Shown here: positions 1 to 64,000 of the stretch, in pieces
Position numbering within the stretch: position 1 is the first letter of the stretch
Layout: each line of letters opens with the position of its first letter
DNA from: Dipteris shenzhenensis
Taxonomy: Eukaryota
Assembly: GCA_047967505.1 (NCBI GenBank)
Contig: CM106538.1
Length of the DNA: 64,000 nt
Strand: one strand, 5' to 3'
Translations under genes and position numbers: made by a program
The notes under the pieces: model-generated
The model's input: only the letters and a program-made list of their open reading frames with translations
What the model was told of the DNA's origin: nothing
Databases searched by the model: none

Positions 1-760
1 AACTCTTTGATTACCCTATTTGCTTTGGCCTCTCCCTCTGAATCTGAGTCGGGCTCCTTTTTGTTTTTCCAATCCGCCTTTTTCTTTCGACAGTCCTTAG
101 TAAAATGTCCTGGCGTATCACAGTAGCACTTCTTGTTGTCAGAGTCGTCTTTCTTGGCTTGCCCTTTCCTTTGCCAGCGTAATCCTTCGCCAGCATCGCC
201 TTGTCGTCTTTGTCGTCGTTGTAGAGCTTCTCCCGAGCTTCCTCCTGTAGCAGTAATGGACCCAACTCCTCATACGTCAGAGGTTTGGTCCTCTATCCTG
301 CTGTCACGGTCGTAACAAAGTTCTTGAAACTCCGAGGTAGTCTCCTCAGTACCATCAAGGCCAAATGGCATGAGTTTGTCTTTTGACCAATTGTTGCCAG
401 TTGATCCCTCACCACCTTGACCTTCGTCAAGTAGCTATGTACCGTATCTCCTTCCATATCAAGGTTGTAGAGTTGATGTTGAAGAAGCAAAATCCGGGAG
501 GTGTTGCCCGTCTCGTATAGATACTTCAGAGTGACCCACGCCTCTACCGACGTCTCGGCCATCTGGATATGTGGAAGAACAGAGTCCGCCGTAGTCCCTA
601 TGATTAATGCCAGGGCATGGGCATCTCTGTCTTTCCAAGCTTCGAGCTCCTCTCTGTCTACTGTCATGAACATCTTCCCTTGCCTATCCACCATGTCCTC
701 CGGCTTCGCCTCCACTCCCGTTGTCAGCTTCCACAACTTCCGAGCCACTTAATGGCTCCG

Positions 761-1038
761 GATTTTCACCTTCCAGATCGGGTAGTTGGTCCCATCTAGT
801 TTCTCAAACTCTCCGAAGTTAGGGATAGTGAAAGAGAAAAAACTAGGGGAGGAGGAAGGGAGAGCAGGGGCTAAAGAGGCTGTAGAGGTCGACATCTCTG
901 ATTTTCACCTTCCAGATCGGGTAGTTGGTCCCGTCTAGTTTCCTAGACTCTCCAAAGTTAGGGATAGTGAATGAGAGAAAACTGGGGGAGGAAGAAGGGA
1001 GAGCAGGGACTGAAGAGGCTATAGAGGTCGACATCTCT
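761..1038. repeat. Diverged 139-bp tandem duplication in Copia gag
   Basis: GATTTTCACCTTCCAGATCGGGTAG...GACATCTCT occurs at 761-899 and again at 900-1038. Confidence 0.9.
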
Positions 1039-1259
1039 GCTGTTATATCACATAGCAAAGTCAACCAAATTCAATTTTTAGTGGACCAGAACTCTGAATG
1101 CACGTGACTGAACCCGAGTCACCCTCGTTCTCGCAAGGGTACAATTCTCCAGTCGTGGAAGTCGATTCCCAAGAGCGTCTGAGTCAGGATCGTCCTTCAG
1201 CAAGGTCCCTGCCTTCAGGCTCCCACACCTGTGAGCCTCCTACTCGGGCTCTGATGCCA

Positions 1260-2267
1260 TGTTAGAAATGACCCAACAGAGGGTACGCACAGCGGAAGAA
1301 TGATAGTAATGCCCAGGAGCTCACACAGTGTGATGTGGGGGGTGGAATCACAAACTTCTTAACTTATGTGCATAGATGTGCAAGCCAGTAAATAGACAAT
1401 GCTCAGAGACAAATATAGAAGCAACACTTTATATTTCCGTCCGTCTAGAAACTAGGACAGGATACAATAATAAAAGGTCCTTCTACTACAAGCCTGGCAC
1501 TTCTAGATCTCTGAGCCCGCATGCTCCACCTCGAGCATATGTAGACTCTCTGTCTAGATCCCTTCCACCTTGCTGTCCAGAAGCCAGCCTAGGTGGGCAG
1601 CACCTTGAGCTCAGTCTGCAGCTCTATGCCAATCCTCCTCCTCCTGTGTGTAGGTCCAAGGGTGGGCCTGTGGCTGCTGCTGTCTGCTCCCCAACTGCTG
1701 CTGCAAGTGATGCTGAATGAGGGCTGGAGGCCCTCCTTTTATAGGGCACAAGGCCTGCCCCAAAAACCGACCAGCAGCCTGAATCTGGCCGACCCAATCA
1801 GGCCGACCAGGCTTCTATAAAACCGCCCTAAAAGGGCTCACTTAACCAGGGCCCCTGGCCCACAAAACTAGGGCTTTGGCCCTCACTTCAAGGGCTGATG
1901 CCCTCTTATATATGCAGGATCCAGCCCCCTTTTGCCCTGCCATTTCTAGGCATGGTATGCTGGCTGGAACCAGCCCCCTACACCTAATCGACCAACCTGC
2001 TGGTAACCCCTGCCATGTTGCGCTTCTGCCAGCCCCTTCTTCAGCGCCGTACAGCTCTGTCCATCCTGCTGAGTCATCATGCCTTTCATGGGGATCTGTT
2101 GCAGGCCGTACGCCTGCCATGAAGCTTTGTCTTGCCAGGCCAGATCCAGGGCTACATGCCCCTGCCATCTTTCTTGCACAAGGTCTTCTTTGTGCTGCCC
2201 ATGTAGCAGCCTAACCCATGCTCTCCTCATTTGGGGGCTCACAGATGGGGAGGTGACCATTCCAACA
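1260..2267 (-). repeat. 5' LTR (~1.0 kb) of the minus-strand Copia; same family as the LTR at 57718-59045
   Basis: Minus strand starts TGTTGGAATGGTCACCTCCCCATCTGTGAGCCCCCAAATGAGG and ends ATTTCTAACA. Near-identical termini occur at 57718 and 59045. Confidence 0.8.
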
Positions 2268-4464
2268 GTCTCACACACATTGAGGATTGCCATTGAATAG
2301 ATGTGGGTCTTGTCCCAGTACTCGAGGATTGAGACAGGGAGAGCTACAGGCACACCAAGCAAGCAACGGATTTGTAGGCTATGAATGCTAGAGGCGGCGG
2401 ATACAGAGGAGCACTTCTTATTTCTTATGTTCCTGTCCAGCCTACTCTGAGATCCGGGGGCGATACCACAGCCTCCGAGGATATTAATATATCTTTCTTT
2501 TTTTATTTTCTCTATCTTCCTCTACCCCAAGACCTTATAGGAGCAGCTTATATAGTCAGAGGAGCAGTATGCCAGCAGAGGCTGTTGGCAGTGTATCTTG
2601 ACAGTTCAAAGGAGCCTGTAGGAGGGGTCAGCATGTCCTGGTTGGCCAGATCCAGTCTGATCAGATCGTACTGCTGGTCGGCTTCTTCCATGAGGGTGGA
2701 GACATCAGCCCTCACCTACTCGTCTTAGGCATTCCAGTTTACAGCACTTCAGGCCTCTCCACTCAGCCAGTGAAGCTTAGAGCAAGCATGTAGTAAAGGA
2801 AGAAGACCAGGAGTAATAGTTACCCATTTGAGGTACATTTCAATTGGCAAGTTTTTTTTCTGAAATTTAAAGACAATTACTCCTGGGATGAAGGAAATTC
2901 AACTCAATAAGATTTGCATTGTGCACAGGATAGATTATTTGAGATGGGGTTTTGACTATCATCCTACATAAATTTTGCTACTCATTTTCACCCTTTGGCA
3001 TTCTAGTCGGTCTCCTCAACCTTCTTGGCAAAGAGTTGCTTATCATCTTATTCCAAGGTCGGACTGTTAGGAAAGACTGTCCTCTTTAATAACTACATGC
3101 ACCACATTTCAGGTTGCGAGGTGATCGCCCTGGAGTAGAAAGCACATTCAAATGGGAGGATGTATAGTCGACATTCAAAGTTCAGTTTCAAGGGAGCTTG
3201 GGACAGCAATAACAGTTGAAGGAGCAAGAGAGCATGTAGAAGGGGTGAGAGAGTAAGCAAATCACAATTTGAGCTAGGTGGAACTGAACCTAGATGGTGG
3301 CTGCCAGTTGTTTAGCTGGAAATCTCAGAACAAAAACATCTCATTTAGACGTATTTAGAGTTAAAGTCAGGATGAGAAAGATATTTCAAAAGTTGGACAT
3401 TTACTAAAAAAGACTCGGAACAGCAACTAGATGACCTGAGATTCTTGTGAAGAGTTGAAAATGAGTAGCAAAATTAATGTAGGATGATAGTGGATTTGAG
3501 CTGATTGGATTAGAGTAGACATTGAAGTTCATGTTCAAATTCAATGGAGCTTGACACAGCAAGGATAGCTTGAAGGAGCAAGAGAGCTTGCAGAAACGGT
3601 GAGAAATCAAGCGAGAGAGCTCTAGGAGCAAATCACAATTGTAGCTATGTGGAATTGAGCCTAGGAGATGATTGCAAGGACATGCTCTTACCAAGAAGAG
3701 GATTATCATTGTGAACTAGGGTTTTGGCAGCTTTAAAAGACTTTTTATGTACATAATGTTAAGTGGGACTTCATCAATTGCACTTTACTAAAACATAGGG
3801 TTATTTAGGTCTTTTAGTTGATGATTGGTTTCAATTATCTAACTTATCAGGATCAGATGCTGTTTTGACCAGTGCATACATTTAGACAAATTCAATGACT
3901 TGACACGATGACTTCTAATGATTTGGTCTTGTAAAGGCCTTCCTAATGTGCGTGTTCAATATGCCATCTTATCAAATCTGAACAGGCTGCTGCCTACTAA
4001 ATGCTTTGTGCTGAACTCAGTGCAAAGGTTCCATAATTCATATAGGGTCGGAGGTTCCTGCAGCTGTGCTTGTCCAGCAGCAAAGAGTCCTAAACCATAT
4101 CATTGGCATGAGTAGTAGTAAGATTGAGTAGACACATGAAGGCTTTCAATTTGTTGGTGTGAAGGTCAAATGGTATGAAGGAAGGAGCAACCTTCACTAG
4201 GAATGTGCTGCTTAGCCCTTTTCTTGCTCATCCTTGAAAGCTTCTTAACTCTACCAACCGAATATTCATCAAGTGCCATTACAGCATGGTCACCTTTTAA
4301 GATGTTTGGAAGCTGCTATGATCCTAGCTTGATGCATCATGCACTCCACATCATAGTTGAAATTCACATGATTATTTTGATAAGCTCTGATTACAAAGAA
4401 ATTCTGGATGTAAGATAATTGTACGGAATCACTACCTTATGTTCCTTCTTACTGTTCATGAACT

Positions 4465-4466
<2 letters not shown>

Positions 4467-4526
<60 letters not shown>
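4467..4526. repeat. (GT)n(GA)n compound microsatellite
   Basis: Read directly from the sequence. Confidence 0.95.
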
Positions 4527-4529
<3 letters not shown>

Positions 4530-4597
4530 CCTTATTACCCTTATTACAAAATACTATTGTTCTCTAACTGTTACTGTACCTTTGTCTCCTTCTGCAG

Positions 4598-4680
4598 CTC
4601 GAGTGCCACCTGTTCAAAGGAAACCACTAAAGCATAGGGACTATGAAGTCGACCTTACATCCCGATTGGGTAAAACACAG
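4598..4680 (+). CDS. ZMAT2: Host gene exon: ZMAT2/Snu23 (zinc finger matrin-type 2), internal exon A
   Basis: Flanked by TGCAG| and |GTTGGG. Encodes RVPPVQRKPLKHRDYEVDLTSRLGKTQ, matching the plant ZMAT2 motif PPVQR.PLKHRDY.VDL.SRLGKTQ. Confidence 0.92.
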
Positions 4681-6999
4681 GTTGGGTTTGACTGCTCATG
4701 AAATTCTTGCTAAAACCTGGAGGATTAAGATGACAACTTTGTGCTACAGTCTCACTAGTATAGCGTCTTTCTTTACCTTCTTGTTTACAATATAGAGGCT
4801 TGCTTCCTACAGTCAAGCCCCTGTAGTCGAAATGTTTCCAGAGATTACTAAGGACAAGTTTGGTGCCCTCTTACCGCTGCAAACTCTTCTGCCATGTGTC
4901 CTATGTGGGGGGCTTCAGTGGCTCAGGGGAGGCTGCTGATGGATGACTTTACAATGTCCCAAGGGGGGATTATATAGGGGAAGATGGGAACCCCTTTCCT
5001 CTGCTGGCTGACCATCGTTGGGGTCCTTTCATATTCTGGCCAACCTGCAAATGATCTTGGCCAAGAGCTGAAACTCAGACCAAACTCTCACTAGTTATGC
5101 CAGTACTAAGTACTGGGTGTGGAAGCGTGAATTCTAACTTAGAAGAGAGAAATAGAGAAAGAAAGTCCATGAAAAGTCTTTCAAAGATCGAAGAGTCTAT
5201 GATACTGAAAGAACTTGATACAATGAGCTGAAAAGTTGGAGCCTCTAAGCGGGCATCAACACGCATGATGAATACAAAATAGCCATAATCACAAAGCTAC
5301 CAATATACAAAGAGAAATGTTTGAGCTCATGGAGAAAATGGGAGCTGGCAGCACTGTAATGATCATCTAGAAGCTGGCAGGGAGGTGAAGTCTAAGAGGG
5401 GGTCGACGATGGATGCTTTACGAGCAAAAACCTATGAGCGTGTTTTTCAAGAGATTTAAAAAATTGTATTTCTTTAGGAAACATGGTTTTTACACTTTTA
5501 TTTTCACTAGAACTAGATCCCTTTATCATAAAAATATATAGACTAGTCACTCATTCATTTTTACACAACATAAATTTTCTTATTTATAGACATATCTTTG
5601 TACCCTTGTTATTACCTTAAAAATATATAGACTAGTGGCATAAGATATTATGGCCATGCATAAGACATATCACGTGGTCATGACAAGAGAAATCACTAAT
5701 CTGTGATTAGTAGACATTAAAACATTATTATATATTATACGCCAATGGTGTAACATGTATTTGTATTCATGATGGACACGGACCGATTTGTTATGGCAGT
5801 GGATCATCTTAGTAGATAGGACTAGTCGAGCTGGAGCCATTGCTTTAGACGGCATCGAATTTGGACATGTGACACTTATTCTATTAATAAAAATGTGCAC
5901 ACACGTGTCTAGGTCCTAGGGGCAATAAGAAGGGAAGGGTACATTGAATGGTAGATGCATGGGTCATAGGCTAAGGGTAGGTGTAAATGGGAAGATGGAA
6001 CTTGAGTGATCTCAAGGGACATTAATGAAAGGGTACCACCTTTTCATTGTGAATCTCACGTAGCATTCTTCATTCACCTTGCATTCATCTGCCATCTCTC
6101 TCCCACCTTGCATGTAGGTTGAAAAGAGAAACAAGTACTCTCATGAGGGCGCCCTTCCCCATTCGAGGGCCAATTGGCATTCAAATTCTGCATGCATTGC
6201 ACACATTTGCATTCTTGAGAAGGCTGGTTCTTCACAGCTATTATCTTCATTGTGTATATCACCAATGCGCTATCAAATACAACTAAATGCTTCCCTCAAT
6301 GCAGGGGCCTGAATACAACATTTGGTTTTCGGATTTAACTAAAGAGGCTAGGGTTCTGCAACAACCTTTGATAGACTTGCATCCAATTTGTACACAGACC
6401 AAGGGATGGGCTGATAGTTTGCAAATCACTGCTCACATTCTTGCTGAGTTGAGGACCAAACATGGTGGACCGAACAACTGACACGTGATTGAAGGTCTTA
6501 GCAATTGATGATTTCGCAAGGAAATATAAAACTACTAGCAAGCCTGATAAGAGAACTTTTAACAATGAATGGTTTGCTATAAAATGGATTTGTGAACATT
6601 GAAGTACATTTTTCTAATGAAACATGGGTCGAGATTTATTCAAGTAAGCATCGTCACTCTAAATATAGTTTTTTAGCACATTAGAAGGATGATCAATAAG
6701 ATTGGTCGATAAATGCTGACCTACCACCTCATCCCACCTTTGCCTAATTTGGTGTCCACCAATTCTATAAGACAAAGGCTGATGTTGGGTCATTAATAGA
6801 TTGGCTATTAGCTTCTTGTGTGTAAGCTCGGGCACCTTCTCAAGCACTCGTGACATTCTGTAGAGAAGGGGGAAGGGGCAGATTTGGAGATGGGGAGAGA
6901 ATAGTAGAAGAAAGGGAGGAGAAGAGGGGAGAAGGGGAAAGAGAGAGGAAGAGAGAGAAGGATGAGGGGATAGAGAGATAGAGAGAGGGAGGACAGAGA

Positions 7000-9900
7000 G
7001 AGAAAGAAAGAAGAAAGAAAGAAAGTTTATTAAAGTCTTCGGGAGACCGTGAAGGTCTATGAGACTAAAGATAACTGATACAATGAGCATAACGGTGGCG
7101 GTCTCAAAACGGGCCAGCCAACCGTTTCTACAAAAAAGAGGTTATGAAGGACGGTGTGTCTAGTCGTGATACAAAAAATATGTGTCAACCTCCAGATGAT
7201 ACAAAAAAGAAGGGGGGGGCACCAAAAATGGGGCAGAGGGGGGAGATACAATATATATGTGCAGGTGGTGATCGTCAGAGACCAATCATAGAGGGGTCGT
7301 CAAATGGGAGGCCGGAAAAAACCCTGCGATAGATGATTGGCCTCTGACGTCACGCGGCCTAGTCGAGCTCGGTCGTCGGGGGCGGCGGGTGGCCCTGTGG
7401 ATGAGGGCAACGGTAACCCCGGTGGGGTGGGCAGAGAGCAGAGACGAGATGTCATGGACCCGGATGTGTGAGTCTGTCCGCTGGCGTAGCTGTCGTGGCT
7501 CTGGCTCTCGCTCACGTCCGCGTCGTCAGCTAGACTGAGGAGAGGTATCCTGTGACTGGAAGAAATCAGTGATGGGCCGTTGGGTGTCCTCACGTTGTGT
7601 GTGCTGCGCGTGTCGCCGTGCTCGGAGAGAGGTATCTCGATGGCGAGTCATCTCATGTAAGAAAGCGGCTAGGCATCGCTGATCCGGGAACTGCAGCATG
7701 TGTGGGAGGGGGCCGAATCCGTTGCGGAAGAGGCAGTGGTACCGGCCTCGGATGGCATAATAGATAGGACATCTGAAAGCAAAGTGCTCCTCTGACTCGA
7801 TCTCCTGCAAGTCGCAAAGTGGGCAAAGGCGGCCCTATCGTGGGATACCCTCTGCGCGTCCGCTCTCGATCCATAATCGGTGTGACGAAACCCTAAACTG
7901 ACCGAGGGAGATCCGGAGCGCATGTGGTAGATGAAGCTGTGTGTAACCCGGAGGTGTGATGAAGCCCTCCTGTGAGATCTGGAGGCAGTGTCGGTGGTAG
8001 AAGTCGAGCTTCACAGGAAGCTCGGAGTGAAGAAACCATGTCCGCCAGGTGTGGAGCTGGAGCAGATCCGCTCGAATGAGCCGGTTGACCTCCTGGTCAG
8101 TGGGGGAGAGGGGAGATGGTGGAGCGTCGAGGCTGTACTGAAAAGGAGATTCAAACATAGCGCCTACAGATACTGATGTTTGCTCGGGTGATCCGCAGCA
8201 AACCATCGGTACCACACCAGATCATTCTAGCAGAGTTCGGCGCCTCACCCCTACAGCTTGATGCGGCTTTCCAGGCTATTACTTATCTCCACAGAGTCAG
8301 GGATTTCAGCTCCTCCGCGGACGGTCGCCTCCGCCTACCGTACATACCTGCTGGGTGGACCAAAGAATAAAAAAGGAGAGACTTGGTCCGTGGGTCCTGG
8401 AAGTGGGAGTGGTAGCACTGTCGCTCCAGCCTGGCAAGAGCGGCGTAGCCCCGGCTGATCCTAGCCTGCATGGCCGGGCGCATCGTGAAGATCGGGCCTG
8501 AGAAGACAACGCCCAAGTATGTGTAAGAGTCAACTATCTCAACAGGGTCGCCGGCGAAGAGGAACTGCTCTCGGTGCATAGCGGGTCTGAAAGTGTTAAA
8601 GATCATCACCTTGGTTTTCCCAAGGTTGACCTTCAAGTCATGTGTATCACAGAAGACCTGAAGTCCATCCAGGTGTCGCTGAAGACCAGTAGCAGAAGAG
8701 GATAGTAGTACTACATCGTCTGCGTATAGGAGAATTTGGATGACAGCCTCCGCAAGAGAGCAGCCTGCACCTTCGAGTGTCCTGATGGTGGTCTCGAGCT
8801 CGTCGATGTAGAGGCCAAATAGAGTCGGTGACAAGGGACATCCTTGTTTGACTCCGATAGTGCTCGTGATCTCTGGGGTCCAGCTGGTGCCAATCCTGAC
8901 CTGGCCCGTCACCTGCTCATAGAGAGCTACTATTGCCCAGATAACCTCCGAGTCGTAGTCTAACTCCTGCAGGCGTCTGACGAGTCGGGCGCGGGGAACG
9001 GTGTCGAATGCCTTGCGGAAATCCACAAAGCAACAATATACTCTCTGTCTCCTGTGTCTGGCCTCCTCAGTGATCCCTCTAAGTGTAAAAATGTGATCGT
9101 AAGTCGAGTGATCCGCCCTGAAGCCGGCCTATCCGGATGCCCTGAGCCCCTGTACCTCTGCGCGAGCACTGACCTCGCCATCTAACACTGATGCATAGAT
9201 CTTGGACATAACATGTCCAATCATGATGGTCCTGTAATTCCCTGGATCCATGGGATCTCCTGCTTTGTGGATGGGTGTGATAGTGTTCAGGGTCCAGGCT
9301 CTGGGGAACCCGTGGCAGACAGCTTCATTGAACAGTGTTGCCAGGATGGGGGCTAGAGTTTTGATGCCATAGGCAACAAACTCTGTGCATAGGCCCTCAT
9401 GATCCTTAGCTCGGCTGTTGTGAAGCTTAAGCGCTGCGTGGGTGACTCCCTGGGTTGTGAAGAGGGTTCAAGAGGTGGGGCGGGGGGTGGTTGAGAGGTC
9501 GGGAGGAGGCTGATCAGGGATATCATAGAGTGTACGTGCGTAGGAGTGCCAGAGGGAAGTGTCTGTGAGGGGGGAGGGGGATCGGCGTTCTAGGAATTTC
9601 CTCCAGAAATCCTTGGAGTTGCTACTAAACACAATGTTTAGTAGTGTATCCTCATTCTGGCGCAGGAAGGCTAGCTTCTTGCGACGGACTAGTCGACGAT
9701 AATCCCTGATGAGATGTGGGTTGGCCCTAGCGTTTCGCTGGGTCGTGAGTCGGAGTGTGCGGCGTAATGCTTTACACTCGTCATCACACCAGCTATTGCA
9801 AGGGGTGGAGCCAGCGGGTCGAGGGCGGGTGGACCGAGTAGTGGAAGGAAAAATATGGCGGGCTGCATTGTGAAGGGAGTGGGTGATAAGGGTGGCTCGG

Positions 9901-10460
9901 TGATCTAGAGAGGGTATGGTGTCTATGTGTCTGAGGAGGGAGGCTAGGTGGGCTGAGTAATCAGGTGAGAGGTTATGATCAAAGTGTATATCATGATATG
10001 TAGTGTAGTGCGGGGTGTGGCTGGGGGGGCTCGGGGCGCAAGGATATGAAAGAACAGGTAAGTGTGGTCGGCTCCTGGGGGTAATGGTGCAGTGCGGAAG
10101 TCAGTGATCTGTGGGGCTAAAGCAGGAGATCCCAGAATGTAGTCGACGGCACTGGCTCCTCCGCCATGTGGGAAACATGTGAAACCAGAGGAGGCAGGCC
10201 ACCGGTCTAGTCCATTGTAGATGACCAAATCATGTATACGTCCAAGGTCCAAAAGAGCCTGCCCATACGCAGTAACGGGAGCGCGACTGTTTGTCGAGGA
10301 GCGGGGGAAGCCCGAGTCCTCTGTGTCCATCTCAGGTAATAGGACCGGATCTGAGTGGAAGTCCAGGAGTGATGTCTGATGTGCACCTGTCCTTGCGTTG
10401 AAATCCCCAACTAGGAGGACCTCTCTGCGTCTGAGAGTGAGCATAGGCAGTAGGTAGCAG
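7000..10460 (-). mobile_element. RTE-X-like LINE copy 1, 5'-truncated and decayed (APE + RT + C-terminal Cys/His finger, (CTTT)n tail)
   Basis: APE: LLVGDFNARTG, SAVDYIL, GADH. RT: DFRKAFDTV, GVKQGCPLSPTLFGLYID, LLYADDVVL, VNLGKTKVM. C-terminus: ESEEHFAFRCPIYYAIR. Boundaries are approximate. Confidence 0.85.
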
Positions 10461-10735
10461 GAAGGAGGAGGGAGAGTAGATAGGATTAGATGTCACATCA
10501 AAAAGTACCACACAAATCATTAGGGGATGACTTATATAGACCCCCCTTCTTTCTCCTATCTTACCACCAATTTCCCTTCTTTTTCCGACCTATTTCCGAG
10601 CTATTTCCCACCTTCATTACAGCCATCCCTCCCCAAGGAATTTTGCTCTTAAAATTTTATATGTGGGCTGTTAAATAGGTGCAGCAAACAGCAAATAATA
10701 ATCAGCACGGTAGGAGATAGGGGTTGTCCTAGACA

Positions 10736-13324
10736 ATGCTCTCTGGTTGCCATGAGTTCTCATCCTGAGGAAGTCCCCGCCACTTGATAAGATACTCGGT
10801 GTAGACTTTGTTTCGGAGTATGTGAGCCCTGAAACCCATGATGCGCTGCAGAACATAGAGTATGTGGCCCTCTTCATCTGTAGGTGGTAGCTCAGGAAGG
10901 ACTTGGACATGCTGTCCGACATGTGGCTTCAGCAAAGACACATGGAAAACATTATGAATCTTGGAGGTCCTGGGTAGCTCCAACTCATATGCCACCTCAC
11001 CAACTTTGCGGATGATTTTGTAGGGACCGTAATACCTATGAGCAAGCTTCGTGTTGGTGTTACCTTTCAGCAAGGCATAACGGTTCTTATGGAGGTGTAA
11101 GTGCACATAATCCCCTTCTTCAAAAGACAGATACCTCCTGTGTTCATCCGCATACTTCTTCTGCTTGGCTTGGGCATCTTGCATATTCGTTTTAGCCAAT
11201 TGCAGAAGGGCATCCATACTCTCCAAGTCATTTCTTGCTTGCTGATTTTTCACAGCCATGTCTACAACTAAAGATGGCATACCCACTGTGCATCCATACA
11301 TAGCCTCGAACGGGCTCATACCAATAGAGATGTGCTTGGTACTGTTGTAACAAAATTCAGCAAGTGCCAACCACTTATCCCAAGACTTCTGTGTGTCATG
11401 ACAAAAATGCCTCAAATACTCCTCTAGCCATTTAAATGTTGACCCTTTCCGACTGTCCATCCATCTTAGGGTGGTAAGCAGTGCTAGGTGTAAGAGAAGT
11501 GCCCACTGCTGTAAATAACTTCTGCCAAAAGTGACCCATAAATTTTGCATCTCTGTCGCTGACAATCTCCCAAGAGAAGCCATGATGCTTAAAAACATGC
11601 TCGATGAACTGCCAAGCAACCTGTGATGCTGGATAACGGGTCTTAGTGGGTATGAAATGGGCCTGCTTTGTCATTCTGTCAACCACCACAAAAATGCTAT
11701 CCCATCCCCACTCTGTGGAAGGCAACCCTGTGATGAAATCCATAGCAATGTGAGTCCATTTGCCTTCTGGAATAGGTAATGGCTGCAAGAGACCCGCTGG
11801 TAACCGGCTGTCCACTTTATTCTGCTGGCAAGGCAAACACTCAGTGACAAATTTAACGACATCCCGCCACAAGCCATCCCAGATAAAGCTCTGTTTGACC
11901 TTTTCATATGTCGTAGTAATGCCCGCATGTCCTGCCATAGGAGATGAGTGCATTTCCTGTAAGACCAGCAGTTGATACTTTGAATCTAGCACCAAATAAA
12001 TTCTGTCCTTGCACCACAACAGCCCATTATGCAGTTTAAATTCAGCATGCCCCTGGCTCGATGGCCTCTGTAACTCCACAAATATGGAAGCTGCCTTAGA
12101 ATCCTGCATGTATTCTTCCTGAATACCATGAAACCACTCTTGATAGATGGTAGAAATGGCAGACAAACTGCAAGCCCACATACGGGATAAGGCATTTGCA
12201 ACCACATTTTCTTTTCCTTTCCTGTACTCAATGTCAAAATCATAAGAGTGAACCTTATCCAGCCACCTCTTCTGCTCTATTGACAAGTTGGGCTGTGTAA
12301 GGAAATACGTGAGTGTCCTATGATCTGTCTTAACCTTGATTTTGCTACCGTACAGGTAGTGGTGCCATTTTTCGAAAGCATGGAGGATAGCCAACATTTG
12401 CTTGCCTTAGCACAGCCCCTAATCTTTTGCCACTGGCATCTACCTCCATAATGAAAACACGTGAAAAATCAGGGCATACCAACACATGAGCATGAGTGAG
12501 GGCAAATTTCAGGTCTTCAAAGCTGCACTGTGCATCTGTAGACCACATAAAAGCATCATTCTTCAAAAGGTCTGTTAGAGGGGCTGCTCTCTTGCCAAAC
12601 TTGCGAATAAAGCGTCTGTAGAAGGAAGCAAGATGTAGAAATCCCCTCAACTGAGTAGGGTTGCGTGGTTGCGGCCAATCCTCAATACATTTTACCTTTG
12701 CAAGATCCACTCGAATGCCATCCTTGCTAACAATGTGACCAAGATACTCAACCTCTTGTGCCATAAAAGTGCATTTGCTGGCTTTAGCATAAAGCTGATG
12801 CAACCTCAAAATTTCCAGCACTTCTTGACATGTATGATGTGCTCCTACTTATCCTTGCTGTAAATGAGGATGTCATAAAAAATTTCCAGCACATATTTGA
12901 AAAGGAGAGGCTGCAAAATCTTGTTCATGAGTGCCTGGAAGGTAGCTGGTGCATTGGTCAATTCAAAAGGCATCACCTTGAACTCATACAGTCCCCTCTC
13001 CGTGCGAAAGGCTATCTTGTGCTCATCCCCAACTTTCATTCTAATCTGATGATAGCCGGACCTCAAATCAATCTTAGTGAAAAACTGATCACCCTTGAGT
13101 TCATCCAACAGGTCATCTATCCTGGGGATTGGAAACCTGTTCTTGATGGTGACCTTATTCAAGTCTCTATAGTCAATGCACATATGGTAAGAACTGTCCT
13201 TCTTCACCAGGAGCACAGGGGATGCAAAAGGAGAAGTGCTATGAGTGATGAAACTTTTCTGAAGTAAGTCCCTCACTTGAGTTGCCACTTCCTCCCGTTC
13301 TACCTTAGAGAGTCGGTATGGGGC
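10736..13324 (-). mobile_element. Ty3/Gypsy chromovirus pol remnant (RT-RH-INT-chromodomain), frameshifted
   Basis: [71 protein letters not shown] motif RYYGPYKI. Chromodomain EYLIKWRGLP...SW. Confidence 0.92.
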
Positions 13325-14030
13325 TGTTGGAAAGGTCACCTCCCCATCTGTAAGCCCCCAAATGAGGAGAGCGTGGGGGAGGGAGACCTAGGGCAGAAGA
13401 TGCCTAGAGAATAGAGAGAGAGGGGGCTGCCACATGGGCAGCACCTCACAAGAGAAGAAGGCTGCAACAGATGGCGCGAATTACAGTGCAGATGGCGGGG
13501 ACAGCAAGATCTGGAGAAGATACATTATATGGACTTTGAACCAAACCAGCTTCTCTCTCTCCTCTAATCTGGGATATGAACATGGGCTTTAGATGCGAAA
13601 ACAAGAAAATGCTCAATTGCAGGCTTTTTACTTGAATAAGCCACCTCTGGCATAACTCCTTCATGTGCTCTCATCTTTGTCCTGTTGAAACCGGATGATA
13701 TAGTCCACTGTCGAACGGCCCCATCCCAGTAAATCCTTCTCAGGATCATTACCGCCAACATTCTTCTTGCCATTTCCATAATTACTCGGTTCTTGCTCTC
13801 TGCCACATCATAACTGTCATTTGTCTGTTGATACACCTCTGCTTGTAGAATGCTATGAACTCCTTACCAACATACTCTCCAACTCTGTTAGTGCGAAGAG
13901 TCTTCAATTCGTGTCCTGCCCTTCCCTTGGGATTTTTTCATTCCATCCTATGAAGAGAGTCTTGATCTTGAAGTCCCTTCCCTGGTCGCCTCCTTTGTTG
14001 TCATTGTCATCAGATAAGGATGTGACTTAG
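13325..14030. mobile_element. Rearranged Copia debris: + strand LTR 5' fragment (13325-~13445) fused to minus-strand integrase/gag remnants
   Basis: 13325 TGTTGGAAAGGTCACCTCCCC matches the LTR family start. Minus ORF 13564-13836 has AESKNRVIMEMARRML and FASKAHVHIPD (Copia integrase). Confidence 0.6.
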
Positions 14031-15457
14031 CATCTATAAAGGTAGCCCCTTTCTCGGCCTGACCTCCTGCTGGATGGCTGCTGATGTGTCTGTACAGCAG
14101 TGTTTACTGCCCTGGTTGTTGCTTGACACCTAGTAGATGGTCACCGTGACACCCATAATGGTGGACCAGGCCTCTCCCTAGGAATGATGCAGTTCTGCTT
14201 TCCAGCCAGTGTTGGCAACTCTTTGGCCTACAAATGCCACCATGTAGCTCTACATTTCCCACTTTGGTGGGGCATCCGGCATGTGTGGCTGGGGCTGTAT
14301 GTGCTGCTCATGTGGCAGCCACCTTACTACCTAGATGGCAGCCCACTGATCCTCTGATCTGCTGACATGGAACCATAGAATTGGTCCACCTGGCAGTCGT
14401 ACCACCGGATCAAAGAGATGTCCATGTGCCGCCACGGGAGAGCTCTTAGGAACAAAGTTAAAGGCATCCTTGAACATTGGTCCATACACCCACATCTCCT
14501 ACTCCTCTAGGTACCGCTCGGCAGAGTCCTCCAACTCCATCATCCATCATGTGCACTCCACAGATGGTCAAGCCATCCTCCAATTAATAGATGACTATCA
14601 ACCTGTCCCCGTCATGAACTAGGAATAGTCTGGATTATGTCAAGCATTAAGCACCAAGGGTCTATTGCAACCTGTCAATCATACCATCCATAGACTCCCT
14701 CCAATTCACTTAAATGGAGAAATCCTTGTGGCTAGCCCAAATAGATTCCCTCTACCTAGAAAACATCCGCTAGCAGAAGAAGCTCACCAAGGAAATCATT
14801 AGTGCACATACCTCTTGACAATCTATTTGCAGATTGTTTGGACTAGATGAGCTTGTAACGGTGAGCTCATTGCATATACAAATATTCAACAAGTCGAACA
14901 CTTTTAAATTTGAAATTCTTTCTCACTGAGGTACTGCAACTAGCATAGGGTGGACCGTATGTTCACTGTTGAAGGCAATCGTACAGGTGGGATCATGACC
15001 TGAGAGAATATATTGTTTTATGGTTTTCAGGAAGGCATAGACAGTATAATGGGCTCCCTTGATCATGAGAGAGCTGGAGTTACCAGAGGGATCATGTGGG
15101 TGCAGGGTGTTAGGGCAGATAAGATGTAAGTAGGGCCGTTGGAGCATTTTACGGCGATTGACACATTGTGAGTCGGATATCATGAATGGACTCTAATATT
15201 ATTTTGGTCAAGTTTGTCGTGCTATCATTGGAACAAAACATGAGCGTTTCCTTTTTGATCCCTTTCAGACTGAGAATTTACTCCCTTTGTGTGAAAATTG
15301 ACCTTTTCTCATGGGTTTACACTATCTATAAAGAAGCATTTTTGTAAAAATCAAGGTATTACAAGTTTTGTGGAAGGCTGAAAGTAGATAGTCCTTTGGG
15401 TCTCTTGTGTGCAGTAAAGGTAGGGTTATTGCTGACTTCTCTCCTGTTTTATGGCAG

Positions 15458-15490
15458 GTTGTCACGCCAGTTGCCCCACTAAGTCAACAG
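15458..15490 (+). CDS. ZMAT2: Host gene 33-nt microexon B of ZMAT2
   Basis: GGCAG|GTTGTCACGCCAGTTGCCCCACTAAGTCAACAG|GTTAGT translates to VVTPVAPLSQQ. It is phase 0 at both ends and continues exon A exactly. Confidence 0.9.
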
Positions 15491-18400
15491 GTTAGTGTGA
15501 TTCTATCATGGAAATTGCTACTGTTTTCCATCTGCCTCTAGTTGTACAATGCTGTTGCTCATGCTTGTTAGTCATATCATGTGCCTCTACTCTCTGGAAA
15601 TCTCTTGCCTATGCTTGTTGATTCTGATGCCACATGCAATCGATATCCTGAATTCACTGGTCCTTGATTCCTCAACATTTGTATGTGCTGTGTGTAAAAT
15701 GCATGTGACTCAATGTAAATCATTCACTGATGACTGAGAAATAGACATTTAGCATATGAGCGTAGAATTTAAATGGTTAGTTCTTATGGCCAAAAGATTG
15801 CAGCTATTTTCCCAATTGAATGAAATAGTTTCCTGATTTGTTAATCCTTGAAGTTAAAAAGAAGAGATGGTTCTCTCTGAAGCTCTCGGATCTATACGGA
15901 TGCATGCTTATGATGATATTCACCAACATGTGTCCTTTTCTTGGCTATTTATATAGCCTTGAAACATGTTGTGTTTCTATGTGAGGGGGAGTGTGCATTA
16001 GAATATGTGCACGCACTCTCTTCTTTTGATGTCCTATTTAAGAAGCTTTGAATATGGAGAGACATCAAAACAGCAGGTGCTTTTTGGTCCAATGAAGAAG
16101 CAGCAGTGTGTATGTGAAGGGCTCCAGTTTATGCAAGTCTAAGAAGGGCACATAGACTGGAAGTGGTAGCTAGTTTAGTAACATGGATGCTGTTTGGATC
16201 AGTTAAGGAGCAGCAGTGTGTAGACAAAGTCGCCAGTTTATGGTCGTAGTTGTGCTTGAATGCAAGTTTAAGAAGGGCTTTAGAAGACTGAGGTTGATGA
16301 TTCCTTGGCAGTCAGTGAGGATAATTTAGGGAGGTAGCAGCTCCAGTCAGTAGAGAGGTTGAGTCCTTCACTCTGGTACAGTTTCCTCTTCATCATGTTC
16401 CGAGGCACCAGCAGTAGCAGTGACCAGTGTCCTCACCGTCAGTTCCCTTGGTGTGGGCAGCAGTTCGGTTGAGTCATCGGAGGGGTGCTCATGAGTCGGG
16501 TTCCTCTATCCGTTCATTCGAGAGGCATTCTTATCTTTAGGTAGTTCTTTATCCTTTTGAGGAGCATCTATTCCTTCCATCTCTCAGTTCTTTGGAGATG
16601 CGTGTCATTCGAGGTGTTCTCAGCAGTTTCAGACAACTCACAGTCCTTTGAGGCAGCATCCCAGTTAGTAGATCCAGTAGAGGGGTGCTCAATTGCTCTG
16701 CCATGCCTTCGGGCAGCATCGTCTTCAGTGCATTCATTAGAGGAATACTTATCAGTCCTGCTATCTCTCAGTCTCGTTGGGACACAGCCACAGTTTCAGC
16801 AGCTTCCGACATCACTCAGGTTCTTCGGGAGACATTCACATCCACAGTTCCAAATTCTAGGAGGGTGGCAATGTGTTAACCCTCAGCAGTTGTCACGCCA
16901 ACAGAGGAGGTAGGTGTATTCCAGCTTTCTCTCACAACAGTCATGCAGACAGCAGTATCTCAGTTTCCAGGAGTGCCCATGAGGTTTCTGAAGTTTCTGG
17001 GATTTCAGTTTTGGTTGCCTAGCCTCAATGGCTTTGTCATCACTCCAGCAGCTCATGGAGTAGCTCCAACATTTCTATGTGGGTGGATTTCTGCAGTGGG
17101 GAGGGTGCATGCCAGCAGTTGGTAGCCAATTTCATGCCATTAGCCTTCTAGAGTGCCATGCCTCCGCATTGTAGGCCATCTTCTCCCGGTCGTATTGATG
17201 CCCTCTGGGCCTTGGTATGTGCCATGTAGCTTTAGTTATTGGCACTTAGGTCACCTAGTACTTTTAGTGTCTTATGACACCTAGTACTAGTGGTAGCACT
17301 AGGACACTAGGTCCCAGGGTTCCCTTTTATTGTACTTTGTACTTTCATTTCATTCATAGTTGATGTGACGGCTTTCACTCCTTGCTCCACTCTTTGTATC
17401 CTTTCACTTCCGGGAGCCTACAGCGGTATTAGAGCGGGTTCTACCTATTGCTCTTGTCACTCCCAGCTATCCTGAGTCCTCTACATCTTTGAGGCGGCTG
17501 TACCTTTGCTGTTTTACAGCTCCATACAGCTCGTTTTTGGCATGTGTGGATATCTGAGGACTTTGCAAGCGCCTCCATCGTCAACAATCTTCCACTTTCT
17601 CAGTGTAGACGACTGTTCTAGAGATGACCTACACCTTTTTCGAGGAGAGTTCAGCCAGGCACCTGTTCGTGGCAGCTCTTTTCCACATCCCGAGGCAGTT
17701 CATTGTCAGAGCAGCTCATTGCTCTTGGTGCCTACCCCTTCTTTTGCCTTGCAAGCTTTCCTCTTGCTCCTTTGATCGTGCCCACTTCGTGGTGCTCCAG
17801 CTTGTGCCATCACGCCGTACACCTGCCGTACCTGCAACGCCACCGTCAGCTATTCAATCCCCTGTGCTCCGTCCGTACATCTCCCCGAGCGTTGTTCGTA
17901 CAACTCGCGCTTGACTTTCGTACACCTATTCCGTACAGCGCCGTACAACAGTATGATTTAGCTACAGGTTGTCCATACAGGTTCTTTCTATTGCAGGTTC
18001 ATTTCAAGACTTGTGCATTTCGGGATTTGTTCTAGCTACACAGGTGCATCTTGAAGCCATTGTTTGGCTGTGGTTTCAAGTAGGAGAAATTTGGGGCTTT
18101 TGGTCGTGCATTGCAATTTTGCATACATTTTTGGGGCATTTGCAGGGACATTGCCAAGTTTGGGGCTTTCAATCAATTTGCCCTTTTGGTTGCAATTTCT
18201 TGCAGAAATTTGGGGCTTTTGGGTTTATTGTAGGCAGATTGCAGGATATTCTCAAATTTGCAGGTTATTTTGGTCACATTTGCTCAAATAGCAGTGACAT
18301 TTACCCGCTTTGATATGAAATTGGGAGTTTCTAGTGAAATTGACAAGACGTTGTAGGACATTTGGTCACATTTGCAAAGTGGCAGCTTAAATTGGGGCTT

Positions 18401-18614
18401 TTCAACGTTTGCCCTCTTTTTGACCATTTTGTCCTTTGAGATTGTGGGGCTTTTGCCTTAGCTTCTATTTGCAGTTGAAAGCCTTGAGGCTATTTGGTCA
18501 ATGCACTTTTAGTTGTGCTTTTTACAATGGTTGGCAACAACAATGATTTGTTTGGCGTTCTCCGTGAAGATGATAAGTTGGATGGCACCAACTCCTATGT
18601 GGTCCTACCTTATG

Positions 18615-18650
18615 GGGTGCGTACATATTATGAGCGGAAACCCTTGAGCG
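18615..18650 (+). repeat. Left degenerate TIR of the MULE
   Basis: GGGTGCGTACATATTATGAGCGGAAACCCTTGAGCG versus the reverse complement of the right end, GGGGACGAGCATTTTCCGAGCAAAAACATACGAGCG. Confidence 0.75.
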
Positions 18651-19291
18651 GATTATCCGAGCAACACTCAATGGAGTTATACTTGAATGAATGTTTTTTT
18701 ATGGAATATCTTTTTTTAAAAACCTCAATCGACAGCTCTCATATTAGCTGCATGCATGTACCAAGGTACAAAGAGCCAAAGACATATACCCTTGGTTTGA
18801 ATGCTCTCATGATGCAATTGTGTGTATTATATTTGCACATTCATTGTATTTTCTATAAGCCTCAACATGCCAACAAAATTAGGACTAGTGGCATTGTTCA
18901 CTTTTAAGTAGATATGCTTATTAATACCTCCCCTCAAGCTTGTGAGATTGCCAACAATTATTTGTTTTTAGTCTTTCGAAACTCAATAGAGGGATGGATA
19001 TATATTTTAACAATCAAAGATGTAAACTATGAATTCACCTAAAAATTCAAACCTAAAAATTACAACTTGCCATACATTTCCAAAACAACTATGACATGTT
19101 CATATTATTAGGTCAAAGACCATTAAAATCACATGATTCAGAAGCCATAATCTATCAATCCATAAGAAGTTAAGGTTTGCATAAGAAGGTAATGGCTATC
19201 CATCCATAAGAAACCAGGTCTACATGAGATGATAATGAAAACATGAGAAATTAAGTTTTGCATCAATCCATAAAAAGCCAGGACATGCTCT

Positions 19292-22200
19292 CTAGACCTC
19301 ATCAGCCAAGTCATCTATGTAGTCTAGATGCCCATGATGCCTCTCCACCAACTCATAATCGAATGTGCTATCTCCTGCCATTTGGGTAGCCACATCTTCT
19401 GCATAGCAAGGCAGAACACTAAGCTCAATTAGTCAGTATCTAACCATGCTTAAATTATACACATAGATCAAATAAATTACTCACTAATCAAGAGGTGCAT
19501 CAAAGTCATAGTCTGTCTCCTCATCATCTATCATGAGGACTGCTTGATTCACACTTGAAGGCCCTGCCTCTGTGAAGTTGTCTCTAAGCATGCCTTCTAA
19601 GTATCCTGTGCAAATCTCTTTGTCATTGTCCACTGCCATGCATGGACGTCCTGAGTGAATTGCTGCTTTCATCCCAGGTGCTGTACCTGCACCAAGCTCA
19701 AGCACAGAGCCTCCAATCGGACACAACAACTCCATGAACATCAACATCATGGAGCTACTCTTCTCCAACCCACCACGCCACTGTCCACCCTTTCCCTCTT
19801 TTATGCACCGTACACTTGAAGGCAAGTAATGAGTGATGAAATAATTGTCCATGCACACCTTAAGGGATTGGGAAACTTTATTTGCCCTATCAAGATAGTG
19901 ATGTGCCTTCTTGCCAATCCTAGAGAACAATAGGATTTGAAAGGCAGTAATCTACATAAAACATAGATTGAAAAAGTTAATGGAGAATACTAAAATACGA
20001 ACAAACAAGAACATGACAATCATGTAAATAGCCAAATGACATACCTTGACACCAAAGCCAACATTATCCGCAACATCAATGCAATCTCCCGTCTCCACGA
20101 TCCATCTACATGTACTAACTATAAGATACCAATAGCTGAATGCAATTCACATAAACAGACATTATCAACTGTGATATATTGCTCACCTACAAGAAACCTC
20201 TAGTCTCATTTGTCTTGCCAAACGCTCAACGAATGAAGTGGATACAGGTGAACACATCACCAATGTCCATCCATAATCATCCATCACAGATGAAGCAATA
20301 GCAAGTGAGCATGAGATATGCTCCTCATTTAGAATGTTCCATCCAGGGATTCCACCCTTGATTCCACTCACTATTGATCCTGTAGGAAGGTCAATCAAGC
20401 AAAAATCCACACTCCATGCAGCATTTTTTCCATTGCGTGACTTCTTCATGCCACCAAGTTCATGGTAAAAATTTCTTATGATTTGAAAAGCCCCATCATA
20501 CTTGTATTGCTTAACTTCTTTTCCAAGTGATACATAATCATACTCCCAAACTTTGTAGTTCTCTTGTGAGATACGAGTTGCAAATGATGAGAAAGTGGAC
20601 AAAGGAACATAAACCATATCCGTATTACACACTTTCTTGCTAAGAAGAGACTCCTCCTTTCGTGGATCATTGTCTACAATAACAAAGAATCCTAAATTAA
20701 ATTTGTAGGAAGCTTCTAATCACTTTGAAACATGAAAGAAAGAGTTATAAGAAAATAGACCTGTGTTAGAAGTGCCCGTTGGTTTAGGTCTTCCACCTCG
20801 TTTGTTATTTGGAGTCACATGACTTGCCTTTTGCTTTTCTACTATTGCTTTTTGCTCCTCTTCAAGCCTCTTCTTTTGTGCCTCATCCATGTTGCCCGAC
20901 GAACCCGAGTTTGACTTGCACTCACCTTTTAAATGGCGATCATAAGTTTCCTTCTCTTCCTCGATACATGTTCCAGCCTTCATCTCGATCCACCAAGGGC
21001 AGTGCTTCCTTTCCCACTCCGTAAGCAATATATGACCATCCTTATGCTTATTCTCTCGAAAAATATGAGAGGTGTACATGCAATAAGTAGCAGGTGCAAG
21101 CATAGTCCAAGCCTTGCAAATGGATGGTACCACCTTAAGACTCTTATTTGCAGCCAGATAATGGAGATACCTAAATGATTTTTAGGATAATATAAGAGAA
21201 TGCAAGGTATTACAAAGATATCTTTCAATTGAAAACGAAAGCCAAAACGCACCTGTAAACCAATCGTCTGCTGGCATTTGTAAGATCAACTTGCTTAGAT
21301 GGAACAACAGCAACTGTCATCAATGAAGCAAAAGGCTCAAACAAAAAAGGCCTGTGTCTCACTATAATGCCATCAAAGTATTCCAGAATAGAAGGACTGT
21401 CTGGAAGTGTAGCTGCACCCTCAATGCTTGATGATTTCATCACTTGGTCAAGCAATCGCCCAGCATCTGCCAACACATGGTCCATCCATACTTCTTTTGC
21501 AAGCCAAGGTATGAAACCATGGTCAGTCATAGGCATCCCATAACTCTCCTTTAGATTGTCATCTGCACCAAGAAGAGAAAGAATAGATAGTTGCTTTGCC
21601 TTGGAACAGGTTGCAATTGATACTTGGTAAAGCTTCTCCAAAGTGATCTTCATTGATGTATCCTCAAATGGTAAATTCCAAAGGATATTAAACCACTCCT
21701 TGCCATGGGAAGTATTGACTATTGAAAGCATCTGCCAAATAGTAAAGTTTTAGAAGAGACTTTGATACACACAACAAACCATATATTAAGGTTTTCAAAG
21801 TACAAACTAAAAATTTGCAAGTTGTAACTATAGATTTATAATTTTCAAATCATATATTATGGTTTATGAGTTGTAAAATTAGAATTTGAAAACTATAAAT
21901 TCAAATTTGCAAACTATAAATTCAAATATCTGAGATATAAAACGTAGAATTTTGTGGACTACAAATTCAAATTTGTGATCTATAAATACAAAATTTGGTA
22001 AATTGAAAACTTACCCGTGTAATTTTTCTTCGATATGTTGCTCCCACAGTCTTTTTAATCTCATGAATCTTGGACTCTCTCTCATCCTTTGGCATGGAAG
22101 AATGCAATTTCTTGCATTGAGCCTCAAAATCTGATTTCCATTTCCCCTTTCAACATAAACAGATAATCTCATCATAATGTTATTGGAACACAAAGCAAAG

Positions 22201-23345
22201 TCACAAAAAAAGAAAATATATAAACTAAAGAACTAATACTTACAGCAAATACCATCCTCCCAAGAATAGTTTGGGTGAGGGGATACCACACCCTTCGTCC
22301 ACTTCCAATCTCTTTCTGTCTTGCCAACTCAATAGCTTTTTTCTCCTCCTCACTAAAATCCTGAGTAAAATATTGAGCATCACAAGATACGAGTGTGCTT
22401 GTGTGGTACAAATAATCCTTGAGATTAGTAACAACAATTGCATCTTCATTAAGCCTGCAACCATTGACTTAAATGGATCAAAATTGGTTTCATTTACAAG
22501 CACTTACCATCTCAATATAGAAAACATAAACAACAAGGCTTACAAGTTAAATCTTTGCAGAGCAGCAACAAGCTTAAGCTCATCCTTTGCTTCCGGTTCA
22601 ATAACTTGAGCTTGCACTCTAATGTGTCTAGACTTGATATTTGTGTAAAGCTCTTCTATGCTTTCCATCCAAGATGCTGTACGATGATTTCCTTCCCACA
22701 CGAAGAACATTTTGTTTGATAGAAAGCTCCATGGTGTGCCAATTATCTCTGATTCAAACTCATCATTAACTAAGCTCCAATTCTTGTCCCAACGTTCTCT
22801 TGTGACATCATCAACATCCTTCGAAGACCCATCAGGCATTTTGATAGATAGAATAAAAGATCCTTTTGTCGGAATGTATCCCTCTATTTCAAATGCTCTT
22901 TTCAAAATGGTCAAATCATTCCTAATTTGACGCACAACTGGGTTTATGAGACAACGACACAAGGGAATTCGAGGAGGTGGAATTTCTTTAGTTACTGTAA
23001 GAAGCTCTAAAATATCTGCACCTGAAGGTCTCTCAACACACTCTGGAATGATATCCTCCACATCATCTTTAACTCCTACTTTGTTGGATGGTTCATCTAT
23101 AGTTTTATCCTTGTTGTCCTCAGGATCCTCAATATCATTTTCAATGTCAACTTGCTCAAGCTCCTTCAGTTCATTCTTGACCTCTGACTCTTGCTTCTTC
23201 CTTTTGCCACCTTTCCTTGTGATAGGACTAGACACATCACGTTTCTTTCTCTACACATTTGAAGAACTCAATTACAAGATTTGCAAAAATGCAAAGGTGA
23301 AATGCAACTAGAAAAAGAAAAAGAATCCAAACTTACTGGAGGCAT
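19292..23345 (-). CDS. Cargo gene: ParB/Srx-like domain + beta-class amino-methyltransferase-like domain, ~1029 aa, 10 exons
   Basis: Model: complement join 23345-23337, 23250-22544, 22454-22244, 22146-22015, 21731-21253, 21170-20761, 20673-20187, 20105-20045, 19951-19485, 19418-19292. All introns are GT-AG, phases are consistent, 3090 nt, no stops. It starts MPPRKKR (NLS-like). ParB-like FFVWEGNHRTASW. MTase motif IV-like VDFCLIDLPTG, then motifs X-I-II EKSSSMMLMFMELLCPIGGSVLELGAGTAPGMKAAIHSGRPCMAVDND. The last exon is less certain; the alternative stop is at 19484. Confidence 0.8.
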
Positions 23346-23789
23346 TTGTTGCACAACTTTCAATAAGCTCACCTGCACAAGAAGAAAAACAAATAAATGA
23401 CATAGTGAAACCATCTTTGAAATGATTAAATGAAAAATGACAGAGTGTAACCATCTGAAAAATGACAGAGTGAAGGCACGGGAGAAATTCAGCTGAACAG
23501 AAGAAAGCATGGAAATTCAGACTGATTCCCAAAAAAGAAGCGTAAGGAAGCCAAGGCTATGGTGAGTGGAGAAGCGTAAGGAAGCCACAACAACAGAAGC
23601 GTAAGGAAGTGAGTGGAGAAGCGAAAAAAGAGAGACAAGAAGGACTAGCGTTGGCGAAAAAAGAACTAGCGTTGATTAATTTCTTTGCGTTGTTGATTAG
23701 CTTGGACAGAGAGACAGGTGAAAAGGAGCCTTGGTGGTTAGCGTGGATGGAGAGATAGGCGGAAGCGAGCCTTGGAGGGAGAGGGAAGG

Positions 23790-23950
23790 AGAGAGACAGG
23801 AAGGACGAGTGATGAAGGGAGCATGGAGAGAGAGGAAGGACCGAGTGATGAAGGGAGCATGGAGGAAGAGGAAGGACGAGTGATGAAGGGAGTATGGAGG
23901 GAGAGAGAGGAAGGACTGAGTGATGAAGAGGAAGAGGAAGGACTGAGTGA
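23790..23950. repeat. Purine-rich ~35-bp tandem repeat, probably in the cargo-gene 5' UTR
   Basis: Repeated GAGGAAGGAC(C/T)GAGTGATGAAGGGAG(C/T)ATGGAG units. Confidence 0.8.
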
Positions 23951-23952
23951 AC

Positions 23953-24004
23953 ACTAGTGAACACTAGTTTCGCTGGCGAAACTAGTTTCGCCAGCGAAAC
24001 TAGT
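23953..24004. repeat. Palindrome cluster 1 (two overlapping 24-bp palindromes) upstream of the cargo gene
   Basis: ACTAGTTTCGCTGGCGAAACTAGTTTCGCCAGCGAAACTAGT at 23963-24004. Confidence 0.95.
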
Positions 24005-25542
24005 GAACGAAGGGATTTATGAGACTTTGCACAGGACAAACGAGCGACAAGGGAGACTGGCTCGCCAACTCCCCCCCCCCAAAACTATCAAGACTTTATA
24101 AAAACTAGAGTCGAAGTGGCTGCCCGTCCTGATATCTTGAACGCTGGCGATGGATAGGCAGGGGTGAGTCACATGTTCAAGCAAGGCCATCTTCTCTCAG
24201 CGAACATTCCGACAAAACGTGACGAAGGTCAAAATGAAGGCGCAACTCAAGATCTGAGGCCAACGCGCGAACTATTCACGACTTTGATGATGAAGAGGAC
24301 TAAGATTGATGGCTTGATAAAAAATAAATCTGTGATGCTAAATCTGAGTGAAAGATCTCGCTTTTGATCGTTGCTACTTGTTGACGAATTCTCTGTTGTG
24401 GTATGGATCACCTGGGAATTTCTAGAGCAAGAGTTATCCTTCAACCTAGTTGCGCAATTTGAACGCCTGAAGCGCCTTGATTCATATTGGTGCCTCTACC
24501 TTTTGATTTGGTGCAAGTAATGCTTGCAAGTTGATTGCTTCTTACCAAGATTGCGAGACTTCGCCAAACAAACTCAAGCTCCCCCGAATCATGTTGGTCA
24601 GAGTCTACTACCTTCTTCTAGCACCTCATTCTGACAGAAGATGGGGCAGTGGTTGTAGCTCTCCGCTCTAACGTGATGCATGTGGGTCTCTAGTGTTTAG
24701 ATTCAAGTTTTGGCTCAGAGCTTGGAAGCAACATCGTGCTGTGTTTTAATGACCTTTTTCGAATAGAAATCTGAGAAGTTTCTCGAATTCATGAAGTATT
24801 GAAAGAATGCACTCGTGACTTGCACCATTTCTAGCGACAAAAGAACACAGGATTAACACTTGCAATGAAATAGAACGGGAACTTGCAGGCATTTGCGAAA
24901 TAGAAAAACACAGAAGCTTGCGAAACGTGCGCAGATTGCACGTTACAGAACCGGGAGAGACGCCACATCATCGTTCAGAAATACAGACAGAATGAACCTC
25001 CGTTGACGGAAATACAAACAGAATGAACCTCCGTTGACGGACGAAAATTTTGTACCACGGTTCGACTTTGTCTGATGTTGCGCTCTTTGGAATTTGGAGG
25101 AGAAGCTTGCACAAGAAGATGTTGCGCTCTTTCTGTGGCAGACAGGTAGCCAACTTCATGCGAGCCGTCTGCGTATTGCAGCTTAAACGAGCAAGACTTA
25201 GCCGAGTATTGAAGCCTGAGCTGTTCAAGCAGAGGGGGGACGTGCACGGCACCCGCTTGTAGGAGGAGGAGTGGGCGGGGCGAAAGAGCGGGCCACGGAG
25301 GTCACACGGTTTGCAACTAGGCGAGCAGCCGGTCCAACAGAGCTCGCTACCGGTGTCGAGGGTGAAGATGAGCCGACGAGGGCAGAGAGGTAGACTTCGG
25401 TGCCAGAATTGTCGAGGTAGGAGACATGACCTAAGATAGGAGAAGGGCGGTGGGAACGGCGAGGGCGTAGGCGTTTGCGAAGCGCGAGACCGGAGGAGAC
25501 GAAGTGATGGAGGGGGGAGTCGGGGGGGAAGGAGGCGAGAAC

Positions 25543-26075
25543 ACTAGTGAACACTAGTTTCGCTGGCGAAACTAGTGAACACTAGTCTAGTTTCGCCAGC
25601 GAAACTAGTGTTCACTAGTTTCGCTGGCGAAACTAGTTCGCCACTATTTTCAGTGGGAACTAGTTTCGCCAGCGAAACTAGTGAACACTAGTTTCGAAAC
25701 TAGTGTTCAGAACTAGTTTCGCCAGCGAAACTAGTTGTGAACACTAGTTTCGAAACTAGTGTTCACAACTAGTTTCGAGCGAAACTAGTGAACACTAGTT
25801 TCGAAACTAGTGTTCACAACTAGTTTCGCTGGCGAAACTAGTTGTGAACTTCACCACTGAAAATAGTGGCGAACTAGTTTCGCCAGCGAAACTAGTGAAC
25901 ACTAGTTTCGCTGGCGAAACTAGTGGCGGAAACTAGTGTTCACTCACTAGTGAACACTAGTTTCTACACTAGAAACTAGTGTAGAAACTAGTGTTCACTA
26001 GTGAGTGAACACTAGTTTCCGCCACTAGTTTCGCCAGCGAAACTAGTGTTCACTAGTTTCGCCAGCGAAACTAGT
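25543..26075. repeat. Palindrome cluster 2: dense array of ACTAGTTTCGC(CA/TG)GCGAAACTAGT forming nested long inverted repeats
   Basis: About 10 full copies plus short ACTAGTTTCGAAACTAGT variants. Perfect inverted arms at 25587-25656/25854-25923 and 25886-25972/25976-26062. Confidence 0.95.
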
Positions 26076-26351
26076 GAAGGCGTAGGCATTGGCCCGAAAA
26101 GCATTATGAAAACTAGCATCCCTAAGAATTTGACAACAGACACAAACAGATTACGGGCAAAACCGACCCGCCAAAATATTTATACTTCAGAGGAAATACC
26201 TGCAACGTGTAAACCTTCTCGCCATTTTCGTTAGTATAGTACATGAGATACATGATTGCAGACTGTTAGAAACAAAACGAAACATATTAGAGATAGCAAA
26301 CTAGAGAAAACTCAAACTAACGACGGCAGGAAACACAACAGATGCTCCTAA

Positions 26352-26892
26352 CGAAACTAGTGAATACTAGTTTAGCTGGCGAAACTAGTTCGCCACGCCA
26401 CTAGTTTCGCCAGCGAAACTAGTGAACACTAGTTTCGCTGGCGAAACTAGTGAACACTAGTTTCGCTGGCTAGTTTCGCCAGCGAAACTAGTGAAGGCGT
26501 AGGCGTAGGCGTGGGCGTAGGCGTAGGCATAGGTGTAGGCATGGACGTGGGCGTAGGCGTAGGCGTGAGCGTGTTCACCGAAACTAGGCGTGGACGTGGG
26601 CGTAGGCGTGGGCGTGGGCGTAGGCGTAGGCGTAGGCGTGTTCACTAGTTTCGCCAGCGAAACTAGTGCCAACGAAACTAGTCTTCTCTGCCTCCCCTTC
26701 TCTTTCTCTTTCTTTGCCTCTGCCTCTTCTTCTTCCTCTCCCTCTCCACCCTCCTTTCTTCCACTTCCGTTTCCCTTCGACCTTCCTCCTTCGCTTAGTT
26801 TCGTTTTTTCCGCCCCATTTAGTTTCGCCAGCGAAACTAAGTTTTGAACTCCAAATGAAATGGCCTCCAATAGTGTTTCGCTAGCGAAACTA
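26352..26892. repeat. Palindrome cluster 3 with interleaved (GGCGTR)n hexamer repeat, upstream of the transposase
   Basis: Copies at ~26367, 26400, 26428, 26470, 26644, 26820 and 26874. GGCGTA/GGCGTG runs span 26496-26640. Confidence 0.92.
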
Positions 26893-27378
26893 TGATGTCT
26901 TTACTTTTTCCTACAACCTTCAATCCATTAACCTTCTTGAGCTCTAATATTTCATTTGAACTAATGATGGCATCATGTCCATGATTTTTCTCTCGCAACT
27001 ATTCCATCCTTTGGTATGATTGTTTTTAGAGTAAAAATTATACTAGGGATACACACCCATTTAAGGCCTCTTCGGCAAAGATTATATGAGTAGATTCTTC
27101 TGAATTGGCGGTTACAAGGACTTGTGTGCTTGGGACGTGGCGGTGGCAATGAATGTGGTTATATTATGAGTTTGATCGTCTAGCTGATTTAGTATCAAAG
27201 AACAATGATCGTCTAGCTGAGTTGGTTAGTATAGAGTTCGAAAGGAGACAAGTGCGTGAACTACTGTTGCTCACATGCTTACTCACTTGTGCCTCGTTTG
27301 CTAGCAATAGATCTCAAAACTGGTAATGACTAATTTTCCTTTCACTTGAAGGAAGGGAGATTGTGTTCCACAAGCTCC

Positions 27379-30300
27379 ATGGATTTTGCAATTGTGTCCA
27401 ATGACAATAGGTCGAAGACACTGCAAGTTGCAACAACGAATGGTGTTGCACGCATTAGTAGGGAATACCTTCACTTAGCATTTGGACTTTCACCGAGCTC
27501 AATCTCTTTGCATCAACTACTTGATAGCAAGTGTGACGACTTGTCCTTTGAGGTTCCCTTTGTAGGTGAGGAGTCCTTGTTTCATCTTGACACTCAGTTT
27601 GGAACCACCTTCATTGTTAGAGGTGTAAAGCTTTTGACAGAAATCAGTAAGGAAGTGTCGGATAAAAAACAAGTAGATGAACAATCCGATAAGACCATGA
27701 GTTTGGTTCCTCTCTTGAAAAACCTTCCTGCAAGAAGTGCACTCAAAAAAGCTATGGACATTGTAACAACAATACAAGAAGTTGATGCACTTCCAGTAAA
27801 GTATGATGGCAATATTTTGTTTGAGCTTCCCGCTTCGGACCTCCCTAACCGTGCTGAGGGGACAGAAACCAAATACGACAGCCATGTTTGGACGGATGAT
27901 ATAACAAGTAATATGACAGGATTTGATGGTTTAGTTAGAATTCGAAGATGTGGTGGGCATCTACAATGCAAAAACATATTTTGTCCTTACTTGGAGAGAA
28001 CCAAAGAGGCCAATGAGAAGCATTGGCAAGGGAGACTTTCACGAGTGTGTCCTCAAAGATCATATGTTGGCGAAAATAGTACTCTTAAGTGTTTGCATTG
28101 TGGTGCTCGTCCTTTCTGCGAGCAAGAGTGCCCATGTAGGCTATTCTTATGTTACCCACACCCCAAGGGTGATACACAATTTAAGAGGTGTGTTATACAC
28201 TCAGGGTATCATTTGCATCCCGTTGGTGAAGGAAGTTCTAGAGGTGTTGTGAAGGAAGTTAAGGCTAGGTTGACTAAGCTCATACAAATAGATGGGATGG
28301 GAAGACCTAAAGCCTTGCAAAAAACATTAGCAAAGAAAATAATATTGGATGCCGTCATTCAAGATGATCCGAAAGCCATGAGTGATGCTGAATTGACATC
28401 CTTACTAGAGAAGATTACTCCAACTTTGGACAAGAGAAGGTATGTGCATACTTGTCCTTTTAATGTGATTAAAAGTACTCAAGTTTTTTTGAAAAATAAG
28501 TAATGGGATTTTGATGCTACATGTTCTTAACTGTAGGCTCGCACGTTGGAAAAGGGAGGCCCAAATTGAAAGTGGATCCTTTGCAGATGGTTATGATGCT
28601 CTTTTACAACTGAAAAGAAAGTGTGTATATGATTATTTTCAGAGCATGGTGTTCCCTGGACAACTTGAATTTTCTTCATTTGAAAGATGTCATGTTTTCA
28701 AGATGTCTACCAAGGGACATGGTAGTGGTGTTGATCTAGTGAACAAGATGAGGCCAGGTGGAGAGTTAGGATCGTGCTGGGTTTGCTTTGATTTTGTCAA
28801 ACGTATGCATGATTGGAATACAATGGCATGCCATGTTTACAACCCTTTTGTTCAAGAGCTACAGACTATTGCTATTGGGGATTTCAAGGTTGAGGATACA
28901 GAAGCCCAGATCCTTTTTTGGGAAATGTTAAATAGAGTCATGGAGAAGGAGGGATTCCCAAAGCCTCAATTTAAAGGGTTTATGGCTGATGAGGCACAAG
29001 CAAATTGGCGTGCAATTAGAATGGTATTCAATGGTGATGCCAATAAGGTGCTCAAAGAAAAAGAGAGATCTTGCTTATTCCATTGGGAGCAAAGCTTGGA
29101 AAACCATGCTAAGTTCCTTCCATCATTTGATCGTGAGGAGTTCAAGCTAAGGTGTAGACAGTGGAAGAATGCTCCATCTCAAGAAGCTGCAGACATCGAG
29201 TTGAAAAACCTCCGTTCGTGGTTCAAGCATCATGCACATAAGAAGGACATCTCCATTTTAGAAACATGGATTGTGTGGTGGCATGCAAGAGTGGCTCATT
29301 GGGGAGAATACATTCTCAAGGTAGGTCTATTGTTATTTCATTCACAACTTTATTGTTTTTTGATTATTGGAAACTAATCTATGTTGTGGCACAGGGCATG
29401 GAGGGATCTGACCAGTTTTTAGTTCCTAGAGCCAACCTTGCAGAGTCAGTCCATGGAAGTTGGTTGGCATCGAATGACGGAGTGAAATATGTCACACTAA
29501 AAAATGCTTGTGAGACAGATATGACGGGTGCTTTGCTGCAAACTGCAAGATACACAGAATATCTAAAGGGACTACACTTGGGTTGTGGACCTAGTTTGGA
29601 AAAGCTATCTCGAAGGCACTCTTATGGGGACATAGGGAGCAACTCATGCAAGTTCATTGATCTCAGTAATGAGGTGGCTAGCAAGGTGGATGCAACTATT
29701 GGAGGTCAAGATTGTATGGGTGATTTGAAGACTGTGAGAAGGAAGCGGTCAAAATCTTTCTCAGAAGCAGTGTATGCAAATGATTCACATCGTCCAGAAT
29801 ACCAGTATGTAAATCAGCCAAGAAAGAGAAAACAAAATACCACGCCAATCTTGAAAACAAATCAATATGTTGAAGAAGAGGTAGTACACAAGACTATGTG
29901 GGCTATAAGAAGAACTAATGCAAGTAGTGAGGTGAGGTGTCAAGGATACTTAGAGGACAAAGGAATCAAATGTCACAAATTGATAGATCACAAGGGTAGG
30001 ATGGGAAAGAGAGGTGTTCCTGCACCTAGCTTTTTTGGGAGAATCAACACCAAAGCAGGCATTCGAAGGCAATTGATTTGGTTTTGTGGGGATAACATGG
30101 ACCACACATGGACACCATCAAATTGCATTGAAGGAAAACCACCTGAGGTGCCGAGGGAGTGGCCTATTGAGAAAGGGACAAGCCTGGATGAGGAAGAAAT
30201 GAGGTTATTAGTAGCTGGAGGATTTAGATTAAAAAAGCAATGCACTAGGGCCAAATCTGCTGATTTAACAAGTAGACCGAGCACAAGGGATGGCATGGTT

Positions 30301-30660
30301 GTGGAATGGGTAACTGAGGTGACATGTGAAATGAGAACAAGGATAGCTAAGTCTATTTCCTTGGAATGTGTTGTTCACAGTGTTAATATAGTTGTCCCTA
30401 GAGAGCATGTGGAGTACCTAGTTTCCACTCCAGGATCACGTAGAAAAGGGAGCAAGTACAATGTTGTGGTTTCAGTGTTTCCATCATGCACATGTCTGGA
30501 CTTTATGGGCCATTCTCAAGGGCAAAACAGATATATCCCATGCAAACATCTGTATTACATTTATATGCAATACTTGGGTCTAGATGAGAAGATACACATG
30601 TTCATTCACCAATCTGCACTAAGTAGGCAAGAACTCTACCAAGCTCTACCTGCTTGCTAA
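27379..30660 (+). CDS. MULE-type DDE transposase with N-terminal Cys/His (GCM/WRKY-like) finger and C-terminal SWIM finger, ~1036 aa, 3 exons
   Basis: Model: join 27379-28439, 28537-29320, 29395-30660. GT-AG introns, 3111 nt, open. D1 WVCFDFVK, D2 FMADEAQA, CxxH motif CLFH, catalytic E in NLAESVH, SWIM CTCLDF...PCKHLYY. The start codon is inferred. Confidence 0.88.
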
Positions 30661-31089
30661 GAAGGGCGTTTATCTCTACTTGTGGTTATATTAAAGGAAC
30701 TTGCATAGGTGCATACAAATATTGTATGACCATTGTAGCTTGTGTTGACTTTTTGGGTGCATTTTGATAGTCATTTGCTTGACACAATATAGCTATATGT
30801 ATGTAAACAGTATTTTGTTGCCCACAGCTTCTTTAAGAGTTGTGTATGAACAATGTATTACTCACCACACTATAGTTTTTGGTGACCTTTTGGTGTGTTT
30901 GAATGGTCCTTTTATAGAAATCTATCCATGTCTCTCAATTCAATCTTCCTGAGATTCTAGACCATTTGACTATAAATTGTTTGGAAGAAATATTATTTTT
31001 ACTTTATTTTTTTGCACATGATGTTTATTGAAAAAATATATATATTGAAGGTATCAAATTAGACTTAACTAAAGGTCCACTGCTCAGAT

Positions 31090-31125
31090 CGCTCGTATGT
31101 TTTTGCTCGGAAAATGCTCGTCCCC
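31090..31125 (-). repeat. Right degenerate TIR of the MULE
   Basis: Inverted partner of 18615-18650. GAGC boxes fall at positions 18 and 32 from each end. Confidence 0.75.
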
Positions 31126-34100
31126 TACCTTATGAAGCATATTCTAGTTGCCAGAAACTTTTGGAATATTGTTTCAGGTGTTGATTTGAGGCCAGCCAAT
31201 GCTCAAGTGGCTACCCCTACTGCTGGCACTCCTCTAAGGGGGAATCTTCCTGACTCTTCTTCCTCTAGTACTCCTGTCACTACCACTCCTACTTAGGATC
31301 AGATCAGATGGGATTCCAGAGATGCAAATGCACACTCATGTATTGCCTTATCATGCAAGAGAATCATTATTCTACACATCCGGTCATGCAGGACAGCAAA
31401 GGATGCTTAGGATAAGCTAGCTTCTCTTTATCAAGTTCGCAATGAGGCACGGGTTGCATATTTGAGAAGACAATTGCAGGAACTCAATGGATACATATTT
31501 AACCAAGGTCAAGGACCTCATGGAGCAACTTGCAAATATTGATGAAATGGTGTCTAATTCTCAGCTTGTTAGTACTACATTAAATGGACTACCAGACACA
31601 TATCAAGGGTTTGCTACAACCCTTAGACCTGTAGCCAATGGAAATCCTGATCACTACTCATTTGATCAGTTAGTCACTTTGCTTTTGCGTGAAGAGCAAA
31701 GTCGTGCTAATAGGCAAGCTACTATTCCTGATCATGCATTTGCTTCACAACAGAAAGGAAAAGGCAAGGCTTCCAAGCCTATGGGCAAGCCTAAATATGT
31801 GCCTAACATTGGCAATTCCTCCAATGTATCTCAAAATACAGCAGATAAGTCCAAGAAGAAAAGATGCAAGTCGCAAGCTAGGGCATGAAATTTCAGAATG
31901 CAGGAAGCGCATTGCTTCGGAGAAGAAGAAAGCAGGATTGACAGTAAATGCCTCACATGCAATTGAATCCCATGAGCCAGCAGATGCTTCACATGCACAT
32001 GCTCTCCAGGATGATTGGGCATGGGCTGTCCATTGCTCTTTTGATCCCTCCAAAGTTGATGCATTCTTTTCTGCTAATGATGCTCAATCTTGGTATTTTG
32101 ATAATGGTGCTTCCAAGCACGTAACCTTTTGCAGACAGTTGTTTCATTCCTTGGCTAATGCACCTCGAGGGGGGACTGTCACATGTGCTAATAATGCTTC
32201 CTATGCTGTAAAAGGAATTGGCGATGTGCAGCTCACATCCATTTCAAGCCATCCTCTCACTTTGACAAATGTTCTTTTTGTGCTTGGAATTGAAGTCAAC
32301 TTGATTTCAATTTTAGCAATTGCCACTTCAGGTTTCAGAGTGATTTTTGATGGATGTAGATGCCTAGTACATGATCTTCGTGATGACAATGCCATAGTTC
32401 TCACTGGCACTTTGAAAAAGGGGCTTTATCACCTTGATTATCACTCATCTTTACTTTCTATTAAAGCATTTGCTATTTTAGATTCACAGCGTGCTGAAAC
32501 TGATGTTTGGCATGAGAGAATGGGTCATCTAAATTATAGAGCTCTTGCCAAGTTACATTCACAGGGCATGGAAAATGATGTACCTCAAACTCACACAGTT
32601 TCCAAACATGTGTGTGAGGGTTGTCTTTTGGGTAAGATGCATCGGTTTCCTTTTCAAAAGAATTGTCCAAAATTCTTACAAAGGAAATCGCAGCTAGTGC
32701 ACAGTGATATCTGTGGCCCAATGAGGACAAATGCCATTGGTGGGTACAAATATTTCATGACTCTAATTGATGACTTCACAAGATATTGCTGGGTATATGC
32801 TTTAAAAGCCAAATCTGAAGTGTTCTCATGCTTTCAGAGGTGGCTGAATATGGTTGAGAATGAATCAGGATGCAAGCTTGTCACCAAGCTTGTCACCCTC
32901 AACACAGATAGGGGGGGAGAGTATATGTCATAGGAGTTTGATGCATTTCTGTCTTCACGAGGCATTGTTCACTCATGCACTACTTCTTACACTCCTCAGT
33001 ATAATCCTATTCCTGAAAGAAAGAACAGGTCCACTATGGAGATGGCCAGATGCATGCTTAAGGCCAAGTCCTTGCCCAATAAATTTTGGCTTGATGCAGT
33101 GATGTGTGCCAACTATGTGTTGAATAGATCACCTACAAGGGCATTGAGGACTGTTACACCTTATGAAGCATGGAAAGGCAAGAAGCCTTCACTTTCACAC
33201 GAGAGTTTTTGGGTCTCTTGCATATGTACATGTACCATCTCAGCTGAGACATAAGCTTGATGATAAGGCAATCAAATGCATATTCATTGGTCACAGCCAG
33301 GAGAGCCGAGTGTATCGGTTTTACCAACTAAATATTGGGAAGATTATTGTTAGTAGAGATGTAATCTTTGCTGAACATTCAGCTTCTCCTCTTGTGGACT
33401 GCAAAGCAAAGCTAGAAGTTGACATGTTTGATGCCTTTGACTCTTGGTTACCTCTTCTCCCCTCAGGAGGGGACTTTGACCAGCAACATGAGGATTCTGC
33501 AGGCCCTCCAACAAGCAATGATCAGTCAACACCCCATGCTGATTTGCAGGTTCCTCTTCCAGCACAAAATGATCCCAATATTCATGATGCAGTGATTGAA
33601 GACAGAGCTGTCAATAGACCGCAAAGGCAAGTTCCCAGATGGCTTCTTGACACATTGAGGGGCAGCAAACAAGATCAACCTCTTGTTGCCCGGACAAGAT
33701 CAAGGAATAGACAGAGGCATGGTCACTTTCTTGAGTTTGCACTCCTTGCTACAGCTTGCAATGAAGATCCTTTGTGCCATAAAGATGCTTTTGACGGCAA
33801 AGAGTGGATGGATGCAATGAGAGCTGAGCTACAATCTATTGCTGAAAATGACACATGGGAATTAGTAGATCTACCTCCTGGCAAGCATGCCATTGGTACC
33901 CGGTGGGTCTACAAATTAAAAAGGAAATCTGATGGCAATATAGATCGACACAAAGCCCGTCTTGTTGCAAAAGGGTATGCCCAACAACAAGGCATTGAGT
34001 TTGAGGAGACCTTTGCTCCCACTTCTAGGATTACTACTATCAGATGTGTCATTGCCATTGCAGCCCATCACCATTGGCAAGTGCACCAGCTTAACATCAA

Positions 34101-34789
34101 GACTGCCTTTCTTCATGGGGATTTGCAGGAAGAGTTTATGTTACACAACCTCTTGGCTTTGAGGTTTTTGGCTTTGAAAACAAGGTATGCCGGCTGAGAA
34201 AAGCCCTTTATGGTTTGAAGCAGGCACCCAGGGCATGGTATGCTAAAATTCATGCACACTTACTGTCCCGTGGTTTTCAGAATAGCCCAACAGAGCCCAC
34301 TCTTTATGTCCATGGGAGTGGATCTGATTTTTTAGTGCTGATTTTATATGTGGATGACATGCTGATCACGGGCCTTGATACTCAGCATATTGCAGCTTTC
34401 AAGGCTGATTTGCAGCAAGCTTTTGCAATGTCAGACATGGGATAGCTGCACTATTATTTGGGCATTCAATTTGCTCATGTTGAGGGGGGGCCAGCTCCTT
34501 GATCGTTTTCAGTTTGAGGATTGCAAGCCAATCTCTACTCCTGTGGACCTTGGCTTCAAATTTTCAGCTCATGATGGGAGCCCACCATGTGGTATCACTC
34601 TTTATCAGCAGGCTGTTGGATGTCTCATTTACTTGTGCCACACCAGACCTGACTTACAATATGCAGTATCCTAGCTCAGCAGGTTCATGCACATGCCCAA
34701 TTCATAGTGAAGAGAGTCTTCGTAGGCACTCAAGATTTAGCCCTCTTCTATGGTGATTAGGGTTCACTTACCATGCATGCTTAGTGGTC

Positions 34790-37630
34790 CTGTGATCGCC
34801 CCTATTTCTCCCCGCTCCTCTCCCACCCGGATCCCTCTCCCTCCCCACTCCCTCTCCCGAGCTCCCCCACCCTTTCCTTCCCGCCTCGCCCCTCCTGCTA
34901 TGGTCATCCTCACCACCCGCCCCCCTCCCTTTGCCTCCCCCCCTCTCTCCGCCCCCCCTCCCCCCTTTGTAGCAACTTCTTCAGCCTCTTCCCCCTCCCA
35001 CTCCCCTATCGGACCTACCTTGGCTCCCCTGCCAGTAGGCAAGAGCACGACCGTGTCCCCTTCCGTTTCCTCGTCTTAGGATCTTGTCCCCCCTTCCCCT
35101 CTTTCTCAGCCCTCCCATTCAGGGTGGGATTCAGAGGGAAGGGGCTCATCCTCTTGGTCAGTAGCTCTCAAACTCCAGCTTGGGCATCCTCTTCTAAGGG
35201 ACTTCTGGAAATTGGGGCCTTGGAATTACCTAGTTATGTCAGACTCTTATTCTCGACCATTGGAGGTGATGCTTATGATCTTGCAGCCTTGGAAAGGGGG
35301 TTCGATCAGCATAGTGAGCTCCCAAACGCATCCAATTTGGCGATTCTTTGGCAAACGATACCTGATCCTTTGGCAGGAGTTGCAGAGGGCAGTGATAGGG
35401 CAAGTAGTGGCACCACCTTTCGAGGAGAGGCTCGGAGGTGTAGTCTCTTGTCGTAGGACGGAGTGAAGGGGTCTGCATTTCGGTCTCCCATGCGGTAGCC
35501 CCAGAGGTCTACGATCAGGGTGAGCTTATCCTAGGGCGGGCAGTTTGGATGGGCATCAAGATGGGAGAGTCCAAGATTGGGATCTTGAATATGTATGCCC
35601 CAGTGTGTAGACAGGACCGTCCGACCTTTTGGAGGAGACTGACAAAGTGTCTTTCAGATGTTGACTCTTGGATCGTTGGAGGACTCTTCTCGTTCGGCCA
35701 GAGGAGACATGATGAATTGCTTGAGAGGCTGGATCGCTTCTACGTTGAGGAGTGGCCACTCCGCATAGGCAGCTCTACAAGGATTCTAGTAGGCACCACA
35801 ATGTCAGACCACTCTCTAGCAGTACTCTACCTAGAGTAGCCCCACCGTGGTCTTTCCCAAAAGGGGGTCCGCATTCCAGAGGACCTGTAGGATGAGGAGA
35901 TTCAACAGGTTATTGTAGAGATTTGGCAGCAACCAGAGTTAGTCCTTGCGAGGGCTGGGCTTCTTGGGTGGTAGATGCGATTCAGAAGCAGTGAGGAGTT
36001 GCAGTCCCATGCCCTTGGATGGAGGATGGGTCTTCAGGAGCGCGAGCGTGCACTACACGAGACCTCGCCTCCATAGATAAGCTCAGGGAACATGACCCAG
36101 GATCCCAGTGGCTTAGTGAAAGATATGAGAGTGCGCGCCTTGAGCTCCAAGACACGGAGGTTTGGCGGGCTGCATTTTCCTACCATTCTACCCAGGCCCG
36201 TTGCGTACAGTAGGGGGATAGGATGACAAAGCAGTATTTTCAGACCAGTGGACCTCGATCAACATGCACCCAGTTATAGCAATTACGGGATCTATATGGC
36301 CTTATGCACATTGATCCACACGAGATTCTAGAGCTGACCACAAATTTCTAGAGCCAGCTCTTTCAGGCGGAGAGGATCTCCAACTTGCCTTGTGGCCTGT
36401 GAGTTAGTTTGGGACCGGGTTCTGACAATAGTCTTGCAGGAGTTTGTGCAGGAGACTAGAGGAGCCTTTCATGGATGAGGAGCTCTGGGAAGCCCTCAAG
36501 GCCCTGCCGATCCAGAAGTGTCTTGGCGAAGATGTCTTGACTCTAGCCTTCTTCTAGAACTTCTGGGAGGAGATTTCCACCCCTTTCTGCTCAACTTGCC
36601 TAGAGATCTTCGACACGGGCTCTCTTCCTTAGTCCCTAAGCAGGGGGTGGATTTGGTTGATCCCGAAAGGGGGAGATAGGTCAAACATTTGGCAGTGGAG
36701 ACCGATCACCCTGCTTGACACCGCATACAAGATTCTCGCTAAGGTCTTGAGTTTACGGTTGCGGCCTCATCTCACTGACATCATCCATGACACTCAGACA
36801 CTGCTTTTGGCCATCATTCTCTTGGATTTCGAGAAGGCTTACGATAGGGTGGAGCGGTCTTTCCTGGAGGACACTATGCAGTGTTTGGGTTTCTCAAACA
36901 GATGGGTTAGAGGAGTCTCTACGCTTATGCGAGGAGCTCTAGTCAAATGCTTATCGGTGGACACATGGGCGAGGCATGTTCTCTCTCTCGCTCAGTCCGC
37001 TAGCTCCCTTTCTTTTCCTTTCTGTGGCGGAGGCATTGGGCTACTACTTGAGATCCCAGGTGGCGGGCCCCACAAGGTTAAAGCTCCCAATCAGACAGGA
37101 GGAGCTGTTAGACTCGGAGTTTGCAAATGACACAACCTTGTATGTAGAGGGCACCCTAGTAAGCTTGGAGAGAGTCGAGGGAGCCCTGGCTATTTATTGT
37201 GAGGCCTTGAATGCATGGATCAATTGGATAAAATTCATCGGTTTCTTCATAGGCTCTGAAGAGACACAGGAGATTCGAGCGTCGGGGAGTGCCTTTGGCT
37301 TCCGTTGGATACCGCGAGGCCAGATAGCGAGATATCTCGGATGCCAGGTGGGCATTGATATTACAGCAGAGCAGCAGATCCGCCCCGGGTCCTCGATAGT
37401 GTTCAACATAAGCTTCTCTACTGGAGCTCAGCCAAACTCTCCCTAGCGGGCCATGCCTTAGTGGCAAACCAGGTCCTTCTTGCCACGGCCTTGCCTCCTG
37501 CTGGTGCTTTCACAGAGGGTACATTGGACAGCTCCAACGTTTGGTTCGGAATTTCCTTGGGGCAGGATTGGACGGTACAAGGAATACTAGAGCCCAAGTC
37601 ACTTGGCAGACGGTGATCATCCCTGTCCTC
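34790..37630 (+). mobile_element. Decayed L1-clade LINE (APE + RT remnants)
   Basis: ILNMYAP, ERLDRFY, MSDHSLAV; IPKGGDRSNIWQWRPITLLDTAYKILAK, LDFEKAYDRV, LAPFLF, EFANDT. Many deletions. Boundaries are approximate. Confidence 0.85.
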
Positions 37631-38149
37631 TCTAGAATATTGAAATTTACACTAGTGCTAACAACTAGCAACCAAAAAGTTATTAGGAATTTCTCCATTC
37701 CAAGGGATTTACAATTATACTTTTCTTTTCTTTAGAAATCTATCGCCCGTAGTTATGTACGGGGTGTCTGTGCGCAGGTGTGCATGCACGCAACAAAAAG
37801 ACAACTTCAACACACACAATCATAACAAGTTACAATATACAAATATACATAATAATAATATCTCTAATTTCAATTGAACAAAACTCTTATGGTTTCTCTA
37901 CCTCCCTTTTATTCAAGGCTCACAACTCTCAGTGAGCATGAGTCAAACAAGCCATTGTTCCCATTGAGGACTGTGTACTACTATGAAAAGAAGCATGAAG
38001 GAATCTTTTAACCTTAATACAATAGATAATTAAAAAATAAATTTGATCATAAGCATACATCATGAAATCCAAGTTTGACATATAGATATGCAAATTTATT
38101 CATTATGCCAATTCTTGTTCCTAGAACTGGCTTAATGAAATCGACAAAG

Positions 38150-38927
38150 GATAACAATACATATGGAAAATAGCCAAGGAGAAAACAAGGCATGTGCAAA
38201 AAGGTAAGTAATCATTTTTGGAAATGACATGCCTACTACTTGTTAGTCTCGCACTTGGCTTTTAGCCCCTGTACCAAAGATTCCCTAGGTAGTGAGCTGG
38301 GTTTCTCTAGAAAAGGCTGGTTTCTTCTTTCAGCCTTTATCAGTTTCTTCCATACTCAGCACCTTCGGGGCTGCTGTTTTGTTTGGAGTTTTTCAAGCAT
38401 TAATAGAAGGTTCCTTTCTTTGCAAAAAAAGACTCTTAAGAGGCATCATCATTGCAAGTGGACAATGCCCAATCAAAGTTGGCGGTAGTATTGGCACCGG
38501 AATGTGAAGAATCTGCAACAAACTGCCATTCCAGATTCTTTCTTTTTGTCCCCTGCAATCCTCTTTGGACACTCATGTGGTGACTTCGCTTTTTGCAATA
38601 ATGGCCCTTTTTCTTGGGGATCATTTTTTTCCTTTCCAGATGGCTGTCCTAGATCATTTTTTGGCAGAAACTATTAAACATTGACTTCCCTCACAGCAAA
38701 TGATTGCTCACCACGATGCATATCAATTGACATGTTTTTTCGTGTCTACTTCTCTTGGGATCTAACTTTGTTCTATTTGCTTTGCTCACATGTACGTAAG
38801 TGTCAGAACTGAAATCCTCAAATGAGAAATGATGGGTTTCTTACCGTAATATACCTCGCATGGAGTTTTCCCCTCAACTGACTTGGTTTTTCTTGTGTTG
38901 AGAATGTGAATTGCCACGTGGACTGCC
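38150..38927 (-). mobile_element. Copia integrase-region remnant
   Basis: Minus ORF 38786-39088 contains EAVHVAIHILN...KSVEGKTPCEVYYGKKPIISHLRI. The left boundary is uncertain. Confidence 0.55.
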
Positions 38928-41241
38928 TCACAGCCCCTCCGCCTCCCTAGCCCCTCCCCCTCCCTCAGCCCTTTCTGCTGTCGCACCAGCCCCCCCGCAC
39001 CCCCCTGTGCTATCGTGCCAACCCCCCTACTGTCACATCTCCTCTGCTGCCCGTCATCTCCCGTCCACCATCCTCTGCTGCACGTCATCTCCTCTGCTGT
39101 CGCTGCTGCAGTGCCTGCTGTTAGTGGGCAGGACTCTAGGCCTACCGCAGGCCTCTAGGCTTGGCCATAAAGCAGCTGAGTTGCTGCCTTAGGCCACGAG
39201 CAGCTGCGCCAGCTGTCCCAGCAGTAGCGAGCAGATGCGCCTGCTGCTCAGCTGCCCTCAAGCCTGCTGCTAGCCTTGGGCTAGTACTAGGTATCCCTGC
39301 AGCCCATTGGCCCTACTCGAGGCTCCCTCATGGCCTAGCTCCACAGCTCCGCATCAGCTACAGGCGACCTACAACACACCAAGATCAAGAAAGACCCACA
39401 ATCAAGGGGAAAAGGGGAGGGATCTTGTGCAAGAATGTAAGATCAATATTTCTCTACAAGGGGTTTTTTCTTCAAATCTACTTTGCACTATGCCTACACG
39501 AGGGTGTGTTGAGGACATTTGGGGAAAACAAGCCTTGGAATCTGCTCTGACAGCCCTCTCGAATGGGACAGCCCACAAAGGTACCACTGAAGTGCTCACA
39601 TGCCTCAACAAAATATGTCTCATGCTAATTGAAAAAATAGACAGCCTAGAGGCCACAAATGTGGCCTTATTGGCTGAAAAATCCCATGTTGACAAGACCC
39701 TTGCTGAGTTTAAAAAACAGGGAGGGAAAATACAAGAAGAATGGAGGAAAGAAAGGCCAAGAAAGAGGACTGGGAACAAGAAAAAACAGCATGGATTAAT
39801 GAGAAGGTAAAGCTCCAAGACAAGATGCATTTGTTGGGGTAAGTATGATCAAGGGCTTGCTCTATGGTGCATGTGTGCATCTAGGGGAGTCACATGTGTG
39901 TTTGTGTGTGTTGTAAAGGCACATCAAGTGCTATGATGTGTCTAGTGTGTGACCTAAGTGATGATGTAAGACAAAGGCAATCCCACTGATGTAGGGATTG
40001 ATTCCCACTGACGTAGGGGCTGATTGCCACTATGTAGGGAAGGTATTACCTTCTCCCCCTTTCTATAAAAGAGAGTCTTCTCTCTCACAATCAATATAGA
40101 GATTTCATTGTGCTCTCACACCTCTTGCAAGATGCATCTATTCTATCGTATGGGATCCTACAATTGGTATCAGAGCTTTAGGTTCTAGATCTAGCCTAGC
40201 CTAGCATTAGATGCTATCTCTAGCATAAACTACAAGTTTCTTCATCTTCTCCATTTTCGTCCTTCTTCCCAAAATCTTTGAGAGCTCTGTTCTCTGCCTA
40301 CAAACGACCATTGCCCAAACCCTCTGAGCTGCAAACTCCTCTTGTATGGGCGAACTTCCAGCTGCAAGCTTTTGGTGAAATTTCGACTGTATGTGAAATG
40401 CCAACACTCACACTCCCTGACGCCTTTTCTTGCAATGCGACTTGCTGGAGCAGCCATTCCAAAATTCCTCTGAGCCAAGCTTGCACAACAGTATGAGCTA
40501 GCTCCTGTCCAGATTTGAAGGGAAATGGTCCACCAGGGAGGGAGAAACAGCAAAAAAATCAGTCGACTTTCAAGCTGCTGGACGTGACGCGGCATTTCGC
40601 CTCTCCTTGCTGGTAGCCCTTCTCTGGTATAAGGCTCTTCTTCTTGCATAAAAATCCCCTTGAATAGAGCTATGAGCTGTGAGAATTGCACCCTCCAAGT
40701 TTTGGTCTCTGTTTTGGACAGTTTTGACAATGTTGTGAGTTTGATGCTACATTAGATGCTACTTTAGCATTTCTGATGTTTTAAAGTGTTGAATAGCTTC
40801 AGTACAACTATGGCTACAGCTTTGCTTTAAGTTGCTACACCTGGATTTGCTTGGAATGCTTTCATTTAGCCACCTCTATGAAGCATGCAAGTGAAAGCAT
40901 CATTTCCATTATGTTTTGTAGTATGGAATTTGGTTACAAGCCTTTGCTATTCTAAATGCTTGTATTTTGAAGCTCTTCAACTCTTTCTAGCCTTGTAAGA
41001 GAGTAGACATTGCCCATTTTGGGTTAGACCCTCTCATGGCTACCATCTTGAATATGGATAAGTTCAATGGTAAAGGCTTTCACACATGGCAGATGAAGAT
41101 TAAGTTTGCATTGATGAGGGAAAACCTCTGGGGGCTTGTCAAACCTGCTTCAACTACTTCTTCAACAGCCTCTAATGCTGGAGAATCCTCAGCTCCGACA
41201 CATCCGACAAGAGATCCTGCTAGAGAGGAGAAAGCTTAAGT

Positions 41242-44200
41242 TGTGGAAGGTGAGAGTAAGGGAGCACACCCACACACACAAGCAGGATAAGAAAACAAGA
41301 AGTGTGGGGATAAAAGGTACGTGTGTACCTCCCCTAGCACACAGTGAAGCTTTTATATGAAAGGATAAGGTTACAACACTAAGTACGGTGTACTTAGTGT
41401 ACTTAACAAATAAAGTACTAAGTGTACTAACTGTACTTGGGTGGCCATAGAGCCTTTACCCCAACAACCTCCCACTTAAAGGCAATATGCCCTCAAGTAA
41501 AAATAAATGAGGCTCAACCTATACCCATCAACTGTTGGCAATGTGCAAACCGCTCTGCAGGCAAGCCTTTTGTCAACAGATCTGCTGGATTATCATCTGT
41601 GTGAATCTTGACAAGCTGAATCAGCTTATCATCTATCACCTCCCTGATGAAGTGATACTTCACATCAATGTGCTTTGTCTTTGCATGAAAGACAGGATTG
41701 TGTGCCAACTGAATAGCACTCTGACTGTCACAATGCAACAGTGGAATATCTCCTGTAATGCCCAAATCTCCCACTAGCCGAGATAACCATAAGGCCTCTT
41801 TGCATGCCTCTGTGGCTGCAATATATTCAGCTTCCGTAGTAGACAAGGCTATGCACTGCTGCATCCTTGACATCCATGACACTGCACCTCCAGTGAATGT
41901 ATAAACATAACCGGTAGTAGACTTCTGGTTATCGGGATGACCAGCAAAATCTGAATCCACATAACCATGCACCTTTGCATCTCGCTTGCCAAAGCATATG
42001 CACAACTCCTGTGTGCCCCTCAGGTATCTCATGATACCTTTCACTGCATTCCAATGCTTCTTGCCTGGATTTGCCATATACCTGCTAACCACTCCCACTG
42101 CAAACGCAATATCAGGTCTGGTAGCAACCATGGCATACATGAGACTGCCACAAGCTGAAGCATACGGAATCTTGGCCATTTCAGCCCTATCAGCATCTGA
42201 GTGTGGGCTGTCCATTGCACTGAGTTTCACATACGGAGGCAATGGAGAACTAAGGGTTTTCCCCCCCTCCGTATGAAACCTGTGCAATACTTTGCCAATA
42301 TATTCGGTCTGAGACAAATACAACAAACGCTGTCCCCTGTCTCTCCGTATCCGCATTCCCAGTATGTGATTTGCATCACCAAGGTCCTTCATATCAAAGG
42401 CCTCATGCAATCTTTTCTTAAGGTCATCAAGCTCCTTACGAGCTTTACCAGCAATAAGCATGTCATCCACATATAAAATGAGAACGATTAAGCTGCCATT
42501 GGCAGCCCTTTTGGTATATAAGCAGTGATCGTCATCACTTCTCCTGAAACCTTGGGACTTCATGAAGGTATCAAATTTCTTATACCATTCCCTTGGTGCC
42601 TGTTTCAGCCCGTAAAGGCTCTTTTTAAGCTTGCATACAAGTGACTCCTTGCCCTTGACTGCAAATCCTTCTGGCTGCTGCATGTAGATCTCCTCATGAA
42701 GATCACCGTGAAGAAAGGCTGTCTTCACATCCATTTGGCATAATTCCAAATTCTCACATGCAACCAAAGCAAGTACAATCCTGAGTGTGGTCATCTTAAG
42801 CACTGGAGAAAAGATCTCATCAAAATCAACACCATACTCCTGCTTAAAGCCCTTGGCAACCAACCTGGCTTTATACCTTGGCTTAGCTCCAAGTGTGACT
42901 TTCAATCTATACACCTACTTGCATGGCAGTACTTTCATGCCCTTAGGCAACTGCACCAATTCCCAAGTACCATTTTTATGGAGACTGTCCATTTCAGACT
43001 TCATGGCTAGTTCCCATAGCCTTTTATCATGCATTTGCACGGCTTCCTTGTAACAGGAAGGTTCTCCACAATCTGTAAGCATAATAAAATCTGCTCCTGG
43101 AACAAATATGTCTGGCGGTTTCATTTGTCTAGTGGACCTTCGGACCCATTGGTCTTGCTGTCCAACTGGCTGCTCACCTAAAACAGGTTGCTGTTCTAGT
43201 AGATCAGGCTGCAGAATTATGCCTGGGAGGTCTTCCAAAGGTGGCATGTCCCGTAGTGCATCTTCCGCCACTGCGGGCTGTCCATTTGGACCTGCTGCAG
43301 CATCATGCATTGGCTGATTACGCTGCTGTTGTGGCTGATTTGCAGCCTGTCTGAATTGTACAGGATGTCCCGAGTCATCAATGTCAACCTCTGAAGCATT
43401 AGAAGGCTTATCTGCTGCCTTAAACATACATGACTCATCAAATAAGACATCATTGCTGCGTATTAGCTTCTTATTCACAGGATCCCATAGGCGGTAACCC
43501 ATCTCACCACTGTCACCATATCCAAGAAAAATGCATTTAAGAGATTTAGGATCAAGCTTGCTGCGATTTTCTCTGCGTATATGCACGTACTCAGTGCAGC
43601 CAAAGACCCTCAAGTGCTTATAGGAAGGAGGTTTTCCTGTCCAAAGCTCCTCTGGCACTCTGCCATCTAGTCTTTTATTTGGTGACCTATTGATGAGGTG
43701 TATTGCCGTTTTTACAGCTTCAGCCCAAAATCCATGAGGTAAAGCAGCATGTGACATCATAGAGCGAGACTTTTCCTGTATGGTTCTATTCATACGCTCT
43801 GCAGTGCCATTTTGCACTGGACTGTAAGGAGCAGTGAGTTCTCTTTTAATACCTCTAGCATCACAAAATGCATTGAATGCATTAGACATATACTCCTCAC
43901 CGTTATCTGACCGCAAAGCTTTCAGTGTTCTGCCTGTTTGGTTCTCAACCATAGCAAGCCATTTCTGGAACACTGGAAAGACATCACTCTTCAATCGAAG
44001 AGGATATAACCACACCTTCCTTGTGGAATCATCTATAAATGTGACAAAGTACCGTGCACCTCCAAGTGAAGGACTAGGCATCTCACACACATCTGTATGC
44101 ACAAGCTCAAGTTGAGCATCTTTATGTCCTAATCTCCTTTTATGAGGACACTGTAACTGTCTACCATATATGCAGTGCTCACAAAACTTTAAATCAGAAA

Positions 44201-47200
44201 ATTTAAGAGACGGTAAGTAGCCAAGGCGAGCCAATTGCTCCATTCCACTTATGCTCATATGTCCCATCCGGCTATGCCACATAGAAATATTCGGCAGCTC
44301 GGTGGCATGAATATCAGCATGATTACATACTTTAGCATGAAGAGTATACATTGTGTCAACCTTAGAGCCTCTGGCAACAACCAGGGCACCTTTGGTGACC
44401 TTCCAGAAACCATGACCAAAGCTGGTCACAAAACCTTCGTCATCCAACATGCCAAGTAGAAATCAGATTTTTCTTGACTTCGGGTACATGCCTAACATTG
44501 TGAAGCATAAGCTGAGTACCATCAGCAAATACAAGCCTGACATCTCCAATACCAACAATACTGCATGCATGATTATCCCCTAGAAAAACGACTCCATTAC
44601 TGCCTGCTGCATATCTTACAAACAATTCTCTGTAAGGTGTAACATGGAATGAGGCACCTGAGTCAATGATCCAAGAGTGCATGTCTGCAAAATCTCCTGC
44701 ATGGAGAGAATGAGCATCCAAAGTAGAGAGAAATAGAACCTCTCCCTCACTGTCATAACCGTGTGTAGAATGAAGCTCTTCAATCTTCACACTGCTCTTG
44801 CCATTGCTTACTGGTACAATTGCTTTTGCATCTGACGCATCAGTATTTTTGGCTTTGTCTCTCTTATTATTTTTCAGTTTAAAGCACTCTTTTTAGTATG
44901 TCCCTTTTTGCCACAGTAGTAGCACTCAACATCTTTGTTGGAGCGGGACTTGCTCCTCCCTTTTCCCCTTTCCTGAGATTTGCCTCTTTGCTGACTTCTC
45001 CCCCTTGCATTTAAGGCATTGTTAGGCTTTATTGCATCTTGAGCTTTCAGCTTCTGCTCTTCTTGCAAAATCAGCCCTGTGATATCTGAAAAACTTATGA
45101 AAGTGTTTGCATTTGTTACAGTTGTGGTGAATGTATCCCAACTTTCAGGAAGAGAAATCAAGAGTGCCATACCCTTGGTTTCCTCATCCACCACATATTT
45201 TTTATTTGCAAGTTGGGTGACAATTGAATTAAACTCATTGCGATGTGCATCCATGGAGGTCCCTTCCTTCATCTTCAGATTGAAGAACTTGCGCAGCCAA
45301 TATATCTTTGTGGCTACACTCTGCTGCTCATATGTGTCCTGTAGCTTTTTCCACACACCCCAGGCTGTTTTTTCACCATCCACATTCCAAACAACACTCT
45401 CATGGAGTGACAATTCAATTATGGACTTTGCTGACAGATCAGCTAGTGCCCAAGCATCATTAGATGTGCCAGTGGGCTTCACACCTTTGTGTATAATAGG
45501 AGCATGAAACTGCCTGAGAATTAGCACATTCAGGACCATCTTTTTCCACATTGGGTAGTTAGCAGCACCCTGCAACTTTTTAATATTGAGAAGAGAAGAT
45601 TCCGAGGATGAAGCCATTACAATCAGTAAGAAATATAACCCACACTTGGGTGCCTGACTCCCTGCAAACTAAGTGCACAGATGCACTTGTAGTTGTGCTC
45701 AAAAGTTAATTCCTGCAATTTTCTCCCACTTAACAGTAAATACTGTCTGTTTCCTGCCGGCTGCAGATCCAGAAAAGCAATACTTAATGCATTAATTGAG
45801 GCTCTGTAGTACAGTACAGCAGTACCTTGATTTGACACAATGTATGTCCCTGCTGTAACAGTGAAAACAGCACTGTTTTATGCACTTTAAACTTCAGTAA
45901 AGTGACTGTTTACAGTCCAAAAAATTGATTCCGGACAGTACCCGACTGTACTTTCTAGTACAGCAACAGAAATTGACTGTATAACTGTCCAAAACTGTCA
46001 GAATTAGACTTTCTCTTGCCTCTATAACTGTGTTACACAGTTTAGAACTTGAATGAGGCAAAAGCCCCTTGACTAGAAGCCAATTTTGAAGATTTTAGTG
46101 CATACACAGCTTTCCCAAAGCTCCAATGATCACATAAAGCATCTAGGTGTTTCCCCCAACACTGATATGCATAACAATGTCAAAAGCCCCAAATTTGACT
46201 AAAGTCAAACTTGGTCAAAATTGACCAAATCTGTAACAAATGTGAATGTACTTCCAGCAACAAATTACAGCATTTGTTCCACGCACAATAGCATCAAAAG
46301 CCCCTTGAATTGACAGCACATTCCGTGCATTAACACAGTAAATGGCACCAATCTGCTATTGCTCATAAGGCATGTGACTGCACGTCCATTGACTTGCATC
46401 CAGTAGCATATGCTGCATGTGTCTACACAGATCTGACCAATGCATACATAGTGCCAACACTATGTACAATCACAGGCCAAGTGATAAGACCTGTCTCGAA
46501 ATCAGGGCGAAGACCCTTGGCGGGAGGTGGGAAATGTCCGTTTGCTTCGCAAGATCAGGTAGGAGACAAAGATGGCAGAGCTGCAGGCGCATGTGGCGCT
46601 GATGGCGGTGCTGGTGGCCTAGGCCCTGGCTGGCGCCGCCTGGCTTGCTGCTGGTGGCGCCGATGGCGTCGCTGGTGGCCTTGGCCCTGGTTGGCGCCGC
46701 GTCGTTGGTGGCCTGCTGGCTGCTGGCGTCGGTGGCCTTGACGCTGGCGTCGCCGGTGGCCTTGGCCCTGGCGACGAATGACCTCAAAGGCTGCTAGCGT
46801 AGCGCGGCGCTTTCTTGCAGGCTGTCGCTGCTGTCGCCGCTGCCTAGCGATGGCTGGCCGCTGCCTAGCGATGGCTGTTGGTGCTGCCTAGCGATGGCTG
46901 TTGGTGCTCCTTGGATGCTGGTAAGACCCACGTTTGGGCACACCCACGAATAGGCTCTGATACCAGTTGTGGAAGGTGAGAGTAGGGAGCACACCCACAC
47001 ACACAAGCAGGATAAGAAAACAAGAAGTGTGGGGATAAAAGGTATGTGTGTATGTGTGTACCTCCCCTAGCACACAGTGTGGAAGGTGAGAGTAGGGAGC
47101 ACACCCACACACACAAGCAGGATAAGAAAACAAGAAGTGTGGGGATAAAAGGTATGTGTGTACCTCCCCTAGCACACAAAGGATAAGGTTACAACACTAA

Positions 47201-47284
47201 GTACGGTGTACTTAGTGTACTTAACAAATAAAGTACTAAGTGTACTAACTGTACTTGGGTGGCCATAGAGCCTTTACCCCAACA
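41242..47284 (-). mobile_element. Full-length Ty1/Copia element (gag-pol with few disruptions) nested in the TR-GAG gag
   Basis: LTRs at 41242-41466 and 46968-47284. PBS reverse complement GCTCTGATACCA at 46954-46965. PPT at 41467-41478. TSD GCTTA/GCCTA. ORFs 45617-41514: CYYCGKKGH, WIIDSGAS, LVHTDVC, RSDNGEEY, LYVDDML, RNase H TTEAEY. Confidence 0.95.
41514..45617 (-). pseudogene. Copia gag-pol polyprotein, interrupted near 44874, 44445 and 42915
   Basis: Consecutive ORFs 44874-45617, 44440-44790, 42915-44450 and 41514-42914 follow the order gag-PR-INT-RT-RH. Confidence 0.9.
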
Positions 47285-49121
47285 GCCTATGGCATCATTG
47301 CTCTTGGCTTAGGAGATGACTATATTCATCACATTTTTTATTTAGAGTCTCCTTCTGAAGCTTGGCAGAAACTTGACATTATTTTTTGTGCTAGCTCTCA
47401 CATCTCAAAATTGTTACTTAAGATTGCTTTCTTTGAATTGAAGATGGCTAGTGGCACTCCTTTGGCTGCTCATGTCAATCATATGCGGAGTCTCATGACT
47501 CAACTTGCTTCTATCAACTCTCCAATCACTACAGATGATGCAATGGCAGTGTTGCTCAAAAGTATGCCTGAAGATTATGATCATGTTGTTACCACTTTGA
47601 AAAATCTTCTTAAATTTCTGCTCTTCAAGAAGAAGAAAGGCACATGGATATCCGGAGAGGCAATGACACAGCATACCAGAGAGGCAATGACACAGCCTAT
47701 GCCATAAAAATTCAAAAGAGCAAGTTTTCACCTTGCAGACATTGTCGGAAGACTAATCACCTCTCAAAAGATTGCTTCAAGATCAATCCATGCAAACATT
47801 GTGGCAAAAACAATCACTATGAAAAGTATTGTAGAGCCAAAAAGGAAGAAGCTACAAAGTCAGAAACTGCCAATCTACTTTCATTTGATGAGTCTCCACA
47901 TGATGAAGACTATGCTTTTTAGGCACTTTGTCTTTTTTTTTTATCATCACTTGGTCAAAATTTTGAGGCTCTCTGCTTGGAGTAGTACTCCAAAAAGAAT
48001 ATGTTATGTAAATCACCTCTGGTCACCATATGATGTAGACCATGTGATATGTGTTTTGACTATCCCATTTCTGTAAAACTCACACCCTTGGGAACCCTTG
48101 CTAGCATGAGATCCTAGCCATAGATTAATCCTTGACCACCATGAGATGGCATGAGAAACTATGAGACTACATGAATCCTTGACACTGCAAGAGGCAATCC
48201 CTTGAGGGGGGTTTGTTGGGGTAAGTATGATCAAGGGCTTGCTCTATGGTGCATGTGTGCATCTAGGGGAGTCACATGTGTGTTTGTGTGTGTTGTAAAG
48301 GCACATCAAGTGCTATGATGTGTCTAGTGTGTGACCTAAGTGATGATGTAAGACAAAGGCAATCCCACTGATGTAGGGATTGATTCCCACTGATGTAGGG
48401 GCTGATTGCCACTATGTAGGGAAGGTATTACCTTCTCCCCCTTTCTATAAAAGAGAGTCTTCTCTCTCACAATCAATATAGAGATTTCATTGTGCTCTCA
48501 CACCTCTTGCAAGATGCATCTATTCTATCCTACAGGATCCTATAACATTCACTGGGTGTTAAACTACAGCAAATGAAGGATATGCAAATGCCTTCATAGG
48601 GGAGTTGTAAAGCCATGGAAATACTCAGAACAGAGAATGTAGCCCAAGTTTTGTTCTCTAAAATGGGGGTTAATCTCACATGCGAAACAGCCTGGAGAGT
48701 AGGTAAAGCTGAAACACCAATGAGACCCTTAGTACTGAAATTCCGGAATGCCATGGATAGGTCCACCATTATGAGCATGAGAGCAGCATTGAAAGGGACC
48801 AGGATATATTTGGATGATCATCTAACCCTCCTACAATAGGAGCACAGAAGGGAGGGAATGGTACGGGTAATGGCAGCAAGGGAAGCAGGAAAATGGGCTG
48901 TATATAGAGATGGTAAAGTCATTGTCCACGAGAGACCAGCCAGGGAAGAGAAGGAAGATGGGGAGTTATGACGGTGTCGAACCAATGGGATGAATGCACA
49001 TAATGAACTCAAGATGGCAGTGTGGAACTGTAATGGCACACTCTTGTCTAACCCAGGAGGATTCTCAGAGACATACACTGGAAGAGACATGATCTTTTAC
49101 ACCGAGACACATGAGAGTCCA

Positions 49122-50955
49122 TGTCATCCTGCTTCAACATGTATCCACTTGCTTGGTACTATTTCTTTTTGTTTTTCAATAGTATGCTTATTAAGAAATG
49201 AAATGTTTTCCTACTGTTCAGTTACAGACAATGGGGACTAGGTCTAGCATTTGAGGGTGGACCCCCTTGCTTGGGGTTATGGGCATTAGTGACCCACAAG
49301 AGTGATGGCCTCTCTTTGAGAGGGACATCTGGAAACCACACCCCACCTGAGTACCCAAACATGGGACCAATTAAATGCACAGATTGCATACCGACCTAGG
49401 AACCATTCAAGAGAATGTTCCCTGAGCTTTGGGTGTGGGCCTGGGAGCATGCCAAGAGTAATGGAGATACAAGATAAGACGACAAACAAATGAGCTCAGT
49501 ATGGCTCAATTATGACCTTAGAGTACGTCAATAGATAGTCTAAGCTGTTAGGAACCCGTGGGTGCGATCAGAATTGAATTCTGACAACTTTGAAATTTTA
49601 GGGTTTTTGGGAGTGACACGTGGCAGACTGCCACATGGAATCTGATCTGGCAGGTCAGTCCACCTGTCCCACACATGTGGCAGCATGCATGGCAAGTGGC
49701 AGGGCATGCAGGCCAAGTGTTTGGCCCCAAATCTGGTAGATTTGGGGCAGGTTGTGGGCTGTCCTCTTTGGGACTGCAGCCCACCAAAAATCTGGGACAA
49801 GTGTCCACCTTCCACTCTAGGCCGGGGGGGGGGGGGGGTTGAGCCTATAAAAGAAGGCCTCTCCCCTTCATTCCTCACATGAAAAATTCGTCACTTTTCT
49901 TCTCCCTCCCTTTGGATGATGCAGCAGAACCTCTCCAGCTCCTTGGGTGCAGCCAGCTTCTCCCCAGGCCATTCTCTCACCTCAGCAGCACTTTCTCTCT
50001 CTACAACAGCACATTCTCTCTCTACAGTTCCAGCCCCTCCTCTCCAGAAATCTGCCCCCTCTCAGCTCTTCTGGAACAGCAGCAGCATCCTCTCTCCTTC
50101 TCCTAGCGTGGAGCAGCCACAGCCCCTTTCTCTCTCCTGCTGCAGTCTTTCTCTCTCTATTGCAAAATTTCTCTCTCTACTGTTCCAGCCCATTTCCCTT
50201 ACAGAAATCTGCCTTTCTGTGCACCTTTGGAACAGCAGCAGCTCTTCTCTTACATCCCCTCCCTTGGGATCAGCATTGGCACTCTCTCTCTACAGCTATC
50301 ACTCCATAAAAGCTTTCTCTCTCTAGCCTACAGGCTGTTTTTCTAAGCTGTTCTCATTCCAGCCCCATTTCCACACTCTCCTCACCCAAGGTAGCTTCAA
50401 AGGCATCAAGGACTTCATCTACAAAAGGATCAAGTCACGAAGGGAGCCTGTATTGTCAAGTTTATCTCATTTACAGCACTATTTCATGTTGTTTCTACTA
50501 TCTTTCTAGAAACTAGTGCTTGTCTGTAATGTTGGATGTAAGTGGTGATTGTTGCAGGCTTCTTCCTTGTGGATTGGGCAAGCCAAGAGTTGAAACCTGA
50601 GCTTGAAGTCCTCCTTTTTGTTGTCTACCTTGCACATATGCTCTTGAGTCTTGTATCTAGGTCCTAGGTTTTCCCTGAGTTCATCAGTTTGGAAGGTGCA
50701 TTGCACCTTGGTCTTGTATCTCCATTTTCAAGAATAAAGTGAGCCTGGATAAGGGGGGGGGGGCGTCTTGGCCCCTCAATCATATTGCATTTTCCAATGA
50801 TGTCACTTTGCGTTTAAGCTGTATAAGTCTTAATTCCAGCTTAATTGCAAACTCGTAAGTTCAAGTATATGTGTTTGGCAACTCGCAATCATCTCATTCA
50901 AACGCCTCTGCAAAATCCGTTGTCTGAATCGATAGAAAGCACCGAGTAGTTTACA
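49122..50955. mobile_element. Solo LTR (1834 bp) inserted in the LINE APE domain
   Basis: TG...CA ends. Exact 5-bp TSD GTCCA at 49117-49121 and 50956-50960. No coding capacity. Internal TATAAAA at ~49846. Confidence 0.85.
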
Positions 50956-52624
50956 GTCCAGAGAGAGGACTGCCCACTGTGGCAGGATATACACCGGAGG
51001 GAAATGAGGGGAGACAGTGGAGTGCGTGGCTCCGGAGGAGTGGCCATCCTCTTCAGATCACATTTGAGACCCCTCATTTCAGTGGTTCGGAGAGAAGAAC
51101 ACGCGCGAAATATGTGGGTCCGTGTCCAGACACCTAATGCCCGACTAATCTACATGGCAGTGTGCTACTTTCCCCCAGATACATCACCTTATGCACACGC
51201 AGTCACTACGAAGGGACACAGCCCATATGAGACGATACATGATGATCTCATTGAGTTCTCCAGACTAGGAGACAACCTCCTTCTTGGTGACTTCAATGCA
51301 CGCACAGGTGACAGGCAAGTGGGCCTACTTGACTTTACATCAGACTCTCTCATAGTACCAGAACTAGACACTGCAGAGCTTGGGACAATGAGACACTCAG
51401 TGGGTGTATCACATGTGACGGGATACAGCTGGCATCTACTTGACCCGGGGGCTATCCATGACCTAATCATATATAATGGCCTTCAGAGATGGCCATTATC
51501 TGGTGGGTTCACTTGTTTCCCGCATGGCAGAGGTACTAGTACAGTGGATTACATACTCGGTCCCCTATCCTTCACCTCACGGGTACACGACTTCGTTGTG
51601 CCCCCTCCCTTGCGAGGTGCTGACCACTCATACCTATCCTTTAGCATCTCCACCACTAGGTTTTGATTTGGGGGGTGATGAGCCTATATAAGTCCATCAG
51701 GGGACTAGTTCGCGCCCCAGGAGGCCTGTCAAGCCCCCTCTCACCGACTCTCTTCGGCCTCTATATTGATGAGATCACATCCTTCATAGACTGCCTGGGA
51801 GGCGAGGGGTCACCGCTAGCTGATTTGTTGGTACTGATACTACTATATGCGGATGACATAGTCCTCTTGTTGTCCTTAGCAGAGGGTTTACAAAGACATC
51901 TGGAGGCCCTCGAGGAGTTCTGCACAGAGAGAGATCTGACAATTAACCTTGGAAAGACCAAGGTTATGATCTTCAACACCTCATACCCAATGCTCCATCG
52001 ACATAGCTTCACTTACCGAGGTTAGCCAGTAGAGATTGTGCAGTCCTACACATACTTGGGTGTAGTTTTCACTGGGCCAACTTTCACGATGATCCATGCA
52101 GCTCAAGCACGCCTCACACGAGGATATGGTGCTCTGGCCCGGCTAGAGCGACAATGTTTCCAGGCGCACTTTCAGGACCCACCGACGAAGTGCTGGCTTT
52201 TCGACACCTTAGTGAGACCAACTGCCATGTATGCAGCACCGTTCTGGGGGTGTGATATTTCAGTAGCAGAGTGGAAGAGATTTGAGCAGCTATAGATAAT
52301 CATGGGATCCAGGATGATTTGTAGTAAGCCCTCAATCCCCCATCAGATAGTACATGCAAAGTTTGCTATGACCCCTCTTCAAATGGATGTCACCTTTCAG
52401 ACAATGACCTTCCTCCATAGAGTCTGGGACCTACCTCATGAGAGGCTACCGAGACTGGCATTGGAATCCTCTATCTGACTGGCAAAGAGTGGGTTTGATA
52501 CAGCGTGATATGCACGCGTCTCTGCTTGGTTCGCCAGTCATGGCATTCAGATGGACAGGCTCCCTCCTTTTCAGTATAGCATGGATGCACCCCCCAAGCT
52601 GATTCTGCAAGATTAGATTAATCG

Positions 52625-53029
52625 CATCATACGGTTAGACCTCCTCCAGCTTCACACACTTCGGACTTGCGGGGGGGGGACCAGGATTTGCCCACCAAGA
52701 CCCAGCTCTACTATGACCATTTCTTGAGAGTATCGGAGGATGGCCTCATCATCAGACCCCAGTATCTTGAGGACAGAGGTGTCTCACATGCACTGAGGAT
52801 TGCCATTGGACAACAAGTCTCCTCCCATCATACGGTTAGACCTCCTCTAGCTTCACACACTTCGGACTGGGGGGAGGGACAAGGATTTCCCCACCAAGAC
52901 CCAACTCTACTATGACCATTTCTTGAGAGTATCGGAGGATGGCCTCATCATCAGACCCCAGTATCTTGAGGACAGAGGAGTCTCACATGCACTGAGGATT
53001 GCCATTGGACAGCAAGTCTCCTCCCATCA
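52625..53029. repeat. ~201-bp tandem duplication within LINE ORF2
   Basis: CATCATACGGTTAGACCTCC... starts at 52625 and again at 52826. CATCA microhomology at the junctions. Confidence 0.9.
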
Positions 53030-54891
53030 GCTGAGGATTGAGGCAGGGAGAGCTGTAGGCATACCTAGAGAGCAGCGAACTTGTATGCTATGCTCGATGG
53101 GTCAGGTCAAGACCGAGGAGCACTTTCTTTGAATGTGTCCTGCCTATTACGAGATCCGAGGGTGCTACCATTGCCTTTTTCAGGAGGGACACGGGTTTGG
53201 CCCACTCTCACGATTGATCCACTTCCAGGATCAGGTCTGTATTGGGCTCTACCTGATGGAGATGCGGAGACACAGAGAGACACTACTTCGATGGATCAGA
53301 GAGCAGCAGGATGCGACCACCACGTCACAAGATAGTGAGGTGGAGCGAGCGCAGAGGTAGGTCACCGACTTCTATGCATTTAAGTCAGCTCTAGGGCACT
53401 CGGGAGTAGAGGAGGAGGAGCTAGCTGACATGAGAGATAGATGGGTCAGTAGAGGGAGTCAACACGATACCACTACTGGACGAGGGTCACGGGGATCTCA
53501 CATGCGACAGGAGACCAGAGCACACACGATTGAGGTTTGACCTATCTCAGCTCTTCTCAAAGGCGACCGACAGAGACGTGGCATTACACTTGACATAGCC
53601 CATCGGATCCAGAGATCGAGGAGACCACCCCCCCCCCAGTGCCAAAGAGCTCGATAGAGGCTGATACGTGAGCTCTTTGTGTCACACCAGAGAGCTATCA
53701 TGGAGCTTGGATACATGGAGCCAGATCATGTTCTTGGAGCATTAGCCCTGAGCGCCTGACATGCCTCACTCATGTTACACACTATTTGGCTTTTCTGGCC
53801 TGACTTGATATGATGTACTACATTGGTATTTCAGTTTATGTGTTTTCTAGTTTTCTAGTACTCAGCGAAGGCCTTAGCGAGCCCTTCGCTCCAGCCCACT
53901 GTGGCTTGTATGAGTTTACTTTGTTTCCGCACTTTTGTCCCATAGGCCCGAGAGGCCTCCCGCGGACGTTAATACATCTTTCTTTCTTTCTTTCTTTCAC
54001 CCCAAAGGATCTGGGAAGCTTCTTCCCCCTCAGCATACATAGCCCCATCTTTGTGATTACTCAATTCTCTCTCTCTGCCTTGGTGGGATGTGTGTAGTGG
54101 TCAACGGTCTCTTGAACTGAGTTAGGCCGACTTAAACTGAGCCAACCAGGCCCAACACCAACCAGTCGCCCAGCTCCGACTGGTCTGTACTGACCACAAC
54201 CTGCTGCTGCTGATGCCGACCTGCTGACATGCCTGTAAATATGCCCTGGCCTGCTGCATGTTTGGGCTGCTCTGCAGCTGCTCTCCAGGCTGACCTGCAC
54301 ACTGTTCCTGAGGCTGTACAAGCCTGTACTGCATGCCATCAATCAGGCCCCACAGCATGCAGATGCTTTAGGAAAGCCTCTATCCTATCCAAACCCTTGT
54401 CCTCCTCATATGGGGGCTCATAGCTGGGTTAGTGACCTTTTTGAACAAAGGTTCAGTCTCTTGTTTTGAAGCTAGCACTTTTCTTATTGTGAGTAGATGA
54501 ATGCCATGTGCATGCTCGAGAGGGATGAGAGTACACGGGAAACCACATCATTTGACATCATGCTTGCTATGTCAAAATCCATGGCAGGATGTGTGCCATA
54601 TTAATGTGTTTGATAAGCATGCTTTCCTCAAGGGTGGACCTTGTTAGAGAATATAAAGTCATGCATCCACTACCACGCAAGGTCCAGGTACCATCTCAAA
54701 CAAGAGAGTGACAACTCCCCACAGCAGCGGAAGACACAACTTAACATGAGGCAACTCCTCACTCTGTGTGCATGCATGCAAACAAAACTCTTCAGATCTG
54801 GAAGATAGAACACTCAGATCTGCAGCCCAAATAATAGATATATATATGTGAAAATCCAGGAACCAAACCTGCTAATGATTGTATGGAAACC

Positions 54892-55140
54892 TGTTGGAAA
54901 AGTCATCTCCATCTGTAAGCTTCCATATGAGGAGAGGATGGGGGAGGTGGACTTAAGGTTGATGTGGCTGCCACATGGGCAGCACATAGGCTGCCATGTG
55001 GGCAGCATTCTCACAGAGAAAAGCAAGAAGTGGGGGGTGCCACATGGGCACAGCACAAAGGCTGCCATTTGGGGCAGAGATGCACAGATATGACAGGTTT
55101 GACTGAAGGGGCCTGGGACAGGTGGTGCATATGTATGTAC
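54892..55140 (+). repeat. Truncated 5' portion of the TGTTGGAA-family LTR
   Basis: Matches 57718 and 57832-58170 (GGCTGCCACATGGGCAGCACATAGG...). Confidence 0.75.
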
Positions 55141-56400
55141 TGTTGACCAGCAAGGGGCTGCACAACAGTCCAACTGAAAGCACCCTCTACATCAAGAAGG
55201 ATGAGGGGGATATTTTAGTCATCATTCTTTATGTAGATGACTTACTACTCACAGGGTCAAATGAAGATAATATTGCAGATTTTAAAGCTGAATTGCAGAC
55301 CACTTTTGACATGTCAAATTTGGGGCTGCTACACTTTTATTTGGGGATCCAGTTCACTCAAGAGCAAAGTGGCATCGGTATGTCTCAATCTAAGTATGTG
55401 CAAAAACTCTTAGACAGATTCAACATGTAGGATTGTAAGCCCATAGCTACTCCCATGGAGCCGGGGTTGAAGCTTACAATGCATGAAGCAGGTGAATCAT
55501 TTGATGTCACTCTCTACAGTCAGGCTGTTGGATGCCTCATTTATCTCTGCAATACACGACCTGATATTCAGTTTGCAGTTTCTCACGTGAGCAGATATAT
55601 GCACAGCCCAAAGACTATGCATTGGGAGGCTGTAAAACACATCTTCCGTTATTTGCAAGGTACCAAGTCTTTTGGCTTGATGTTTCCCAGGGGGGGTGAC
55701 TTGCAGATGCATGCCTACAGTGACTCAGATTGGGCTGGAGATTATGACACTAGGTAGTCCACAAGTGGCAATTGTTTCTTTTTGGGCAAAGGTTGTATTT
55801 CTTGGTTGAGCAAGAAACAATCTACAGTGGCTACCTCTTCATGTGAAGCTGAGTACAGGGTAGCTTTCACAGTGACAGTTGAATGTGTTTGGTTGCGTCG
55901 TTTATTTGCTGATCTTCATCTTTCATTGGAGGGTCTTTCTCCAATTCTCACTGATAGTCAGAGTGCTATTGCAGTGGCAAAGAATCCTGTGTTTCATGCT
56001 CGCACGAAGCACATTGAGGTTCACTATCACTACGTCAGAGAGAAGTTGCATGCAGGAGAGATCAGCATGATCTATGTGTCAACACATGACAATGTTGCAG
56101 ACATTTTCACCAAAGCACTTCCACGTGAAAAGTTGGAGGCATTTCGCAGTGCCCTGAACTTATCTCCTTTTGGTGATTGATCATTTTCTTGTACATGACA
56201 TTGGCATTGCAGGGGGGTGTTAGAATTATTGCTATAATTTAGCAGTGACCAATGTAATGTAATAAGTAGGTTAGGGGCACTTTTCCCTCACTTAGAGGTT
56301 TTTCCCCCTAACCACAGTTAGTTCACTAACTATGGTTAGTGAAGTGATAAGGTTTTGTTACTTAGACAAAACCTGTTCTCACCTTTGCTCTCTCTCCCAT
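55141..56400 (+). mobile_element. Copia 3' fragment: RT C-terminus + RNase H, PPT and start of 3' LTR
   Basis: LYVDDLL, TRPDIQFAV, YSDSDWAG, SSCEAEY, HARTKHIEVHYHYVRE, ADIFTKAL. PPT AGGGGGG at 56211-56217, then TGTTAG. Confidence 0.88.
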
Positions 56401-59045
56401 TCTCACAATTGCTGGTACTTGGGATGCTACCACGGAATTTCAAGGGCTTCGTTACAACTGTGACAACAGGAGAGAGGAACATGCCTATGAATTTTGAGGA
56501 GCTCAGTCCCTTATTGCTACAGGAGGCTCGTTTTTGAGAGAAACTCTATAATAAATACGATGACAAGGCGTGACAAAGTCAGTTCCTGTAAGGTGGCAAG
56601 CCCAAGAATGACAACTCTAAGGACACTTTAGAAAACAAGAAAAAGAGGAAGCAAAAGAAGTGCTTCTATTGTGATACGCCATGCCATTTGGGAAAGATTG
56701 CAGAAAGAAGAAGGCAGATAAGAAGAACAAGAAGGGGTTCAGCTTAGATTCAGGGGAGTCAGACATAGCCAATGTTGTAGTCAGTGGAGAACTAGTCTTG
56801 TTGACATCTCGGTGTGTTACTGAGGGTAAGATATGGAGGCACATAAGTCATAGTGAGGATGTATGATATTGAGATGTGGGCAAAAGAGGAGTTAGAAACC
56901 TTTGTGAAGGTGAAGACTCTTCCAAGTGCAGATAAGATTGACATAAGGGAGGACTCCATGTAGTGGCCTAGGGTTTCAGGGTCAGATGGATGCTGTGGTT
57001 CGGAAGGGGGCATTGCAAGACTACATAGGGCAGTTGAATATGCATGCATGAGGTGCATGGTTTGCTTTCAGAGCAAGCACATAGGCAGGACGACGTTCTA
57101 GTATGTACTCTATGTAATTTATTTAAGGCTTTATAGCATGCGGTGGGAAGAATTTGCTCTTCATGTGTCTCAGGAAAGGTGAGATTGGAAGGTGTATGCA
57201 TTCTTGGAAGGTAGAAGGGGAAGTGTCTTTAACTCTCGGAAGCAGATTGCTAGAAGGTGATTATGGTGAAGGCGTACTGAAGCCAGAAGAATACTTGCTT
57301 CAGAGCTTATTGGCAGCTTATGGTCTAGGTTAAATCTTGAGATTTCATTTCGCGAGATGGTTGTTTTGTTGCAAAGCTTGCCAGAGGAAGGACAGGTTGA
57401 AACAACCCAGAGAGCCTGGTGTTTGGAAGAGGCAAGGCTGGCCACTCATTATGAGGGAAGTAGTTGGAGAGAGACTGTTTGCATCAGGTGTGCTCGAAAT
57501 CGATGGCAGGAACGTGACTGAAGCAGGTGCCATCTGGTGCTACCAAGGATGGACTCATGTAGCAGGATGGTTTGCTTATGCGGGACCAGACCTAGAGGAG
57601 CAAGAGCCACTGGTTGAAAGACCAAGAATTGACATCGACACTACATTGTTCCAGAGAGCTTCAACATGGGAGCTGATGGAGCATCTTCATTGGCCAAGCT
57701 GTGTCGGTGAGAGGGGGTGTTGGAAAAGTCACCTCCCCATCTATAAGCCCCCATATGAAGATGGGAGCTGATGGAGCATCTTCATTGATGAGTTTGGATT
57801 GGGCCAAGTTGTCTCGGTGTGAGGGGCTGATGGGAAAGGTCACCTCCCCATCTATAAGCCCCCATATGAGGGGAGCATGGGGGAGGTGAACTTAAGGTTG
57901 ATGTGGCTGCCACATGGGCAGCACATAGGCTACCATGTGGGAAGCATACTCACAGAGAAAAGCAAGAAGAGGGGGCTGCCACATGGGCAGCATATAGGCT
58001 GCCATGTGGGCAGCACAACAGGGCAGTACCTGGCAGTATTGGAGCTGTCGTGGAGGCCTGTGGTTGTCCAGAATTGTCACGCAAAAGTCAGGGACTGTAT
58101 AGGGAAGAATGCACAATTCTGACAGGTTTGAATGACCAGAAGGGGCTCGGCACAGGTGGCGCATATGTACAGACAGGTATGGCCGTCTGGAGCAGCTTGT
58201 ATGGAACCATCAAGTACCAGGGCAGAGGCCTGAGGCGGCCAGGTGAGGACAGGTGCAGGACAGCAAGAGCAAAGAAAGGGGCTGCAAATAGGCAGGCCCC
58301 TGATCCTCTTATAGGACCCTATCAGGCTGGGTCAGCACACACCCAAACTGTGGCTGGTAGGGTCGGTTGACTGGGTTGGCAAAGTGGAGCTGACCAGTTG
58401 GTTCATTTTGGGGGCTCCCAGCCCCTGTAAAAGGGAGCAATTTGGGGCTCACAATTCATCCATTGCAGCAGCCTTCAGGGAGCAGTTTGGAGCACCAGGC
58501 CAGCAGGGTTTTGGGCCATCATTCAGAGGGAGGAGAGCTGAGTGCTGCAGACATAGCTCAGAGAAGGGCTTCACCCTTGGCTGTGTCTTCCAGGGCAGCA
58601 AGGTGCAGGGATCAAGGAAGCATCCACTGCCTCACACATGGTTGTCCTGGAGGGATAGCTTGAAGGCTTGTTTTGTAGGCTCAGTGACAAAGCCAACTCA
58701 AGCTCTACGAGAGCACACAGGCTGAGTGATCTAGGAGTGCCATGGAGGTAGGAACACATCACATTTTGGTTAGGACAGAGGACCATGCTCTGGTGGGATT
58801 CTGTAATTGTTTCCATTCTGTCCATATAGGACGGAAATATATCTACTGTTGGTTCTATATCTCTGTTGTGAGCACAACTATTTACTAGCGTGCACATTAT
58901 GTTCAGCACAATAAGTAAACAAGTTTTGGATTTCATCTATGATACCACTATGTGAGTGCTTGGGCTACACATATCTATTTCTGCTGTGTATAACCCTCTG
59001 TTATCTTCCGCTGTGTATAACCCTCTGTTTTGTTTATTTCTAACA
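56400..59045 (+). mobile_element. Internally deleted Copia remnant with PPT and 3' LTR (57718-59045); same family as the element at 1-2267
   Basis: LPRNFKGFVTTVTTG...LLLQEARF is homologous to gag at 200-350. GAGAGGGGG precedes TGTTGGAAAAGTCACC...ATTTCTAACA. Confidence 0.75.
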
Positions 59046-60108
59046 ACACCTGCACATACTAGTACTGAGGTAAGGCAGCCAAAATGGCCGTGTATGGTGC
59101 CCCAACTTATAGACTCTTTCTCTTCTACCGAGTGCCTTCTTGCAGGCTTCAATCTTACCCTCTTGAACACCACATCTGGCTCCTCTACCTCAGTGTAGAT
59201 CTGCCTACGGAAAGGCTGAAATTCCTGCAGACTGAACTACTCAACTACCCCCGTTGGGGGGCTTTCAGGGGACTAGTTTGTCCCCAATTTGATCAACTTG
59301 CCTGATATCTGTTCCTTGACTCCGCAGCTCCTACACTTCAAAATCATCCTGGACCACAGGTTTTTTCCAGGCAGCAAGGACCGCCTATGGTACAACAAAT
59401 CTCAATCATGAACATGGGAGCTTCCTGCATTCTATGTAACATTGACATGAGCATCCACGAAGTCACCCTCTTATCGATTCTGTAAATATGAAAACCATCA
59501 TCTCTTTGACGGATGACCATTTAGATGTCTCCCTATGAACAGCTTGGATCCTGGAAGGCACATACCTCGGGGGTCTGTTCCAACCCAACCATGTATGTCA
59601 CCTTCTGCAATCATGTCCATCAAATGATGTATGGCTGCTCCACACAGATCCCCATTGGCATCACCAATTGGTCTCCACGAGCATGATCCACCTCCTCGAG
59701 AAGCCTCCTGATCACCTGCACTATTAGTAATTCAACTTTTCAAAGTCTTCGTCTCCAGCCCCTAGGGTAATCTTGTAGCAGTCGCCAAAAGCCTCTGCAG
59801 CATAGTGGTTATGTTTAATATGCTTACATGAAAATCCATAACAAGAGACAAAGATGGAATTATACTGATTTGTTGAGATTGCACCTGCACAAGCATACTG
59901 ATTATGTTTAATATGCATATATAAAAATCCATAACAAGAAATGAAAATGGAACTATGTTCAGCAGAGGAATGATTGAATTCTGTCAGATGTCATGATCAG
60001 GAATTAGATTGTTCCATTAAACTTCGGGGCTGCAGATTTTTTTATTTTATGCTAGGTATAGTTGTGAATGTATGTTGCTGTGGAATAACTGAATGCTCTG
60101 CATGGCAG

Positions 60109-60187
60109 GCAGGATACTACTGCAGTGTCTGTGAATGTGTTGTGAAGGATTCCGCCAATTATTTGGACCATATAAATGGGAAAAAAC
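60109..60187 (+). CDS. ZMAT2: Host gene exon C of ZMAT2 (matrin-type zinc finger)
   Basis: GGCAG|...|GTGAGA. Encodes [26 protein letters not shown](H). Confidence 0.95.
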
Positions 60188-60299
60188 GTGAGACTTACTA
60201 CCATGTTTCCTCTTCTAAGAACCTGTTGTCTTTTTCTTAGATATGAGTTTTGTACAAGTGGCAATGCTTGTAAGTAGTTTGGTTGGATGTGTCCTGCAG

Positions 60300-60352
60300 A
60301 CCAAAGAGCACTGGGTATGTCAATGCGAGTTGAAAGAGCTACATTGAAGCAG
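60300..60352 (+). CDS. ZMAT2: Host gene exon D of ZMAT2
   Basis: CTGCAG|...|GTAATC. Encodes (H)QRALGMSMRVERATLKQ, in phase with exon C. Confidence 0.93.
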
Positions 60353-61383
60353 GTAATCTCGCATGTATAAAGGCATGTCTTGCACCTCAGGGCATTCCTT
60401 TTCTGTTTAAAAAAGAAGAAAAAGAGAAAATAAAAACCAACAACAATACAGACACCACACACGTACACTCACATACACATATGTTTGCTTATCAATTTTG
60501 GGTTTGTTGCATTATAACTGAAGAAGGGATTATATGAGCAGAGACCACCATACCTTCATATTTGACTAAGTACAGACATGTTTCGATTCACATCCTAACA
60601 CATAGCTGAGTCTTGATTAAACTTCTCTTGTATATTGTCTGATGTATTCTATACTGGCTGTAGCTAGCTAGATCAAAATCTCATGTTTCTACTTGTGTGA
60701 CTTATGCAAGCCACCAGTGGCAAACTAATATAGTGTCTTTTGAAATCACCCAAGACCAATGTTTCTAGTTTCATGACTTGTGCAAGCCACTGGTGGCGAA
60801 CTAATACAGTGACTTTGACAACTAGTGTCACAACATCACCCAAGACCAATGTTTCTACTTTCGTGACTTGTGCAATCTACCGGCGGGGAAAAACAAGGGG
60901 TAGATTGCACTAAGGGCCAGGGAAAAATGAGCATTATGAGGGAGCAAGGAAGAGATATGATGGGGGCAGCAGAAGGTCTTTGGACGAAGAAGGGGATGGG
61001 AGTGTGTTTCACCAAACTAAGCTATCATTATAAGCAGTGGGTCCCAAAATGTTGAAAGGCCATGTAGGGGTATTCTTTCGTTAAGCGTTTTCAATTACAC
61101 TGCCACTCAGGTGATCCTGCAGGAGGTCCCTCCTCTCTATAGCAAGCAAAATGCAATACTTCTTGGAAAGAATTGTTTACTGGATCACAATTCCACCATT
61201 GAACGCATCCACAACATATGAGTAACCTTCCACTTTCTTCTCTTTGTCTTCGGAACTCCTCTCTAGATCCCATTGATAGTAGTAGTGGATATTTCCAAGT
61301 ACCAAGCTTTGGTGCCAAATACTTACAATGTGAAAACTCATTTGGAATATACATTATTTTCTCAGCTTGTTTGCAGCGGCATG

Positions 61384-62215
61384 GAGAGAGAGAGAGAGAG
61401 AGAGAGAGATGATTACGTCCTCGGGAGGCCTCGTGGGCTTATGGGACAAAGTACACCAAGCGAAAATAACTTATACAAGATTTGATGGGCTGAAGCAAAG
61501 GGCACACTAGGGCCCTTGCTGGGTGCTATGCTAAGATAAAGAGCTCAAGAGCTCAAACAAAAAACTCAAAGCAAACGGAAAGCTGAGACTCAAAAGCCAA
61601 AACCGGCACCGTGGTAGCTCTCCGGTGGGCTGCGAGGATATCTTGGATCTGCGTCTGTCAAGCTGTCTCGCGCTGTGGCAGAGCATGTGGTCTCCTCGAT
61701 CTTTGGATCCAATGGGCTATGTCCAAGAGTCACGCCTCGTCTTTGGCGGTCCCCTCTAAGGAGCGCTGAGATAGGCCGGATCTCGATCGTGTGTGCTGTG
61801 GTCACTCTCCGTGTCGTGTGTGGTTTCTGCGTCCCTCGTTCAGTAGCGTCGTGTCAGCTGTCTTTGCTGATCCACATTGCCCTCATATCATCTGCTTGGT
61901 CTACCTCAATATTCTGTGGCGTGGTCACCTCCTGCTGCTCTTTGATCAATCGCAAGTGTCTCTCTCTGTAGTCGCATCTGAATCAGACCCAATGCAGACC
62001 TAGTCATGGAAGTGGATCAATCATGAGAGTGGACCAAATCCATGCCCCTCCTAAAAGAGGCAGTCGGATCTCATAGTAAGTGGGGTAGACACATAGAAAA
62101 TGCTCCTCTGTCTCGACCTCCCCCAACATGCATAACCTACAAATCCGCTGCTCTCTGAGTATACCTATAGCTCTCCCTTCATCAATTCTCAGCTGATGGG
62201 AGGAGACCCGCATCT
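61384..62215 (-). mobile_element. RTE-X-like LINE copy 3, 3' end only, with (CT)n tail
   Basis: RVSSHQLRIDEGRAIGILREQRICRLCMLGEVETEEHFLC is homologous to 53015-53160. It shares the 3' UTR and terminal stem-loop. Confidence 0.85.
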
Positions 62216-63684
62216 GTCAAGACACATGCAAGAGCATGTGTGAATGGTAAGAAGATCGGGCGCATCATGGGTGATCCATGCCTATTATAGTAGGCTTTGC
62301 CTTAGATACACATACAAAGGGGTTTAAGACTTGAAAGATCAAAGCATGGTGGTCATTCAAGGGACGTGCCCAATAATTCTCAGACTTACTCTCATACGTT
62401 TACAGCAAAGCGAGCTGATAACTTTTGACTCAAAATGCCCATAATATGCACAATGATCAATCCATCTTCTTCTAGAACTCCTTTAATCAAACCAGGTCGC
62501 TGGTTGCAACACCACTAGGGACTCCAAAAGAGCCAAGGGGAGATGAGAACAGTTCTAACTTCGAGCAGCAAATCTCTGATTCGATTGGCCTTCAATTGGA
62601 ACAGTTATGCGGCCACAAAGCTACCGCAAAAACTTAAGAATAGTGCCATAGATGTCCTCAATTCCTCAGATCCATGGTCAGATGTTCTCAAGTGAGCAGC
62701 AATGAGAGTTCCAAGCCCAGCACTTTGTCGCTTTGATCCATCAAGTCCGAGGTAACCCCAAAACCATTACCCGATTTCGGTGCATCAAGTTTTTGTTATC
62801 TAGCGACCTCTATGTTCTGCACTCAGAGAGACGTATAGGCAGAGGTGTGTACTGGTGGTACCTGGCAATCCGGTGCCCCAGGTCCAAACTCAATAAGTTT
62901 GAGCCCGTCTAACCAGAACAGCCATCATGGCTCTTGGAGTTGACCAAGTCCAGAGAGTACCATTCTTGGGTTGGACCTCCGTTAACTACTACAACGTGAG
63001 TAGACATTGAGGCCCTGACCCAACCATCATCATGGTATCTGAAAATGCAAGGAAAACTCTGAAAAGAAAATTTAAAGAAATTTATTAGAAGGATACTTGT
63101 GAAGGTGTGTGTTGGTAGGCAAAGTAGGATCTGCCATAATTGAAGCAGCCATTGCGATAGGTGATGAATAGAAGTGTAGACACATCCAATTCGAGGGGTC
63201 TATAGGATATTGGAGAGTTGAAATTCTCAAGGTTGTAGGCAGCCAATGTTGGGAGGGTGAGGTGGTCATGTAATAAGGACTAGTGTGGTCCTCTCTAACT
63301 CGTGTGATTTTTGCTTTAGCTCCAAACAGCTTTTCGACTATCACCTCGTTCTTACCAGCTGATAGATGATGGTAGTAACTACCAAGTGCTCCTGCCAGAA
63401 TACCCCAAGCACATTCATTTTTCGTCTCCCATAATTGTACCTTCTTCGTCAGTTTTAGACACGATGGATCACAAGCCTTTCTCCATGAAGTAGAGACAAA
63501 ATGCCCGACTTAAAGGTGGAAGTCGGACTATCACTGCTGCTCTCACGTATAGCCTCCATAACACTTGAATCTTGCTTCTGAAGTTTGTTTGATGCGAAGA
63601 TTGGTAATATGTCAAGCAGTCTTGAATGTTTTGTCATGTGCAAGCTGTGAAGGTACTGTTCTCAACATTGAAATGGGCTTACAG

Positions 63685-63745
63685 GTACAAGAGAGATTTG
63701 ATAATCTCAAAAGACGGAGAATCCCCACAGATTTTACAGAACAAG
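63685..63745 (+). CDS. ZMAT2: Host gene exon E of ZMAT2; 3' exons lie beyond the window
   Basis: TACAG|...|GTATGT. Encodes VQERFDNLKRRRIPTDFTEQ. Confidence 0.88.
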
Positions 63746-64000
63746 GTATGTGTGGCCAATCTAAGTGTGTACAACTCAAGCTGGGAGAACTTAATTTATG
63801 AAGGTCTTCATCTATGATAGAAAGCTGCAAAATCTGTTAAGAAAGAATTGTAAATATTTGACTTTTAATAAGTTCATGACTCCGTAGTAGACATCGTATT
63901 AGATAATTACTAGTTTTGTGTGCTGTCTTTCATGAACTGAAGATTTGTGAACCCAACAAACAAATGTAGAAGTAGACCTGTGAAAGACTTGTAGGTATAC

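Follow-up and report, generated by a model that had tools for sequence, protein, structure and literature searches.

Our study revealed, on the minus strand of a 64,000-nucleotide stretch of Dipteris shenzhenensis DNA (contig CM106538.1; hereafter the window), an intact, transcribed, ten-exon nuclear fern gene, the product of which joins a ParB/sulfiredoxin (Srx)-like domain at its N-terminal side to a methyltransferase fold at its C-terminal side. We are highly confident that the two folds form part of a single protein. The explanation that best accounts for the data, to which we give a probability of roughly 0.5, is that this intact ParB/Srx-methyltransferase gene encodes a nuclear protein that is held on DNA and methylates through an atypical loop. 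The protein would enter the nucleus, where its ParB-like domain would bind nucleotide and/or DNA and hold the protein on chromatin or on the DNA of its own element, while the C-terminal domain would bind S-adenosylmethionine and, by way of a D-[LFM]-P-[TS]-G loop, methylate a DNA base at an exocyclic amino group. The family to which the gene belongs is so far without a name, extends to liverworts and may or may not have kept the ability to methylate DNA.

A stop-free frame of 3090 nt interrupted by nine GT-AG introns, as the original prediction had proposed, was reproduced by script. The joined frame comprises 1029 codons and a stop codon, and the introns range from 66 to 283 nt, with GT at the start and AG at the end of 9/9. 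Exon 1 (23337..23345) supplies the start codon and two further codons, followed by the donor GTAAGT. Exon 2 (22544..23250) encodes basic clusters that form a candidate nuclear signal, an acidic stretch and the predicted ParB/Srx-fold domain, with its WEGNHR box at 22698-22669; the first 80 residues hold 22 D/E and 17 K/R, and a basic cluster precedes the acidic N-terminus. The conserved middle region begins in exon 3 (22244..22454), continues through exon 4 (22015..22146) and is best conserved in exon 5 (21253..21731), where identity to the fern protein P0003 reaches 55 %. Exon 6 (20761..21170) contains a CPWW block (21001-20990) and then a charged linker, and ends at the weak donor GTCTAT of intron 6 (20674..20760), an 87 nt intron with an in-frame TGA (20722-20720) that alone connects the ParB/middle half with the half carrying the methyltransferase. 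The first half of the predicted methyltransferase fold lies in exon 7 (20187..20673), namely an N-terminal hairpin, strand 4, the DLPTG loop (20410-20375) and strand 5 (20284-20249). Exon 8 (20045..20105), placed by script, is 61 nt long and is followed by exon 9 (19485..19951), with a motif X-like helix (19780-19757), a motif I-like ELGAGT loop (19705-19673) and a motif II-like acidic strand end (19639-19622), and by exon 10 (19292..19418), which supplies the stop codon after an acidic tail at the C-terminus.

The domain order given previously, in which an acidic N-terminus, a ParB-like domain and a middle of about 400 residues precede a methyltransferase with motif IV ahead of motifs X, I and II, was checked and is correct: the ParB-like block carries WEGNHR at residues 188-197, followed by the middle of some 400-450 residues, the motif IV-like loop (738-749) and the motif X-, I- and II-like blocks (890-942). 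Fern proteins cover every large exon in order by tblastn, and the exon-2 product alone matches Adiantum proteins at E 1e-63, which together argue that the gene structure is not due to chance. The model of a single multi-exon eukaryotic gene was upheld.

Splicing was assessed using transcript-like contigs and reads from runs X1, X2 and X5, with X1 and X2 presumed to be RNA. Removal was seen for seven of the nine introns: introns 1, 2, 5, 7 and 8 were skipped at exactly the modelled bounds, and introns 3 and 4 by skips of the modelled length that the aligner placed 1-2 nt off. The intron 1 joint (23250>23337) skips 86 nt in an X1 contig, with CT..AC on the plus strand; X1 also lacks intron 2, and one X1 contig of 760 nt lacks both introns 3 and 4. 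Both X1 and X2 lack introns 7 and 8, and one X5 RNA read likewise lacks intron 7. Depth in X1 was 0 inside intron 4 (bin 21746-21892) compared to 18-19 in the flanking exons, which fits transcripts rather than genomic DNA. Contigs from X2, at an identity of at least 99 %, covered exons 2, 4, 6, 7, 8 and 9, and no read from run X6 aligned to the locus. The region of intron 9 showed only a different skip of 118 nt (X1), with the modelled intron 9 unconfirmed, and no spliced form of intron 6 was seen in the X1, X2 and X5 contigs and reads. Of the nine introns predicted, seven are thus seen spliced out in transcript-like contigs and reads, the exceptions being introns 6 and 9.

As intron 6 joins the ParB-like and methyltransferase exons, it is at this junction that the two halves might not be joined into one protein at this locus. 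Intron 6 would then normally be retained and translation would stop at its TGA, giving a ParB-plus-middle product of approximately 660 residues, with the methyltransferase exons untranslated or confined to a minor isoform. This would agree with cover of intron 6 that is solely unspliced, in one X1 contig running from 20213 to 21170 without a gap and in four X5 reads that carry intron variants at 20688 and 20690, and with a donor that is the weakest of the nine. However, the X1 copy is a broken paralogue or allele, as its intron 6 acceptor AG is changed (20675 T>G) and two of its codons have become nonsense (CGA>TGA), and the X5 copy is likewise broken, with a 4-nt insertion at 19683 in 3/4 reads. 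No X2 sequence covers 20587-20764, and as X2 is the only run with an identity of at least 99 %, intron 6 of the window's own copy is left uncovered. Moreover, the exons downstream of intron 6 are open over 380 codons with all of the family motifs kept, and in relatives both halves are encoded in one frame, as seen in the annotated Adiantum and Riccia proteins P0003, P0005, P0008, P0158 and P0148 and in P0150, an ORF on a 2298-nt contig that runs through the equivalents of exons 6-8. We therefore consider separate products to be very improbable and retain the single protein. At least two other transcribed copies of the gene (X1 and X5) are broken, and a dN/dS of roughly 0.35 against the X1 copy, from 37 coding differences among 40 listed of 75, indicates only moderate constraint.

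The N-terminal domain was found to adopt, in its model, a ParB/sulfiredoxin fold that bears a phosphate-loop box conserved as W-[DE]-G-N-H-R, and the ParB-like assignment made from the letters alone was borne out by structural matches to ParB/Srx-type proteins. The AlphaFold model of the exon-2 product has a pLDDT of 85, with residues 75-235 above 90. Among the matches listed by Foldseek against the PDB, 26 of 32 were ParB, Noc, KorB, Srx, SbnI or PadC, at probabilities up to 0.99, with no match at E<=0.001 in either the PDB or BFVD. An exhaustive structure search (VIA) returned 12 of 48,161 chains at a Z of at least 2, led by KorB (7.3), PadC (6.8), serine kinase (6.0), pNOB8 ParB (5.9) and Srx (5.7), so that match strength is low in absolute terms, the best Z being 7.3. 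The titles of these 12 chains name ParB, KorB, PadC, Srx, SbnI, serine kinase, SspE, BrxU, Atu1540 or Dnd-system proteins, all of which we take to share the ParB/Srx fold, 2hwj and 9jfl being the two for which we do not vouch. The G-x-x-R phosphate-binding box is present as WEGNHR in the window and as VWDGNHR in the alignment consensus, and W[DE]GNHR accounted for 61 of 66 occurrences of W[DE]GNxR in a pattern search of the collected family proteins. Among the families listed, profile comparison gave no ParBc match and a faint DndB match in 3/79 family members (best E 0.066), and the ParB family profile found nothing relevant among PDB sequences. The fern domain therefore shares its fold with a superfamily that includes the CTP-dependent clamps ParB, KorB and Noc, sulfiredoxin, SbnI/serine kinase, DndB and DUF262 ('DGQHR'), and has a G-x-x-R-type box with a preceding His (WEGNHR), but differs in that no significant profile match, HTH domain or partner was identified for it. 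Z values of 5.7-7.3 do not separate the clamp, kinase-like and nuclease-like branches.

The middle region, of about 400-450 residues, is conserved and belongs to no known family; a search of the P0003 sequence against the PDB found nothing relevant. For the middle of P0003, the best score in the ESM Atlas was 0.82, below the bar of 0.9, with a structure TM of at most 0.34; DUF6551 and DndB clusters are leads only.

The C-terminal domain was examined using a model of the fern relative P0007, which is 34-38 % identical to window exons 7 and 9 (38 % for exon 7). On this model, the domain has the circularly permuted (beta-class) Rossmann methyltransferase fold of prokaryotic N6A/N4C DNA methylases, as originally predicted. 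Foldseek gave 188 matches at E<=0.001, including CcrM at 3.6e-13, and ranks 1-42 were all beta-class or type III Mod enzymes. VIA matched CcrM (Z 20.5, 234 residues aligned, rmsd 3.6), M.BceJIV (20.2), MboIIA (19.7), M.PvuII (18.6) and the bdelloid N4CMT (18.6; PDB 8s9m), compared to 14.6 for MTA1 and 13.4 for METTL3. Residues 113-385 of P0007 align sequentially to CcrM, M.PvuII and others, with motif IV ahead of X, I and II as in a permuted fold. The motifs are positioned as expected in the model, where strand 166-172 leads into the loop and strand 341-345 into GAGTG. In the window protein, motif I (ELGAGT, residues 917-922) and motif II (AVDND, 938-942) are recognized at the level of patterns that are kept in ferns and Riccia and follow strands in the model.

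The HMMER test proposed with the original prediction (PF02195 and PF01555) gave no match for the window protein, as PF01555 or ParBc was found in 0/8 window exon products, 0/5 Adiantum proteins and 0/52 longer relatives. Three of the four Riccia proteins scored against PF01555 below the gathering cutoff of 26.7 bits (P0156, 26.2; P0158, 23.7; P0159, 24.8). The methylase profile reached M.RsrI at E 0.17 and M1.HpyAVI at E 0.31 among PDB sequences, neither of which is significant. By hhalign against three phage PF01555 enzymes, the motif X-I-II segment (exon 9) aligned over 65 columns at 92.6 % and E 4.5e-7. A tblastn search of phages with Riccia P0158 placed 15/15 weak matches on one region, 13 of them annotated as methyltransferase.

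The catalytic loop, motif IV, is atypical. The window protein reads D-L-P-T-G (residues 744-748) and not (D/N/S)-P-P-(Y/F/W), and the loop across the family is DLPTG in 13 proteins, DFPTG in three, and DMPTG and DMPSG in one each. In known amino-methyltransferases, it is the aromatic residue of motif IV that stacks on the target base. The domain probably binds S-adenosylmethionine, since Riccia and the ferns share the G-x-G-T loop and the acidic strand end; genuine DNA methyl transfer is somewhat more doubtful, at a little short of even odds. The domain might instead be a pseudo-enzyme, with the beta-class fold and perhaps S-adenosylmethionine binding retained and methyl transfer lost, serving as a DNA or chromatin adaptor, an enzyme partner or an S-adenosylmethionine sensor. 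METTL14 and MTA9 are thought to act as such inactive methylase-fold partners. The aromatic is absent from motif IV in most members, divergence is so large that PF01555 misses all fern copies, and the hhalign match does not extend to the motif IV half. There is also precedent in the DIRS1 retrotransposon, the methylase-like domains of which are described in PMC4738411 as probably inactive through such substitutions. However, Riccia and the ferns retain all three of the D-x-P-[TS]-G loop, the G-x-G-T loop and the acidic strand end, which would be superfluous for a mere scaffold, and in at least one member, P0152, the motif IV column of the alignment still holds an aromatic (DLPF). The phage PF01555 enzymes carry D-I-P-Y, indicating that genuine enzymes can have a hydrophobic residue at the second position. 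We therefore regard a pseudo-enzyme as unlikely, and an active methyltransferase with an atypical loop remains our preferred reading.

Compared to beta-class prokaryotic enzymes (PF01555: CcrM, M.RsrI, M.MboIIA, M.PvuII and M1.HpyAVI), the fern family has the same permuted fold over about 200-234 aligned residues (Z 17-20.5, P0007 model), the same motif order and a helix-plus-G-loop segment that can be aligned by profile. It differs in falling below the PF01555 cutoff, in having mostly Thr/Ser at the aromatic position of motif IV and in forming the end of a 1029-residue, ten-exon eukaryotic protein. Phage proteins with a comparable arrangement are termed 'ParB + N6_N4 fusion'. PMC4738411 describes methylases linked to ParB in phages and prophages, both in ParB-terminase loci and in ParB-methylase fusions. 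Here a ParB fold is likewise N-terminal to a beta-class methylase, the arrangement envisaged in the original prediction, whereas the fern protein has its conserved middle of 400-450 residues between the domains. Direct similarity to phages was slight: the ParB-like part gave one tblastn match, at E 6, and the BFVD structure search had a best E of 4e-3, with one 'DNA methylase' at rank 22.

Among eukaryotic 4mC enzymes of bacterial origin, the bdelloid N4CMT shares the beta-class fold and carries a chromodomain where the fern family has a ParB-like domain; it and the Marchantia enzyme MpDN4MT1 are likewise encoded by intron-bearing eukaryotic genes of patchy distribution that includes liverworts. 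The motif of MpDN4MT1 is the canonical TSPPY, according to 10.1101/2021.02.12.428880, compared to DLPT in the fern family. The suggestion that the gene is a reservoir for plant 4mC/6mA enzymes therefore found no support, the loop here being DLPT(G) rather than (D/S)PPY. The MT-A70 clade (METTL3/METTL14 and MTA1/MTA9) is also a permuted Rossmann group that includes inactive partners with a degenerate motif IV, but is structurally more distant, at Z 12.6-14.6 versus 17-20.5 for the bacterial type. Dam-carrying LTR retrotransposons (10.64898/2026.05.21.726589) and DIRS1 likewise represent prokaryote-type methylases that are multi-copy and partly decayed in eukaryotes. In that account, the Dam-type enzymes sit in retrotransposon polyproteins of mostly unicellular eukaryotes, whereas the fern gene has a beta-class fold and nine introns and no carrier element was found for it.

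The family occurs in ferns (two Adiantum species and the Dipteris genome) and in a liverwort (Riccia). Relatives fell into 284 representative clusters at E<=1e-3, of which 150 were listed; among 30 proteins looked up, all named organisms were plants and no seed plant was named, most matches carrying no name. In Adiantum and Riccia the family is multi-copy and partly decayed. It had been proposed that the gene was maintained on a transposon. No direct or inverted repeat pair (LTR/TIR) brackets the gene in the window, no transposon protein domain lies within about 4-6 kb of it and 41 short flanking ORFs had no Pfam match; only the behaviour of a multi-copy, decaying family points towards that proposal. 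The window has a single clean LTR pair, that of a copia element at 39.8-48.5 kb, and a transposase-like gene 4 kb upstream, on the opposite strand, shares no similarity with the ParB-methyltransferase gene.

Whether the gene is carried by, or behaves as, a selfish element is in our view evenly balanced. It could instead belong to a domesticated host gene family, spread by ordinary duplication and with a host function, for example in the chromatin of gametes or spores, in plants whose sperm are motile. The nine spliceosomal introns, intact frame and transcription would suit a host gene, as would neighbouring DNA in which no terminal repeats or transposon domains were found and the presence of the family in two distant land-plant lineages. 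Against this, nine A. capillus-veneris proteins, many of which are partial, are scattered over eight chromosome-scale contigs, copies at 1-5 % divergence are broken yet transcribed, in the annotated proteins P0004 and P0042 a Ty3-type gag runs into the ParB-like domain, and named seed plants are missing from the proteins looked up. Domestication is thus a credible account, if one that we do not favour.

Land plants rarely carry DNA amino-methyltransferases of the prokaryotic type. MpDN4MT1 was the only plant 4mC enzyme met in our literature search, and according to PMC4738411 few N6A methylases are seen in land plants. No description of a fern or liverwort family that combines a ParB-like domain with a methylase was found in the literature, although supplementary tables (e.g. 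those behind the phylogenies of the Marchantia and Dam-retrotransposon preprints) could list such proteins. Standard domain annotation (Pfam) misses the fern family completely, despite a clear beta-class fold tied to a ParB-like domain and despite transcription. If active, the family would provide ferns and liverworts with a new source of DNA marks other than 5mC and would be an instance of epigenetic machinery that is selfish or has been domesticated; if inactive, it would illustrate cleanly how a methylase fold can be put to new use as a binding module. More speculatively, and in our opinion with the odds well against it, this unnamed family might be self-propagating, with a ParB-type nucleotide-dependent clamp delivering to DNA a beta-class methyltransferase with a new D-L-P-T catalytic loop, by which land-plant chromatin would be marked with 6mA, 4mC or a non-canonical modification. 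Eukaryotes would then have captured a prokaryotic DNA amino-methylase independently for a third time, and for the first time in combination with a ParB domain. Family proteins are labelled 'hypothetical', and some of those from Riccia are named 'trimethylguanosine synthase' by UniRef.

The original prediction of a spliced 3090-nt frame with nine GT–AG introns agreed exactly with our script-built model. On the minus strand, eight long open pieces in stop-to-stop frames lie at 19292–23250 and were matched in order by fern proteins (tblastn), and with the introns placed by script the gene (19292–23345) comprises ten exons and nine introns of 66–283 nt, all GT...AG, giving a joined coding frame of 1029 codons plus the stop. 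Exon 1 contributes only three codons, but it is required because the exon-2 frame opens right after the acceptor AG, without a methionine ahead of the conserved domain. Intron 4 owes its length (283 nt, the longest) to a 42-nt AT-rich unit that is repeated imperfectly, in five copies at a spacing of ~21 nt (21771–21992).

The gene is transcribed. Splicing was examined by aligning four sequencing runs to positions 19100–23500, including X1 (contigs 95–99 % alike to the window, for which the RNA type was guessed), X2 (six contigs, all at least 99 % alike) and X5 (a recorded RNA-seq run, 27 reads aligned). The removal of seven of the nine predicted introns was confirmed in this way. Skips matched the modelled bounds exactly at introns 1, 2, 5, 7 and 8, with that of intron 7 also present in X2 and one X5 read and that of intron 8 also present in X2; introns 3 and 4 showed skips of the modelled length (97 and 283 nt), positioned 1–2 nt off because one mismatch adjoins each junction. 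X1 depth inside intron 4 was 0, compared to 18–19 in the adjoining exons, and this run therefore fits transcripts better than genomic DNA, although it is formally possible that its contigs are processed DNA copies. The modelled splices of introns 6 and 9, however, were not found in the aligned runs: X1 has a different, 118-nt non-GT–AG skip at intron 9, and intron 6 (87 nt, with an in-frame TGA inside) was seen only unspliced, in one 958-nt X1 contig that spans it and four X5 reads with variants inside. The near-identical X2 had zero cover at 20587–20764.

Intron 6 is the sole link between the half of the gene encoding the ParB-like domain and the middle region and the half encoding the methyltransferase. 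In the X1 copy, the acceptor AG of intron 6 has become CG (20675 T>G), and two CpG-type CGA>TGA changes introduce stops at codons 637 and 654 (sites 20800 and 20662). For the X5 copy, three of four reads show an insertion of 4 nt at 19683, within the motif I region. These sequences are other, broken yet transcribed copies of the gene and therefore provide little information on the intact copy in the window. Both halves occur within single annotated proteins of Adiantum and Riccia, and an ORF on a 2298-nt contig (P0150) reads through the counterparts of exons 6, 7 and 8. Such related sequences lend indirect support to the two halves being continuous in one protein.

The ParB-like character of the N-domain, encoded by exon 2, was upheld as a fold by structure comparison, whereas the gene's protein fell short of the ParBc profile (PF02195). 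A Pfam search of the window N-domain gave no match, and an alignment of 79 N-domain sequences, with the consensus IPLCR...VWDGNHRL.AW, yielded a faint DndB signal (three members, best E 0.066). The AlphaFold model of the exon-2 product has pLDDT >90 over residues 75–235. Foldseek found no PDB entry at E≤0.001 for this model, and 26 of the best 32 rows were ParB, Noc, KorB, sulfiredoxin, SbnI or PadC, with a probability of up to 0.99. An exhaustive VIA search returned Z≥2 in only 12 of 48,161 chains, all of them ParB/Srx-type entries (KorB 7.3, PadC 6.8, serine kinase 6.0, pNOB8 ParB 5.9 and sulfiredoxin 5.7), and a viral structure library again produced ParB-like proteins (best E 4e-3). From these models, the N-domain very probably adopts a ParB/Srx fold, placed at superfamily level.

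As the C-domain of the window copy is divided over exons 7–9, we modelled a 412-residue relative, P0007, which shares 38 % identity with exon 7 and 34 % with exon 9 (35-row alignment). Foldseek gave 188 matches at E≤0.001, in which ranks 1–42 were beta-class DNA methylases and type III Mod subunits and METTL3 appeared from rank 45 on; the top group included CcrM (3.6e-13), M1.HpyAVI, M.BceJIV, MboIIA, RsrI, PvuII and the bdelloid 4mC enzyme N4CMT. VIA scored CcrM at Z 20.5 (234 aligned, rmsd 3.6) and PvuII and N4CMT at 18.6 each, with the MT-A70 clade below the beta-class enzymes (12.6–14.6). The structural alignment is sequential, and the relative's model therefore has the permuted order in common with the beta-class enzymes. 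In the model, the DLPTG loop, at the motif IV position, follows strand 166–172, the GAGTG loop follows strand 341–345 and an acidic pair ends strand 362–367.

The predicted beta-class methyltransferase thus held for fold and motif order in the relative's model, but the gene's protein fell outside PF01555 (N6_N4_Mtase) by both profile cutoff and catalytic motif. Sequence comparisons nevertheless pointed the same way as the fold. Three of four Riccia proteins came near the PF01555 threshold (23.7–26.2 bits against a cutoff of 26.7). Searching phages with the Riccia protein P0158 (tblastn) gave 15 weak matches, all on one region and 13 annotated as methyltransferase, and three of these genes are true PF01555 members (84–94 bits), to which hhalign aligned the plant family over the motif X-I-II segment (92.6 %, E 4.5e-7). 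Motif IV of these three enzymes reads D-I-P-Y, and the plant D-L-P-T therefore differs from a genuine subgroup solely at the aromatic position.

On the models, the protein is predicted to combine a ParB-like domain with a C-terminal methylase that folds and works as beta-class DNA amino-methylases do. Nuclear import may be directed by the two basic clusters that exon 2 encodes, the ParB-like domain would bind nucleotide or DNA, and the C-domain would bind SAM and methylate the amino group of a DNA base. We place the probability of real methyl transfer at roughly 0.4–0.45. The chief argument against activity is a motif IV without an aromatic residue. In favour stand, above all, the conservation between Riccia and ferns of the D-x-P-[TS]-G loop in full, together with the SAM-binding elements, and the DLPF found in one or more family members. 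A pseudo-enzyme C-domain is, in our view, somewhat less likely than an active one. The Marchantia 4mC enzyme MpDN4MT1 has the catalytic motif TSPPY (10.1101/2021.02.12.428880); by that motif the gene's protein is not of MpDN4MT1 type, and nothing supported its proposed role as a reservoir for plant 4mC/6mA enzymes. Nor is it of the Dam type recently described from retrotransposons (10.64898/2026.05.21.726589). A literature search for a family combining ParB-like and methylase domains in ferns or liverworts found no description.

The family is multi-copy and decaying. Matches of the exon-2 product to Adiantum proteins ranged from E 1e-63 to 4e-34, and an exhaustive search with the Adiantum protein P0003 (958 residues) gave 284 clusters at E≤1e-3, 150 of them listed. 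Among 30 relatives looked up, all those with a species name belonged to one of two ferns, Adiantum capillus-veneris and A. nelumboides, or to the liverwort Riccia sorocarpa; the others were contig ORFs. A. capillus-veneris has nine family proteins on eight chromosome-scale contigs, many partial, and in two annotated proteins a Ty3-type gag runs into the ParB-like domain. With scattered partial copies, gag run-ons and broken transcribed copies, the family behaves as selfish or recently amplified. One A. capillus-veneris protein (P0029, 1176 aa) has the ParB-like and middle regions followed by a NIF/FCP1-type phosphatase (Pfam NIF, E 2e-12) instead of the methylase, which may reflect a genuine fusion of another kind or a run-on in the annotation.

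Transposons abound in the window. A Ty3-type chromovirus remnant (RT, RNase H, integrase and chromodomain; 8286–13387, minus strand), for which no LTR pair was found, lies downstream of the gene on the same strand. A copia element is present at 31.5–34.4 kb and a LINE-like piece at 51–52 kb, and a minus-strand copia LTR retrotransposon at 39830–48511, with long gag, integrase and RT frames at 41517–45668, looks like a very recent insertion, its 300-nt ends (39830–40129 and 48212–48511) being 100 % identical. No repeat pair bracketing the ParB-methylase gene and no Pfam domain in its flanks was found. The proposed maintenance of the gene on a transposon is a possible reading. Situated 4 kb upstream and divergent is a three-exon transposase-like gene (27379–30648, plus strand; ~1050 residues). 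Its product contains a Cys-rich block and a core reading 'ADEAQANW...CLFHWEQS', followed at the C-terminus by a SWIM-like finger with a weak Pfam match (SWIM, E 0.044); its relatives have 640–1058 residues, on transcript-size contigs, and are without Pfam domains. Between the two genes are a minus-strand TAXi_N (xylanase-inhibitor/aspartic-protease N-terminal) open frame (24971–25543, E 9e-12), which may be part of a gene or captured sequence, and a block of dense nested palindromes at 25521–26670, with one copy at 23949–24007. The palindromes have a ~28-nt unit (ACTAGTTTCGCCAGCGAAACTAGTGAACACT...) and arms of up to 100 nt with 98 % complementarity, and the block is adjoined by GGCGTA-type 6-nt tandem repeats at 26482–26657.

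Follow-up and report, generated by a model that had tools for sequence, protein, structure and literature searches.

A palindrome array between the divergent genes of a Mutator-like transposon in a non-seed land plant: a possible self-recognition site for a ParB-like accessory protein

The palindromes described here belong to a Mutator-like DNA transposon, about 12.5 kb long and present in multiple copies, whose host is a non-seed land plant. They form a cis-acting array in the upstream region shared by the element's two divergently transcribed genes, one for a transposase and one for an accessory (cargo) protein. As modeled, the cargo protein consists of a ParB/sulfiredoxin-fold N-terminus, a helical middle and a C-terminal permuted amino-methyltransferase-like domain, and array and cargo together are a new case of a recently described kind, in which a transposon's accessory ParB-like protein carries a DNA-modifying fold. 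We tentatively favor the reading that the array lets this accessory protein, our candidate binder, recognize its own element, which would thereby be marked or protected; we regard this as plausible, although somewhat short of probable. Homology of the array to bacterial parS is not supported.

The repeated unit is ACTAGTTTCGC-CA/TG-GCGAAACTAGT, of which the window (the whole 64-kb stretch of DNA analyzed) holds 17 copies, 14 of them perfect, along with two degenerate copies and four variants with shorter spacers, all within 23963-26892. A search for ACTAGTTTCGNNNNCGAAACTAGT with at most one mismatch returned the 17 sites in 23963-26667, with the single mismatches at 25586, 26366 and 26469; none of 100 shuffles of the window yielded such a site, and none is expected by chance. 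The 16-bp core GTTTCGCYRGCGAAAC gave 19 sites, the degenerate copies at 26822 and 26875 being added to the 17. A preliminary description of this DNA had reported a 24-bp palindrome repeated about 20 times across 23963..26892, with perfect 11-bp arms around an asymmetric 2-nt center, in both orientations. The palindrome is real, numbering 17 to 23 depending on the counting rule, and the 14 perfect copies have exactly these arms, with the center seen both ways round, as CCAG and CTGG. The spacer-less variant mentioned there is also present, as three 18-mers, ACTAGTTTCGAAACTAGT, at 25687, 25743 and 25794, and there is a single 22-mer variant at 25768. The 18- and 22-bp variants alter the spacing of the half-sites; a rigid dimer could not accommodate such changes, and this counts against reading the unit as the site of a dimer. 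The GAAC/GTTC linkers of the same description hold for six junctions between adjacent units, which have these 4 nt, and do not hold for four others, where the linker is a 7-nt GTTCACA type.

There are 51 occurrences of the 8-mer half-site AAACTAGT in the window, where about two would be expected by chance, and 48 of them are in 23963-26682; in a scan of the whole window none was found outside the element's central region, including near the presumed element ends. Under a loose criterion (at least three copies), one of 21 3-kb control pieces taken from elsewhere in the window also had a palindrome family, a small one, and this counts against the reading that we favor. The exact 24-mer had no match in 185,579 prokaryotic species genomes and none in a viral collection.

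By their coordinates, the copies form about five groups, rather than the three clusters originally reported. The left group (23963..24004) is a pair of overlapping perfect 24-mers with the centers CTGG and CCAG. The main array (25543..26076) contains ten 24-mers, the three spacer-less 18-mers, the 22-mer and related AAACTAGT palindromes, and includes nested inverted repeats with arms of 100 nt (25873-25972 / 25976-26075) and 70 nt (25587-25656 / 25854-25923). The right-hand group (26352..26492) has four 24-mers, two of them with one mismatch, and orphan half-sites, and beyond it are a lone perfect 24-mer with one extra half-site (26644..26682) and a degenerate pair in which only the 16-bp core is kept (26818..26892). 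A DNA contig derived from a different copy in the family shows the same core at the degenerate pair and has a loose end at 26840. Dividing the array is a 1.5-kb insert (24005..25542, minus strand) with a xylanase-inhibitor/aspartic-protease-like gene fragment, whose ORF at 24968-25543 (minus) matches TAXi_N at E 8.9e-12; the family's DNA contigs leave the insert uncovered, and it is therefore specific to this copy or low-copy.

The cargo gene is to the left of the array on the minus strand and the transposase gene to the right on the plus strand, so that the array is upstream of both, about 710 bp from the first coding block of the former and about 490 bp from the ATG of the latter. Between the array and either gene is a tract that is pyrimidine-rich on that gene's sense strand: on the cargo side, GA-rich tandem repeats of 36-41 bp (23560..23950; CT-rich on the cargo sense strand), and on the transposase side an (AGGCGT)x24 microsatellite followed by a CT-rich tract (26495..26800). 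The block 25540-26080 is a nested long palindrome, folding as single-stranded DNA at -294 kcal/mol versus -72 for shuffles (z = -50), and the array has periods of 28, 56 and 107 bp. Observed/expected CpG reaches 1.13-1.56 in the arrays, compared with 0.28-0.29 for the two gene bodies, and 14 of the 19 copies are perfect; CpG retention and the perfect copies are consistent with selection on the motif, or with its protection.

The transposase gene (27379..30648, plus strand) comprises three stop-free coding blocks (27379-28440, 28535-29338 and 29380-30648) and is apparently intact, encoding about 1,040 aa. The atlas clusters closest to the transposase core are MULE families (0.93 and 0.91). The Pfam MULE model matched none of the window ORFs at E <= 10, and none of 17 alignment rows (14 homologues and the window's three ORFs) at E <= 1; the motif MADEAQANW...CLFHW we take, by eye, to resemble the D...CxxH signature. 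A C-terminal SWIM zinc finger was recognized in four of the 17 rows, with a best E of 6.8e-5, and in the window's own ORF at E 0.044, short of the Pfam cutoff, with a CxC...CxH pattern visible. Pfam searches with the window's cargo and transposase ORFs found nothing significant for either, and a PDB sequence-profile search with the transposase alignment gave chance-level matches only. The N-terminal region is rich in Cys and His and is conserved among the homologues. As the transposase is equally adjacent to the array and has a Cys-rich N-terminal domain of its own, it makes a case against the cargo as binder.

We found no terminal inverted repeats for the element; VANDAL elements likewise have no long ones. 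An 11-bp direct match, CCTACCTTATG, at 18604..18614 and 31124..31134 is a candidate pair of left and right target-site duplications, weak at E 0.34, and the family's DNA contigs stop at 31097-31125, in line with the candidate right duplication. In both of the DNA runs searched, which come from different studies, contigs 1-2% from the window and of high word depth cover both gene halves, and in two loci of relatives (L022 and L053) a ParB-like gene is paired with a divergently oriented transposase homologue. From this coverage and this pairing, both genes are parts of a single type of element.

The cargo gene (19304..23232, minus strand) is multi-exon, and two fern proteins, P0005 and P0151, align colinearly with it, the former from 23205 to 19487 with 33-70% identity over the aligned blocks. 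Exon 1 (23232-22543, minus) encodes the predicted ParB/Srx-fold domain with a GNHR motif; later exons are represented by an ORF at 20183-20719, with SVDFCLIDLPTG, and one at 19484-19951, with VLELGAGTAPG. One RNA run (X17) contributed 114 reads, of which 88 align only in part to the stretch, with low depth over 19.4-21.1 kb, and another (X18) contributed three; no splice joints were recovered from the reads of these two runs.

The adjacent protein had been called ParB-like from the start, and structural modeling agrees. The AlphaFold2 model of exon 1 has a pLDDT of 94, and when it was compared with all 48,161 representative solved chains only 13 reached Z >= 2, the best matches being the ParB-like PadC (Z 7.5), KorB (7.2), pNOB8 ParB-N (6.0) and sulfiredoxin (5.7). 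A second structural comparison matched the model to 13 ParB/Noc/KorB/PadC chains at Z 6.7-8.1, with an rmsd of 2.5-3.6 over 90-101 residues. By Foldseek alone, nothing matched at E <= 0.001, although ParB, Noc and Srx headed the list, and there was no ParB match at the sequence level in Pfam or PDB profile searches. Across 149 relatives the GNHR motif keeps its G-N almost without exception, and the motif is presumably closer to the DGQHR/DndB type than to the ParB GxxR box. The Pfam DndB model matches five of 150 family members (best E 0.066), and neither ParBc nor N6_N4_Mtase gave a significant match, the latter reaching E 0.0098 in one of the 150. Only the N-terminal nucleotide-binding domain of ParB is recognizable in the cargo; in bacteria this domain is not known to read parS, and this counts against the cargo as binder.

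While the ParB fold was modeled on the window's own exon, the methyltransferase fold was modeled on P0005. That model (mean pLDDT 65) has 18 Foldseek matches at E <= 0.001, the best being N6-adenine DNA methyltransferases (CcrM at E 6.8e-5, M1.HpyAVI, M.BceJIV and the MT-A70 family), and its residues 437-618 resemble class-I SAM methyltransferases at Z 8-9.1; the window ORFs carry corresponding motifs. The putative catalytic motif reads D-L-P-T in the window, with D-[FV]-P-[TFI] as its counterpart in three long relatives from ferns, a departure from (D/N/S)PP(Y/F/W) that makes methyltransferase activity doubtful. We found no ParB-type helix-turn-helix, the full-length P0005 model matching methyltransferases only, and we identified no DNA-binding domain in the cargo protein, the middle region of which has no atlas match at >= 0.9. 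A Pfam scan of ORFs of at least 130 aa in 18.4-31 kb found no ParA/CbiA-type partner.

We considered distant relatives of the ParB-like gene (27-35% identical) taken from metagenome contigs, with the loci searched by alignment A3. A palindrome array stands beside the ParB-like gene in three of 37 lineages, and in each the palindromes are different ones. Five loci (L006, L008, L020, L035 and L013) have CTCTCGG-NN-CCGAGAG in 4-12 copies; L007 has a TTCGGCGCCGAA-type palindrome in seven copies, the last of them 250 bp upstream of the gene, one unit of which is TTTGGCGCC; and L057 and L058 have at least three copies of CAACTTTC-N6-GAAAGTTG. The window, L007 and the L006 group have in common the core TCG-S-NN-S-CGA, with 66 occurrences over the 625 kb of loci versus 2-12 in shuffles. 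A TC-N6-GA rule common to all lineages was also considered; it fits these three and L057, while the tighter core TCGSNNSCGA fails in two of the three L057 units. No palindrome array was found in L022 or L053, where both genes are present. The ORFs of L057 include a copia fragment only and so give it no transposase type. That arrays occur in only three of the 37 ParB-like lineages, and in neither L022 nor L053, counts against the cargo as binder.

Several transposon-borne systems resemble this one in part. PAG3, from giant Plavaka transposons of red algae and described with the Bostrychia moritziana genome, joins a ParB N-terminal domain to a 2OG oxygenase, is adjoined by tandem arrays of inverted repeats and, in its authors' proposal, binds and modifies its own element (10.1101/2025.02.11.637652). 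As far as the passages cited go, both systems have a transposon-borne accessory gene with a ParB-like N-terminus and adjoining inverted-repeat arrays. They differ in host and superfamily, the carrier there being an EnSpm/Plavaka element of a red alga and here a Mutator-like element of a non-seed land plant, and also in the cargo, since PAG3 ends in a 2OG oxygenase and belongs to a three-gene cassette, whereas we see a predicted methyltransferase fold and one accessory gene; the two are likened by architecture. Ectocarpus Sola1-1 has a ParB-like plus DNA-methyltransferase gene on the strand opposite the transposase (PMC12477816), and in the relevant passage the logic is the same, a ParB-like domain with an N6A/N4C-type DNA methyltransferase, encoded opposite to the transposase. 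The superfamily (Sola1) and the host are different, however, the passage does not mention a repeat array, and compared with that gene the window's family is without a Pfam match and has an altered D-x-P-x motif.

The VANC proteins, which are anti-silencing proteins of the Mutator-like VANDAL elements of Arabidopsis, bind repeats of a motif in the non-coding parts of these elements, and the motifs differ between related elements (PMC5735166). The likeness extends to the Mutator-like carrier, the accessory protein and the amplified short motifs in non-coding parts, and to these can be added the lack of long terminal inverted repeats noted above; the window's motifs differ in being long perfect palindromes and its cargo in its predicted ParB/Srx and methyltransferase-like folds, so the systems are likened by organization only. 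ParB-linked adenine methyltransferases are known in phages and in chlorophytes and chytrids, the eukaryotic fusions combining a ParB-type HTH with Dam-type enzymes and the phage versions being linked in ParB-terminase loci (PMC4738411). Those proteins share with the cargo a ParB-type module and an amino-methyltransferase of prokaryotic mobile-element origin, but here a predicted ParB/Srx N-terminus is joined to a permuted fold of CcrM-like order.

On the reading that we favor, each 24-mer, with its two 11-bp arms and free 2-bp center, would serve as the site for a protein dimer encoded by the element, the leading candidate being the accessory protein with the ParB/sulfiredoxin-fold N-terminus. 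Docked on the array, this protein might label or shield the transposon that encodes it, either through modification of the DNA or as an anti-silencing factor, with the consequence that both promoters would stay active. By analogy, the mode of action would be like that of VANC on VANDAL elements and like the one proposed for the ParB-type accessory proteins of algal giant transposons. We considered as well a ParB-type nucleotide-switch clamp, in which a dimer would load on the array, close, slide outward in the manner of bacterial ParB and spread the methyltransferase-like domain over the entire element, leaving a "self" mark or a block to silencing, in effect a parS-like site reinvented in land-plant chromatin; this we regard as a long shot.

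The palindromes might instead be internal sites for the element's own transposase, bound through its Cys-rich N-terminus and acting as an enhancer or anti-silencer of both promoters rather than as sites of cleavage. An apparently intact transposase gene, its three coding blocks free of stops, is next to the array, the Cys/His-rich N-terminus is conserved in homologues, and there is a precedent in the AtMu1 Mutator transposase, which is reported in a 2026 preprint to activate cognate copies in a sequence-specific manner (10.64898/2026.08.24.746577). A role as terminal transposase sites is weakened by the location of the palindromes away from the presumed element ends, near which, although the transposase must bind there, half-sites are absent. 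Arrays are also found beside ParB-like genes on contigs without a homologue of this transposase (weak evidence, as the contigs are short), while L022 and L053 have the homologue and no array, and on the whole we think this explanation unlikely, if worth keeping in view. Quite unlikely, in our estimation, is a self-propagating palindromic satellite, arising by hairpin slippage or template switching, that would have no protein partner and, if transcribed, would at most give a long hairpin RNA and be a source of small RNA. Such a history would suit the almost complete self-folding of the block, the nested long inverted repeats with their regular periods, the foreign 1.5-kb piece captured within the array, the 18- and 22-bp variants, which resemble slippage products, and the absence of arrays from most related lineages. 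It does not suit the perfection of 14 of 19 units, the retention of CpGs despite their strong depletion in the element's genes, the recurrence of one-core palindromes beside the same gene family at 27-35% identity, or the position between the promoters, which the published algal cases share.

Two further readings involve a host protein and a true partitioning system. A dimeric host transcription factor, E2F-like for example, could have sites here that the transposon amplified to drive both genes; the core resembles E2F sites, whose consensus is of the TTTSSCGC type, the region lies upstream of both members of a divergent gene pair, and the L007 unit given above has been counted in favor of such a factor. 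The 24-bp unit with its 11-bp arms is far longer than such host sites, though, the window core fits the plant E2F consensus at only seven of eight positions by eye, and the arms are wholly different between lineages when a host site should stay constant. This makes a host factor improbable. Readings of the unit as a heat-shock element or an E2F site were rejected for misfits of spacing and of consensus. The preliminary description had likened the palindromes to parS, and a true parS-type centromere, with ParABS homology, at which the ParB-like protein would load to partition or cluster extrachromosomal or chromosomal copies, is hardly credible. The parS half-site is GTTTCAC, and its 16-bp consensus has no extra spacer; the window's half-site, GTTTCGC, is close to this, and clustered palindromic sites beside the gene, GTTTC...GAAAC arms and a modeled N-terminal fold resembling bacterial ParB proteins (KorB, Noc; Z 7.2-8.1) complete a likeness that is superficial in the arms. 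The window reads GTTTCGC-CA-GCGAAAC, however, with N6 in place of N4 between TTTC and GAAA, in a eukaryotic transposon. Neither a helix-turn-helix nor a C-terminal dimerization domain was identified here, the ORFs of at least 130 aa scanned include no ParA-type gene, the relatives have unrelated arms, and the exact 24-mer is missing from the prokaryotic and viral sequences searched.

If the cargo does bind the array, land plants (ferns and liverworts) would have transposons that use a prokaryotic-type module to recognize themselves and possibly to place a chemical mark on their DNA; such self-recognition is so far known only as a proposal for algae. The element offers a clean object for such work, with its perfect 24-bp palindrome and natural spacer variants, an apparently intact transposase and a cargo first domain modeled with high confidence. 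The cargo family, with 228 clusters and no Pfam model, is an unannotated domain family worth describing. A word-limited profile search found no algal homologues of the cargo, returning fern proteins only. Names were available for 17 of the 20 clusters looked up, all of them Adiantum or Riccia, and the closest named relatives are ferns and a liverwort.

The array lies between the two divergent genes of a Mutator-like transposon, an accessory (cargo) gene on the minus strand to its left and a transposase gene on the plus strand to its right. A repeated 24-bp palindrome had been reported here in the preliminary description, and our scan of the window bears this out: the unit ACTAGTTTCGC-CA/TG-GCGAAACTAGT occurs, with at most one mismatch, at 17 sites (14 perfect), all within 23963-26667, and at none in 100 shuffled sequences, while a search with the 16-bp core brings in two further, degenerate copies (26822 and 26875). 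The half-site AAACTAGT is found 51 times in the 64-kb window, against 2 expected by chance, and 48 of the 51 copies lie inside 23963-26682. Mapping the half-sites shows the asymmetric centre in both orientations, three spacer-less 18-mers and one 22-mer among the units, and linkers of 4 nt (GAAC/GTTC, six times) or 7 nt (four times).

The cargo open frames run from 23250 down to 19484 on the minus strand without a Pfam match, and are colinear with two fern proteins, P0005 of Adiantum nelumboides (729 aa) and P0151 of A. capillus-veneris (958 aa). Exon 1 (ORF 22540-23250) matched 228 representative clusters at E <= 0.001; no Pfam family was found on its domain in the 30 clusters scanned, and 17 of the 20 looked up were named clusters, every one of them from either of two Adiantum ferns or from Riccia sorocarpa, a liverwort. 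An AlphaFold2 model of 22543-23085 (minus), built from 149 sequences, reached a pLDDT of 94. Its top Foldseek rows are ParB, Noc and sulfiredoxin, yet at E >= 0.08; with a structural aligner, Z scores of 6.7-8.1 to 13 ParB/Noc/KorB/PadC chains uphold, at the level of the fold, the earlier claim of a ParB-like neighbour. In an unbiased pass against 48,161 chains only 13 gave Z >= 2, and six of these are by title ParB-like PadC, KorB, pNOB8 ParB-N, two sulfiredoxins and Spo0J; the serine kinase SerK, SbnI, SspE and BrxU, also among them, we take to be ParB/sulfiredoxin-fold proteins.

Further along the protein, the P0005 model (mean pLDDT 65, confident at about residues 80-170, 240-390 and 460-620) has N6-adenine DNA methyltransferases as its best matches (CcrM, E 6.8e-5; 18 matches at E <= 0.001), and residues 437-618 resemble class-I methyltransferases in general (Z 8-9.1). 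The motifs come in the order D-L-P-T, then ELGAGTG, which is the permuted order of CcrM-type enzymes; the altered D-x-P-x motif of this methyltransferase-like domain makes its activity doubtful. At 19683, inside the exon with the ELGAGT motif, three of four RNA reads differ from both the window and the DNA contigs by a 4-nt insertion; the expressed cargo copy may be a frameshifted variant.

The transposase is encoded on the plus strand in blocks at 27379-28440, 28535-29338 and 29380-30648, free of stop codons and colinear with homologues of 650-1050 aa. Its N-terminal region is Cys-rich, its core has MULE transposases as closest atlas clusters (0.93), and its C-terminal finger is SWIM-like: Pfam SWIM matches 4 of the 17 aligned rows (14 homologues and the window's three ORFs), with a best E of 6.8e-5 and an E of 0.044 for the window's own ORF. 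A search for terminal inverted repeats of the element found none; an 11-bp direct match at 18604 and 31124 (E 0.34) could be a target-site duplication.

DNA contigs from two runs of different studies, compared with 18500-31500, cover 18.5-23.5 kb and 26.8-31.1 kb at 1-2% divergence and high word depth, from which we infer a multi-copy family, depth not being equal to copy number. They are nearly absent over 23.7-26.3 kb, in part because short-word contigs cannot span the repeat array; the remainder is a 1.5-kb insert (24005-25542) lodged within the array and bearing, on the minus strand, a TAXi_N fragment (E 8.9e-12) of an aspartic-protease/xylanase-inhibitor-like gene. This insert, uncovered by the family's contigs, seems private to this copy and looks like a Pack-MULE-style capture or a template switch at the palindromes. 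One family contig has the motif core at the position of the 26818 copy and another joins 26492 to 23978, and the array is therefore present, differently arranged, in other copies. At two loci from metagenome contigs (L022 and L053) a homologue of this transposase is divergent from a ParB-like gene, which supports a single element with two genes. Dozens of reads of RNA run X17 match only 26200-26259 and 26587-26621 and run into unrelated flanks on both sides; these segments are therefore common to expressed loci elsewhere, and the matches are no evidence of array transcription.

Among 80 ParB-like loci from a metagenome contig scan, forming 37 lineages at 80% identity, palindrome arrays adjoin the ParB-like gene in three: CTCTCGG-NN-CCGAGAG in the L006 group (4-12 copies, flanking the exon on either side), TTCG-N4-CGAA at L007 (seven palindromes spread over three distinct repeat contexts and ending 250 bp upstream), and CAACTTTC-N6-GAAAGTTG at L057/L058 (at least three copies, 2.2 kb downstream). 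The other 34 lineages, L022 and L053 included, show none. At a three-copy criterion, a palindrome family was found in 8 of the 64 loci at least 2 kb long, in 0 of 64 shuffled loci and, as a small family, in 1 of 21 control pieces of the window. One core, TCG-S-NN-S-CGA, is common to the window, L007 and the L006 group; the loci contain it 66 times, compared with 2-12 times after shuffling, and 18 of its 19 occurrences in the window fall within the array. Support for palindromes travelling with the ParB-like gene is real but limited. In L011 (1-800, 3169-4180) and L012, which are closely related to the L006 group, the 85-bp tandem units contain CTCTAGATTCCGAGAG, a palindrome altered in one arm, so that the array persists while the palindrome has decayed.

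As to function, we tentatively favor a self-recognition site for the element's accessory protein as the most likely role of the array. Red-algal Plavaka elements have tandem inverted-repeat arrays adjoining the accessory gene PAG3 (ParB N-terminus plus 2OG oxygenase), for which self-binding is proposed (Bostrychia preprint, 10.1101/2025.02.11.637652); Ectocarpus Sola1-1 has a ParB-like plus DNA methyltransferase gene opposite the transposase (PMC12477816); and a study by Iyer and colleagues covers adenine methylases linked to ParB-HTH in chlorophytes and chytrids, as well as the ParB-terminase loci of phages (PMC4738411). VANC of Arabidopsis VANDAL elements has target motifs often in tandem repeats (PMC5735166). 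No DNA-binding domain was identified in the cargo, either among matches of the full-length P0005 model or in an atlas search of the cargo's middle region. Binding of the palindromes by the element's own transposase is a less likely reading. Sequence-specific activation by a Mutator transposase is reported in a 2026 preprint (10.64898/2026.08.24.746577).

A hairpin satellite with no partner protein is a slightly more doubtful reading. The main block of the array is built of nested long inverted repeats; its folding energy as single-stranded DNA is -294 kcal/mol, whereas shuffled sequences give -72. The observed/expected ratio of CpG is 0.28-0.29 in the bodies of both genes, but 1.13-1.56 in the arrays, with 0.93 for the insert; almost every unit keeps two CpGs, and the element's genes are depleted of most of theirs. 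The pattern agrees with constraint acting on the motif or with its being shielded from cytosine methylation, and recent amplification of the array could contribute as well. Sites for a host factor are improbable, and a true parS very much more so; the likeness to parS once drawn is better seen as convergence or coincidence. The array with its accessory gene is a land-plant case, carried by a Mutator-like element, of a kind lately described from algae; the literature collection searched yielded no report of ParB or ParB-like genes in land-plant transposons.

The window is of eukaryotic origin and abounds in retroelements of plant type: copia, a gypsy element with a chromodomain, and LINE fragments. 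A copia-type element at 39830-48542, with 331-bp LTRs 98.8% identical (39830-40160 and 48212-48542) and, on the minus strand at 41514-45668, long frames for gag, integrase and RT, is probably young. Retroelement fragments form a nest at 8283-13387, where LINE-type RT/endonuclease frames (8283-10492, minus) adjoin a chromodomain gypsy pol (10729-13387, minus). At 57906-58015, 110 bp hold three copies of another small palindrome family, GGCTGCC-N5-GGCAGC, whose sequence is not related to that of the main motif.
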